Source: Anaerolineales bacterium UBA4823 (GTDB taxonomy: Bacteria; Chloroflexota; Anaerolineae; Anaerolineales; UBA4823). From it: 36,236 bases of DNA. The notes below the pieces were generated by a model. The model was not told where the DNA came from and ran no database searches. It saw only the letters and a program-made list of their open reading frames with translations. The position numbers and the translations under genes were made by a program. This document shows, piece after piece, positions 1 through 36,236 of this stretch; within the stretch, counting starts at the first letter, position 1, and each line of letters opens with the position of its first letter. The DNA is taken from contig DHFN01000025.1 in NCBI GenBank assembly GCA_002402275.1, positions 1 to 36,236 on the forward strand, given 5' to 3'.

Positions 1-396
1 GGGATGAAAGAAGAAGTCCTCAAGAGCAATACCCCTTGGTATTGTGTATCATGCTACTATTGTATGGCACGTTGCCCGCAATCGGTGCATATCACGGATA
101 TTATGTACACATTAAAGCGAATAGCAATAAAAGAGAATGCTTTTGAGCAATCAAAAGCACCTGATTTCTCAAAAACTTTTATTGATTGGGTTGAGAATTA
201 TGGACGGTCTTTTGAACTGGGTTTAATGTCCATCCATCTCCTGAAACATAATCCAACCGGTGTTTTTAGAATCGCCGGAATGGGATTAGGTATGGTTTCT
301 AAAGGTCGGATGGCGTTTTCACCTACCCGTATCAAAGGGATGGATAACCTTAAAGCAATATTGAACAAAGCCAAAGAGCTGGAGGGTGTATCATGA
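1..396 (+). CDS. hdrC: Heterodisulfide reductase subunit C-like protein, 5'-truncated by the window edge
   Basis: The frame is open from nt 1. WYCVSCYYCMARCP is a CxxCxxCxxxCP 4Fe-4S motif that fits the second cluster of HdrC; the first cluster would lie upstream of the window. The stop overlaps the hdrB start (ATGA at 393-396), and hdrB/hdrA follow. Confidence 0.75.
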   Translation, partial: GMKEEVLKSNTPWYCVSCYYCMARCPQSVHITDIMYTLKRIAIKENAFEQSKAPDFSKTFIDWVENYGRSFELGLMSIHLLKHNPTGVFRIAGMGLGMVSKGRMAFSPTRIKGMDNLKAILNKAKELEGVS

Positions 397-1361
397 AATA
401 TCATTATTATCCTGGTTGTTCTTTGGAAAAGAACGCTGCCTCCTATAATATATCCACCCTGGCAATTGCGAAACCCTTAGGGATGGAATTTGTGGAGGTA
501 GACGATTGGAATTGCTGTGGAGCGACCGAATATATTTCCCTAAACTTAACCGCGGCGTATGCTTTGGTTGCACGTAACTTAGCCCTAGCTTCAAAAAATA
601 CTGAATCAAACCAAATTGTCGCACCTTGTAGCGCCTGTTACCTGAACCTGAGAAAATGTGATAGTTATATGACAGAAAGTACTGACTTGGCTGATAAAGT
701 AAATACCGCCTTAGCAGCCGGAGGGCTTTCTTATAAGGGTGGTACTTTAAAAGTGCGCCACCTGCTAGATGTCATCGTCAATGATATCGGTTATGATGCA
801 ATTGCAGCCAAGGTTACTAAACCACTCAAGGGTTTACGGATTGCACCTTATTATGGGTGTATGATCGTACGTCCAATATTTAGCGGAGGTAGCTCATTCG
901 ATGACACCGAATACCCCAAAACCCTGGATAAATTATTAAAAACTTTGGGTGCAGAAGTGATAGATTTCCCTCTCAAAGCCCATTGCTGTGGTGGACACAT
1001 GACCCAAATTAGTGAAGCAACTGGATATGAGCTAATTCGACAGTTGGTCAAAGGTGCAACCGATTACAAAGCAGACTTAATGGTCACTCTTTGCCCAATG
1101 TGCCAATTAAATCTGGATGCTTTTCAAGGACCGATGAACATGTATTTCAACACGAATTACAAAATGCCCGTTTTGTACTTCACCCAAATGATTGGATTAG
1201 CTTTAGGTATAGGGGCAGCTGAATTAGGAATCGGGTCGGAATTAGTAGATGCTCGTCCTGCTCTATCAAAAATTGGGGTTGAAGTCCCTGAACCGGAACC
1301 TATCAAGGTAAGGACCCCCAAAGAGGCATTACCCATGCCAAGTCTGCCCGAGGAGAAGTAA
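393..1361 (+). CDS. hdrB: Heterodisulfide reductase subunit B-like protein (two CCG domains)
   Basis: Two cysteine-rich CCG signatures (DDWNCCGA and KAHCCGGH, plus PCSACY / LCPMCQ). Length is about 320 aa. It sits between hdrC and hdrA with overlapping or 3-nt spacing. Confidence 0.85.
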   Translation: MKYHYYPGCSLEKNAASYNISTLAIAKPLGMEFVEVDDWNCCGATEYISLNLTAAYALVARNLALASKNTESNQIVAPCSACYLNLRKCDSYMTESTDLADKVNTALAAGGLSYKGGTLKVRHLLDVIVNDIGYDAIAAKVTKPLKGLRIAPYYGCMIVRPIFSGGSSFDDTEYPKTLDKLLKTLGAEVIDFPLKAHCCGGHMTQISEATGYELIRQLVKGATDYKADLMVTLCPMCQLNLDAFQGPMNMYFNTNYKMPVLYFTQMIGLALGIGAAELGIGSELVDARPALSKIGVEVPEPEPIKVRTPKEALPMPSLPEEK

Positions 1362-1364
1362 ACC

Positions 1365-3374
1365 ATGGCTAAAGAACGAATTGGTGTTTATGTGTGTCAT
1401 TGTGGTACGAATATCGCTGGCACGGTTGATGTAGAAGATGTATCCCGCTGGGCTGGCGAAGTACTCAAAGATCGCGGGGTTGTTATCTCCCGTGATTATA
1501 AATTTATGTGCTCAAGTTTAGGACAGGAATTAATCCAGAAAGATATCAAAGAACAAGGATTAACCCGAGTTGTAGTAGCTGCTTGTTCCCCTCATCTCCA
1601 TGAGGCAACCTTTAGGAACGCTTGCAAGATTGCAGGATTAAATCCATATCTATCCGAATTGGTTTCAATCCGCGAACAAGATTCCTGGGTGCATACCGAT
1701 AAAGCGGTTGCCACCGAAAAGGCAAAAGCCATTATCTCAGGCGGTGTGGAACGCACAATCTGGCAAACTCCTTTAGACCCCTTGAAAGTGCCCATAAACC
1801 CAACGACCATGGTGGTTGGTGGTGGAATTGCGGGGATCCAAGCCGCCCTTGAAATTGCTGACGGTGGATTTCCGGTAGTGATGGTAGAGCGTGAACCCTC
1901 AATTGGGGGGCACATGGCTCAATTTGACAAGACCTTCCCCACTTTGGATTGTTCTGCTTGTATTCTTACTCCCAAAATGGTTCAAGTAGGCAGCCATCCA
2001 AACATCCAGCTTCTTACTTATGCAGAAGTCACCAATGTAAGTGGTTATGTTGGAAGCTTCCAAGTAACAGTTAAACAAAGAGCTCGCTCCGTAAACGTTG
2101 AGGATTGTACTGGCTGTGGAATATGTCAGGAAAAATGCCCTAAAAAAGTGATTGATGAAGTTTTCGAAGCCGGTCTAGGTTATCGCAAAGCGGTTTACAC
2201 GCCCTTCCCCCAAGCTGTTCCAAAATATCCGGTAATCGATCGGGAAAATTGCACCTATTATATAAAAGGCACCTGTAAAGCTTGTGAAAAATTTTGCCCA
2301 ACCGGCGCAATAAATTTCGAACAAGAAGATGAATACCTCACGTTCGATGTTGGTCAGATCATCTTAGCTACAGGTTGGGATCTCTTTGATGCCCGAAGAA
2401 TTCCACAATATGGATATGGCAGATTGGCAAATGTGTTCTCTAACCTTGAATTCGAACGGCTTTCCAATGCTGCTGGACCTACGGGGGGAAAGATTGTGAT
2501 GCGGGATGGTATCACCGTCCCAAAGACTGTAGGGATCGTTCATTGTGTTGGCAGCCGGGATAAAAACTATAATAATTATTGCTCGGCCATCTGCTGTATG
2601 CAGAGCTTAAAATTTGCCCATCTGGTCCATGAACGCACAGGAGCGGAGGTATATAACTTTTACATTGATATGCGAACTGTTTCTAAAGGGTATGACGAAT
2701 TCTACCAACGGCTGCTTGATGAAGGCACTCATTTTATCCGAGGAAAAGTAGCTGAAATTACCGATGCTGCCCGCGAACCTGGCGAGGAAGGGAAGCTGAT
2801 CATTCAGGTTGAAAATACTTTAGTGGGTAAACAAATGCGTATTCCGGTGGATATGGTGATCTTGTCCTCCGGGTTAGAACCCCGCCATGACACCAAAGAG
2901 GTTGCTCATCTATTTGGAATATCCTGTAGCGCTGATGGTTGGTTACTCGAACGCCATCCAAAGCTTGATCCTGTAGCCACTATGACAGAAGGTATCTTCA
3001 TCGCTGGTTGTTTACAAGGACCAAAAGATATCCCAACCAGCGTCGCCCAAGGTGCAGCAGCAGCTGCCCGGGTGGTAGGTAAAATCCAACAAAAAGAAAT
3101 TTCAATGGAGCCCATTAAAGCCAGCATCAATCAAGATAAATGTTCCGGTTGCCGCATCTGTAATAATCTGTGTCCCTTCAATGCCATATCATTTATAGAA
3201 GACCGCATGGTTTCCGAAGTAAATCCGGCTTTATGCCAGGGTTGTGGTACCTGTGTGGCAGCATGTCCTGCCGGTGCAATCTCTGGAACAGTCTTTAGCG
3301 ATCAAGCCATCTTAGCTCAAATTGATGGTCTCCTTTTGAAAAATGTAAAACCACTCGAATTAGTGGCTGGATAG
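1365..3374 (+). CDS. hdrA: Heterodisulfide reductase subunit A-like flavoprotein (FAD plus multiple 4Fe-4S)
   Basis: N-terminal GVYVCHCGTNIAG and dinucleotide fold VVGGGIAGIQAALE. Ferredoxin motifs CTGCGICQEKCP, CSGCRICNNLCP and CQGCGTCVAACP. 669 aa. The TAG stop is followed by GGAGG and the ATG of mvhD. Confidence 0.9.
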   Translation: MAKERIGVYVCHCGTNIAGTVDVEDVSRWAGEVLKDRGVVISRDYKFMCSSLGQELIQKDIKEQGLTRVVVAACSPHLHEATFRNACKIAGLNPYLSELVSIREQDSWVHTDKAVATEKAKAIISGGVERTIWQTPLDPLKVPINPTTMVVGGGIAGIQAALEIADGGFPVVMVEREPSIGGHMAQFDKTFPTLDCSACILTPKMVQVGSHPNIQLLTYAEVTNVSGYVGSFQVTVKQRARSVNVEDCTGCGICQEKCPKKVIDEVFEAGLGYRKAVYTPFPQAVPKYPVIDRENCTYYIKGTCKACEKFCPTGAINFEQEDEYLTFDVGQIILATGWDLFDARRIPQYGYGRLANVFSNLEFERLSNAAGPTGGKIVMRDGITVPKTVGIVHCVGSRDKNYNNYCSAICCMQSLKFAHLVHERTGAEVYNFYIDMRTVSKGYDEFYQRLLDEGTHFIRGKVAEITDAAREPGEEGKLIIQVENTLVGKQMRIPVDMVILSSGLEPRHDTKEVAHLFGISCSADGWLLERHPKLDPVATMTEGIFIAGCLQGPKDIPTSVAQGAAAAARVVGKIQQKEISMEPIKASINQDKCSGCRICNNLCPFNAISFIEDRMVSEVNPALCQGCGTCVAACPAGAISGTVFSDQAILAQIDGLLLKNVKPLELVAG

Positions 3375-3387
3375 GAGGAGTAATAGA

Positions 3388-3855
3388 ATGTCAGAACAAT
3401 TTGAACCGATCATCATTGGATTTACCTGTAATTGGTGTAGTTATCGGGCAGCAGATATGGCAGGAACTGCCCGTATCAAGTATGCTCCAAACGTCCGCCT
3501 GATTCGTTTGATGTGCTCAGGTAGACTAGATCCGACTTTTATCTTAAAAGCTTTTGCAGATGGTGCAGATGGGGTTTTAGTATCTGGTTGCCACCCAGGG
3601 GATTGTCATTATGTGGAACAAAACTATAAAACCATGCGACGGTTTTACTTATTGAGAAAATTGTTAACCCAAATGGGTATAGAACCAGAGCGGATAAAAT
3701 TACTTTGGGCGTCTGCTGCTGAAGGACAGATATTCGCGGACGAAATCACAAAATTTACAGAAGAGGTGCGAAGACTGGGACCGCTTAATTGGAATCCTGA
3801 ACAAGGGATTCCAAAAGAAAGCCAGCCTGCAAATCCTATGGAGGTGTCAGCATGA
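3388..3855 (+). CDS. mvhD: MvhD-like hydrogenase iron-sulfur subunit D (2Fe-2S electron-transfer subunit)
   Basis: FTCNWCSY, MCSGR and SGCHPGDCHY motifs typical of MvhD/FlpD. SD GGAGGAG lies upstream. The stop overlaps the mvhG start (ATGA). Confidence 0.85.
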   Translation: MSEQFEPIIIGFTCNWCSYRAADMAGTARIKYAPNVRLIRLMCSGRLDPTFILKAFADGADGVLVSGCHPGDCHYVEQNYKTMRRFYLLRKLLTQMGIEPERIKLLWASAAEGQIFADEITKFTEEVRRLGPLNWNPEQGIPKESQPANPMEVSA

Positions 3856-4844
3856 CATCCAATGGTAAACCTAAATTTGCAATGTATTGGGCAGCATCAT
3901 GCGGTGGCTGTGAAATTTCAGTCTTGAATATCCACGAAAAGATTCTCGATGTGGATGCAAATTTTGACGTAGTTTTTTGGCCAGTTGCCATGGATGCTAA
4001 ATATAAAGACGTAGAAGCAATGGAAGATGGTTCAATTCTTCTCACGCTTTTCAATGGCGCTATCCGCAACGAAGAAAATGAGCACATTGCTAAACTTTTG
4101 CGGAAAAAATCTCAAATATTAGTTGCTTTTGGCTCTTGCGCTAATGAGGGCTGTATGCCTGCACTGGCTAATCTGAGCCCTATTGATGAGATTGTCAAAA
4201 CTGCATTCTCCACTATTTCAACAGATAATCCAAACCATATTCAACCACAGACTTCTTATCAAGCTCCCGAAGGAGAATTGAAAATCCCTAAACTATTTCC
4301 AATTGTAAGAACCTTAGATCAAGTAGTAGATGTAGATTACTACATGCCTGGCTGTCCGCCCGAGTCCCATCAAATTGCCGCAGTGATTGATTTAGTCATC
4401 CAAGTTTTACAAGGAAAAGCCGAGTTACCTCCCAAAGGGAGTGTTATCGGAGCTGGTCCCTCAACGGTTTGTGATGAGTGTACTCGTAAACGGGGATTAA
4501 AAACCATTCACGAGTTCAAGCGCATTCAACATGTTCAAATTGATCCTGAAATATGCTTGCTTGAACAAGGGATATTATGCAGTGGTCCTGCTACCCGGAG
4601 TGGATGTAAGGCTCTTTGTCCATCTGCTAACTCGCCTTGCATCGGCTGCTACGGACCAGCTGAGGGCGTGTTGGATTATGGTGCTCGGTTATTGACCGCA
4701 GTTGCATCGGTTATTGATAGTAATGACCCCAATGAGATCCAACATATTATCGAAGGCATTCCCGATCCAGTGGGAATGTTTTATCGTTTCAACCTGGCTG
4801 GTTCTCTTTTACGAGCCAGTAAACCTGCCTGGGATACAAAGTAG
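3852..4844 (+). CDS. mvhG: [NiFe] hydrogenase small subunit, Mvh/group-3 type
   Basis: N-terminal YWAASCGGCEIS proximal-cluster motif, YMPGCPP, and C-terminal Cys clusters (CDECTRK, CSGPATRSGC, CIGCYGP). Located directly upstream of the large subunit. Confidence 0.8.
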   Translation: MTSNGKPKFAMYWAASCGGCEISVLNIHEKILDVDANFDVVFWPVAMDAKYKDVEAMEDGSILLTLFNGAIRNEENEHIAKLLRKKSQILVAFGSCANEGCMPALANLSPIDEIVKTAFSTISTDNPNHIQPQTSYQAPEGELKIPKLFPIVRTLDQVVDVDYYMPGCPPESHQIAAVIDLVIQVLQGKAELPPKGSVIGAGPSTVCDECTRKRGLKTIHEFKRIQHVQIDPEICLLEQGILCSGPATRSGCKALCPSANSPCIGCYGPAEGVLDYGARLLTAVASVIDSNDPNEIQHIIEGIPDPVGMFYRFNLAGSLLRASKPAWDTK

Positions 4845-4857
4845 GAGGCATAAGTAA

Positions 4858-6321
4858 ATGGAAAGAATATCAATTGATCCAATTACTCGTTTGGAAGGGC
4901 ACGGGAAGATAGACATCTTCTTAGATAATGAAGGTAATGTGGCTAACTCTTACTTTCAAATCCCGGAATTACGGGGCTTCGAACGATTTTGTGTCGGTCG
5001 TCAAGTTGAAGAAATCCCGATATTGACGAATAGGATTTGTGGGGTTTGTCCCGAAGCTCATCACATGGCTGGCGCCAAGGCAGTTGACGCAGTCTATCAT
5101 GTTGATCCGCCCCGCACTGCCAAAATGTTACGTGAGTTACTTTACAGTGCTTTTTTTGTCGCTGACCATACCACTCATTTTTATGCTTTAGCCGGACCTG
5201 ATTTTATCATTGGTCCAGATGCACCCATAGCTGAAAGGAATATCCTTGGAGTAATTCACAAGGTGGGTTTGGAAATTGGTGGCAAGGTCATCCAGGCTAG
5301 AAAATATGGTCATAATGTCATTGAGATGATTGGCGGCCGGAAAATCCATCCTTGTACATCAATTCCTGGGGGTTTAACCAAAGGGATTACCGAAGAGCAG
5401 CGTCGAGAAATCGAACAGATGGGTCGCTGGGCGGTTGAGTTTGCCCAATTTTCTCTAAAAATATTTGATGACATTGTTTTAAAGAATTCTACTTATCTTG
5501 ATCTTGTTCTTGGGGATATTTACACCCATCATACTTATTATATCGGTCTGGTTGATGAAAATAACAAAGTGAACTTTTATGATGGCAAAGTAAGCGTGGT
5601 TGATCCAGAAGGTAGCCGACTTGGTAAATATGGTCCCAATGAATATACTGATTGGATTGCTGAACACGTCGAACCATGGACCTATCTCAAATTCCCATAC
5701 TTAAAGAAAGTTGGCTGGAAAGGTTTTGTAGATGGTAAAGATTCCGGGGTTTACATAGCAACTCCACTCTCTCGCTTAAATGCATCGGATGGTATGGCAA
5801 CCCCTCTTGCTCAAGAGGAATATGAAAAGTTTTTCAAGACCTTGGGTGGCAAACCAGTTCATCAAAGATTGGCTACCCATTGGGCTAGGTTAATTGAATT
5901 GCTCTATGCTGCGGAACGTTGGGTTGAATTAGCAACCGATCCGGAAATTACAAGTAATAATTACCGCACAATTCCGACCGAAAAACCAACCGAGGGCATT
6001 GGGATCGTCGAAGCACCGCGGGGAACCCTCACACATCATTATTGGACTGACGAGAAAGGCATTTCTACCCAAGTTAATCTCATTGTTGGGACAACCAACA
6101 ACTATGCTGCCATACAAATGTCAACCAATAAAGCAGCCAGGTCTTTGATCAAAGACGGAAAAGTAAGCGAAGGTATTTTGAATATGGTAGAGATGGCTTT
6201 CAGAGCCTATGATCCTTGTTTTGGATGTGCAACCCATTCCTTACCAGGCAATATGCCATTAGAGGTAACCATCCGAGACATAAATGGCAATCCCATTGAA
6301 GTATTAAACCAGAATCTCTAA
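4858..6321 (+). CDS. mvhA: [NiFe] hydrogenase large (catalytic) subunit, Mvh/group-3c-like
   Basis: N-terminal NiFe ligand motif RICGVCPEAHH (Cys codons at 5038-5049) and C-terminal DPCFGCATH. A 27-aa tail follows the His, consistent with proteolytic maturation. SD TAGGAGG lies upstream. Confidence 0.9.
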   Translation: MERISIDPITRLEGHGKIDIFLDNEGNVANSYFQIPELRGFERFCVGRQVEEIPILTNRICGVCPEAHHMAGAKAVDAVYHVDPPRTAKMLRELLYSAFFVADHTTHFYALAGPDFIIGPDAPIAERNILGVIHKVGLEIGGKVIQARKYGHNVIEMIGGRKIHPCTSIPGGLTKGITEEQRREIEQMGRWAVEFAQFSLKIFDDIVLKNSTYLDLVLGDIYTHHTYYIGLVDENNKVNFYDGKVSVVDPEGSRLGKYGPNEYTDWIAEHVEPWTYLKFPYLKKVGWKGFVDGKDSGVYIATPLSRLNASDGMATPLAQEEYEKFFKTLGGKPVHQRLATHWARLIELLYAAERWVELATDPEITSNNYRTIPTEKPTEGIGIVEAPRGTLTHHYWTDEKGISTQVNLIVGTTNNYAAIQMSTNKAARSLIKDGKVSEGILNMVEMAFRAYDPCFGCATHSLPGNMPLEVTIRDINGNPIEVLNQNL

Positions 6322-6328
6322 CATCAAT

Positions 6329-6355
6329 ATGGAGGCTGGAGATGCCAGCCTCCAT
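6329..6355 (+). promoter_or_regulatory. Perfect 11-bp-stem hairpin between mvhA and the maturation protease gene
   Basis: ATGGAGGCTGG (6329-6339), loop AGATG, CCAGCCTCCAT (6345-6355). It begins 8 nt after the mvhA stop. No clean T-tract follows, so it may be an mRNA-stabilising or processing element, or a partial terminator. Confidence 0.55.
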
Positions 6356-6361
6356 TATTCT

Positions 6362-6871
6362 ATGATGAATAAGAAAATCACAACAAAGATCATTGGTTTA
6401 GGGAATCCCATATTAGGGGACGATGGAGTTGGTCATCGAGTTGCTGATGAGATCGCACGACAATTAGAAAAAAACAATCAATTTATGTCTCAAACGATCC
6501 AAGTAGAAAAAGCCAGTTTAGGGGGATTATCCTTAATGGAACTCTTAATCGACTCGGATCGCGCAATAATAATAGACTCAATTGAAACTAATCAAAACCC
6601 CGTTGGTACCGTCCGAAATTTTAACCTCGATGAACTTCCGGATCAAATTTATGGGCATACTACATCTTCCCATGACACTACACTTTCCAAGGCAATTCAA
6701 GTTGGAAAATTAATTGGAGCCCATCTACCTGAACCAATTTTCATAGTGAGTATCGAAGCCCATAATTTATATGAATTCTCGGAAAGGTTATCCCCGAGTG
6801 TAGAACAAGCAATACCTAAAGCTTGTCAATCGGTTTGGCAGTATCTTGAAGAATTGGAGAAGGAATTATGA
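6362..6871 (+). CDS. Hydrogenase maturation endopeptidase (HycI/HoxW/FrhD family)
   Basis: IIGLGNPILGDDGVGHRVA near the N-terminus and a later GHTTSSHD motif are typical of this family. The ORF-track start at 6329 lies inside the hairpin and adds an atypical 11-aa leader, so I prefer ATG 6362 or 6365. Confidence 0.8.
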   Translation: MMNKKITTKIIGLGNPILGDDGVGHRVADEIARQLEKNNQFMSQTIQVEKASLGGLSLMELLIDSDRAIIIDSIETNQNPVGTVRNFNLDELPDQIYGHTTSSHDTTLSKAIQVGKLIGAHLPEPIFIVSIEAHNLYEFSERLSPSVEQAIPKACQSVWQYLEELEKEL

Positions 6872-7335
6872 TTTCCCCAGAAACCCTTAAAAGATTTCCT
6901 TTTTTTGCATCCCTCAATGAAGAACAGATTAAACAATTAGCCATGATTGGCGAAGAAGTCGAATTTAATAAGGACCAACTCGTTGTTGAAGAATGTCAAC
7001 CAGCCAATACATTGTATGTTCTAATGGAAGGTTCGGCAGATTTGTATTTTACGGTTCAAGATGATAAAACGAATACAAAAAAACAATTCTTCGTTGGTGA
7101 AATTACTTCAGGCGATCCTTTTGGAATCACCGTGTTATTAGAACCCTATCAACATTTTTCAACCGTTCGCTGTACATCTCCTTGCAAAGCGATTGCTTTG
7201 GATGGAATAAAATTACGCGAGATGGCAGATGATGATCCTGTCTTAGCTAAGAATATCTTAAAACACATCGCCCTGGCAGCTATGGAAAGGCTGAATAACA
7301 CCCGCATCCAACTAGCCGCTGCTTGGGCATCATAA
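6868..7335 (+). CDS. Stand-alone cyclic-nucleotide-binding (cNMP/Crp-type) domain protein, no DNA-binding domain
   Basis: FPFFASLNEEQIKQLA....YVLMEGSADLYF....GDPFGI pattern of cNMP-binding beta-barrel domains. At 155 aa it is too short for an HTH. The start overlaps the protease stop (ATGA). Confidence 0.7.
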   Translation: MISPETLKRFPFFASLNEEQIKQLAMIGEEVEFNKDQLVVEECQPANTLYVLMEGSADLYFTVQDDKTNTKKQFFVGEITSGDPFGITVLLEPYQHFSTVRCTSPCKAIALDGIKLREMADDDPVLAKNILKHIALAAMERLNNTRIQLAAAWAS

Positions 7336-7414
7336 TAAACGTTCTATTGTGACCTTCGTTCCCTAGGTGTTTAATCTATTTTTTCATTATAGCCATTGAT
7401 TTTAATGTTTAAAC

Positions 7415-7444
7415 GGGGCTGTCTATGATCCTTAGAGCAGCCCC
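7415..7444. terminator. Candidate bidirectional intrinsic terminator between convergent genes
   Basis: GGGGCTGTCTA / TAGA(g)CAGCCCC stem (11 bp with one bulge) and a 7-nt loop. T-rich DNA follows on the + side (TTGGGTATTAATTTTTGTTTCTTT) and A/T-rich DNA lies on the other side. It sits between the stops at 7335 and 7467. Confidence 0.55.
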
Positions 7445-7466
7445 TTGGGTATTAATTTTTGTTTCT

Positions 7467-8189
7467 TTACTTATTATAAAACCAATTGTAGGCGTAGTAG
7501 CCGGTTCTACCTACACTCTGGATCCGAACGGCAATTTGACCTTTGCCTTGTAAACCAGCAGGTATTTGAACTTTGATTGTTTTTGTGCCACCTTTGCCAG
7601 TGTTGAATGTACCAACGATTTTGCCATTAACTCCCAGTGTCCCAATTTTCCCTAATAAAACCTTATATTTATCATTCGCAGGTAAATTGGTAATTTTGAG
7701 GGTTACGGTTTTATTCTTAACCACACTCGTTGCATAGATATAGGGATATCCATAATACCCGTCACCATAGGAATACGCCCCACCAGTTCCCGTATACTTT
7801 TTATTATTGTAGAACCAGTTATACGCATAGTATCCTGATCCGCTGGTACTTTGTAATCGTATGGCGATTTGATACTGACCTTTGAGAGCTTTTGGAATAG
7901 AAAAAGTAACCTTGAATGAACCACCTGCACCACTATTTATAGTGTCCACTACAATCCCATTGACCCCGTGTGTACCAATATAGTTCATCATAACCTTAAA
8001 GGTATCATGCGCAGGAAAATTGTAAGTCTTGATTGTAACGGTTTTGTCAGTGGAAACGCTCACAATCGAAAAAGTTGGGTAACCAGAGTATGCCACAGCT
8101 GGTTTTACACCAATACCACTAAAAGTAGATCCCAACAATAATCCCACCAATAAGATAGAAGACAAAACAATCATTAAGCTGCGTTTCAT
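7467..8189 (-). CDS. Secreted protein of unknown function built from two 94-aa internal repeats
   Basis: Signal-peptide-like N-terminus (MKRSLMIVLSSILLVGLLLG) and SD AAGGAG upstream. Residues 36-129 and 147-240 align at roughly half identity, and both end in GYYAYNWFYN(N/K). A Gly/Tyr-rich linker joins them. Confidence 0.7.
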   Translation of the reverse strand: MKRSLMIVLSSILLVGLLLGSTFSGIGVKPAVAYSGYPTFSIVSVSTDKTVTIKTYNFPAHDTFKVMMNYIGTHGVNGIVVDTINSGAGGSFKVTFSIPKALKGQYQIAIRLQSTSGSGYYAYNWFYNNKKYTGTGGAYSYGDGYYGYPYIYATSVVKNKTVTLKITNLPANDKYKVLLGKIGTLGVNGKIVGTFNTGKGGTKTIKVQIPAGLQGKGQIAVRIQSVGRTGYYAYNWFYNK

Positions 8190-8423
8190 TTTTTTTTCTC
8201 CTTTTTATAAAAACAGCTAGTTTTATCCACAAATTATCCCATGACCGGCAATCCTTTGCCATTGAGGACAAAATTAATGGATTTGGTTTTTATATATTAT
8301 CGGCAGAAGGCGCTATAATTTATTATATACACGTTTAATTTACATTAAAATCATGAAAAAAGCAAGCGTTTTAGCAATATCGTTACAGTAATGTAAGGAA
8401 TTTTAAATTTAGGAGCAAATTTC

Positions 8424-9047
8424 ATGAGTGTTCTTACTCACTTTCAATTATATGATTTACTTAACCGCCAAAAACCATTATGGCTAGTAAAAATAGATTT
8501 ATCTGATCTGTCATTAATATCCATTGATTTATCCTCCTGTAATTTATCCTATGCAAATTTAAGCCGTTCGGATCTAAATTGGGCAAATTTCTTTCGCTGT
8601 AATTTGACTAAAGTTAATTTATCCTTATCGAATCTGTATGAAGCTAATTTAAGCGAGGCAATCTTAGAAGGCGCAAATTTGACTCATTGTAACTTCACCC
8701 GGGCTAATCTATCTAAAGCAAATTTAGTTGATGCTAACCTTGTTGAGGCAAATTTATCTCGTGCAATATTAACCAAAGCAACCCTAACCAACGCTAATCT
8801 AAACCTAGCCAATTTATCCCGAATAGATTTGAGTAAATCTGATTGTTCAAATTCAAATTTTAGCTTTGCTGACCTCTATAAAGCCAATCTCTTCGAGGCA
8901 AATCTTACCAATGCCGATCTCCACGATGCAAACCTAACCGGAGCGGATTTAACCGCAGCAAACCTGACTGGGGCAATTTTAACCAATGCAATCCTAACGA
9001 ATGCCGATCTTACCGATGCAATACTACCAGAATCAATGATAAAATAA
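8424..9047 (+). CDS. Pentapeptide-repeat protein
   Basis: Almost the whole 207-aa protein is A(N/D)Lxx pentapeptides (ANLSR, ANLTH, ADLTD and similar). SD AGGAG lies upstream. Confidence 0.85.
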   Translation: MSVLTHFQLYDLLNRQKPLWLVKIDLSDLSLISIDLSSCNLSYANLSRSDLNWANFFRCNLTKVNLSLSNLYEANLSEAILEGANLTHCNFTRANLSKANLVDANLVEANLSRAILTKATLTNANLNLANLSRIDLSKSDCSNSNFSFADLYKANLFEANLTNADLHDANLTGADLTAANLTGAILTNAILTNADLTDAILPESMIK

Positions 9048-9119
9048 AACATTATTTCAAAAAACAACCCTTTTCCTCTGTGAGCCCTACCTAAAAATTC
9101 CAGAAATCGGAGGTAATAA

Positions 9120-10628
9120 ATGAACCAATTCATCGCCGCGATTGATCAAGGAACCACCAGTACTCGGTGTATCCTCTTTGATCACAATGCATCCATTCTA
9201 GCAAATGCCCAAAAAGAACATCATCAATTTTATCCTCAAGCTGGGTGGGTAGAACATGACCCTTTGGAAATTTGGGAACGTACCCAGGAGGTCATCCGGG
9301 GAATGCAACAAACTAGCAATATCAATACCCGGGATATTGCAGCCATTGGAATCACTAACCAAAGAGAAACCACTCTCCTTTGGAATCCTAAAACTGGAAA
9401 ACCCTATTACAACGCCATAGTTTGGCAGGATACTCGAACGAAGGCAATTTGCGATGATTTAGAAAAAGAGGGAGGACAAGATCGTTTTCGCAGGCAGGTT
9501 GGTCTACCCTTAGCGACTTATTTTTCAGCCCCAAAAATAAAATGGCTTTTGGACAATCAACCACAACTAAGAAATGAAGCCAAAAATGGGAATGTCTTCT
9601 TTGGGAACATTGACACCTGGCTGATTTGGTGGTTATCGGGAGGACTTAATGGTGGAATTCATGTTACCGATGTTACCAATGCGAGTCGAACCATGTTGAT
9701 GAACTTAGAAACTCTGGATTGGGATGAAGAAATTATGCGCATTTTCGACATTCCGCGAAATATCCTTCCCCATATTGTTCCCTCCAGTCCAACGATGCCT
9801 TATGCCTTCACAACCAAAGATGGTCCGTTTTCAGCTGAAATTCCTATCGCCGGTGTTCTGGGAGACCAACAAGCTGCGTTAGTTGGACAAACATGTTTCG
9901 ATATCGGAGAAGCAAAAAACACTTATGGCACAGGATGTTTTATGCTCCTCAATACGGGGCAAAACGTTATTCAGTCCCAAAAAGGTCTGCTTACAACTGT
10001 AGCTTATCAGTTTGGGAATCAACCGGTAAATTATGCTTTAGAAGGCTCGGTAGCGATCACTGGCGCGCTGGTACAATGGTTACGGGATAATCTTGGTTTA
10101 ATCTCCAAATCACAAGAAATTGAAACTCTAGCACGAACCGTGGACGACAATGGGGGAATATACTTCGTGCCAGCCTTTTCCGGTCTGTTTGCCCCTTATT
10201 GGCGAGCAGATGCGCGGGGTGTGATCGTTGGTCTTTCCCGTTTTATCAATAAAGGTCATATTGCTCGGGCAGCTCTCGAAGCCACTGCTTTTCAAACCAA
10301 AGAAATTTTGGAGGCGATGCAGCTAGATTCAGGAGTAAATCTCAAGTCCTTAAAAGTAGATGGCGGGATGGTGGTCAATGAATTACTAATGCAATTTCAA
10401 GCGGATATTTTAGGCGTTCCAGTAATTCGTCCAACGATTACCGAAACGACTGCCTTAGGCGCCGCATTTGCAGCTGGATTATCAGTTCATTTCTGGGATA
10501 ATTTAGATGAATTACGCAAACACTGGAAAACCGAAAAAATTTGGCTTCCCCAGATGAGTGCGGAAGAACGCTCATGCCAATATACTCATTGGTTGAAAGC
10601 TGTCGAACGTAGTTTCAATTGGGTATAA
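9120..10628 (+). CDS. glpK: Glycerol kinase
   Basis: N-terminal [28 protein letters not shown] and GTGCF motifs of FGGY-family glycerol kinases. 502 aa. SD GGAGG lies upstream. Confidence 0.9.
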
Positions 10629-10640
10629 AATCTTTCAGTA

Positions 10641-12023
10641 ATGACCTCGGAAACAAGCCTTAACCCGAATATAAAATGGTTTGTGTTGGTTTCTATCGGA
10701 GTCGGAACATTTATGACTGCTCTGGATATCAGCATTATCAATACTATCCTTCCGATTGTAACCAAAGCATTCCAGGCTCCCGTCAATCAAACCGAATGGA
10801 TCTCCTTGATTTATTTATTACTGGTCAGTGGATTACTCCCTAGTTTCGGCCGATTAGGAGATCTAAAAGGTCACAAGAACATTTATCTGATTGGATTTTC
10901 CCTTTTCATTTTGGGATCACTTTTATGTGCTTTATCTCCGGCGATTTATTTTCTGATCTTGTCACGTAGCCTTCAGGCAATTGGGGCTGCAATGCTTTCT
11001 TCAAACTCGCCGGCAATCCTCACAAAGAACTTTCCTTCCACCCAACGTGGTCAGGCATTAGGGCTCCAGGCAACCATGACTTATCTAGGGTTAACAGTTG
11101 GCCCAATTTTAGGAGGATGGTTAACTGAGCTCTATGGCTGGCGAAGTGTTTTTACTATCAATATTCCAGTAGGAATAATTGCTTTTTTGTTGAGCTTATA
11201 TTTAATTCCCAATGAAAAACCACATCCCGAAGAAATCAGGTTTGATTATCAGGGTGCAGTTTTTTTCCTTGGAGGTTTTACATCGTTACTACTGGGTTTA
11301 AGTATGGCTTCGGAATGGGGTTGGTTGTCCGTTCCAACAATAATTACTTTAGCACTAGCAATTATATTGCTTGGCATTTTTATCTGGACAGAAAAAAGCA
11401 GTCAGTCTCCTATGTTAGATTTACACCTCTTCTCCCAACCAGGGATTTCCCATTCCATTTTTGCTGCCGTGCTAAATTATATGTGCGTTTATAGCAACTT
11501 ATTTCTCATGCCTTTTTATTTACTTCAAGGCCGGGGTTTGGTACCCTCAAAAGCCGGGTTAATTATTTCCATTCAACCTCTAATCATGTCAATCATCGCT
11601 CCCGTAAGTGGGTCATTGTCAGATAAAATTGGCACCAAATTACCAGCATTTCTGGGGATGCTTGGATTAGCCGTTGGGACAATCTTGCTATCCACAATCA
11701 ACGACACCACATCTATCTGGTTAATCCTCACTTATTTGGCAATTTCAGGATTGGGAATTGGCTGTTTTCTTCCTCCAAACAGCAGCGCAATCATGGGTTC
11801 TGCTCCGTTAAATCAAACCGGAATCGCAGCTGGGTTACTCGCCACAGCCCGTAACGTAGGCATGGTCTTGGGAATTGGTATCTCAGGTGCAGTATTTACC
11901 ACAACCTTAACAAAACATCATTCGGCTATTTCCGGGATCTTTTCAGCTGTCCAGGCTGGATTTTTAACAGCCTTTGTAATCTCTATCCTCGGTGTCTTAG
12001 TTACTGGCTTTGGGAAAAGCTAA
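10641..12023 (+). CDS. MFS transporter, DHA2/EmrB-like (about 14 TM segments)
   Basis: Highly hydrophobic 460-aa protein with the MFS loop motif GRLGDLKGHK and the TALDISIINTILP N-terminal pattern typical of DHA2 drug:H+ antiporters. It starts 12 nt after glpK. Confidence 0.8.
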   Translation: MTSETSLNPNIKWFVLVSIGVGTFMTALDISIINTILPIVTKAFQAPVNQTEWISLIYLLLVSGLLPSFGRLGDLKGHKNIYLIGFSLFILGSLLCALSPAIYFLILSRSLQAIGAAMLSSNSPAILTKNFPSTQRGQALGLQATMTYLGLTVGPILGGWLTELYGWRSVFTINIPVGIIAFLLSLYLIPNEKPHPEEIRFDYQGAVFFLGGFTSLLLGLSMASEWGWLSVPTIITLALAIILLGIFIWTEKSSQSPMLDLHLFSQPGISHSIFAAVLNYMCVYSNLFLMPFYLLQGRGLVPSKAGLIISIQPLIMSIIAPVSGSLSDKIGTKLPAFLGMLGLAVGTILLSTINDTTSIWLILTYLAISGLGIGCFLPPNSSAIMGSAPLNQTGIAAGLLATARNVGMVLGIGISGAVFTTTLTKHHSAISGIFSAVQAGFLTAFVISILGVLVTGFGKS

Positions 12024-12029
12024 TTTTTT
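12018..12029. repeat. Left copy of the target-site duplication (AGCTAATTTTTT)
   Basis: Identical 12-mer at 19718-19729. It abuts the left terminal inverted repeat and contains the MFS stop codon (TAA 12021-12023). Confidence 0.75.
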
Positions 12030-12040
12030 AGCCACCATAC
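12030..12040 (+). repeat. Left terminal inverted repeat of the insertion (AGCCACCATAC)
   Basis: Exact reverse complement is present at 19707-19717, and a same-orientation copy at 19071-19081. Confidence 0.75.
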
Positions 12041-12164
12041 GCTTTTGATGTTCAGTCTGGTAAAGAGGATCATTGCCCATAGGTAATGGTGATCTCAAAG
12101 TGATGACTGTCCCGCCGTAGCCAAGTGAAACCATTTTGATCTGTACTACTATCCCGGAATACAT

Positions 12165-12425
12165 GTGCATCCGTGTGTCAAGCACTACGCAGGGGTAAGG
12201 GAGATCGCTGAAATGACCAGCAATATCCCTCACCCTTACGAAGAAGGTGTGGCTGAATTATGGATCAACAGCTATGCAGAAGCCTTTAGCCGTATTGAAT
12301 CGCTTCAGCTTGCCATCACCTTAGGCAAATCCAACCAGCTTATTGGTGCCATCGGTCTGAGCTTCGATTCACAAAACCGTTCTGCGGAACTTGGCTATTG
12401 GATTGGTGTTCCCCACTGGGATGGG
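12165..12425 (+). pseudogene. GNAT (RimJ/RimL-type) N-acetyltransferase fragment, 3'-truncated
   Basis: IPHPYEEGVAELWI....LAITLGKSNQLIGAIGLSFDSQNRSAELGYWIGVPHW matches the N-terminal two-thirds of Acetyltransf_3-type GNATs. The expected WGKGyatEA continuation is absent in all three frames after about 12425. The remainder of the 186-aa ORF is low-complexity read-through. Confidence 0.55.
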
Positions 12426-12620
12426 CCGTCTCCTAATGAAACCACTGCGCGGTTCAAGCCAGCATACGGTCCAGTAATCGTCAGTGTGGATAAAATGCTC
12501 TTATTTATATATTTAACCTCCTTCACAAACCTCTCCCTCTTTCCTGGCAGGAAAGAACGAAGGGATTCAATCAGGTCGGGGGAAGGAGAGGCGCGGTACA
12601 CAAAGTTCCTGGTCTATTTT

Positions 12621-12908
12621 CTAGGGCGACGAGTGATTTTTCAGGACGAGAGGAAGGAAGATACGATACTCAAACTCTCCGCACCAGTAGCCCAAGCAGC
12701 CCTTATAGTTAGTGCTGGCGGATGAGCCGATAGTTGTCTGCCCTATGGTAAAGTTGACCGCGTACTGAGCCGAGCTGGCTTGTCCCCCTCCCCCACCAGT
12801 CAATGGAACGAACCAGTCGAGATGGTAGTGGTCGGAAGACACCGCCTGGGCACTAGCGTTCAGCAGGAGCAAGACCGCTAGGGCTAAGAGTAACGCTATC
12901 CGTTTCAT
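12621..12908 (-). CDS. Small secreted protein of unknown function (95 aa)
   Basis: Signal peptide MKRIALLLALAVLLLLNASAQA. Three S-x-x-Y-containing units (SSDHYHLDW, SSAQYAVNFTIGQ, STNYKGCLGYW). C-terminal YRIFLPLVLKN. Starts 15 nt downstream of the 316-aa gene. Confidence 0.6.
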   Translation of the reverse strand: MKRIALLLALAVLLLLNASAQAVSSDHYHLDWFVPLTGGGGGQASSAQYAVNFTIGQTTIGSSASTNYKGCLGYWCGEFEYRIFLPLVLKNHSSP

Positions 12909-12922
12909 AGTGCGTCTCCTTC

Positions 12923-13873
12923 CTAGTAAGTGGTCTGCACGGTCAAGCGCACCCCGCCGATCGTGACATAGTCGCTATCGTTGTTAAAGAATAAACCAAG
13001 CCGAAGCGTGATGATACCCTGGCTCTGCGAGAGGGTGTTCAGTGCGCTGTCTGTTGCTAGATCGTAATTGGTAGCCGTGTTGTCCTGTTGGTTTGTGGTG
13101 TCATCAAACAGACTCACGAAGGAATCTGCGTCGGTTTGCTTGTACAGTTCCGTCTCACTAATATAGGCGTTGGCGCCATCCTGGCACTTGTAGTAAACCC
13201 TAATCCAAGTCACCCGTACCGGTTGTCCGTAAAGCACGGCGGGAATTGTGATCGGAAGCCGGATGTGCCTGGTACCCACAGTAGCGGATCCGGCATAGAA
13301 ATTAGTTGATCCCCCCGATGAGGTCCACCTAGTCGAATCATCGCTGGTGTTCTTGACGAACTCAGCGCTGGGGACAAAAACGTACGACGTGTCACCCTTG
13401 ATCACCGCCCCAGGATACACGGTGATAGCGTAAGGGACCGGATTGATCGGCTGGCGCGGCGTCATCTCTGGGTCATCGCCTACCTTGACGCCCAGGTAAA
13501 GTTGCTGACCGGTGATCGCCTGGTTCCAACAGAGCATGTTGATCATAAATAGTCCATTGGACACACTTACCGTACCATCGTAGCTACAAACCGCCGTCCC
13601 ACCGCTGAGTGCATCGTAAATATTTGCTACAATGGGGTAGTCACCGTTTAGCATATTTCCAGCGGCGTCGGTTAGCCGGCCTTGAATGGGTACATAGCTG
13701 AGCGTTGTCACTGCCGGACCGGTTTCCTCTTCCACGCTTGTCCCCCCCGCTCCAGCCTCTTGCCCGACTTCACCTTCCGGCGGCTGCGGCTCCTGTGCAA
13801 GACTCAGCCCCGCTGCCAGGGCGATGCCTAACAGCGTAACTAAAATGCTGATAAAAAACAATTGTCGTTTCAT
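12923..13873 (-). CDS. Secreted protein of unknown function (316 aa)
   Basis: Signal peptide (MKRQLFFISILVTLLGIALAAGLSLAQ) followed by an acidic/Gly-rich linker. The IQGRLTDAAGNMLNGDY....SNGLF....LYLGVKVGDDPEMTPRQPI..VPYA pattern is seen in uncharacterised secreted proteins. Strong SD GGAGG upstream. Confidence 0.65.
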   Translation of the reverse strand: MKRQLFFISILVTLLGIALAAGLSLAQEPQPPEGEVGQEAGAGGTSVEEETGPAVTTLSYVPIQGRLTDAAGNMLNGDYPIVANIYDALSGGTAVCSYDGTVSVSNGLFMINMLCWNQAITGQQLYLGVKVGDDPEMTPRQPINPVPYAITVYPGAVIKGDTSYVFVPSAEFVKNTSDDSTRWTSSGGSTNFYAGSATVGTRHIRLPITIPAVLYGQPVRVTWIRVYYKCQDGANAYISETELYKQTDADSFVSLFDDTTNQQDNTATNYDLATDSALNTLSQSQGIITLRLGLFFNNDSDYVTIGGVRLTVQTTY

Positions 13874-13969
13874 TTTTTACCTCCATATTGGGATTGTGGA
13901 TAAAATAGTCTTGATCTCTCCGCGGATAGTTGTCAGTCACCTTGACTCGTTAAACAGGATAACTCACTG

Positions 13970-14013
13970 ATGTCAATGACTGGTCACAAGTTTGTCGCAG
14001 TTTTGTCGCAATT
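13970..14013 (+). promoter_or_regulatory. Array of four 11-bp phased direct repeats (core TGTC; best units TTGTCGCAGTT, TTGTCGCAATT) upstream of the secreted-protein genes
   Basis: Units start at 13970, 13981, 13992 and 14003: ATGTCAATGAC, TGGTCACAAGT, TTGTCGCAGTT, TTGTCGCAATT. Read on the minus strand, the first unit overlaps a TTGACA -35-like hexamer (13971-13976) that faces the 12923-13873 gene. The arrangement resembles OmpR/PhoB-type boxes. Confidence 0.45.
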
Positions 14014-14123
14014 TACCGCTGGATTGTTGACAATGGATTTAAACACGGATATTCCAGGGGCGACTGGGGGTAGGTTTGGATTCCAGCCTTATGATTTTTC
14101 CGAAACTAATCCTTTAACCGCCC

Positions 14124-14831
14124 TTATCCCGGCTTCAAACGATAGCCAATCCCCTCCAATTTTTCGATCTGGATTCCTAGCTCCCCTAGCTTATTGTGAA
14201 GGCAACGGATAGCCTCATCAACAGTACCCTCGCCGTAGGCGTCTTCAGCTAATTCCATGATCTCCAAAAGATACATTCGGCCGAAAACCCTGCCCGGGTT
14301 GCGCAGCAGCAAACATAACAGGTCGAATTCAAGTGCGGTTAGCTCGACCGGTTTTCCGGCGATAGTCACCTGGCGCTGGCTGGGGTTCAGGGAAAGGTCG
14401 TGGTAAGCTAAGCAACGGGTGTGTTTTTTCCGGTCGGCGGAAACGATGCGCCGTACCCGTTCCACACGCCGTAGATGGGCACGTACCCGCGCTTCCAGCT
14501 CGCTGATTTTAAAGGGCTTGGTGATGGTCTCATCAGCGATCAAGCCCAGGGTGGTCATCTGGTCACTGTCCGGATCAAGCCTCCAGCTCTGAGAGGTAAA
14601 CATCAACACCGGGGTGGCTGATATCTGACGCAGGCGGTGCAGCACTTCCCTGCTATCCAATACGGGGATCACCCAATCAAGCAAGATCAAATCGGGCTGA
14701 TATTGAACGTATAGGTGCAAAGCGGACTGCCCGTCACTGGCATGGAAAACTCGATAGCCATACTTTTCCAGCCCTTGCACGATGAGCTGGGCTAGGGCAG
14801 CCTCATCTTCAACCAACAAGATCGTGGTCAT
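14124..14831 (-). CDS. OmpR/PhoB-family response regulator, divergent paralog (RR2)
   Basis: Receiver domain (ILLVEDE, DLILLDW, TKPF) plus a winged-helix C-terminus ending GIGYRLKPG. Relative to RR1 it has an insertion in the receiver (SWRLDPDSDQMTT) and a recognition-helix region with fewer basic residues (GTVDEAIRCLHNKL against RSVDNTILRLRKKL). Confidence 0.8.
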   Translation of the reverse strand: MTTILLVEDEAALAQLIVQGLEKYGYRVFHASDGQSALHLYVQYQPDLILLDWVIPVLDSREVLHRLRQISATPVLMFTSQSWRLDPDSDQMTTLGLIADETITKPFKISELEARVRAHLRRVERVRRIVSADRKKHTRCLAYHDLSLNPSQRQVTIAGKPVELTALEFDLLCLLLRNPGRVFGRMYLLEIMELAEDAYGEGTVDEAIRCLHNKLGELGIQIEKLEGIGYRLKPG

Positions 14832-14854
14832 CTCAAGAGAAGCATAACCGACGC

Positions 14855-14898
14855 CTGTCGGAAATCTGCCTCAGGATTGTCGCAGATTTGTCACAGAT
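14855..14898 (+). promoter_or_regulatory. Second array of four 11-bp phased direct repeats of the same motif, spanning the HK stop and the HK-RR2 spacer
   Basis: Units start at 14855, 14866, 14877 and 14888: CTGTCGGAAAT, CTGCCTCAGGA, TTGTCGCAGAT, TTGTCACAGAT. The array lies 24-67 nt upstream of the RR2 start codon (14831). The last 8 codons of the HK ORF are encoded by the repeats. Confidence 0.45.
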
Positions 14899-17800
14899 TT
14901 GGAGGCTGGTAGAGTTACCGTAAAGCAACTGCCCTCGCCAAGAGTGCTTTCTACTGTGGCTGTACCCCCCATCGCCTCGGTCAATTCCCTTACCAATGCC
15001 AGACCTAACCCGGCACCTCCTCCTGCCTGGCTCTGACCACGATAGAAACGTTCCCAAATGTAGGGAAGATCGGCAGGCGCAATACCTTCGCCGGTATCTT
15101 GCACAGCAATGGTTACCGTCTCCGGCTGGCAGTGCAGGCTGACGATCACGATCCCGCCTGGTAGCGTGTGCCGCACTGCGTTGTGTAGCAAGTTCATCAA
15201 CACCTGTAGCAGACGCTGCTCATCAGCTACAATGAAGATCTCATCCTGGCTAGTCTTCAGCAACAATTCCACTTTTCCTTGTTGCCAAGCTGGGGCAGCA
15301 AAAGTCTCTACCGCTCTGCGGGCTAAACTGACTAGGTCTAGCGGTTTAGGGGAAAGCGACAGGTGATCCACTTCGAGACGGGAAAGGGTGAACAGGTCAT
15401 CGAGCAAAGTTTGTAGGCGATCCAGCTCCTGGGAGATGACTTCCAACCGGTTGATCTGCGACTGCCCAGGTTGGCTACCTTCAAGTGCGGAATCCAGGTG
15501 GGCGCGCACGGTCGCCACCGGGGTGCGTAGATCGTGCGAGATAGAAGCCACTAGTTGACGGCGGGATTCGAGCAACGCAGCGATGCGGTCGCGCTCACCT
15601 TGTACCGCCCAGATGGTTTGCTTTATATGGCGCCGCTCTAGTTCCCTAACACGGTAACGCCAGGCAGCGGCGACAATTGCGGCTCCCATAAGAGCATACA
15701 AGCTATAAGCCCACCACGTTCGCCAGGGTGGGGGGGTGATAGTAACTTTGAGTGCAGTGCCGGATTCGTTCCATACCCCATCGTTATTAGAGCCTTTGAC
15801 CCGAAAGATATACGTGCCCGCCGGTAGATTAGCGTACGAGGCAAACCGCCGATTACTATCTACGACGATCCAATCCCGGTCGAAACCTTCTAGCATATAA
15901 GCGTATTGATTCTTGCTGGGGATGGTGTAATCCAGGGCGGCAAACTCAAATGAAAAAACGTAATCAATGTATGAGAGGGTGATCTCTTCGGTTTCACCAA
16001 TGGATTTCGTTAGTGGCAAGTCTTCTCCGATGGCAACTGGCTGGTTGAATATCTGGAAACCAGTCAGGATCACCGGTGGTAGGTGGGGATTATCTACAAT
16101 TTTAGCTGGGTTGAACACATTGAAGCCGTTGACGCCACCGAAGAACAACTCGCCTTTTGGGTTTTGATCGCATGCACCTCGATTGAATTCGTTGCTTTGC
16201 AAGCCATCACGCACATCGTAGTTCTTTACATTCGCAGTGCGCGGGTCGAATCTCGTAATCCCCTTACCTGAGCTGATCCATAGGAAACCAGAAGCATCTG
16301 CTAAGATACACCCGATGGCATCATTCGCCAATCCATCTTTTTCGGTGAAACTGGTAAAGGTTCCTGTCCCCCGGTCGAAGCGATTTAACCCATCATCGGT
16401 GCCGATCCAAAGGACTCCAGCAGAGTCTTCTTGGATTGCCGCAGCAGCATTGGAACTGAGGGAATTTGGATTGGTTGGGTTGTTACGATAATGCACAAAG
16501 TCTTGGGTTTGAGGGTCGAAGCGGTCTAACCCCTGGGTAGTGCCAACCCACAGGGTCTTGTTGTGGTCTTCATAGATTGCCAGGATGAAATCGCTGCTCA
16601 GACTAGCGAGGTCGTTAGGGTCGTGACGGTAGTGCGTGAAACGCTTGCTCTCCCGGTCAAAGAGGTTCAATCCACCACCCATCGTTCCTACCCAAAACGC
16701 GCCGTTCGAATCCTCCAAGATAGCCCAAACTTTGTTATTGCTCAAACTGGCTGGGTCGTCAGGGTCGTTGCAGTAGGTGGTGAAGCTCCCCGTTTCCCGG
16801 TCAAGGCGGCTCAATCCACCCTCGTAGCTCCCCACCCATAGCTCACCGCCTGAATCCTCATAAATGACCAGCACTGCTGTGGAGGGCAGGCTGGAAGGGT
16901 CCTCAGGGCTCTGTCGGTAATGGATGAACTGCCCGGTCTGGCGGTCAAGCAGGTCTAACCCGCCTTCTGGTCCGCTGGTGCCCACCCACACTCCGCCGGT
17001 TGCATCTTCGCGGATAGCCCAGATGGTGTTGCTGCCAAGACTGGTTTGATTCTCTGGATCGTTGCGATAGCGTTCGAAACGGCGCATCTTACGATCCAGC
17101 TTGTTCAGCCCAGCTACGGAAGTACCGATCCAAAGCACCCCCGATTCATCTGCGTACAATGCGGTGATGGTGTCAAAGCTCAAACTACCTAGGTCGCGCG
17201 GGTCGTTGAAATAATGGACAAACCTTACGCTTTGGCTAGCTTGCTCGCCATTTTGAGTATATTCGTTCAACCCGTTGGAAGTGCCTACCCACAATATACC
17301 CGAGGCGTCTTCGAATATAGCGGTGACTTCGTTAGAACTCAGGCTGGAAGAGTTTTTTGGGTCATTCAAGAAACGGGTAAAATCCTGTCGGAAGGGATGG
17401 AGCACGTTCAACCCGCCATTGGTGCCCACCCATAGTGTCCCGTTTTGATTAACGAAGAGCGCATTTACTTCATCATTGCTCAAGCTGCCAGCGTCGGAAG
17501 GATTATGGCGGTAATGGATAAACCGTCCTGTAACGGGATCGAACTGATTTAACCCTCCTCCCTTAGTGGCAATCCACAACCGGCTCGCTCTATCCTCACT
17601 AATAGCACTAACCGTATCACTGCTCAGGCTGGATGGATCATCAGGATTATGCTGAAATTGAAGGAATTTTCCAGTACCCTGGTCGAGCCGATTCAATCCA
17701 CCACCATCTGTGCCAACCCAGATATTCCCACCTGCACTTATATAAACAGAAGTGACAGTATCATGGCTTAAGCTGGTCGGATCCTCGGGGTCGTGGCGAT

Positions 17801-18176
17801 ATTGGGTGAACAATTCAGTGAGGCGGTCGAAGCGGTTTAACCCTCCACCATCCGTACCTATCCATAGGTTACCCGAGGAGTCCTCGGTAATCGCACGGAT
17901 GGTGTTGGCACTCAGGCTGTGGAGATCGCCTGGATCACGTTTATAGATAGTAAAGGTATAACCATCGTACTTGTTCAGACCATCTTCGGTGCCAAACCAC
18001 ATCAAACCGCGGCTGTCTTGGAATATACAATAGATAGTGATTTGAGACAAACCTTGTTCGATTGAAATTCGTTCGAAAGAAGGAGCGGATTCCTGAGCTA
18101 GCACTGGCGAGGTAAGGAAAAATGCCAGGCTAATAATCAAAAAAAATGACCTAATCAATGCTCTATTAGATATCAA
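14871..18176 (-). CDS. Sensor histidine kinase with a large extracytoplasmic double beta-propeller (Reg_prop repeats) and a Y_Y_Y domain
   Basis: N-terminal signal/anchor. About 14 repeats of the pattern D..G.LW(I/V)GT..GLN.(F/L)D....F..Y. Y_Y_Y-like YAYMLEGFDRDW....GTYIFRVKGSNNDGVW. One TM segment. H-box SISHDLRTP, N-box LLHNAVRHT, G1 DTGEGI, G2 GGAGLGLALV. The TTG start directly abuts the RR1 stop. Confidence 0.85.
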   Translation of the reverse strand: MISNRALIRSFFLIISLAFFLTSPVLAQESAPSFERISIEQGLSQITIYCIFQDSRGLMWFGTEDGLNKYDGYTFTIYKRDPGDLHSLSANTIRAITEDSSGNLWIGTDGGGLNRFDRLTELFTQYRHDPEDPTSLSHDTVTSVYISAGGNIWVGTDGGGLNRLDQGTGKFLQFQHNPDDPSSLSSDTVSAISEDRASRLWIATKGGGLNQFDPVTGRFIHYRHNPSDAGSLSNDEVNALFVNQNGTLWVGTNGGLNVLHPFRQDFTRFLNDPKNSSSLSSNEVTAIFEDASGILWVGTSNGLNEYTQNGEQASQSVRFVHYFNDPRDLGSLSFDTITALYADESGVLWIGTSVAGLNKLDRKMRRFERYRNDPENQTSLGSNTIWAIREDATGGVWVGTSGPEGGLDLLDRQTGQFIHYRQSPEDPSSLPSTAVLVIYEDSGGELWVGSYEGGLSRLDRETGSFTTYCNDPDDPASLSNNKVWAILEDSNGAFWVGTMGGGLNLFDRESKRFTHYRHDPNDLASLSSDFILAIYEDHNKTLWVGTTQGLDRFDPQTQDFVHYRNNPTNPNSLSSNAAAAIQEDSAGVLWIGTDDGLNRFDRGTGTFTSFTEKDGLANDAIGCILADASGFLWISSGKGITRFDPRTANVKNYDVRDGLQSNEFNRGACDQNPKGELFFGGVNGFNVFNPAKIVDNPHLPPVILTGFQIFNQPVAIGEDLPLTKSIGETEEITLSYIDYVFSFEFAALDYTIPSKNQYAYMLEGFDRDWIVVDSNRRFASYANLPAGTYIFRVKGSNNDGVWNESGTALKVTITPPPWRTWWAYSLYALMGAAIVAAAWRYRVRELERRHIKQTIWAVQGERDRIAALLESRRQLVASISHDLRTPVATVRAHLDSALEGSQPGQSQINRLEVISQELDRLQTLLDDLFTLSRLEVDHLSLSPKPLDLVSLARRAVETFAAPAWQQGKVELLLKTSQDEIFIVADEQRLLQVLMNLLHNAVRHTLPGGIVIVSLHCQPETVTIAVQDTGEGIAPADLPYIWERFYRGQSQAGGGAGLGLALVRELTEAMGGTATVESTLGEGSCFTVTLPASKSVTNLRQS

Positions 18177-18881
18177 TCAAGAACCCCTATCTCTGTGTAG
18201 ACGGTATCCAATGCCCCATACTGTCTCGATAATGTCGCCCATTTCGTTTAATTTCTTACGCAAGCGCAGAATCGTGTTATCCACCGAACGGCTGCCCTCG
18301 ATATATTGTTCTCCCCAGACAGTTTCCAACAGGTAAGTGCGGCTGAAGGTCCGCCCCGGGTTGCGCAGTAGCAGATATAGCAGATCAAATTCGATAGGCG
18401 TCAGATTAACCGCCTGATCCCTCATGGTTGCCTGATGCTGATCAGCGTCCAGAATCAAACTCTGATAAGAGAGACATTGCCTGGGCTGTCCCCGATCAGC
18501 GTTAACAATCTGTTGAACACGCTCCACCCGGCGAAGCAGCGCCCGCACCCGGGCGACTAGCTCACGCAGGCTGAAAGGCTTGGTGAGGTAATCGTCTGCG
18601 CCGAGTTCAAGGCCAATAACTCGGTCAGCTTCTTCAGAACGGGAGGTGAGCATCAACACCGGGATGGACGAAGTCTGACGCAGGCGGCGTAGTACTTCCA
18701 ATCCGTCCAACGCAGGGATCATCCAGTCGAGCAGTATCAAATCGGGTTTGACCTGCTCGCACAGGATCAGGGCGGTTAATCCATCGCCGGCGTGATGTAC
18801 CTGGTAGTGATTATTTTCCAACTCCTGGATAATCACTTGGGCGAGTTTGATCTCATCTTCGACTAAAAGGATCGTTGTCAT
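18177..18881 (-). CDS. OmpR/PhoB-family response regulator (RR1, canonical)
   Basis: ILLVEDE, DLILLDWMIPALDG, LTSRS and GADDYLTKPF in the receiver. Winged helix RSVDNTILRLRKKL....VWGIGYRL. Confidence 0.85.
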   Translation of the reverse strand: MTTILLVEDEIKLAQVIIQELENNHYQVHHAGDGLTALILCEQVKPDLILLDWMIPALDGLEVLRRLRQTSSIPVLMLTSRSEEADRVIGLELGADDYLTKPFSLRELVARVRALLRRVERVQQIVNADRGQPRQCLSYQSLILDADQHQATMRDQAVNLTPIEFDLLYLLLRNPGRTFSRTYLLETVWGEQYIEGSRSVDNTILRLRKKLNEMGDIIETVWGIGYRLHRDRGS

Positions 18882-19092
18882 TATTTATAAGGTAACACAT
18901 AAATCATGTATATGTCAAATATTTGGTGTATCAAACAACTTTGTTAAGGAAGAAGTGCGGGTGACTCTTTAGCAAGAGAACAAAAAGAGATAAAATGGCT
19001 TAGAAGTGACGCGGAAACAATTGAGTGAAAGGGTTGGAAGCGCTGAGATTGAGTAAGGCAATGAAGGTCTAGCCACCATACAGTTTAGTAAT

Positions 19093-19632
19093 TCATTGGT
19101 AATAACAAAAGATGATTTGGCAAGGTTGTGAATTAATCAATAATCGTTCAATGAAACATAAGCCAATCGGTAAAAAGTTTCTAACATAGCCTAACATTGC
19201 CAATTGAACTTCCAGCGTACTGTGACCTTTTACATGTTTGACCTATGTCCAAGCTATCGGAATAGCCCGCTTACGGTATGCTAAACTAACCATCAATAAT
19301 TGATGTGTATACTCAATCTTGGTTCCATCCACTATCAACCTTGTCTACTGCAAGTTCTTGGCTTGCTGTTTTAGCCATTCATTTGCAATTGGTTCATACA
19401 AACCGTGTACATCACTTGCTGGATTAGACAGCAAACGATTATTCTGTTGAACAGCGTAAAGCAATTTTGCCTCCCCAGGTATCTTCCTCGCTATCCTGCT
19501 CATCTAAACCAAACGGCTTTTGTATATTCCTACAATCAACCTAGCCAAGTATGAAATACGAGTTTTTCTTTCCACTTTTTTCAGTTGTCGAATCCACATT
19601 TTCCAGGTATTATATAGTTGGTTGATCGGCAT
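19093..19632 (-). pseudogene. DDE transposase pseudogene (IS4-superfamily-like N-terminal part), with three in-frame TAG codons and no frameshift
   Basis: Hand translation from ATG 19632, preceded by SD AAGGAG: MPINQLYNTWKMWIRQLKKVERKTRISYLARLIVGIYKSRLV*MSRIARKIPGEAKLLYAVQQNNRLLSNPASDVHGLYEPIANEWLKQQAKNLQ*TRLIVDGTKIEYTHQLLMVSLAYRKRAIPIAWT*VKHVKGHSTLEVQLAMLGYVRNFLPIGLCFIERLLINSQPCQIIFCYYQ*. The stops are at 19504-19506, 19345-19347 and 19243-19245. The L.RLI.GI..S....S.IA..IPG.AK and L.(I/V)DGT patterns recall IS4-type transposases. Only about 179 codons remain, so the C-terminal catalytic half is missing. Confidence 0.6.
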
Positions 19633-19647
19633 AACATTCTCCTTCTT

Positions 19648-19675
19648 TTGTTTTTACAAACTTCAAAGGTACAAT
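19648..19675 (+). promoter_or_regulatory. Candidate outward-facing promoter inside the IS right end, pointing at the degV-like operon
   Basis: TTGTTT (19648-19653), a 16-nt spacer, then TACAAT (19670-19675). Sigma70-like match only; there is no experimental support. Confidence 0.3.
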
Positions 19676-19706
19676 TTTTGTGCCGACCAACATTTTCTTT
19701 AAAAAT

Positions 19707-19717
19707 GTATGGTGGCT
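19707..19717 (-). repeat. Right terminal inverted repeat of the insertion (GTATGGTGGCT, the reverse complement of AGCCACCATAC)
   Basis: Exact reverse complement of 12030-12040. It is immediately followed by the right TSD copy. Confidence 0.75.
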
Positions 19718-19729
19718 AGCTAATTTTTT
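19718..19729. repeat. Right copy of the target-site duplication (AGCTAATTTTTT)
   Basis: Identical to 12018-12029. It is followed by TATTAAAAGGATTGAAATTATG, which is the SD and start of the degV-like gene. Confidence 0.75.
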
Positions 19730-19748
19730 TATTAAAAGGATTGAAATT

Positions 19749-20606
19749 ATGGTTAGGATAATTACTGATACTACATCTGTATTGCCCCAGGAAATTGCCA
19801 AGAAATACCGCATTCCGGTCATCCCTCAAATTATTCATTTTGATGATGAGACTTACTTGGAAGGAATAGAAATTGACAATGCCACTTTTTTGAGGAAATT
19901 AAAAAGTTCCAAAAATCTCCCAAAAACATCCGCACCTCCTCCTGAATTATTTGCCCAGGAATTTCAAAAAACGACCGATCCCAATGAAGCAATAATTTGT
20001 ATTCATCCTTCTATAGAAGTGAGCGGTACCATTCGATCGGCTACAATTGCTGCTCGAGATTTTTCCTATTTAGATATCCGCATCATTGATACTAAGGTGG
20101 TCGCAAGTCCGCTGGCAACGATGGTAACCCTGGCTGCGCAATGGGCTCAAGAAGGTTTATCAGCGGATGTTATTATAGACAATCTAAATCAATTAATCCA
20201 AGACTGCCATTTATATTTTTTGGTGGATACCTTAGAATATATGGCAAAAGGAGGACGGATAGGGAATGCATCTGCATTGCTTGGAAGTGTCTTGCAAATC
20301 AAACCGATTCTCATGTTCAAGAATGGACAAGTAGATGTATTTGAAAAAGAAAGAACCCATAAGCGGGCTCTGGAAAGATTAGAGAATATCGTTGTCGAAC
20401 AGATCCCTAAGAACCGTGAGGCATATCTTTCCTTAATGCATGCAGATATCCCGGATAAAATCAAAGAATTTGCTGATCGTTTATCGGAATCCCTTTCTAT
20501 CCCATCCATCCCCATATTTGAAATACCTCCAGCAATTATCACCCATGCTGGTCCGGGAGTTCTTGGAGTAGGATTTTTCACTCCGCCTTTTAGCGACAGT
20601 AAATGA
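19749..20606 (+). CDS. DegV-family (fatty-acid-binding) protein
   Basis: MVRIITDTTSVLPQEIAKKYRIPVIPQIIHFDDETYLEG and later YMAKGGRIGNASALLGSVLQIKPIL are typical DegV patterns. ATG 19749 has SD AAAGGA 8 nt upstream. The ORF-track start at 19680 lies inside the IS remnant. Confidence 0.85.
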   Translation: MVRIITDTTSVLPQEIAKKYRIPVIPQIIHFDDETYLEGIEIDNATFLRKLKSSKNLPKTSAPPPELFAQEFQKTTDPNEAIICIHPSIEVSGTIRSATIAARDFSYLDIRIIDTKVVASPLATMVTLAAQWAQEGLSADVIIDNLNQLIQDCHLYFLVDTLEYMAKGGRIGNASALLGSVLQIKPILMFKNGQVDVFEKERTHKRALERLENIVVEQIPKNREAYLSLMHADIPDKIKEFADRLSESLSIPSIPIFEIPPAIITHAGPGVLGVGFFTPPFSDSK

Positions 20607-23170
20607 GTTTAGATTCCTTACTCGAGCGCTGGCAAGCTGACCAGTCAATCCGAGAAAATATTGTATTTTGGGAGAAAACGCCCGCCCGCCCCGCAGTAAA
20701 ATGCCCTTTTCCTGCTGAAATTTCCCCTTCTTTACAACATGTCCTCAGAAGTCAAGGAATTCCGCAACTCTATCAGCATCAAGCTAACGCTTACAAATTA
20801 ATAAACAATGGCGAGAACCTTCTGATTACTAGTGGAACAGCAAGCGGAAAATCATTATGTTATAACCTCCCGGTCATTAATGATCTTATTCAGCATCCAA
20901 ATAATTGTGCATTCTATTTATTTCCGACCAAAGCACTTGCACACGATCAAGCTCTAAAGTTAAAAGAATTATTGCACTTTATCCCGGAATTTAACAGAAA
21001 ACACCCTCAAGAATCCGATGCGTTAATTGGAATGTACGATGGAGATACCCCTCCAACTCAGCGGCAATTCATTCGCCAAAACGCCCAACTGATTTTCACC
21101 AATCCAGATATGCTTCATTTTGGTATTCTTCCCAACCACCCTCAGTGGGATAGGGTCTTATCAAATTTACGTTTCATAATCATTGATGAGATTCATGTTT
21201 ATCGAGGGGTTTTTGGTTCTCATATCGCCAATGTCATTCGTAGATTAAAAAGGCTAATTGAGTATTATGGGGGGAACGTAAACTTTATTCTGACTTCTGG
21301 CACAATCTCCAACCCTTATGCGTTTGCAACAAAACTCATCGAAGAACCTATCACTTTATTGGATGAAGATGCTTCGCCTAAAGGAGAAAAAAACCTCATA
21401 TTCTATAATCCCCCCATTATCCAGGCAGAATTTGGGCTGCGGGCACATCCTTTTCGGGAAGCAAAAAAATTAATGGATGATCTCCTTAAAAACTGCTCTC
21501 AATCAATTGTCTTCTGCACAAGTCATAGATCCGTTGAACGTTTATTAATCGAGCTCCGCCAAGTCTATGATTCAGAGCTAGAGGGGAGTTTTAGTCAAAT
21601 TCAAGGTTATCGGAGCAGCTACTTACCAGAACATAGGCGGCAGATAGAACAAGATTTAAAATCAAATAAGATAAAAACTGTCGTTGCAACCAACGCTCTT
21701 GAACTCGGCATTGATATTGGCGAACTAGAAGCGGTCCTCTTGATTGGTTTTCCGGGTAGTATTGCCTCAACCTGGCAACAAATCAGCCGGGCAGGCAGAA
21801 AGAACCAGACTTCTCTAGGTATCCTCATCCTGACATCCGATCCATTAGACCAATACCTTGCCCGAAATCCCCAATACTTTCTCGAAAGCTCCCCTGAACA
21901 ACCATTGATTAATCCGGATAACCCATTAATCCTTCTCAATCACTTGCGTTGCGCAATGGCAGAATTACCATTTCAAGAGCATGAAAACTTTGGAAAAGCG
22001 AACCAACCCTTAGTTGAGGCTTTGTTCACTGCGATTTTGAATTACAAAGAAGCAATCTATGAAACCGGCAGCTATTATTATATTTCCCCAACTGCACCCC
22101 AAAATTTCTCCTTGCGTAGCAGCAGTTTCTCGAATATTCAACTCATCGTTGAACATGAAAACTCATTAAACCGAATTGGTTATATTGATCGAAATAGTGC
22201 TGACCGATTAGTCCATCCAGGTGCGATCTATCTTCATGAAGGGGAAACCTATCGTGTGATGGAGTTAGACCTTGATAATAACACAGCGAAATTATCACCA
22301 ACAAATGTCGAATATCTTACTAACCCCCATCAAGAAAGCACGATAGATGACCTTACCGCTTTATCCACGCGACACTTCCGATATTCAGAAGGAGAAAGTT
22401 TTCGATTAGGTTACGGAGATGTGACTGTAAACATGCAAGTGACAGGGTACTCAAAAGTGGATTGGGATTCGCATCAGGTTATTGAAAGAATTCCCCTGGC
22501 TCTTCCTCCTCAAACGTTAGCCACTAAAGCCTTTTGGATCAGTATCGGGGAACAACTAGTTAATGACCTTCGCTCCCAAGGGCTCTGGTCAGCTGAACCT
22601 AACAAATATGGAACAGGGTGGGAACACCAAAAAAACCTTGCCCGAGCGAGAGATGGATACCGTTGCCAAATTTGTGAAGTACCCGAGACAGATCACGCGC
22701 ATGATGTCCATCATAAGATTCCTTTCCGGCTCTTTGAGGATTCAGAAGAAGCGAATCGGCTCGAGAATCTGATTACTCTTTGTCGAAATTGTCACCAAAA
22801 AGTAGAAAGTAACCTACGCATCCAAAGCGGCTTAGCTGGATTAGGGTATGCTTTGAGCCATATTGCACCATTATTTGTGATGTGTGACCGAAATGATCTC
22901 GGGCTTCATGTTGACCCAAATTCTAGATGGGAAAACCGATTACCAACCATTTTGATCTATGAGAATATTGCTGGTGGAATAGGATTAAGCCAACGAATCT
23001 TTGAAATCGCATTAGAATTATTACACTCGGTTTATCACCATATCGCCCAATGTCCTTGTCCAGATGGCTGCCCTTCTTGTACGGGAGCAGTGAGTGAAAA
23101 TGGGATTAGCGGAAAAGCCGAAGCGTTGATTTTACTGGAAAAAATAATTAACTATGAACAACCTTTCTGA
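20603..23170 (+). CDS. mrfA: MrfA/YprA-family DEAD/DEAH-box (DEIH) helicase with a C-terminal DUF1998 zinc domain and an inserted HNH nuclease motif
   Basis: LYQHQANAY, Walker A TSGTASGKS, FPTKALAHDQ, TNPDMLH, IIIDEIHVYRGVFGSHIANVIRRL, ATNALELGIDIG and QQISRAGR match the YprA/MrfA pattern. DUF1998 cysteines are CPCPDGCPSC (23051-23080). The HNH motif RCQICEV....HHKIPF....NLITLCRNCH lies at about 22664-22795. The start overlaps the degV stop (ATGA). Confidence 0.85.
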   Translation: MSLDSLLERWQADQSIRENIVFWEKTPARPAVKCPFPAEISPSLQHVLRSQGIPQLYQHQANAYKLINNGENLLITSGTASGKSLCYNLPVINDLIQHPNNCAFYLFPTKALAHDQALKLKELLHFIPEFNRKHPQESDALIGMYDGDTPPTQRQFIRQNAQLIFTNPDMLHFGILPNHPQWDRVLSNLRFIIIDEIHVYRGVFGSHIANVIRRLKRLIEYYGGNVNFILTSGTISNPYAFATKLIEEPITLLDEDASPKGEKNLIFYNPPIIQAEFGLRAHPFREAKKLMDDLLKNCSQSIVFCTSHRSVERLLIELRQVYDSELEGSFSQIQGYRSSYLPEHRRQIEQDLKSNKIKTVVATNALELGIDIGELEAVLLIGFPGSIASTWQQISRAGRKNQTSLGILILTSDPLDQYLARNPQYFLESSPEQPLINPDNPLILLNHLRCAMAELPFQEHENFGKANQPLVEALFTAILNYKEAIYETGSYYYISPTAPQNFSLRSSSFSNIQLIVEHENSLNRIGYIDRNSADRLVHPGAIYLHEGETYRVMELDLDNNTAKLSPTNVEYLTNPHQESTIDDLTALSTRHFRYSEGESFRLGYGDVTVNMQVTGYSKVDWDSHQVIERIPLALPPQTLATKAFWISIGEQLVNDLRSQGLWSAEPNKYGTGWEHQKNLARARDGYRCQICEVPETDHAHDVHHKIPFRLFEDSEEANRLENLITLCRNCHQKVESNLRIQSGLAGLGYALSHIAPLFVMCDRNDLGLHVDPNSRWENRLPTILIYENIAGGIGLSQRIFEIALELLHSVYHHIAQCPCPDGCPSCTGAVSENGISGKAEALILLEKIINYEQPF

Positions 23171-24383
23171 TCAGCTTAAAGCTTTGGGCATTGAAGTCGG
23201 CTTGGATTCAATAAAATCTCAACCAATTCAACCGGATTTCCTGGCGAAGGATCTTGGTGGGCAAGTTATTGAAAATTATTCAGGCAACCTGGTTTTAGTC
23301 GAAAATCACTATGAGTTAGAAACATTTTTCCCTCAAGAATCTATTTCTCCCATCATCCTAAAATGGGCAAATTCAGCAGTTCAAGAATTGCTAGGCTTTT
23401 CTGATTTTACGATAATGGACATTGAAACGACCGGGATGTTAGGAGAGAGTGGGGTTTTAGCATTTCTGGTTGGTTTAGGTACCATCACGGACAATCAATT
23501 TACAGTTCAACAATTTCTGATTACAAATCCCGCTCAAGAAATGGCGCAACTTACAACCATCGAAGCGCAATTTGCTAAAGCTAAAGGGATCATTACTTAC
23601 AATGGAAAGTCGTTTGACCTCCCCATCCTCTCCAATCGCTATCGGTTCCATCGTTCTCCTCCCCCTTTCAAACCGCTTATTCATCTCGATTTGCTGCATC
23701 TAGCACGCCGGATTTGGAAAAACCGTCTACCTAATCGGGCTTTACGAAACATTGAAGCCGAAATTTTAGATGTTCAACGGAAGGTTAATGATATTCCTGG
23801 TTGGATCATCCCCCAAATTTATCATGAATTTATTCAAACCAAACGACCAGAGCTGCTCCTTCCAGTTCTATATCATAATCAAATGGACGTTTATTCATTA
23901 GCAAGATTATTTATTCATCTAAACCAACTTATCGAAAACCCAAATCAAAGTGATTTTGATTATGAACAGGATCAAATCGCATTAGCCCATTTCTACGAAA
24001 ATTTGGGGTTTTATGAACAAGCAATTCCGCAGTACCAAAAATGCATCCTGGGGTCGAAAAACCTTGAAGATAAAGTACATCTTATGGAAGATTTGGCAAT
24101 GCTTTATAAAAAGCAGAAAGACTTTTCCTGTTCAATAAATTTATGGGAACAAGCTGCCTCAATGGGAAGCATTATCTCGCATGTTGAATTAGCGAAGTAT
24201 TATGAGCATATCACTAAAGATTACTCTTTTGCATATTCTTGGACTGAATCCGCTTTGAAGTTGGTTAATTCAAAAAAAGAACCCCCAGAAGAACACATCC
24301 GCTGGCAACCTGAGTTACAATATCGTTTAGAGCGTCTAGCACGAATTATCCATTCCCATTTTTTTGTTGGAGGAAAACCATGA
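23154..24383 (+). CDS. mrfB: MrfB/YprB-like RNase H-fold (DEDDh) exonuclease with a C-terminal TPR/Sel1-like region
   Basis: Exo motif I IMDIETTG (23418-23426 encodes DIE), motif II YNGKSFDLPIL, motif III YHNQMDVYSLARL. The C-terminal repeats (FYENLGFYEQAIPQYQKC, LAMLYKKQKDF, ELAKYYEH) look TPR/Sel1-like. It overlaps the helicase 3' end by 17 nt. Confidence 0.75.
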   Translation: MNNLSDQLKALGIEVGLDSIKSQPIQPDFLAKDLGGQVIENYSGNLVLVENHYELETFFPQESISPIILKWANSAVQELLGFSDFTIMDIETTGMLGESGVLAFLVGLGTITDNQFTVQQFLITNPAQEMAQLTTIEAQFAKAKGIITYNGKSFDLPILSNRYRFHRSPPPFKPLIHLDLLHLARRIWKNRLPNRALRNIEAEILDVQRKVNDIPGWIIPQIYHEFIQTKRPELLLPVLYHNQMDVYSLARLFIHLNQLIENPNQSDFDYEQDQIALAHFYENLGFYEQAIPQYQKCILGSKNLEDKVHLMEDLAMLYKKQKDFSCSINLWEQAASMGSIISHVELAKYYEHITKDYSFAYSWTESALKLVNSKKEPPEEHIRWQPELQYRLERLARIIHSHFFVGGKP

Positions 24384-25021
24384 GAACCGGATCTTATTTA
24401 GAGAGATTATTGGGTGAAAAAGAAAACATTATTTTTACCACTCGGCAACATTGGACAATCCTGGTTGGCAAGATCCTATTAGAAGTTATCATCATACTGG
24501 CTGTTTTGGCTGCTTGTATCTGGTCATCTATGACCTATCCAGCATTTGCCATTTTCATTCTACCAATTGGTTTTATTCTAATTATTATCCCGGTCATCAC
24601 AATGACCCTCGACATTGCTCGTTGGTCTAACTACCAATTTATTGTGACCAATCGGCGAGTCATTCAGATCAGTGGAATTTTTAATAAAAACGTCGTTGAC
24701 AGTAATCTGGAAAAAGTGAATGACTTAAAACTGACCCAGCCTTATCTTGGAAGGATATTTGATTATGGGGATGTAGAAATTCTGACCGCCAGTGAATTAG
24801 GGGTCAACCTTTTTAAAAGGATTGCTCATCCCATTCAATTTAAAACTGCCCTCATTAATGCCAAGGAACACCTGGACCACGAGAATTTTATCATTCCTGA
24901 GGATGATTCCCATAAAAGCATTCCCGCTTTGATTACAAATCTCGATCAACTTCGCAAACAAGGTATTCTTACCGATCAAGAATTTGAACAAAAAAAGAAC
25001 GAGCTTCTATCCCGTCTTTGA
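24380..25021 (+). CDS. Membrane bPH (YdbS/YdbT-like, DUF304) domain protein with a C-terminal SHOCT domain
   Basis: Two TM helices, then YQFIVTNRRVIQISGIF....DYGDVEI (bacterial PH-like pattern). The C-terminal LDQLRKQGILTDQEFEQKKNELL is a SHOCT-type motif. The start overlaps the upstream stop (ATGA). Confidence 0.65.
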   Translation: MRTGSYLERLLGEKENIIFTTRQHWTILVGKILLEVIIILAVLAACIWSSMTYPAFAIFILPIGFILIIIPVITMTLDIARWSNYQFIVTNRRVIQISGIFNKNVVDSNLEKVNDLKLTQPYLGRIFDYGDVEILTASELGVNLFKRIAHPIQFKTALINAKEHLDHENFIIPEDDSHKSIPALITNLDQLRKQGILTDQEFEQKKNELLSRL

Positions 25022-25029
25022 AATAGACT

Positions 25030-26160
25030 ATGACTCAACTCATTTATTATGCCGAGTTAACCTGGCTTGAAGTGGCAGATCTTCCGCGGGATTGTCCAAT
25101 GGTTCTTCCATTAGGGGATGGATATGCTTGGAACAAAGTTTCCGAAGCACTATCCAATCCAACTAAAATGGTGATCTTTCCAACATTCCCTTATGGTTGG
25201 AGAGGAAGCTTATTGTATCTTCCCGAGAATGTCTTGACGGGCATTCTCTTGAATCTACTCCAAAGTGTCCGAGATGATGGTTTTACTCAAATCTTTGTAC
25301 TTACGCCTAGCGGATTAGATTTAAAGTTAGGATGCACCCAAATTGTACAACGGATTAATCAACCTCTCTCGGATTATTTTTCCTTAAATGATTTAGAAAA
25401 GGTTGTCTTAATCCCAATTGGACATACTGAACAACATGGTTATCACCTCCCCCTATCTACAGATACTGAAATCATTAACGCTATTGCTCAAGGTGTCATC
25501 ATCAATTTGCCTGAGAAATCAATCTCCCTGCCAGTTATGCCCTATGGTGTCAGTACCCACCGCGATTCATTTGCTGGGACCCTCAATGCAGGAGGACGCG
25601 CTTTCGAAGATTTTACTTTATCTATCCTAGATGCGCTTGTCCAAAAGGGTTTTACTCGTTTTTATTTGATGAGTGGACATGGCGGTAATTGTTCTTTTTT
25701 AGTTAATGTTGTTAAATATGCCGGCGAACGATATCCCAATATTTTTTGTGCGACCTCTTATCTTTATCTTAATACTCCCGAGGGTATAAAAGCACTAGAA
25801 ACCCATCGTCAATCTGCGATAGGTGGAATGGGGCATGCTTGTGAATTAGAAACCTCTTTGATGCTTTGTCTCCGCCCCGAGCTAGTTCACATGGAAAAGG
25901 TAGTTGATGAAACCGAGTTCATATCCACCCCTTCCTACTATATGGATTGGATAGAAGGGGGTTCCCTCGTAGCAAATCCACCTTGGACCGATGATACTCA
26001 AACCGGCGCGTATGGCGCTGGTAGCTTGGGAACTCGTGAAAAAGGTCAAATTTGGTTAGAATCTGCCATCCGAGAAAAAATTAACCAGGTTCATGAAATC
26101 GAAGAACAATATCAACGCAGATTACCTAGGAAGATCAGAGCAGGTAAATATCATAAATAA
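25030..26160 (+). CDS. Creatininase-family amidohydrolase with an N-terminal extension of about 105 aa
   Basis: VLIPIGHTEQHGYHLPLSTDT, LPVMPYGVS..H, MSGHGGN and HACELETSLML match the creatininase/MftE/ArfB family. The catalytic core starts near residue 125. Confidence 0.8.
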   Translation: MTQLIYYAELTWLEVADLPRDCPMVLPLGDGYAWNKVSEALSNPTKMVIFPTFPYGWRGSLLYLPENVLTGILLNLLQSVRDDGFTQIFVLTPSGLDLKLGCTQIVQRINQPLSDYFSLNDLEKVVLIPIGHTEQHGYHLPLSTDTEIINAIAQGVIINLPEKSISLPVMPYGVSTHRDSFAGTLNAGGRAFEDFTLSILDALVQKGFTRFYLMSGHGGNCSFLVNVVKYAGERYPNIFCATSYLYLNTPEGIKALETHRQSAIGGMGHACELETSLMLCLRPELVHMEKVVDETEFISTPSYYMDWIEGGSLVANPPWTDDTQTGAYGAGSLGTREKGQIWLESAIREKINQVHEIEEQYQRRLPRKIRAGKYHK

Positions 26161-27248
26161 TAAGGATAATACGAGTTAGCACAAGGGTTGCCCCAAGCTA
26201 AGTAAATTACTCTTTCAGTCAAATCCATCACCATCGCATTGATGGTCTTTTCTCTATCCAATGGAGAGTCTTCCTGCTCGGTATGATTACAAATTGAATC
26301 GGGGAAATTGACATGATCGCGTTGAATAGCTTGGAGCGTTTTGACCGTGTGCATATTGTTCTGGTGGATTAACCGTAAAGCTCGAAAATAACGAACCCGG
26401 GTGTCAATTAATTCATCTGGTTCGTATTCTATTGCTTGCATACGCGGATCAAGATAGTGATTGGTATGCACAACTGTCCCATCCATGCCAGGCAAGATTG
26501 CAAAACTGCGAGCGGATACTTCAACATTATACAACTCACCACTGTCATGGGCTAACAAATGGTTATAACCAGCGGCGCGATGAGGAATTACCATACAACG
26601 GATGGCTTCAGCTGGTGTTTGAGCTCCTAAAACCGCCCGAGAAACAATGACGCGTGGAATACCAATTCGGCTATCGGTTGGGTAGACAGTATCGCAACAT
26701 TGTGCAATACCCGCTTCGTTCATCCCAATATTCGGCAACAAACCGCCATAAGTCATTGCCAGGAAAGGAGGTTCATCCTCGGTTTCCACATGTACTAGAT
26801 AAACATCGCTTTCATCTTCCGGTAGCCAATCCTCGTTATGAGCTACCAGAACACTACCATCCGCGGTTAAGGATTGATTGACAGCCAGGCTGGTACATTT
26901 CGTTAAGTGCAGCGCATCCATGGTTACTGCTTCCATCGCATTTAAAACCGCTAAATCATCAAATCCAACATTGGCACCTTCTGAGATACCTTCTAACTCT
27001 TCAATATATTGGGGGTAACGCTCTTGAGCAAAGGGAATGTATTTGCGGGATTGTATGATTGCCCCTTTCCAAGTTAATTCCAAATCCGTATAAGCACTAT
27101 CCAACAAGATTCGGGCATTTTCCAAACTATGGTTTACTTGTTCTCGACAAGCTTCCCCAATTTGTTGACCAACTTGCCGATGGGTTCCTTTAACGGTAAT
27201 TAAAGGCGCTGGATTGGTATGGACTAAGCTTTTTTGTTCAGGCTGCAT
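26151..27248 (-). CDS. Peptidase C45 family (acyl-CoA:6-APA acyltransferase-like Ntn hydrolase)
   Basis: Size is 365 aa. Candidate nucleophile context is HLTKCTSLAV, with downstream AHNEDW and YGGLLPNIGMNEAGI patterns typical of C45 proteins. Its 3' end overlaps the convergent creatininase gene by 10 nt. Confidence 0.65.
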   Translation of the reverse strand: MQPEQKSLVHTNPAPLITVKGTHRQVGQQIGEACREQVNHSLENARILLDSAYTDLELTWKGAIIQSRKYIPFAQERYPQYIEELEGISEGANVGFDDLAVLNAMEAVTMDALHLTKCTSLAVNQSLTADGSVLVAHNEDWLPEDESDVYLVHVETEDEPPFLAMTYGGLLPNIGMNEAGIAQCCDTVYPTDSRIGIPRVIVSRAVLGAQTPAEAIRCMVIPHRAAGYNHLLAHDSGELYNVEVSARSFAILPGMDGTVVHTNHYLDPRMQAIEYEPDELIDTRVRYFRALRLIHQNNMHTVKTLQAIQRDHVNFPDSICNHTEQEDSPLDREKTINAMVMDLTERVIYLAWGNPCANSYYPYYL

Positions 27249-27260
27249 ATTATCCTTCTT

Positions 27261-29063
27261 TCAGAACTTAATTTCTTCTATATTAATATTAATTTTGCGA
27301 ATCCAGCATTGATTGTTTTTACAATAGTCAATAAATTTCTCTAAATCAGGGTTGTCGTCTGATTGAGGTGCAATTATCAAACCATTAACCGATCCGGTTC
27401 TATGGATGAATTCCAAGTTCTGGATTGAACCAATAATAGGAATTCCATGAATATTCTTGTTGATTTTATTGCGTTCATCACTAATTATACCAATTACATT
27501 CAATTTCAATTCAGGATGAACCATCAACCATTGAATCACAAAATCTGCGTCTTTATCTGAACCGTATATCCAGACTTTTTCGAAGTTATTCGAACGCTGT
27601 CGGGCTGAGAATACGTCTAATGCTTTATAAGAATAGCGAGTTGCAATTAAACCGAAGAATAAGAATATCCCAAATAACAAATAAGTGACTAAGGATAGAT
27701 GAATTTTAGGATACAAAAGTGAAATCAGGATCCAAAAGAGCACCGCGCTTATTGCTGAAGCTTTGCCATAATTGAAAATGCTTTCACTGCCCAAGTATCT
27801 CCATAAATCTCGATATAATCCATTAAAGTAAAACGAAATATATGCACAGATTAAAGCAAAAGGAAGTGTCGCAAGGTAGCTTTCGAGGCCGGTTAGATTG
27901 ACTGCTAATTTTTGAACAAATATCGCCAAATAATAGGCAACTGCGATCATCAGGAAATCAAAAACTACTTCTAATAGATTTCGTTGGAGAGCAAATCCAA
28001 CAATCCAATTTGGTAAAATTGCAACTTTTGTTGATCCTTTTTCTTCTCTAATTTTCAATCCTGCTAAATACGTAGTGAAAATCAATAAAACAATCATAAT
28101 TACCGGAATAAGCACTAAACTTAAGTCATAATCCAAAGATTCCAGAACCATTGCACTAATTCCGCAGATGAGTGCAATGATGCATAGGACTAAAACCACT
28201 TGACGTTCATTTAGTCCAAATTCGATCAAACGATGCGAGGTATGATCTTTTCCGCCTTTAACAGGTGATTCACCCCTAAATAACCTAGTGATCGTCACAA
28301 AAGTTGTATCCAGAATGGGGAGCAAAAAGAGCAACGTCGGAACTCCCATCACAGCAAAAATATTGGAGGCTTGTGGTTGACGGGCAATTGCTAATAATGC
28401 CAAAGTAAATCCGATAAATTGACTTCCACTATCCCCCATGAAAAGACTAGCTGGAGGAAAATTCCAAATGAGGAAACCGACTATAGCCCCACCCAGAGAT
28501 AACGAAATGGAAAATAAAACCCAATCTCCATTTTTCCAAAACAAGTAACTTAAAAACCCGCTGGCAATTAATGAAATCCCCCCAGCTAATCCATCCATAT
28601 TGTCCAGCAGGTTGATCGCATTAGTGATGCCCACTAACCAGATAAATGTCAACAGGATATTCGGTAATTGAGCAATAACGCTATTCCCTAAGCGGGGAGT
28701 GAAAAACAAAGTTGTATATCCTTGAGCTATGACTAAGCTGGCGGCTAATATTTGCCCAATTAATTTTGTAGCTGGTGAAATTGGTTTAACATCATCAACT
28801 ACCCCTAACAAAAATGCCACCAGACTACCGCTTAATAACCCCAAGGGGAAATCCTGCCAATCTTTTCGGATCCCAAAATAGATCACCAGCGTCAAGAGAG
28901 TCGCAACAAAAATCCCCACTCCCCCGAATTTAGGGATGGGTGTCACATGCCAACGATCATCTCTTGGTAAATCATAAATCTTATATGCAATCAAAACCCT
29001 ACGAATAAACCAACAGCCCAAAAAGGAAAAAACCAACCCAGCTAAGAGTAACCAAATATCCAT
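27261..29063 (-). CDS. Glycosyltransferase family 4 polyprenyl-phosphate HexNAc-1-P transferase (WecA/MraY-like) fused to a C-terminal TM plus Rossmann-like module
   Basis: The N-terminal half has about 10 TM segments with NAINLLDNMDGLAGG and FMGDSGSQFIG motifs. The C-terminal half has about 4 TM segments followed by VWIYGSDKDADFVIQWL....VIGIISDE....IHGIPIIGS, which resembles the CoA_binding_3 / CapD-WcaJ N-terminal module. Confidence 0.75.
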   Translation of the reverse strand: MDIWLLLAGLVFSFLGCWFIRRVLIAYKIYDLPRDDRWHVTPIPKFGGVGIFVATLLTLVIYFGIRKDWQDFPLGLLSGSLVAFLLGVVDDVKPISPATKLIGQILAASLVIAQGYTTLFFTPRLGNSVIAQLPNILLTFIWLVGITNAINLLDNMDGLAGGISLIASGFLSYLFWKNGDWVLFSISLSLGGAIVGFLIWNFPPASLFMGDSGSQFIGFTLALLAIARQPQASNIFAVMGVPTLLFLLPILDTTFVTITRLFRGESPVKGGKDHTSHRLIEFGLNERQVVLVLCIIALICGISAMVLESLDYDLSLVLIPVIMIVLLIFTTYLAGLKIREEKGSTKVAILPNWIVGFALQRNLLEVVFDFLMIAVAYYLAIFVQKLAVNLTGLESYLATLPFALICAYISFYFNGLYRDLWRYLGSESIFNYGKASAISAVLFWILISLLYPKIHLSLVTYLLFGIFLFFGLIATRYSYKALDVFSARQRSNNFEKVWIYGSDKDADFVIQWLMVHPELKLNVIGIISDERNKINKNIHGIPIIGSIQNLEFIHRTGSVNGLIIAPQSDDNPDLEKFIDYCKNNQCWIRKININIEEIKF

Positions 29064-29067
29064 AGTC

Positions 29068-32000
29068 TTACTGATTGATCTTTTGGAGCAAATCTTCGAT
29101 TTGTTGTTTTTGGTCTTCCGGACAGGTGGTTAAAGCTCTCTGCGCAAATTCTTTTGCCTGAGCTTTATCCCCTATACCATAATACAATTGAGCTAACAGA
29201 TTTTCATATTTCCAGGTTTCAGGCCCATTTGGAACATAAGTAAGAATTTGATTGAGTGATTCAATAGCTACCTTAATCTGATCTTGCTCGATAGCGAATT
29301 GGGTGAGGTTAAGTAAATAATTTACTTTCAAAGACACATCTTCAGCAAGATTTACCGCTTTTTGATAATTGGTAATGGTATTTACAATTGCATCATTTTT
29401 TTCCTGACCGCTCGAACGTCGGGTTAATTTTGCGTAATAGTCAGCGAAAAGGTAAGCAGTCCAATCATAGGTTGGATCTAATTTATAAGCCTGGAATAAT
29501 TTTTCCAATGCATCTTGACGTGTGTTGTCAGAGGTCATTAATAAAATTGCCCATTCATCCCAAAGCCGCGAACTGTTTGGGCTAAGTGAGATCGCTTTCT
29601 CGAAATAGAGGTTGGATTGGTCAAATCTTTTCTGTTTTATTTGCGGATCGCTTGTATAAAGTGACCACATACTATATAAGCGAGCCAGGTTGGCGGTATG
29701 GTCTGTGTTCAAGGGGTTAATCTTTTGGGCAGTGAGCAAATCACTTTCAGCTTGATGGAAAAATGCATCTCTTTGTTGGTCTTCGGTAATTGCCTTAGCT
29801 TGTTCCAGGTACGCACGTCCTAAAAAGAGATAATAATAATCTTCTCGCGGGGCGATTGTTATTCCATGTTTATAAATTTCAATTGCCACAGGCCAGGTAC
29901 CTTCTTTGGCAAAAGGTTCGGCAAGTTTGAAGTCAATATCCGCTTTACTGACCTTGATATTGCTTTGGTTTACAATTAACCCCCAACAAAAGATGCCGAT
30001 AATCAAAACCATTATTGCTAGAATTTTGCCGTTTGCCGATCTATTGGTGAGTTGATTCGAAAAAGTATTGACAATGGCAAAAAAACCAATAAACAAGAAG
30101 AACCAAATAGAATAATTGGAGAGTAAATTTTCATAGGCTGTTACCCGTTCCAACACTTCAGTCAGGTTGGTCACTTGAGATGCTGTAATGTTGGAAAGAG
30201 CATAAGCGTGGGAAAACCAAAACAAAAATGCGAGGATAAACCCAACCCCTATCATAATCAGCCAATTATTGAGGGATCTAAATCCTGTATCTTTAGGACT
30301 ATGTTCGGCTAACAGAACTACACTCCCAATAAAACCACTCAGAATAACTAACAATAAAACACCCGAAGAAGAAATAATTTGATCCCCTTTAACTTGAGTG
30401 AAGGAATTCCAAACAATCTGGAGGGGTTGGAATCCTAATTGAGTCGAGTTGATAAAATCATATCCTAATACCATTAAGATGATTGCTAGGATAATACCAT
30501 TTTGTAAACCCGGAGAATATTTTTCCACCCACGTCTTGCGATTAACCGTTGCCAAGTTAGGCTCACTTCTCTTTCGGCGTTTCTTTTCAACTGGGCTGGG
30601 TTGCGAATTGATTTCCTCTACCTTCTCGACTTCCGAGGCAGGTCTAACCAGTAAAACCAGCATACCTGCCATCAACCAAAAGTACGTGCGTGTGACAGCA
30701 ATCGCAATGCCAAAATTAATTTCCACAAGGTGAGCCACAAAAACAGAAATAACTGCAATAAGAATTAAAGCTTCCTGAATAGGTAAGTCATCTTTGGAGG
30801 AGAAGTCTTTTTGAATCAGGATTTTATATCCCAAAAACACAAATAACCCAGCAATCATCCCGATTGGAAAGGCTATACCAAAATATTCCACCCCTCTCCA
30901 GAAAATCATCACTAAGGATAGCAGGATTCCTAATCCTACCATCAAAGAAATAAACAATTTTTGATCATAGCGATTCTCGATTAATTTCAATCTCTTTAAA
31001 CCATAATAAAAGATGCTACTAAATAACAATAGATAGACAATGAATCCTAAAATTCCGGTAATAATTAAAGAGTCCCAACTTTCATTATGGGAACGATCTG
31101 GAGAGGCATTCCGTTTTTCGACCAAAGTCAGCTGAGGAGGATAAAAACGGTTATAGGCGACATACATACTCTCTGGTCCATATCCAATCAGTGGACGAAT
31201 GAAATAGAAAACATCACGCTTTCCGTCAGGATATTCCAGAGGTTTTAGATTGGTAAATAATTTGGCAGCCCCTTGCCAGATATAAGTTCGGACGCGGGCA
31301 TTATTGCTTTCGGGGTCTAATAGTTGACCATATCGGCCAATGGCGGGATTTTCTTTTAGGGATTCGAAGGGACTATTAGGCATATTGAACACTAATAAAA
31401 ATACCCCTAAAACTAAGGTTCCGGCAATCACCAATGAAGCTGCTGTTTTTTGTTTTCTCCATAGGAACCATAACAAAGTAAAAATTAAAACACTACTCAT
31501 CCAACCTAAAGCAGGGCCACGACTGCCACTGAAAAAGAGAGCGATAACTTGTAGTATGAGGATAAATAGATAGAAAGTAGATTTTAGAAACACCAAAATA
31601 GATAATGTGGGTATCCTAGCCAATTCAGCAAACGAAGAAATGATCCGGCTAAGGGTTAATGGGAACACCATGATTAAATAAGCTGCTACAAAAATGGAAT
31701 TTCCCATTGTGGAAGCAATCCGTTCGGAAACATCACCGCCCCAGGGAATTGGGTCAATGTGGTACCGTTGAAGTAATCCATACATGGCAACTGGAAAACT
31801 CACGACGATCATCACGCTAATTAATCGTTTGATCTGATCAAAACCTTTATAATTAAATACTAAGGACGCAAATAGGATGATATACGAAAATGTTGTATAG
31901 GTACCTTGTAACCTTTGATAGGAGCCTAGCCAGCTTGTGATCGGGACAATTGAAAAAATGGAAGAGATCAAATAGCTGACGATCAATATACTGACCGGAA

Positions 32001-32247
32001 GCATTAATGGAATCGATAAAAAACCCTTAATTGAGGAAGTTCGTCTATTTAATCTATCCCATTGGTCAATGGTTTTCACCAACCAAGCTAAAGCAACTAG
32101 CAGAGCAATTGACCTTAATAAGACAATTTTATCGGGTTCAAATATTCGGCTTGAATATACGTTAAAATACAGGGGGGTTGTGATTGCTGCAGCGATCCAG
32201 CCCGCTTCGATCAGATTATCACAAAGTCGTGTGATTTTTGATGGCAT
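29068..32247 (-). CDS. Very large polytopic membrane protein: O-antigen ligase/polymerase-like (Wzy_C) core with a C-terminal TPR domain
   Basis: More than 15 predicted TM segments. FFSGSRGPALGW is a Wzy_C-type loop motif. The C-terminal 280 aa or so are TPR-like (YYYLFLGRAYLEQAK, LYFEKAISLSPN and similar). I prefer ATG 32247 (GAGG 7 nt upstream) to the TTG at 32262. Confidence 0.7.
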   Translation of the reverse strand: MPSKITRLCDNLIEAGWIAAAITTPLYFNVYSSRIFEPDKIVLLRSIALLVALAWLVKTIDQWDRLNRRTSSIKGFLSIPLMLPVSILIVSYLISSIFSIVPITSWLGSYQRLQGTYTTFSYIILFASLVFNYKGFDQIKRLISVMIVVSFPVAMYGLLQRYHIDPIPWGGDVSERIASTMGNSIFVAAYLIMVFPLTLSRIISSFAELARIPTLSILVFLKSTFYLFILILQVIALFFSGSRGPALGWMSSVLIFTLLWFLWRKQKTAASLVIAGTLVLGVFLLVFNMPNSPFESLKENPAIGRYGQLLDPESNNARVRTYIWQGAAKLFTNLKPLEYPDGKRDVFYFIRPLIGYGPESMYVAYNRFYPPQLTLVEKRNASPDRSHNESWDSLIITGILGFIVYLLLFSSIFYYGLKRLKLIENRYDQKLFISLMVGLGILLSLVMIFWRGVEYFGIAFPIGMIAGLFVFLGYKILIQKDFSSKDDLPIQEALILIAVISVFVAHLVEINFGIAIAVTRTYFWLMAGMLVLLVRPASEVEKVEEINSQPSPVEKKRRKRSEPNLATVNRKTWVEKYSPGLQNGIILAIILMVLGYDFINSTQLGFQPLQIVWNSFTQVKGDQIISSSGVLLLVILSGFIGSVVLLAEHSPKDTGFRSLNNWLIMIGVGFILAFLFWFSHAYALSNITASQVTNLTEVLERVTAYENLLSNYSIWFFLFIGFFAIVNTFSNQLTNRSANGKILAIMVLIIGIFCWGLIVNQSNIKVSKADIDFKLAEPFAKEGTWPVAIEIYKHGITIAPREDYYYLFLGRAYLEQAKAITEDQQRDAFFHQAESDLLTAQKINPLNTDHTANLARLYSMWSLYTSDPQIKQKRFDQSNLYFEKAISLSPNSSRLWDEWAILLMTSDNTRQDALEKLFQAYKLDPTYDWTAYLFADYYAKLTRRSSGQEKNDAIVNTITNYQKAVNLAEDVSLKVNYLLNLTQFAIEQDQIKVAIESLNQILTYVPNGPETWKYENLLAQLYYGIGDKAQAKEFAQRALTTCPEDQKQQIEDLLQKINQ

Positions 32248-32262
32248 GGAGATACCTCGCAA

Positions 32263-32280
32263 TAAGATAAATTTATCTTA
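32263..32280. promoter_or_regulatory. Perfect 18-bp palindrome in the divergent promoter region (TAAGATAAATTTATCTTA)
   Basis: TAAGATAAA / TTTATCTTA, read directly. It sits between the divergently transcribed Wzy_C-TPR gene and the GT2 gene. Confidence 0.4.
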
Positions 32281-32337
32281 CCACAAGAGTTATGGATTTA
32301 ATAATTCCTAATCTTGAATTATAGGCAATATTTAAAT

Positions 32338-33270
32338 ATGAGTGTTCTTTATTCCAAACCTTTTACAGTTTTTACTCCCACCTACAATCGTGCCTATTGT
32401 CTACCCCGATTATTCAAAAGCCTAAAATCACAAACTTATACCGATTTTGAATGGCTGATTGTAGATGATGGATCTGAAGACAATACCAGCCAGGTTGTGG
32501 AATCGTTTTATTCGGATTGTAACTTTCCCATTCGCTATCAATTCCAGGCTCACCAACATAAAAAAACCGCACTGAATTTGGGAGTTAGACTAGCCCAAGG
32601 GAAATTATTCCTGGCTATTGACAGCGATGATGAACTATTACCAGATGCACTGGCAATCCTCTTTCGTTACTGGGAAGCTATCCCTAACCTAGATCAGGAA
32701 CAATTGGCGGGAATAACTGGTCTGCGAATTGACGAAGAAAATCAAATTGTTGGAACCAGATTTCCTCAACCAATTATGGATAGCAATTCTCTGGAGATCT
32801 TTTATCGTTATAAAGTAAAAGGGGATAAATGTGGCTTTATTAAAACCGAAATATTGAAACAATTTCCCTTTCCCGAAGAAATACCCAATCATGTTCCAGA
32901 AGGGGTTGTATACACAAAAATTGCCCGAAAATATCAAACCCGTTATATCAACGAAATCCTCTTAAGATCCTATAAAGGGAGCGATCAAATAACCCATTAT
33001 AAATATCAGCTTCAGTCATTACAGGAGAATGCTGAAGGACACGCTTATTGGGCAAGCCAAGTGCTAGACCAAGAGATGGATTATTTCTTTGATCGTCCAA
33101 TTTGGTTTATCAAAATGGCTGCCAATTACACCCGTTTTCATTTACATATAAAAAAGAAAGGATGCTCACTTTATTATCCTCTTCAGACACTTCGGGCAAA
33201 AACTTTGGAGATACTGTTCTATCCTTTGGGATGCTTAAGGTTTTTGCTCGATTACAGACGAAAGAACTAG
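32338..33270 (+). CDS. Glycosyltransferase family 2
   Basis: FTVFTPTYNRAYCLPRLFKSLKSQTYTDFEWLIVDDGSEDNT and a later AIDSDDEL (DxD) motif. ATG 32338 is preferred over the upstream TTG at 32314. Confidence 0.8.
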   Translation: MSVLYSKPFTVFTPTYNRAYCLPRLFKSLKSQTYTDFEWLIVDDGSEDNTSQVVESFYSDCNFPIRYQFQAHQHKKTALNLGVRLAQGKLFLAIDSDDELLPDALAILFRYWEAIPNLDQEQLAGITGLRIDEENQIVGTRFPQPIMDSNSLEIFYRYKVKGDKCGFIKTEILKQFPFPEEIPNHVPEGVVYTKIARKYQTRYINEILLRSYKGSDQITHYKYQLQSLQENAEGHAYWASQVLDQEMDYFFDRPIWFIKMAANYTRFHLHIKKKGCSLYYPLQTLRAKTLEILFYPLGCLRFLLDYRRKN

Positions 33271-33287
33271 TCAATGGTTAATCCTCA

Positions 33288-34370
33288 ATGAAAATAATTC
33301 TGGTAAGTCCATCTTTACGGATGGGGGGTTCAGAAAGAGTGGTTTCATTACTCACCCAAGAGTGGAGCAAAGATCATGATGTGACTTTGGTTTTATTTAA
33401 TTCCCAAGAAATTGCTTATCCTTATCATGCTAAACTTGTAGATTTAAATTATCCAGCTAAGAAGAGTGTCTTTGGAAAAATTTCGAACTTCTTTAAGCGT
33501 ATTATTCATTTATGCAAGCTGTTTAATGAAATCGAACCGGATATGATTTTTTCTTTTATGGAAACTGCTAATTTTCCTACCATTCTGGCAGCCCTTTTTT
33601 CACGGAATCTTTCTAAAACAAATATCAGTGTCCACAATAACCCAAAATTCTTTTTGAGTTCACATAAAATATTCATCAGCTTGCTCTATCGGCTACCCCC
33701 GCGAGTGATCGTCGTTTCTTCTGGAATTAAGAATGCCATAACACCATATTTTGTCCCAGCTCAAAAAATCGTTTGCATTCCAAATCCAATCTCTTTAGAG
33801 CAAATTTCCCGAGCTCTGAACCAAAAACAGCCCATAGACCTTGACCTTCCGCCCCAATACATTTTAGCGGTTGGGAGATTACATATTGCCAAAGGCTTCG
33901 ACCGTTTAATTCAGGCATTTGCAAAAATGAATAACCCGGAAATCCATCTAGTTATTTTGGGATCGGGGGATGAATTAAATAACTTGAAGGATTTAGCTTG
34001 TGCTTTAAACGTTTATGATCGAACTCACTTTTTGGGTAATGTTGATAATCCCTTTCAGGTTTATCCGAAAGCAGCTTGCCTGGTATTAAGTTCTAGGTAT
34101 GAAGGATTTGGACTGGTTCTCCTTGAAGCATTAGCTTGCAATTGTCCAATAATCAGCTATGATTGCGATTATGGTCCCTCTGACTTTATTCAAAATGGAT
34201 TTAACGGTATTTTAGTGAAAGAAGGGGATATTGAAGCTTTAGCAGAAGCCATAGAAGAACTCATCCAGAATCCGTCATTACGGGCTCGATTAATCGCCCA
34301 TGGAAATGAAACTGCCCAGCAGTATGATATTCAGAAAATTGCCAATTTATACCTGTCAATACATTCCTGA
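33288..34370 (+). CDS. Glycosyltransferase family 4 (GT-B fold)
   Basis: N-terminal GGSERVV and C-terminal SSRYEGFGLVLLEALACNCPIIS (E-x7-E region), typical of GT4/Glycos_transf_1. Confidence 0.8.
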   Translation: MKIILVSPSLRMGGSERVVSLLTQEWSKDHDVTLVLFNSQEIAYPYHAKLVDLNYPAKKSVFGKISNFFKRIIHLCKLFNEIEPDMIFSFMETANFPTILAALFSRNLSKTNISVHNNPKFFLSSHKIFISLLYRLPPRVIVVSSGIKNAITPYFVPAQKIVCIPNPISLEQISRALNQKQPIDLDLPPQYILAVGRLHIAKGFDRLIQAFAKMNNPEIHLVILGSGDELNNLKDLACALNVYDRTHFLGNVDNPFQVYPKAACLVLSSRYEGFGLVLLEALACNCPIISYDCDYGPSDFIQNGFNGILVKEGDIEALAEAIEELIQNPSLRARLIAHGNETAQQYDIQKIANLYLSIHS

Positions 34371-34372
34371 TT

Positions 34373-35497
34373 ATGTCGGATAAATTCATCCCTCCTACTC
34401 AAATTGACTGGTTCATCACCCAGATGAAAATCAAAGGGGGTGTCGAGCGATTGGTCTTCAATCTTCTCCCGATTTTAAATGAACAAGGCTGGAAAATACG
34501 CTTAATCACCTTAACCAGGGATCAAGATTATTCTATTCAATTGAAGGAGCAAGGCATTGAGGTCGTTTCATTAGACGCACACGCTAAATGGGATATTAAA
34601 GCGCTCGCCAAACTTTTCCACCTTTGGAAAACCTCACCCCCGGTCATCCTGCATACCCACCTTTATCATGCTGGAATCGTAGGACGATGGGTGGGACATT
34701 TATGTGGGATTCCAATTATTCTCTGCCACCAAGCTGGACCTGAACTCGATCGCTCCCATTTCCGAAGCTATTTGGATTCCCTCTCGAATGGTTTAGTTAA
34801 TCTTTATCTTGTTAGCTGCCAAGCGGTCGCCAATATTCTTCACCAACGGGAAGGCATCCCTTATAGCAAGATTTCATTAATTCCAAACGGTATTCCCATT
34901 CCACCCCAGCCAAAACAATACCTCCATCAAGCACATGACACTCCATTAAAACTTATCACTATCGGAAGGCTAACCCCCGAGAAAAATCAGCGAATATTAC
35001 TTAGTGTAGTGACAGACTTGATCCAAGCAGGAATTCCGTTTCATCTTGATATTCTCGGTGAAGGTAAGGAAAGAATCAATCTAGAAAAATTAAGCAAAAA
35101 GCTAGGTATAGCTGACCATATTTCATTTCAAGGTTACCAAACCAATCCCGCTGAATGGTTGAACAACGCGGATATATTTATCCTTCCTTCAAAATGGGAA
35201 GGTGTTTCACTCGCTTTACTGGAGGCAATGGCAATGGCTCTGCCAGTCATCGCTACTAATCGCGGAGGTACAATAGAGGTGATTCAACCTGAGCAGACCG
35301 GCATCTTGGTCTCGCCGGATAACCCACAGGAGATCATCCAAGCTGTTCAACGCCTTTACTTGAATCCCCAATACAGACAAACTCTTGGAAACAATGCCAG
35401 GAAATTTATCGAAGAAAACTATTCGATCCAATCTACCCTCCAGAAACTCGAAGAGCTTTATCAAGCCCAATTATCGAAATTATCTTGGAAAAAATGA
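34373..35497 (+). CDS. Glycosyltransferase family 4 (GT-B fold)
   Basis: PSKWEGVSLALLEAMAMALPVIATNRGG E-x7-E region. It starts 2 nt after the previous GT gene. Confidence 0.8.
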   Translation: MSDKFIPPTQIDWFITQMKIKGGVERLVFNLLPILNEQGWKIRLITLTRDQDYSIQLKEQGIEVVSLDAHAKWDIKALAKLFHLWKTSPPVILHTHLYHAGIVGRWVGHLCGIPIILCHQAGPELDRSHFRSYLDSLSNGLVNLYLVSCQAVANILHQREGIPYSKISLIPNGIPIPPQPKQYLHQAHDTPLKLITIGRLTPEKNQRILLSVVTDLIQAGIPFHLDILGEGKERINLEKLSKKLGIADHISFQGYQTNPAEWLNNADIFILPSKWEGVSLALLEAMAMALPVIATNRGGTIEVIQPEQTGILVSPDNPQEIIQAVQRLYLNPQYRQTLGNNARKFIEENYSIQSTLQKLEELYQAQLSKLSWKK

Positions 35498-36236
35498 CCT
35501 CACTTGACAAATACTCGTTGGCTTTAAATAAGATCACTCCAATTAATCAACCTATTCGGATCTTGCACATCATTACCCGAATGATTGTTGGGGGAGCCCA
35601 AGAAAATACGATGTATACAGCTGCTTTATTAGATAAGAGTAGATTTCAAGTGGAGGTCATCTGTGGTCCGCAAACTGGCAGCGAAGGTTCTTTGATCGAG
35701 GAAGCTCGCAATCTTGGTGTAAAAATTACAATTGTTCCCGAATTGCTCCGGGAGATTAATCCGCTTAAAGACCTGATTGCCTTAATCAAGCTCTATTCAA
35801 TAATCAAACACAATCAATATGCATTGGTGCACACTCATTCCTCTAAAGCTGGAATATTAGGCCGTATCGCAGCTAAGTTAGCTGGCACGCCAGTTATCCT
35901 CCATACAGTCCATGGTTGGAGTTTTCATGATTACATGCCGTTATTCAAGAAAGAAATGTACATCTTTCTGGAAAGGTTAACCGCCCGTTTCTGTCAAAGA
36001 ATTATTGTTGTTTCTATGGTAGACCAGCAAAAAGGGCTGATCAATAAAATCGGAAAACCAGAACAATATCAATTAATCCGCTCGGCAATTCCATTGGATC
36101 AGTTTCAACCCAAAGCAAAATTAAAACCCCAGATTCATCTCCAACTTGGAGTTCCAATTGACGCACCTATTGTAGGAACAGTCAGTCGGCTTTCTCCGCA
36201 AAAAAACCCGCTCGAGTGGGTAAAGATTGCTTCCCA
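35494..36236 (+). CDS. Glycosyltransferase family 4, 3'-truncated by the window edge (not in the ORF track)
   Basis: ATG 35494 overlaps the previous stop (ATGA). Hand translation gives MTSLDKYSLALNKITPINQPIRILHIITRMIVGGAQENT....VHTHSSKAGILGRIAAKLAGTPVILHTVHGWSFH, a typical GT4 N-terminal domain. The frame stays open to the end of the window. Confidence 0.75.
   Translation, partial: MTSLDKYSLALNKITPINQPIRILHIITRMIVGGAQENTMYTAALLDKSRFQVEVICGPQTGSEGSLIEEARNLGVKITIVPELLREINPLKDLIALIKLYSIIKHNQYALVHTHSSKAGILGRIAAKLAGTPVILHTVHGWSFHDYMPLFKKEMYIFLERLTARFCQRIIVVSMVDQQKGLINKIGKPEQYQLIRSAIPLDQFQPKAKLKPQIHLQLGVPIDAPIVGTVSRLSPQKNPLEWVKIAS

Follow-up and report, generated by a model that had tools for sequence, protein, structure and literature searches.

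Within the IS4 family, passenger genes bracketed by inverted repeats are known from IS231-MIC231 and other so-called transporter IS of the Bacillus cereus group, which depend for their mobility on a related insertion sequence (IS). Two-component systems have likewise been found on compound transposons, as with VanRS on Tn1546 or copRS and silRS in metal-resistance units. Sensors that combine propellers with a Y_Y_Y domain, in turn, are best known from glycan sensing in Bacteroides. A classical, non-hybrid kinase of this propeller/Y_Y_Y type is ReeS of Clostridium perfringens, which regulates secreted sialidases (PMC3762733). Target duplications of about 10 bp have been described as a property of the IS4 family (PMC2266710), and the Pam pilins, including the tip pilin PamT, have been reported only in CPR (bioRxiv 10.64898/2026.03.03.709456).

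Here, a stretch of 36,236 nucleotides (referred to as the window) from a low-G+C (approximately 0.41) Anaerolineales chromosome was analyzed, for which an original prediction had placed a compositionally foreign cargo at 12426-18881, encoding a sensor kinase, two response regulators and two secreted proteins. The mobile unit is larger than first noted and comprises 7,690 bp from 12029 to 19718. With a probability of about 0.8, it represents a non-autonomous IS4-family transposon with a captured sensor-regulator-secreted-protein cargo that works in the way proposed below; the terms transporter-IS, mobile-insertion-cassette-like unit and one-sided composite would all suit it. Its five intact genes are all co-directional on the minus strand.

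The foreign composition of 12426-18881 is borne out by GC3 and tetranucleotide statistics. In 1-kb steps, G+C reaches 0.50-0.54 at 12000-18500 compared to 0.35-0.46 elsewhere. The five island genes display a GC of 0.517-0.549 and a GC3 of 0.55-0.67, whereas values for the 23 flanking genes are 0.36-0.45 and 0.30-0.42 (mean GC3 0.358, sd 0.028), respectively, so that the ranges do not overlap (Mann-Whitney p=2e-5). Additionally, the tetranucleotide L1 distance between island and host is 0.417, as opposed to 0.137 +/- 0.019 for equally sized host chunks (z=14.7), and the tetranucleotide correlation is 0.24 for island versus host and 0.95 for left versus right flank. At the right compositional edge, G+C per 100 nt drops from 0.55 via 0.38 to 0.33, and AT-rich DNA restarts at 18882 exactly as predicted. 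This AT-rich region (18882-19069, minus strand) still lies within the element, 5' of the first regulator gene, and holds a promoter-like minus-strand site at 18947-18918. The proposed left edge at 12426, in contrast, is only approximate, since a GNAT pseudogene fragment located just outside it (approximately 12085-12420, plus strand; Acetyltransf_3 profile positions 23-92 of 138, E=1.4e-7) has a GC of 0.50 and a GC3 of 0.52 and is therefore counted with the foreign DNA. This fragment is truncated at both ends and contains an in-frame stop. Its origin as a piece of the host's own GNAT was rejected, as it bears no similarity to the host-type GNAT of the nearest relative found, a gene which is absent from the syntenic place in the window.

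The outer ends of the unit are inverted 12-nt termini with the core TAGCCACCATAC, identical at 12 of 12 positions and situated at 12029-12040 (plus strand) and 19707-19718 (minus strand). This 12-mer occurs three times, against 0.10 copies expected, and the three IS ends can be aligned over approximately 33 nt. According to repeat search and alignment, the left one is a solo IS end acting as terminal inverted repeat (12029-12065, plus strand). The right one belongs to a decayed IS4-family insertion sequence (19070-19718, minus strand) recognized by its ends and by the NCBIfam model transpos_IS4_2; its inner end lies at 19070-19081, its outer end at 19707-19718, and its arms are 94% complementary. 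Each outer terminus is directly abutted by one copy of the direct repeat GCTAATTTTT, which is perfect over 10 bp. The left copy (12019-12028) holds the stop codon TAA (12021-12023) of an MFS transporter gene, and the right copy (19719-19728) lies 20 bp 5' of the start codon of a DegV gene. To the left of the inner end at 19070, the sequence reads GCAATGAAGGTC; the inner IS copy thus possesses no duplication of its own, and hence the event that duplicated GCTAATTTTT used the outer ends.

What remains of the transposase are the N-terminal approximately 170 codons in one frame with three in-frame stops (transpos_IS4_2, E=8.7e-9, positions 2-116 of 340), and a deletion of about 540 bp has taken out the catalytic core. 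Terminal inverted repeats, a target duplication of about 10 bp and an empty site in a relative are the IS4-family features found here, while the single-ORF DDE transposase with YREK motif that also characterizes the family is no longer present in the remnant. As the transposase is truncated, stop-ridden and deprived of its core, the unit is a non-autonomous derivative and not an active IS. Full-length relatives of the IS, approximately 1.19 kb in size, were recovered at three loci (L116, L083 and L024) by a metagenome scan for the IS terminus, which otherwise yielded mostly chance matches; clear target duplications were not found at these full-length relatives, including L116 and L024. Unaided, the element can no longer move: neither an intact transposase in the unit nor a trans-acting IS copy is visible in the 36-kb window, so that mobility today would depend on transposase supplied in trans by another copy. 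Searches of all ORFs in the window gave no integrase, relaxase or phage gene. Furthermore, the window contains no tRNA and no Rfam family, which makes a tRNA-targeting integrative element unlikely.

The insertion point is the spacer between the MFS transporter and DegV genes, both of which are housekeeping genes. The nearest relative found, locus L019, shares approximately 70% nucleotide identity with the window and is collinear with both flanks (L019 6193-9116 with window 9104-12017; L019 9141-21633 with window 19743-32241). Its MFS-DegV spacer of 24 bp constitutes the empty site, and removal of 12029-19728 from the window leaves a spacer of 25 bp. The embedding of the cassette in a transposon-like element is thus confirmed by the termini, the 10-bp duplication, the transposase pseudogene and this empty site. 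Homologues of the flanking genes bear Anaerolineales names; a search of genome contigs with the MFS protein gave a 31% match from Acinetobacter only. The window and the relative also differ by further indels, with GNAT and FdhD genes present in L019 only, which would fit an ancestral block that was deleted in the relative. Such a history is nevertheless very improbable: an ancestral block should match the host in composition, but its GC3 lies at least 7 sd above that of host genes; a deletion in L019 would not yield a target duplication and inverted termini in the window; and excision of the unit gives about the spacer length of the relative.

The G+C-rich block might also be regarded as an assembly chimera formed from reads of two organisms, given that the source is a metagenome or enrichment run, SRR5324140, and that a break in the Logan assembly of this run falls within the gene for the larger secreted protein (approximately 13229-13242). 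However, contigs of this independent assembly cross both compositional junctions, one being identical to the window (L001) and the other differing at 2 of 12,602 bases (L018, 99.98% identity); therefore, the island is not a chimera of this kind. Moreover, chimeric joins would not create inverted IS termini and a perfect 10-bp duplication at the junctions, leaving hardly any room for this explanation.

A two-step origin deserves more attention, although we regard it as rather unlikely. In this scenario, a simple IS would have inserted at GCTAATTTTT, followed by homologous recombination, within the IS, with a circular foreign DNA that carried a homologous IS and the cargo; in the resulting IS-cargo-IS arrangement, deletion would have left only the outer end of the left IS, and the right IS would have decayed. 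Duplications outside the outer ends and the third, inner IS end are accounted for equally well by this route, and the left part of the cargo has indeed been rearranged, as the GNAT gene shortened on either side and a leader severed at approximately 12420 indicate that deletions have occurred. The severed leader concerns an 18-nt motif present at 13895-13912, just 5' of the ribosome-binding site of the gene for the larger secreted protein, and again at 12485-12502 (89% identity) within the non-coding stretch 3' of the gene for the smaller one (12421-12620, minus strand); the latter copy probably belonged to an additional gene, of which only the leader remains at the GNAT junction. Nonetheless, the two-step route demands more events, including deletion of an IS copy that spared only its terminal repeat of approximately 35 nt, and no trace of an IS body is found after 12065. 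Hence, a single transposition by way of the two outer ends remains the preferred reading.

Regarding the cargo itself, the predicted architecture of first regulator (RR1), kinase with about 14 blades and Y_Y_Y domain, and second regulator (RR2) is upheld by Pfam domains and W[IV]GT blade motifs. The sensor histidine kinase (14871-18176, minus strand) comprises 1101 residues in the order signal/TM1, 14 Reg_prop blades forming two propellers, Y_Y_Y, TM2, HisKA and HATPase_c; 10 Reg_prop matches pass Pfam, while 14 W[IV]GT blade motifs were counted. Its TTG start codon translates as Leu, the annotated gene being 12 codons shorter, and an exact look-up of the protein gave no match. PDB entry 4A2L, which we take to be BT4663 of Bacteroides, aligns over its residues 27-787 with kinase residues 29-819 (E=1.5e-130). 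The chain lacks a receiver or DNA-binding domain and stops after HATPase_c (ending at approximately 1092 of 1101), so that it is not a Bacteroides-type hybrid two-component system (HTCS). RR1 (18177-18881, minus strand) is an OmpR/PhoB-type regulator with Response_reg and Trans_reg_C domains whose gene directly abuts that of the kinase. RR2 (14124-14831, minus strand) is a divergent OmpR-type paralog, 55.6% identical to RR1, which keeps the acidic pocket, Asp52, Thr and Lys. The original assignment as a classical kinase flanked by two OmpR-type paralogs therefore stands: the kinase combines HisKA and HATPase_c and carries the H-box SHDLRTP, and both regulators join a receiver to a winged-helix Trans_reg_C domain and show Asp52, Thr and Lys, as read from the sequence. 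Orthologues of the kinase form a clade of 58-69% identity, and RR1 is 71-76% identical to the regulator 5' of every one of them. This RR1-kinase adjacency is found in all five orthologous loci, from which phosphotransfer from the kinase to RR1 and RR2 is inferred.

The larger secreted protein (316 aa; 12923-13873, minus strand) belongs to a Chloroflexota family with at least 528 homologues, all of them hypothetical. Its AF2 model (pLDDT 83) shows a two-domain beta-sandwich protein consisting of an N-terminal domain (58-143), a low-confidence linker and a C-terminal jelly-roll (163-313). Foldseek matches to CBM22, SGBP-B and Cry domain III-like folds are those of generic beta-sandwiches (TM 0.2-0.34), and a PDB sequence search with the family profile gave no match. 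The small secreted protein (95 aa; 12621-12908, minus strand) features three S-x-(N)Y-x-L strands behind its signal peptide and ends in FLPLVLK, a tail resembling the 'YLP-box'; signal peptides of both proteins are N-terminal signal-peptide-like stretches read by eye from the sequence. The tail scores 13.1 bits against NCBIfam NF050076 (YLP-box), where the cut-off is 15; homologues reach 15.0-15.8 (L005/L002), 14.7 (L014) and 14.1 (L007). No literature on the 'YLP-box' was found. Without its signal peptide, the 95-aa protein also matches the PamT N terminus (E=1.2e-5), while single-sequence AlphaFold prediction was unusable (pLDDT 58). Together with the 1,237 representative clusters of the 95-aa family, the size of the 316-aa family indicates a large unstudied set of secreted proteins. 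Both proteins are at best putative 'effectors'.

Homologues of the cargo reside on contigs with a G+C of 0.48-0.63, which are assigned to Chloroflexota/Anaerolineae where named, and in contexts other than those of the flanking genes. Cargo and flanks thus differ in origin, as anticipated, and do not derive from the same relatives in conserved synteny, since L019 is syntenic without the cargo. The donor is another Chloroflexota lineage and not a distant phylum, the recipient being a member of the Chloroflexota as well. A recurrence of the five-gene synteny in other genomes held in part: no database locus with the same five genes at high identity was found, but the layout of regulator, kinase, regulator, large and small secreted protein is repeated in L014. 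Instead, the cargo is a mosaic in which RR1 and kinase are nearest to L016/L012 and the 316-aa/95-aa pair is nearest to L007/L010, each at approximately 67-72% nucleotide identity; its assembly into a cassette may have preceded or followed capture. For the segments 12040-12640 and 18860-19075, no counterpart was detectable in any homologous locus compared, so that the donor junctions are not definable. The pair of a 316-aa-type and an approximately 93-aa gene is kept in every homologous locus, and a YLP-box tail also ends other downstream cargo proteins of orthologous cassettes. In L012, a cassette of 12.5 kb lies between duplicated tag genes.

A probable connection between sensor and secreted proteins is provided by 11-bp tandem repeats with the consensus TGYGACAAnnn, which were detected by motif search 5' of RR2 and of the 316-aa gene. 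Three direct repeats, TGCGACAAAAC TGCGACAAACT TGTGACCAGTC, precede the 316-aa gene (13981-14010, minus strand), and two, TGTGACAAATC TGCGACAA, lie at the 3' end of the kinase gene (14877-14895, minus strand), 46 nt 5' of the RR2 start, a placement equal to that of the box between kinase and RR2 in L014/L015. The tandem box has 3 matches, compared to 0.05 expected, and it recurs just 3' of the kinase and 5' of the next gene in L012/13, L014/15, L016 and L017. No such box was found 5' of RR1 or 5' of the 498-aa gene in L014. Both repeat sets are probable boxes for OmpR-family response regulators that would join sensor to cargo. Alternatively, the two-component system might not control the adjacent secreted proteins at all, all genes having been co-captured by chance and the repeats serving another factor or none. 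The nearest 316-aa homologues do adjoin BTAD/AAA/TPR regulators and not two-component systems, and binding of the boxes by the regulators is a prediction from sequence. However, the tandem repeat follows the kinase and precedes the adjoining gene at five orthologous loci, which differ in their downstream genes, and two kinase classes, OmpR-type here and a propeller/Y_Y_Y kinase of HisKA_3/GerE type in L005/L006, adjoin a pair of the 316/93 type. Such a coincidence therefore appears improbable, and the idea of a portable sensor-to-secreted-protein cassette is supported by the box 5' of cargo genes in all orthologous loci as well as by the L014 layout.

On this basis, the following history and mechanism can be proposed, of which insertion, termini, target duplication, empty site, domain architectures and the conservation of repeat box and gene pair are shown. 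A single transposition event via the two outer ends, namely the solo IS end at 12029 and the outward end of the IS copy at 19718, would have moved the whole unit into the 25-bp MFS-DegV spacer, where its insertion duplicated the 10-bp target. Between these ends, it carries captured DNA of a higher-G+C Chloroflexota, comprising the GNAT fragment and the five intact genes; the IS has since lost its transposase through three nonsense mutations and the deletion of about 540 bp. The extracytoplasmic propeller/Y_Y_Y domain, homologous over its full length to the glycan-binding sensor of BT4663, is expected to bind a ligand outside the cell, for which an oligosaccharide or a fragment of a polymer is the likeliest candidate. 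The kinase would then autophosphorylate the HisKA histidine and pass the phosphate to RR1, possibly also to RR2, and phosphorylated RR1 would bind the TGYGACAAnnn repeats and activate RR2 and the 316/95-aa operon. This operon is predicted to yield a CBM-like secreted protein with two beta-sandwich domains, together with a small partner that is probably sorted to or anchored in the envelope by its C-terminal YLP-box tail.

Overall, the transfer is clear, although horizontal gene transfer of this kind is ordinary. Its value lies in an unusually complete natural case of a regulated trait moving between uncultivated Chloroflexota, with target duplication, termini, dead transposase and the empty site of a relative all visible. 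It further indicates that propeller/Y_Y_Y sensors travel as classical two-component cassettes too, offers TGYGACAA at 11-bp spacing as a candidate DNA box for the regulators, and links the 316-aa and 95-aa families to the YLP-box tail, the role of which can now be approached with a defined regulator. A more far-reaching reading, in which kinase and RR1 are dedicated to YLP-box envelope proteins that form a two-chain adhesin or filament encoded by a circulating module, is tentative and has perhaps one chance in a handful. If true, the envelope proteins of Chloroflexota would include a new class recognizable by a YLP-box sorting tail of minimal length at the C terminus. Tail-less proteins of the 316-, 388-, 498- and 598-aa types would pair with a PamT-related chain of approximately 95 aa that supplies the tail, and both chains could make up a surface adhesin or short filament. 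The sensor-plus-cargo unit would then circulate among Anaerolineae, signs of which would be the IS4 transposon described here and the L012 cassette.

Compared to known systems, the unit shares with IS231-MIC231 the bracketing IS4-family repeats, the duplication of about 10 bp and the lack of a functional transposase inside. Unlike the latter, it resides in a Chloroflexota host, carries a much larger cargo of approximately 7 kb, made up of a pseudogene and five intact genes, and has at one end not a bare repeat but a whole, albeit decayed, IS copy, with no trans-acting IS seen. The resemblance to PamT is weak but repeatable (E=1e-5 to 2e-8): in the 95-aa protein as well as in its homologues, the first approximately 50 residues of the mature chain resemble PamT positions 28-76, and in both cases a small Sec-exported beta protein is encoded beside a larger two-domain beta protein. 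In contrast to PamT, however, the protein has 95 instead of approximately 241 residues and reaches 37.4 bits against NF058579 (cut-off 240), covering only model positions 9-76 of 241; moreover, the Pam models detected no PamA/B/C/D homologues among the island proteins, and the unit holds no chaperone-like gene. With BT4663 (PDB 4A2L/4A2M), the kinase has two seven-bladed propellers plus Y_Y_Y in common over the full-length sensor, and by virtue of this shared architecture its ligand is probably sensed in the same way. Yet BT4663, which controls polysaccharide-utilisation loci, is a single fused chain of kinase, receiver and AraC-type DNA-binding domain, whereas the present system consists of a classical kinase with separate OmpR-type regulators, and its neighbours are not glycan-degrading enzymes. 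In being a non-hybrid propeller/Y_Y_Y kinase outside Bacteroidota, it resembles ReeS; the latter is an orphan with no adjacent regulator, while here the cognate regulator is encoded next to the kinase and a candidate box for its binding can be named. Finally, Tn1546 differs by its Tn3-type instead of IS4-type transposition, the second paralogous regulator is particular to the unit described here, and the genes presumed to be regulated in this unit belong to unstudied families. As in Tn1546-type transposons, however, kinase, regulator and target genes are located on one transposon and travel jointly, so that the recipient gains a self-regulated trait.

The island differs in composition from its surroundings, as the original prediction held, with G+C content, GC3 and tetranucleotide usage all in agreement. 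In 1-kb windows, G+C amounts to 0.50-0.54 over approximately 12000-18500, compared with 0.35-0.46 in the rest of the window. GC3 lies at 0.55-0.67 in the five minus-strand island genes and at 0.30-0.42 in the 23 other genes (mean 0.358, sd 0.028), ranges which do not overlap (Mann-Whitney p = 2e-5). The tetranucleotide L1 distance between island and host DNA is 0.417, against 0.137 ± 0.019 for host chunks of the same size (z = 14.7), while the correlation is 0.95 between left and right flank and 0.24 between island and flanks. The sharp right edge predicted at 18882 was confirmed. In contrast, the predicted left edge at 12426 does not hold, since a GNAT fragment farther left (~12085-12420; G+C 0.50, GC3 0.52) is also part of the foreign block.

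This block is an insertion between an MFS and a DegV gene, and its limits are 12029-19718 instead of the proposed 12426-18881. The 12-mer TAGCCACCATAC is present in three copies in the window (0.10 expected), at 12029 (+), 19070 (+) and 19707 (-). Directly outside the first and last copies, the 10-bp direct repeat GCTAATTTTT is found at 12019-12028 and 19719-19728, a pair constituting a target-site duplication signature. Target duplications of about 10 bp are made by IS4-family elements (PMC2266710). A dead insertion sequence occupies 19070-19718, where one minus-strand frame retains the N-terminal part of an IS4-family transposase, approximately 170 codons long (NCBIfam transpos_IS4_2, E = 8.7e-9). 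This remnant is broken by three in-frame stops, and comparison with its full-length metagenomic relatives (~1.19 kb) shows it to lack ~540 bp, including the catalytic core. As the transposase is not intact, the unit is not an active IS. No target duplication of its own was found around this inner IS; hence, it was the outer ends that took part in the duplicating event.

Decisive for the insertion is L019, a locus from the nearest relative found (G+C 0.409, helicase 69% identical). Collinearity with the window extends to both flanks (L019 6193-9116 with window 9104-12017, L019 9141-21633 with window 19743-32241), and MFS and DegV are separated by 24 bp there; with 12029-19728 cut out, the spacer in the window is 25 bp. 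Together with the inverted termini, the 10-bp duplication and the IS4-family remnant, this empty site bears out the predicted location inside a transposon-like element. A chimeric contig is excluded: in the Logan assembly, made independently from the same sequencing run, contigs span both junctions, one matching the window exactly and the other at 99.98% identity. That assembly breaks within the 316-aa gene at ~13229-13242, where its two contigs overlap by just 14 nt; one of them, L018, has two base differences to the window. Strain variation, or a second related copy present in the sample, may account for this.

Further small indels separate the two genomes: L019 carries genes for a 188-aa GNAT protein and for FdhD (L019:2924-3490 and 5419-6189) where the window has short spacers only (7336-7466 and 9048-9119). 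The island's GNAT fragment is unrelated to the GNAT of L019 and was thus rejected as a copy of a host-type gene. Kept in L019 are a heterodisulfide-reductase-like/MvhD/[NiFe]-hydrogenase/HycI maturation protease cluster (window 393-6871; CCG, HdrA-like Fer4+FAD, FlpD, Oxidored_q6, NiFeSe_Hases), a 240-aa secreted protein (7467-8189, minus strand) with two internal repeats, Tyr/Gly-rich tails and a weak 'PGS Ig-like' match, and the adjoining 207-aa pentapeptide-repeat protein (8424-9047, plus strand). An MrfA-type DEAD-box helicase (20603-23170; DEAD, Helicase_C, MZB) contains an HNH endonuclease domain as an insertion (residues 688-735), an architecture common to 120/120 among the matches listed, and is followed by an RNase_H_2-superfamily protein.

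The predicted gene and domain calls for the cargo proved correct. RR1 (18177-18881) and RR2 (14124-14831) are OmpR-type regulators, and the 1101-aa kinase (14871-18176) comprises 14 blade motifs, Y_Y_Y, HisKA and HATPase_c. Its residues 29-819 match the periplasmic domain of PDB 4A2L, which we take to be the BT4663 sensor of Bacteroides thetaiotaomicron, end to end (E = 1.5e-130). As the protein ends after the ATPase domain, it is a classical kinase and not a hybrid system. Its orthologues form a clade at 58-69% identity (at most 45% outside), and in 5/5 orthologous loci examined an OmpR-type regulator of 233-234 aa, 71-76% identical to RR1, lies directly upstream. The genes downstream of the kinase differ: a 797-aa beta-helix protein in L012 and L016, FG-GAP and 829-aa proteins in L017, RR2 with 498-aa and 107-aa proteins in L014, and RR2 with 316-aa and 95-aa proteins in the window. 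OmpR/PhoB-type regulators bind direct repeats at one-helical-turn spacing. On the coding strand, 11-bp tandem direct repeats TGYGACAAnnn occur upstream of RR2 (14877-14895) and, in three copies, of the 316-aa gene (13981-14010), giving 3 matches versus 0.05 expected. They are also present between kinase and next gene in L012/13, L014/15 and L016, and twice in L017. These repeats represent a candidate RR1 box, and the kinase would then control the genes downstream of them.

Both the 316-aa (12923-13873) and the 95-aa protein (12621-12908) have signal-peptide-like N-termini and are secreted and probably envelope-associated; the earlier label 'effectors' goes further than this placement. The 316-aa family has at least 528 members, all uncharacterised. 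In the AlphaFold model of the 316-aa protein (pLDDT 83), a linker of low confidence connects two beta-sandwich domains; the structural matches are weak and carbohydrate-binding-module-like. A ~93-aa gene follows the 316-aa-type gene in every homologous locus. This small protein family is large (1,237 representative clusters), resembles weakly the N-terminal part of PamT, a CPR pilus protein, a similarity kept without the signal peptide, and ends in [YF]LPLV[LM][RK], curated by NCBIfam as 'YLP-box putative sorting motif'. Most other proteins of these cassettes carry this tail, and downstream of each large partner without the tail a small YLP-box protein is encoded. A literature search found no paper on the YLP-box. 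In the form [YF]LPL[VLA][VLM][RK], the tail ends proteins as unlike as beta-helix, FG-GAP, PD40-like, DUF5122 and ~95-aa family members, all encoded beside these regulators (genes adjoining the cassettes in L016, L017, L002, L007, L010 and L005; window 12621-12659). At L007:2104-13296, genes for a PilB-like ATPase (MshEN+T2SSE) and a PilC-like protein (T2SSF), the latter followed by small ORFs, enclose a 309/93-aa pair together with a BTAD regulator and a YLP-box protein of 679 aa; this set may be linked to a type IV filament locus or have inserted into one.

The best named flank homologues are Anaerolineales, and named cargo homologues likewise belong to Chloroflexota/Anaerolineae, on contigs of G+C 0.48-0.63, so the transfer took place inside the phylum, with a lineage of higher G+C as donor. 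The predicted origin from another lineage thus stands, but not from outside the phylum; the donor was not found in the databases searched. RR1 and kinase are nearest to L016/L012 (67-68% nucleotide identity) and the 316/95 pair to L007/L010 (72%, in a different context), so the cargo is a mosaic. An 18-nt motif, AAGA[GC][CT]ATTTTATCCACA on the minus strand, lies ~10 nt upstream of the ribosome-binding site of the 316-aa gene (13895-13912); a second copy (12485-12502) is located downstream of the 95-aa gene, close to the GNAT junction. The motif may serve as a common leader or regulatory site, and the second copy points to truncation of a further gene at this place. A 12.5-kb orthologous cassette at L012:8400-22432 (RR-HK-797-507-388-98-797 aa; G+C 0.506, flanks 0.57 and 0.60) is bracketed by two copies of the tag gene (3-methyladenine glycosylase), one intact and one disrupted, which share 423 nt at 90-96% identity. 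This is an independent second sign of cassette mobility, via a different mechanism.

Overall, the original reading of a portable sensory cassette is supported, except for its limits, donor and 'effector' label. IS-borne horizontal transfer of a regulated cassette is already known; the present case is clean and well documented and offers useful leads in its conserved regulator box and YLP-box cargo. The island is not a Pam pilus locus. The island resembles IS231/MIC231-type IS4 derivatives with passenger genes, as well as transposons bearing a two-component system and its targets. Its sensor works like that of Bacteroides HTCS, but the kinase lacks the fused regulator which defines them and has a closer counterpart in ReeS of Clostridium perfringens (PMC3762733).

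Follow-up and report, generated by a model that had tools for sequence, protein, structure and literature searches.

Helicases of the YprA family divide into a repair branch and a phylogenetically distinct defense branch, and those of the repair branch accompany MrfB or occur without conserved genomic context (Bell et al. preprint, PMC12458937). In the Bacillus subtilis repair helicase MrfA, the MZB domain comprises residues 631–749 (PMC7797055), and complementation is reported to succeed only among close relatives (10.1101/426304). The exonuclease MrfB carries a TPR domain without a known partner (PMC11194089). Membrane proteins that combine bPH_2 and SHOCT domains are also on record (Eberhardt et al., 2013, PMC3581485).

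Here, we describe a locus of the uncultured Anaerolineales bacterium UBA4823 (Chloroflexota) in which genes for a DegV-family protein, an MrfA-like helicase, an MrfB-like exonuclease, and a bPH/SHOCT membrane protein follow one another on contig DHFN01000025.1 (36,236 nt, referred to as the window; Table 1). The original prediction read the four genes as a translationally coupled unit of fixed stoichiometry that could serve repair or defense. Our analysis indicates that this compact, co-directional array very likely comprises three units that are separate from one another rather than a single four-protein system. Overall, the locus is largely ordinary, DegV and bPH/SHOCT being neighbors of a repair pair that are held there by local gene order.

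Table 1. Features of the UBA4823 locus, with positions in the window.
Feature	Coordinates	Strand	Evidence
Solo IS terminal repeat, one mismatch, left end of 7.7-kb insertion	12028..12040	+	Repeat match, L001 collinearity
Degenerate, internally deleted IS4-family element, right end of 7.7-kb insertion	19069..19719	-	Inverted repeats, transposase-like frame
11-bp direct target duplication GCTAATTTTTT, right copy	19720..19730	.	Sequence read directly
DegV-family (fatty-acid-binding, FakB-like) gene, 285 aa	19749..20606	+	Pfam DegV, TIGR00762
MrfA/YprA-family SF2 DNA helicase with HNH insertion, 855 aa	20603..23170	+	PDB 6ZNP, Pfam, Foldseek
~92-aa insertion (aa 649–740) with HNH endonuclease domain	22547..22822	+	Pfam HNH, MrfA alignment
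MrfB/YprB-type DEDDh 3'-5' exonuclease (predicted), putative C-terminal TPR region, 409 aa	23154..24383	+	PDB 8UN9, Pfam
bPH/SHOCT membrane protein, 213 aa (YdbS/YdbT-like)	24380..25021	+	Pfam, hydropathy
Creatininase-family amidohydrolase, 376 aa, fifth co-directional gene	25030..26160	+	Pfam Creatininase E 1.8e-56

A Predicted Repair Pair of the MrfA/MrfB Type

Open reading frames on the + strand were found at the coordinates of all four genes, and Pfam confirmed the predicted domain assignments (DegV, helicase, exonuclease, bPH/SHOCT). The reading of the central genes as an MrfA/MrfB-like pair was likewise borne out. A phmmer comparison aligns residues 12–648 and 741–847 of the helicase with B. 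subtilis MrfA (PDB 6ZNP, E = 2.8e-175), collinearity being broken only by the HNH insertion, and the exonuclease matches the MrfB exonuclease core (PDB 8UN9) with an E-value of 1.6e-35. The best Foldseek match of the helicase AF2 model (pLDDT 82.9) is also MrfA (6ZNP_A, E = 2e-66, TM 0.82). Pfam identifies DEAD (E = 4e-27), Helicase_C (E = 9e-15), WHD_HRQ1, and MZB (PF09369, E = 3.3e-20) domains within the helicase, whose Walker A (GTASGKS at 78) and DExH (DEIH at 195) motifs are invariant across 18 homologues. A four-cysteine motif (CPCPDGCPSC, residues 817–826) aligns with CPCHDGCPSC of MrfA, and identity with Bacillota orthologues is ~41–44%. The helicase misses the TIGR03817 (DECH_helic) equivalog cut-off (613.7 vs. 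874.1 bits), its match being split by the HNH insertion. The protein belongs to the MrfA/YprA repair branch as a 3'-5' SF2 helicase, an activity predicted from sequence.

The exonuclease residues D89, E91, D155, H241, and D245 correspond to D107, E109, D172, H258, and D262 of MrfB (PMC11194089), within a Pfam RNase_H_2 match (E = 2e-33). Matches to TPR_12, TPR_8, and TPR_7 at residues 276–334 lie under the Pfam cut-offs, and designed CTPR proteins align with the exonuclease at E = 6e-5. Helicase and exonuclease clearly represent a conserved pair of the MrfA/MrfB type, with a predicted role in DNA repair. By homology to B. subtilis, the helicase would unwind the damaged strand and the exonuclease would degrade it.

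An HNH Insertion Conserved Across Chloroflexota

The original prediction recognized the helicase as MrfA-like but overlooked its HNH domain, which spans residues 688–735 and passes the Pfam cut-off (E = 1.5e-08). In the alignment with MrfA, the insertion that carries this domain falls between MrfA residues 632 and 645, which places it at the CON/MZB junction. It is present in all of the best 120 helicase homologues and is conserved across Chloroflexota. The AF2 model gives the insertion a beta-beta-alpha fold (pLDDT 74–90), and nine of its residues (C688, C691, H703, H704, N718, N722, C727, C730, and H731) do not vary among 18 homologues with identities of 46–69%. The HNH domain is apparently an active nuclease, and could provide a nick or DNA end for the repair pathway. 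We found no description of the insertion, which goes unmentioned in the text and the accessible supplements of the YprA-family survey (PMC12458937).

Presence of the HNH domain coincides with a difference in gene context. Among species-representative loci, MrfB directly follows the helicase in 32 of 38 cases without HNH, which span many phyla and mostly show overlapping genes or gaps of ≤~20 nt, and adjoins HNH-bearing helicases in 5 of 35, a comparison (L017 reassigned by hand) that is phylogenetically confounded because HNH presence coincides with one phylum. These counts, together with the invariant HNH catalytic residues, could be taken to mean that HNH took over the nuclease role and left the adjacent MrfB-like gene a dispensable relic, the central pair no longer being a working unit. 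We consider this improbable. The UBA4823 MrfB is full length, retains all DEDDh residues, overlaps the helicase gene, and adjoins the helicase in every close relative. MrfB may also sit elsewhere in other genomes, as in L008, where it lies 8 kb from the helicase, and the confounding by phylum weakens the contrast itself.

We tentatively suggest a different role for the insertion, in which the HNH-bearing MrfA helicases of Chloroflexota might be self-contained helicase-endonucleases, incision by HNH creating the DNA end for MrfAB. To our knowledge, the published B. subtilis model assigns no enzyme to the incision, or DNA-end, step. It is possible, at a similarly guarded level, that HNH at the CON/MZB junction adjoins the DNA entry funnel of such an enzyme. 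If true, this proposal would also account for the rarity of MrfB beside HNH-bearing helicases.

Relation to Defense Systems

A DUF1998 helicase with HNH and DEDDh nucleases as effectors could also suggest an anti-phage system akin to DISARM or Druantia, as the original prediction had raised. PADLOC models for SngC (7e-38), BrxHI (7e-36), DruE (1e-33), and DrmA (3e-25) do match the helicase, helicase-nuclease fusions are typical of such systems, and a mobile element adjoins the locus. The PADLOC matches, including those to DrmA and DruE, are confined to parts of the generic SF2 core (residues ~40–420, or ~40–460 at most). Over its full length, the helicase is most similar to the repair enzyme MrfA. 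In the same PADLOC run, DegV, bPH/SHOCT, and creatininase had no match, the exonuclease had a weak DEDDh match, and no DrmB, DrmC, methylase, DruA–D, or DruH was detected beside the helicase. The flanking genes are of housekeeping type (hydrogenase maturation, sugar kinase, glycosyltransferase), and the helicase gene is stable and syntenic in many Anaerolineales genomes, unlike an island. Together with the separation of the repair and defense branches (PMC12458937), these observations make a defense function extremely improbable, and PADLOC lends it no support.

Gene Packing and Neighborhood Conservation

The overlaps described in the original prediction are real. DegV and helicase share ATGA at 20603–20606 (4 nt), helicase and exonuclease overlap by 17 nt (23154–23170), and exonuclease and bPH/SHOCT share ATGA at 24380–24383 (4 nt). 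Alignments with homologues begin at residue 1, which supports the start codons, and the ATG of bPH/SHOCT is preceded by a strong GGAGGA. The predicted list of four genes was correct but left out the creatininase-family gene, which starts 8 nt past the bPH/SHOCT stop and overlaps a convergent AAT gene by 10 nt. Overlaps and close spacing are common across the window, where 6 of 21 same-strand junctions overlap and the gap does not exceed 17 nt at 15 of 21; outside the array the overlap rate is 3/18, and the run of three in the array is somewhat higher. The overlaps are not conserved among relatives. At the DegV/helicase, helicase/MrfB, and MrfB/bPH junctions, the gaps are -1, -8, and -4 nt in L001; +6, -8, and +21 nt in L002; +17, +2, and +2 nt in L003; and +18, +3, and +13 nt in L087. 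Such stop-start overlaps reflect genome compaction and, probably, co-transcription within operon boundaries that we infer, and are no proof of common function.

A single membrane-tethered repair module of DegV, helicase, exonuclease, and bPH/SHOCT, translationally coupled and of fixed stoichiometry, would fit the three consecutive overlaps and their excess over the local base rate, and could offer a partner to the MrfB TPR domain. The four-gene order is also kept in L001, L002, L003/L004, L087, L097, L098, and L104 despite helicase identities of 48–69%, and MrfB adjoins bPH/SHOCT in L099, L109, and L110, the last with a helicase of 46% identity. Wider sampling leaves this module very little chance. 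Tblastn and profile searches found neither DegV nor bPH/SHOCT within 10 kb of the helicase at any of 80 species-representative loci, where helicase neighbors were heterogeneous, and relatives at 46–48% identity have different neighbors. The full order occurs only within collinear blocks of at least 16 kb, from HycI to Wzy_C, in a few Anaerolineales lineages, and therefore carries no functional signal. Natural deletions largely refute the module: in L091 the backbone is unchanged, DegV lies beside bPH/SHOCT, and helicase and exonuclease are absent, and in L093 both genes are intact beside a remnant consisting only of MrfB residues 255–397. DegV and bPH/SHOCT have outlived the repair pair at both loci.

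The original prediction had proposed that a neighborhood survey could show the linkage to be unique to this genome and therefore accidental. The linkage is not unique to UBA4823 but is lineage-restricted synteny, an outcome that agrees with this proposal in spirit. Adjacency of MrfB and bPH/SHOCT recurs beyond the closest clade, and therefore this neighborhood is old; in L092 and L119, one gene or ~1.4 kb separates the two. A functional link between MrfB and bPH/SHOCT that is specific to this lineage is conceivable.

Origins of the Flanking Genes

Three separate units remain our preferred account, and the genes on either side of the repair pair have associations of their own. DegV (PF02645, E = 1e-77, 261.7 bits) scores 290.5 bits against TIGR00762 (cut-off 99.7) and misses the FakB1 equivalog cut-off (176 vs. 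350). In relatives, DegV directly follows FGGY or MFS, and it belongs there with the upstream block of FGGY kinase and MFS transporter. Ancestrally, DegV of UBA4823 lay 3' of the FGGY sugar kinase and MFS transporter, until a 7.7-kb segment with IS4-type repeat ends entered the MFS-DegV spacer and severed the connection.

The predicted severing of the array from its upstream genes by an IS insertion is supported by the breakpoints, repeats, an 11-bp duplication, and an IS4-like pseudo-transposase. Collinearity with L001 ends at 12017 and restarts at 19743. An uninterrupted version of the site, with DegV next to MFS or FGGY, is seen in L001, L002, and L003. The left copy of the duplication, at 12019–12029, includes the MFS stop codon TAA, and the solo IS repeat lies directly 3' of this codon. 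At the right end, the IS element has perfect 13-bp terminal inverted repeats (CTAGCCACCATAC; 19069–19081 and 19707–19719). The 13-mer has three copies in the window, against 0.05 expected. A minus-strand frame (19243–19632) with in-frame stops shares ~30% of its residues with transposases of the IS4 family (E = 7e-8); it has no Pfam match, covers the N-terminal part only, and no intact DDE transposase is present. The segment carries a two-component system. The original prediction correctly placed an element against DegV; the edge is at 19719, not 19717. The candidate promoter at 19648–19675 (TTGTTT-16-TACAAT) has 8/12 matches and lies under the scan threshold, and promoter-like sites in the region are no commoner than in shuffles.

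The bPH/SHOCT protein contains bPH_2 (E = 1.7e-13, 51.1 bits vs. a Pfam cut-off of 22), a C-terminal SHOCT domain (E = 2.1e-07, 30.9 bits vs. 27), and two N-terminal hydrophobic helices (hydropathy peaks at residues ~23–58 and 49–83), and its homologues form more than 120 Anaerolineales clusters at 54–72% identity. A creatininase gene lies directly downstream at 37 of 64 evaluable metagenome loci (gaps -4 to 134 nt) and MrfB directly upstream at 6 of 36, with an M20 peptidase upstream in 7 of 24 loci lacking MrfB; the 36–64 loci evaluable on this side are mostly short metagenome contigs and are not phylogenetically independent. The creatininase gene, not the repair genes, is the true partner of bPH/SHOCT, the two forming a conserved, tightly spaced pair. 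Literature searches, which were not aimed at this pairing, yielded no description of it. The amidohydrolase and bPH/SHOCT genes would form the third unit of the array.

Comparison With Known Systems

MrfA and MrfB of B. subtilis form a mitomycin-C repair pair. The UBA4823 helicase shares with B. subtilis MrfA the domain order NTR, RecA1, RecA2, WH, OB, CON, and MZB and the four-cysteine zinc site, and differs from it by ~92 residues with an HNH nuclease inserted at the CON/MZB junction. As in B. subtilis, a predicted DEDDh exonuclease, here with a putative TPR region, is encoded directly downstream, overlapping or abutting. Compared with the "YprA only" and MrfAB branches (PMC12458937), the helicase is likewise of the repair branch, with MrfB as its only recurrent neighbor and no other conserved context in our survey, and differs by the HNH insertion. 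It has in common with DrmA/DrmB of DISARM and DruE of Druantia an SF2 core and a zinc module of the DUF1998/MZB type; unlike those systems, the locus lacks the partner genes, matches at the helicase core only, and has a housekeeping context. The 7.7-kb insertion resembles IS4-family or composite transposons in its 13-bp terminal inverted repeats, 11-bp target duplication, and transposase-like frame, but keeps one degenerate IS copy and one solo repeat. Finally, the bPH/SHOCT protein has the two transmembrane helices, cytoplasmic bPH_2, and C-terminal SHOCT of YdbS/YdbT-type proteins, from which genes of the UBA4823 type differ in being consistently paired with a creatininase-family gene.

The compact array and its central repair pair

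ORF and Pfam analysis bears out the coordinates, strands and protein assignments of all four genes in the original prediction (see table), together with its three junctions: ATGA overlaps between DegV and helicase and between exonuclease and bPH/SHOCT, and a 17-nt overlap between helicase and exonuclease. Start codons of the four proteins are backed by homologue alignments beginning at residue 1; an alternative DegV start, GTG at 19680, was rejected because it falls within an IS remnant and the ATG at 19749 is where alignment with homologues starts. By name, the nearest homologues are from Anaerolineales (Chloroflexota) metagenome-assembled genomes. A fifth co-directional gene, encoding a creatininase-family protein and overlooked in the original prediction, follows bPH/SHOCT after 8 nt.

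Features of the gene array and of the IS remnant upstream
Feature	Coordinates	Strand	Basis
DegV	19749-20606	+	ORF, Pfam
Helicase	20603-23170	+	ORF, Pfam
Exonuclease	23154-24383	+	ORF, Pfam
bPH/SHOCT	24380-25021	+	ORF, Pfam
Creatininase-family amidohydrolase	25030-26160	+	ORF, Pfam
IS4-like remnant	19069-19719	-	Frame with in-frame stops; IS4-family transposase likeness, E 7e-8

Overlapping or nearly abutting genes are the norm in the window: 6 of 21 same-strand junctions overlap, and at 15 of 21 the gap is no larger than 17 nt. Where the creatininase-family and AAT genes converge, their 3' ends share 10 nt (26151-26160), another sign of tight genome packing. An Rfam scan found no RNA families in the window.

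Residues 12-648 and 741-847 of the helicase align collinearly with the crystal-structure sequence of Bacillus subtilis MrfA/YprA (E 2.8e-175), and the AlphaFold model of the helicase (pLDDT 82.9, pTM 0.80) finds its best structural match in the same protein (6ZNP, E 2e-66, TM 0.82). The helicase has a Walker A motif, a DEIH motif and the four-cysteine MZB motif. The exonuclease aligns with the MrfB exonuclease core (E 1.6e-35), and none of the five DEDDh residues is lost (D89, E91, D155, H241, and D245); its TPR region gives a sub-threshold Pfam match. Close mrfA-mrfB spacing is general across phyla, and the MrfA-MrfB interaction seen by two-hybrid (10.1101/426304) provides a rationale for this tight coupling. 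By analogy with the B. subtilis work, the helicase would open the damaged strand in the 3'-5' direction and the exonuclease would degrade the strand so unwound.

An HNH domain inserted in the helicase

The two collinear blocks are separated by an insert of about 92 residues (helicase aa 649-740, window 22547-22822) that falls between MrfA positions 632 and 645, at the CON/MZB junction. Within it, Pfam places an HNH endonuclease domain (aa 688-735) that the original prediction had overlooked. The domain is of the canonical zinc-finger HNH type, is modelled confidently by AlphaFold as a beta-beta-alpha fold, and contains nine positions that never vary among 18 homologues (46-69% identity): (C688, C691, H703, H704, N718, N722, C727, C730, and H731). 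These invariant residues are the catalytic and zinc residues of the domain. The insert is present in 120 of the 120 best helicase homologues, and the HNH in this MrfA-type helicase is conserved across Chloroflexota.

A library-wide search with the HNH segment returned 878 cluster representatives at E <=1e-10. Some are helicases of about 850 aa that carry the insert at this very position; many others are free-standing HNH proteins, 200-290 aa long, many of which share 50-59% identity with the insert's HNH core. The inserted domain may derive from this stand-alone family.

Among 80 species-representative, helicase-centred loci (L007-L086), MrfB lies directly downstream of 5 of 35 HNH-bearing helicases versus 32 of 38 non-HNH helicases (with L017 assigned to its class by hand), a contrast that is confounded with phylum. 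The two Chloroflexota loci without the HNH (L057 and L082) both have MrfB adjacent. An HNH insertion in MrfA/YprA is not mentioned in the MrfA structure paper (PMC7797055), the MrfB paper (PMC11194089), or the 2025 YprA-family survey (PMC12458937) with its available supplements, and literature searches for one found nothing relevant among searchable papers. The position and conservation of the domain suggest that it may supply incision. An HNH in an MrfA-type helicase could bear on an open question, namely how excision repair of the MrfAB type obtains its DNA end.

Neighbourhoods of the helicase and natural deletions

The original prediction proposed that the four genes form one coupled, membrane-tethered module for repair or defence. 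The order DegV, helicase, MrfB, bPH/SHOCT, creatininase is kept in the loci of close relatives (L001, L002, L003/L004, and L087; 50-69% helicase identity). These loci are collinear throughout at least 16 kb, from the hydrogenase maturation genes to a Wzy_C gene, so the order there is uninformative on function. At 46-48% helicase identity the neighbours are different: ROK, helicase, MrfB and MFS in L005; the helicase on its own in L006; MFS, a small ORF, helicase and Fer4 in L088; and, in L089 (1-5727), genes for a UvrD-like helicase, a PDDEXK nuclease, RecJ and Mut7-C followed by the HNH-bearing helicase. The DNA-repair neighbourhood of L089 is consistent with the helicase acting in repair.

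Across the 80 species-representative loci, neither tblastn nor profile search found DegV or bPH/SHOCT within 10 kb of the helicase (0/80). By Pfam, the first two genes downstream belong to mixed families; in Bacillota they are CotD and YpsA, matching the B. subtilis arrangement.

Two further relatives act as natural deletion experiments and provide a direct test of shared-function claims. In L091 the window's backbone persists, DegV leads on to bPH/SHOCT, and helicase, MrfB, creatininase and AAT are all absent; its stretch 4929-6639 shows decay of this backbone. In L093, DegV and bPH/SHOCT are intact on either side of a remnant covering only MrfB aa 255-397. At 3254-3681 and 4369-5211, L093 retains this C-terminal portion of MrfB together with broken pieces of the creatininase and AAT genes. 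DegV and bPH/SHOCT thus outlast loss of the helicase and MrfB, and with their absence near the helicase in the 80 loci this argues against a four-gene membrane-tethered repair module. A defence role fares no better, since PADLOC on the five proteins gave generic SF2 helicase-core matches only and matched no neighbour. The flanking genes are housekeeping genes, the helicase gene is a stable syntenic feature, and the YprA-family survey places the repair branch separate from the defence branches (PMC12458937).

bPH/SHOCT and its creatininase-family neighbour

Full-length bPH/SHOCT homologues occur in more than 120 Anaerolineales clusters at 54-72% identity. In 80 metagenome loci centred on this gene (64 evaluable downstream and 36 upstream), the next gene downstream is of the creatininase family in 37 of 64; the spacing ranges from -4 to 134 nt and is mostly no more than 10 nt. 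On the upstream side, MrfB is the immediate neighbour in 6 of 36, and two further loci have it within 2.5 kb. Among MrfB-less loci, 7 of 24 have an M20 peptidase gene upstream; recurrent ORFs of about 400 aa, considered as divergent MrfB in other lineages, proved to be M20 peptidases. An AAT/peptidase-C45-like gene is often found convergent, downstream of the pair.

The bPH/SHOCT and creatininase-family genes are a conserved, tightly spaced pair, which offers a first handle on this widespread membrane protein. The AAT/peptidase-C45-like and M20 peptidase neighbours suggest a link between the pair and amide hydrolases.

The upstream insertion

The window is collinear with L001 to 12017 and again from 19743, leaving an extra segment of 7.7 kb. 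Copies of the 13-mer CTAGCCACCATAC lie at 12028-12040 (one mismatch), 19069-19081 and 19707-19719 (inverted), three copies in the window versus 0.05 expected, and an 11-bp direct duplication, GCTAATTTTTT, with the MFS stop codon within it, lies on both sides of the segment. The cargo comprises a GNAT fragment, one unknown gene, a pair of OmpR-type response regulators and a propeller/Y_Y_Y sensor kinase of 1101 aa. Pfam finds nothing in the conceptually translated IS remnant, which was named IS4-like from tblastn against plasmids. Overall, 12019-19730 looks like a decayed composite transposon. The original prediction, that an IS parted the array from what had been its upstream context, is thus correct in essence, given the breakpoints against L001, the bounding 13-mers, the duplication and the IS4-like frame. 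Promoter and terminator scans gave counts equal to those in shuffled sequence, and the candidate promoter site at 19648-19675 scored below threshold, results that weigh neither for nor against a promoter there.

At 7336-7466 and 9048-9119 the window is without the GNAT acetyltransferase and FdhD genes of relatives (L001 924-1490 and 3419-4189). The GNAT fragment in the insertion (12165-12725), considered as the missing syntenic GNAT, is unrelated.

Relationship to known systems

On the evidence of domain content, catalytic residues, fold and gene-order statistics, the locus comprises an MrfAB-type repair pair set in a compact array among neighbours unrelated to it. The locus serves as a caution that, in compact genomes, ATGA-type overlaps and an order kept among close relatives are no proof of shared function. 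Because the four-gene repair or defence module is unsupported, there is no new system to record on that basis. The lasting interest of the locus is the HNH nuclease within an MrfA-type repair helicase, for which the searchable papers gave no description, and it is this insertion that makes the locus a variant of the MrfAB-type pair.
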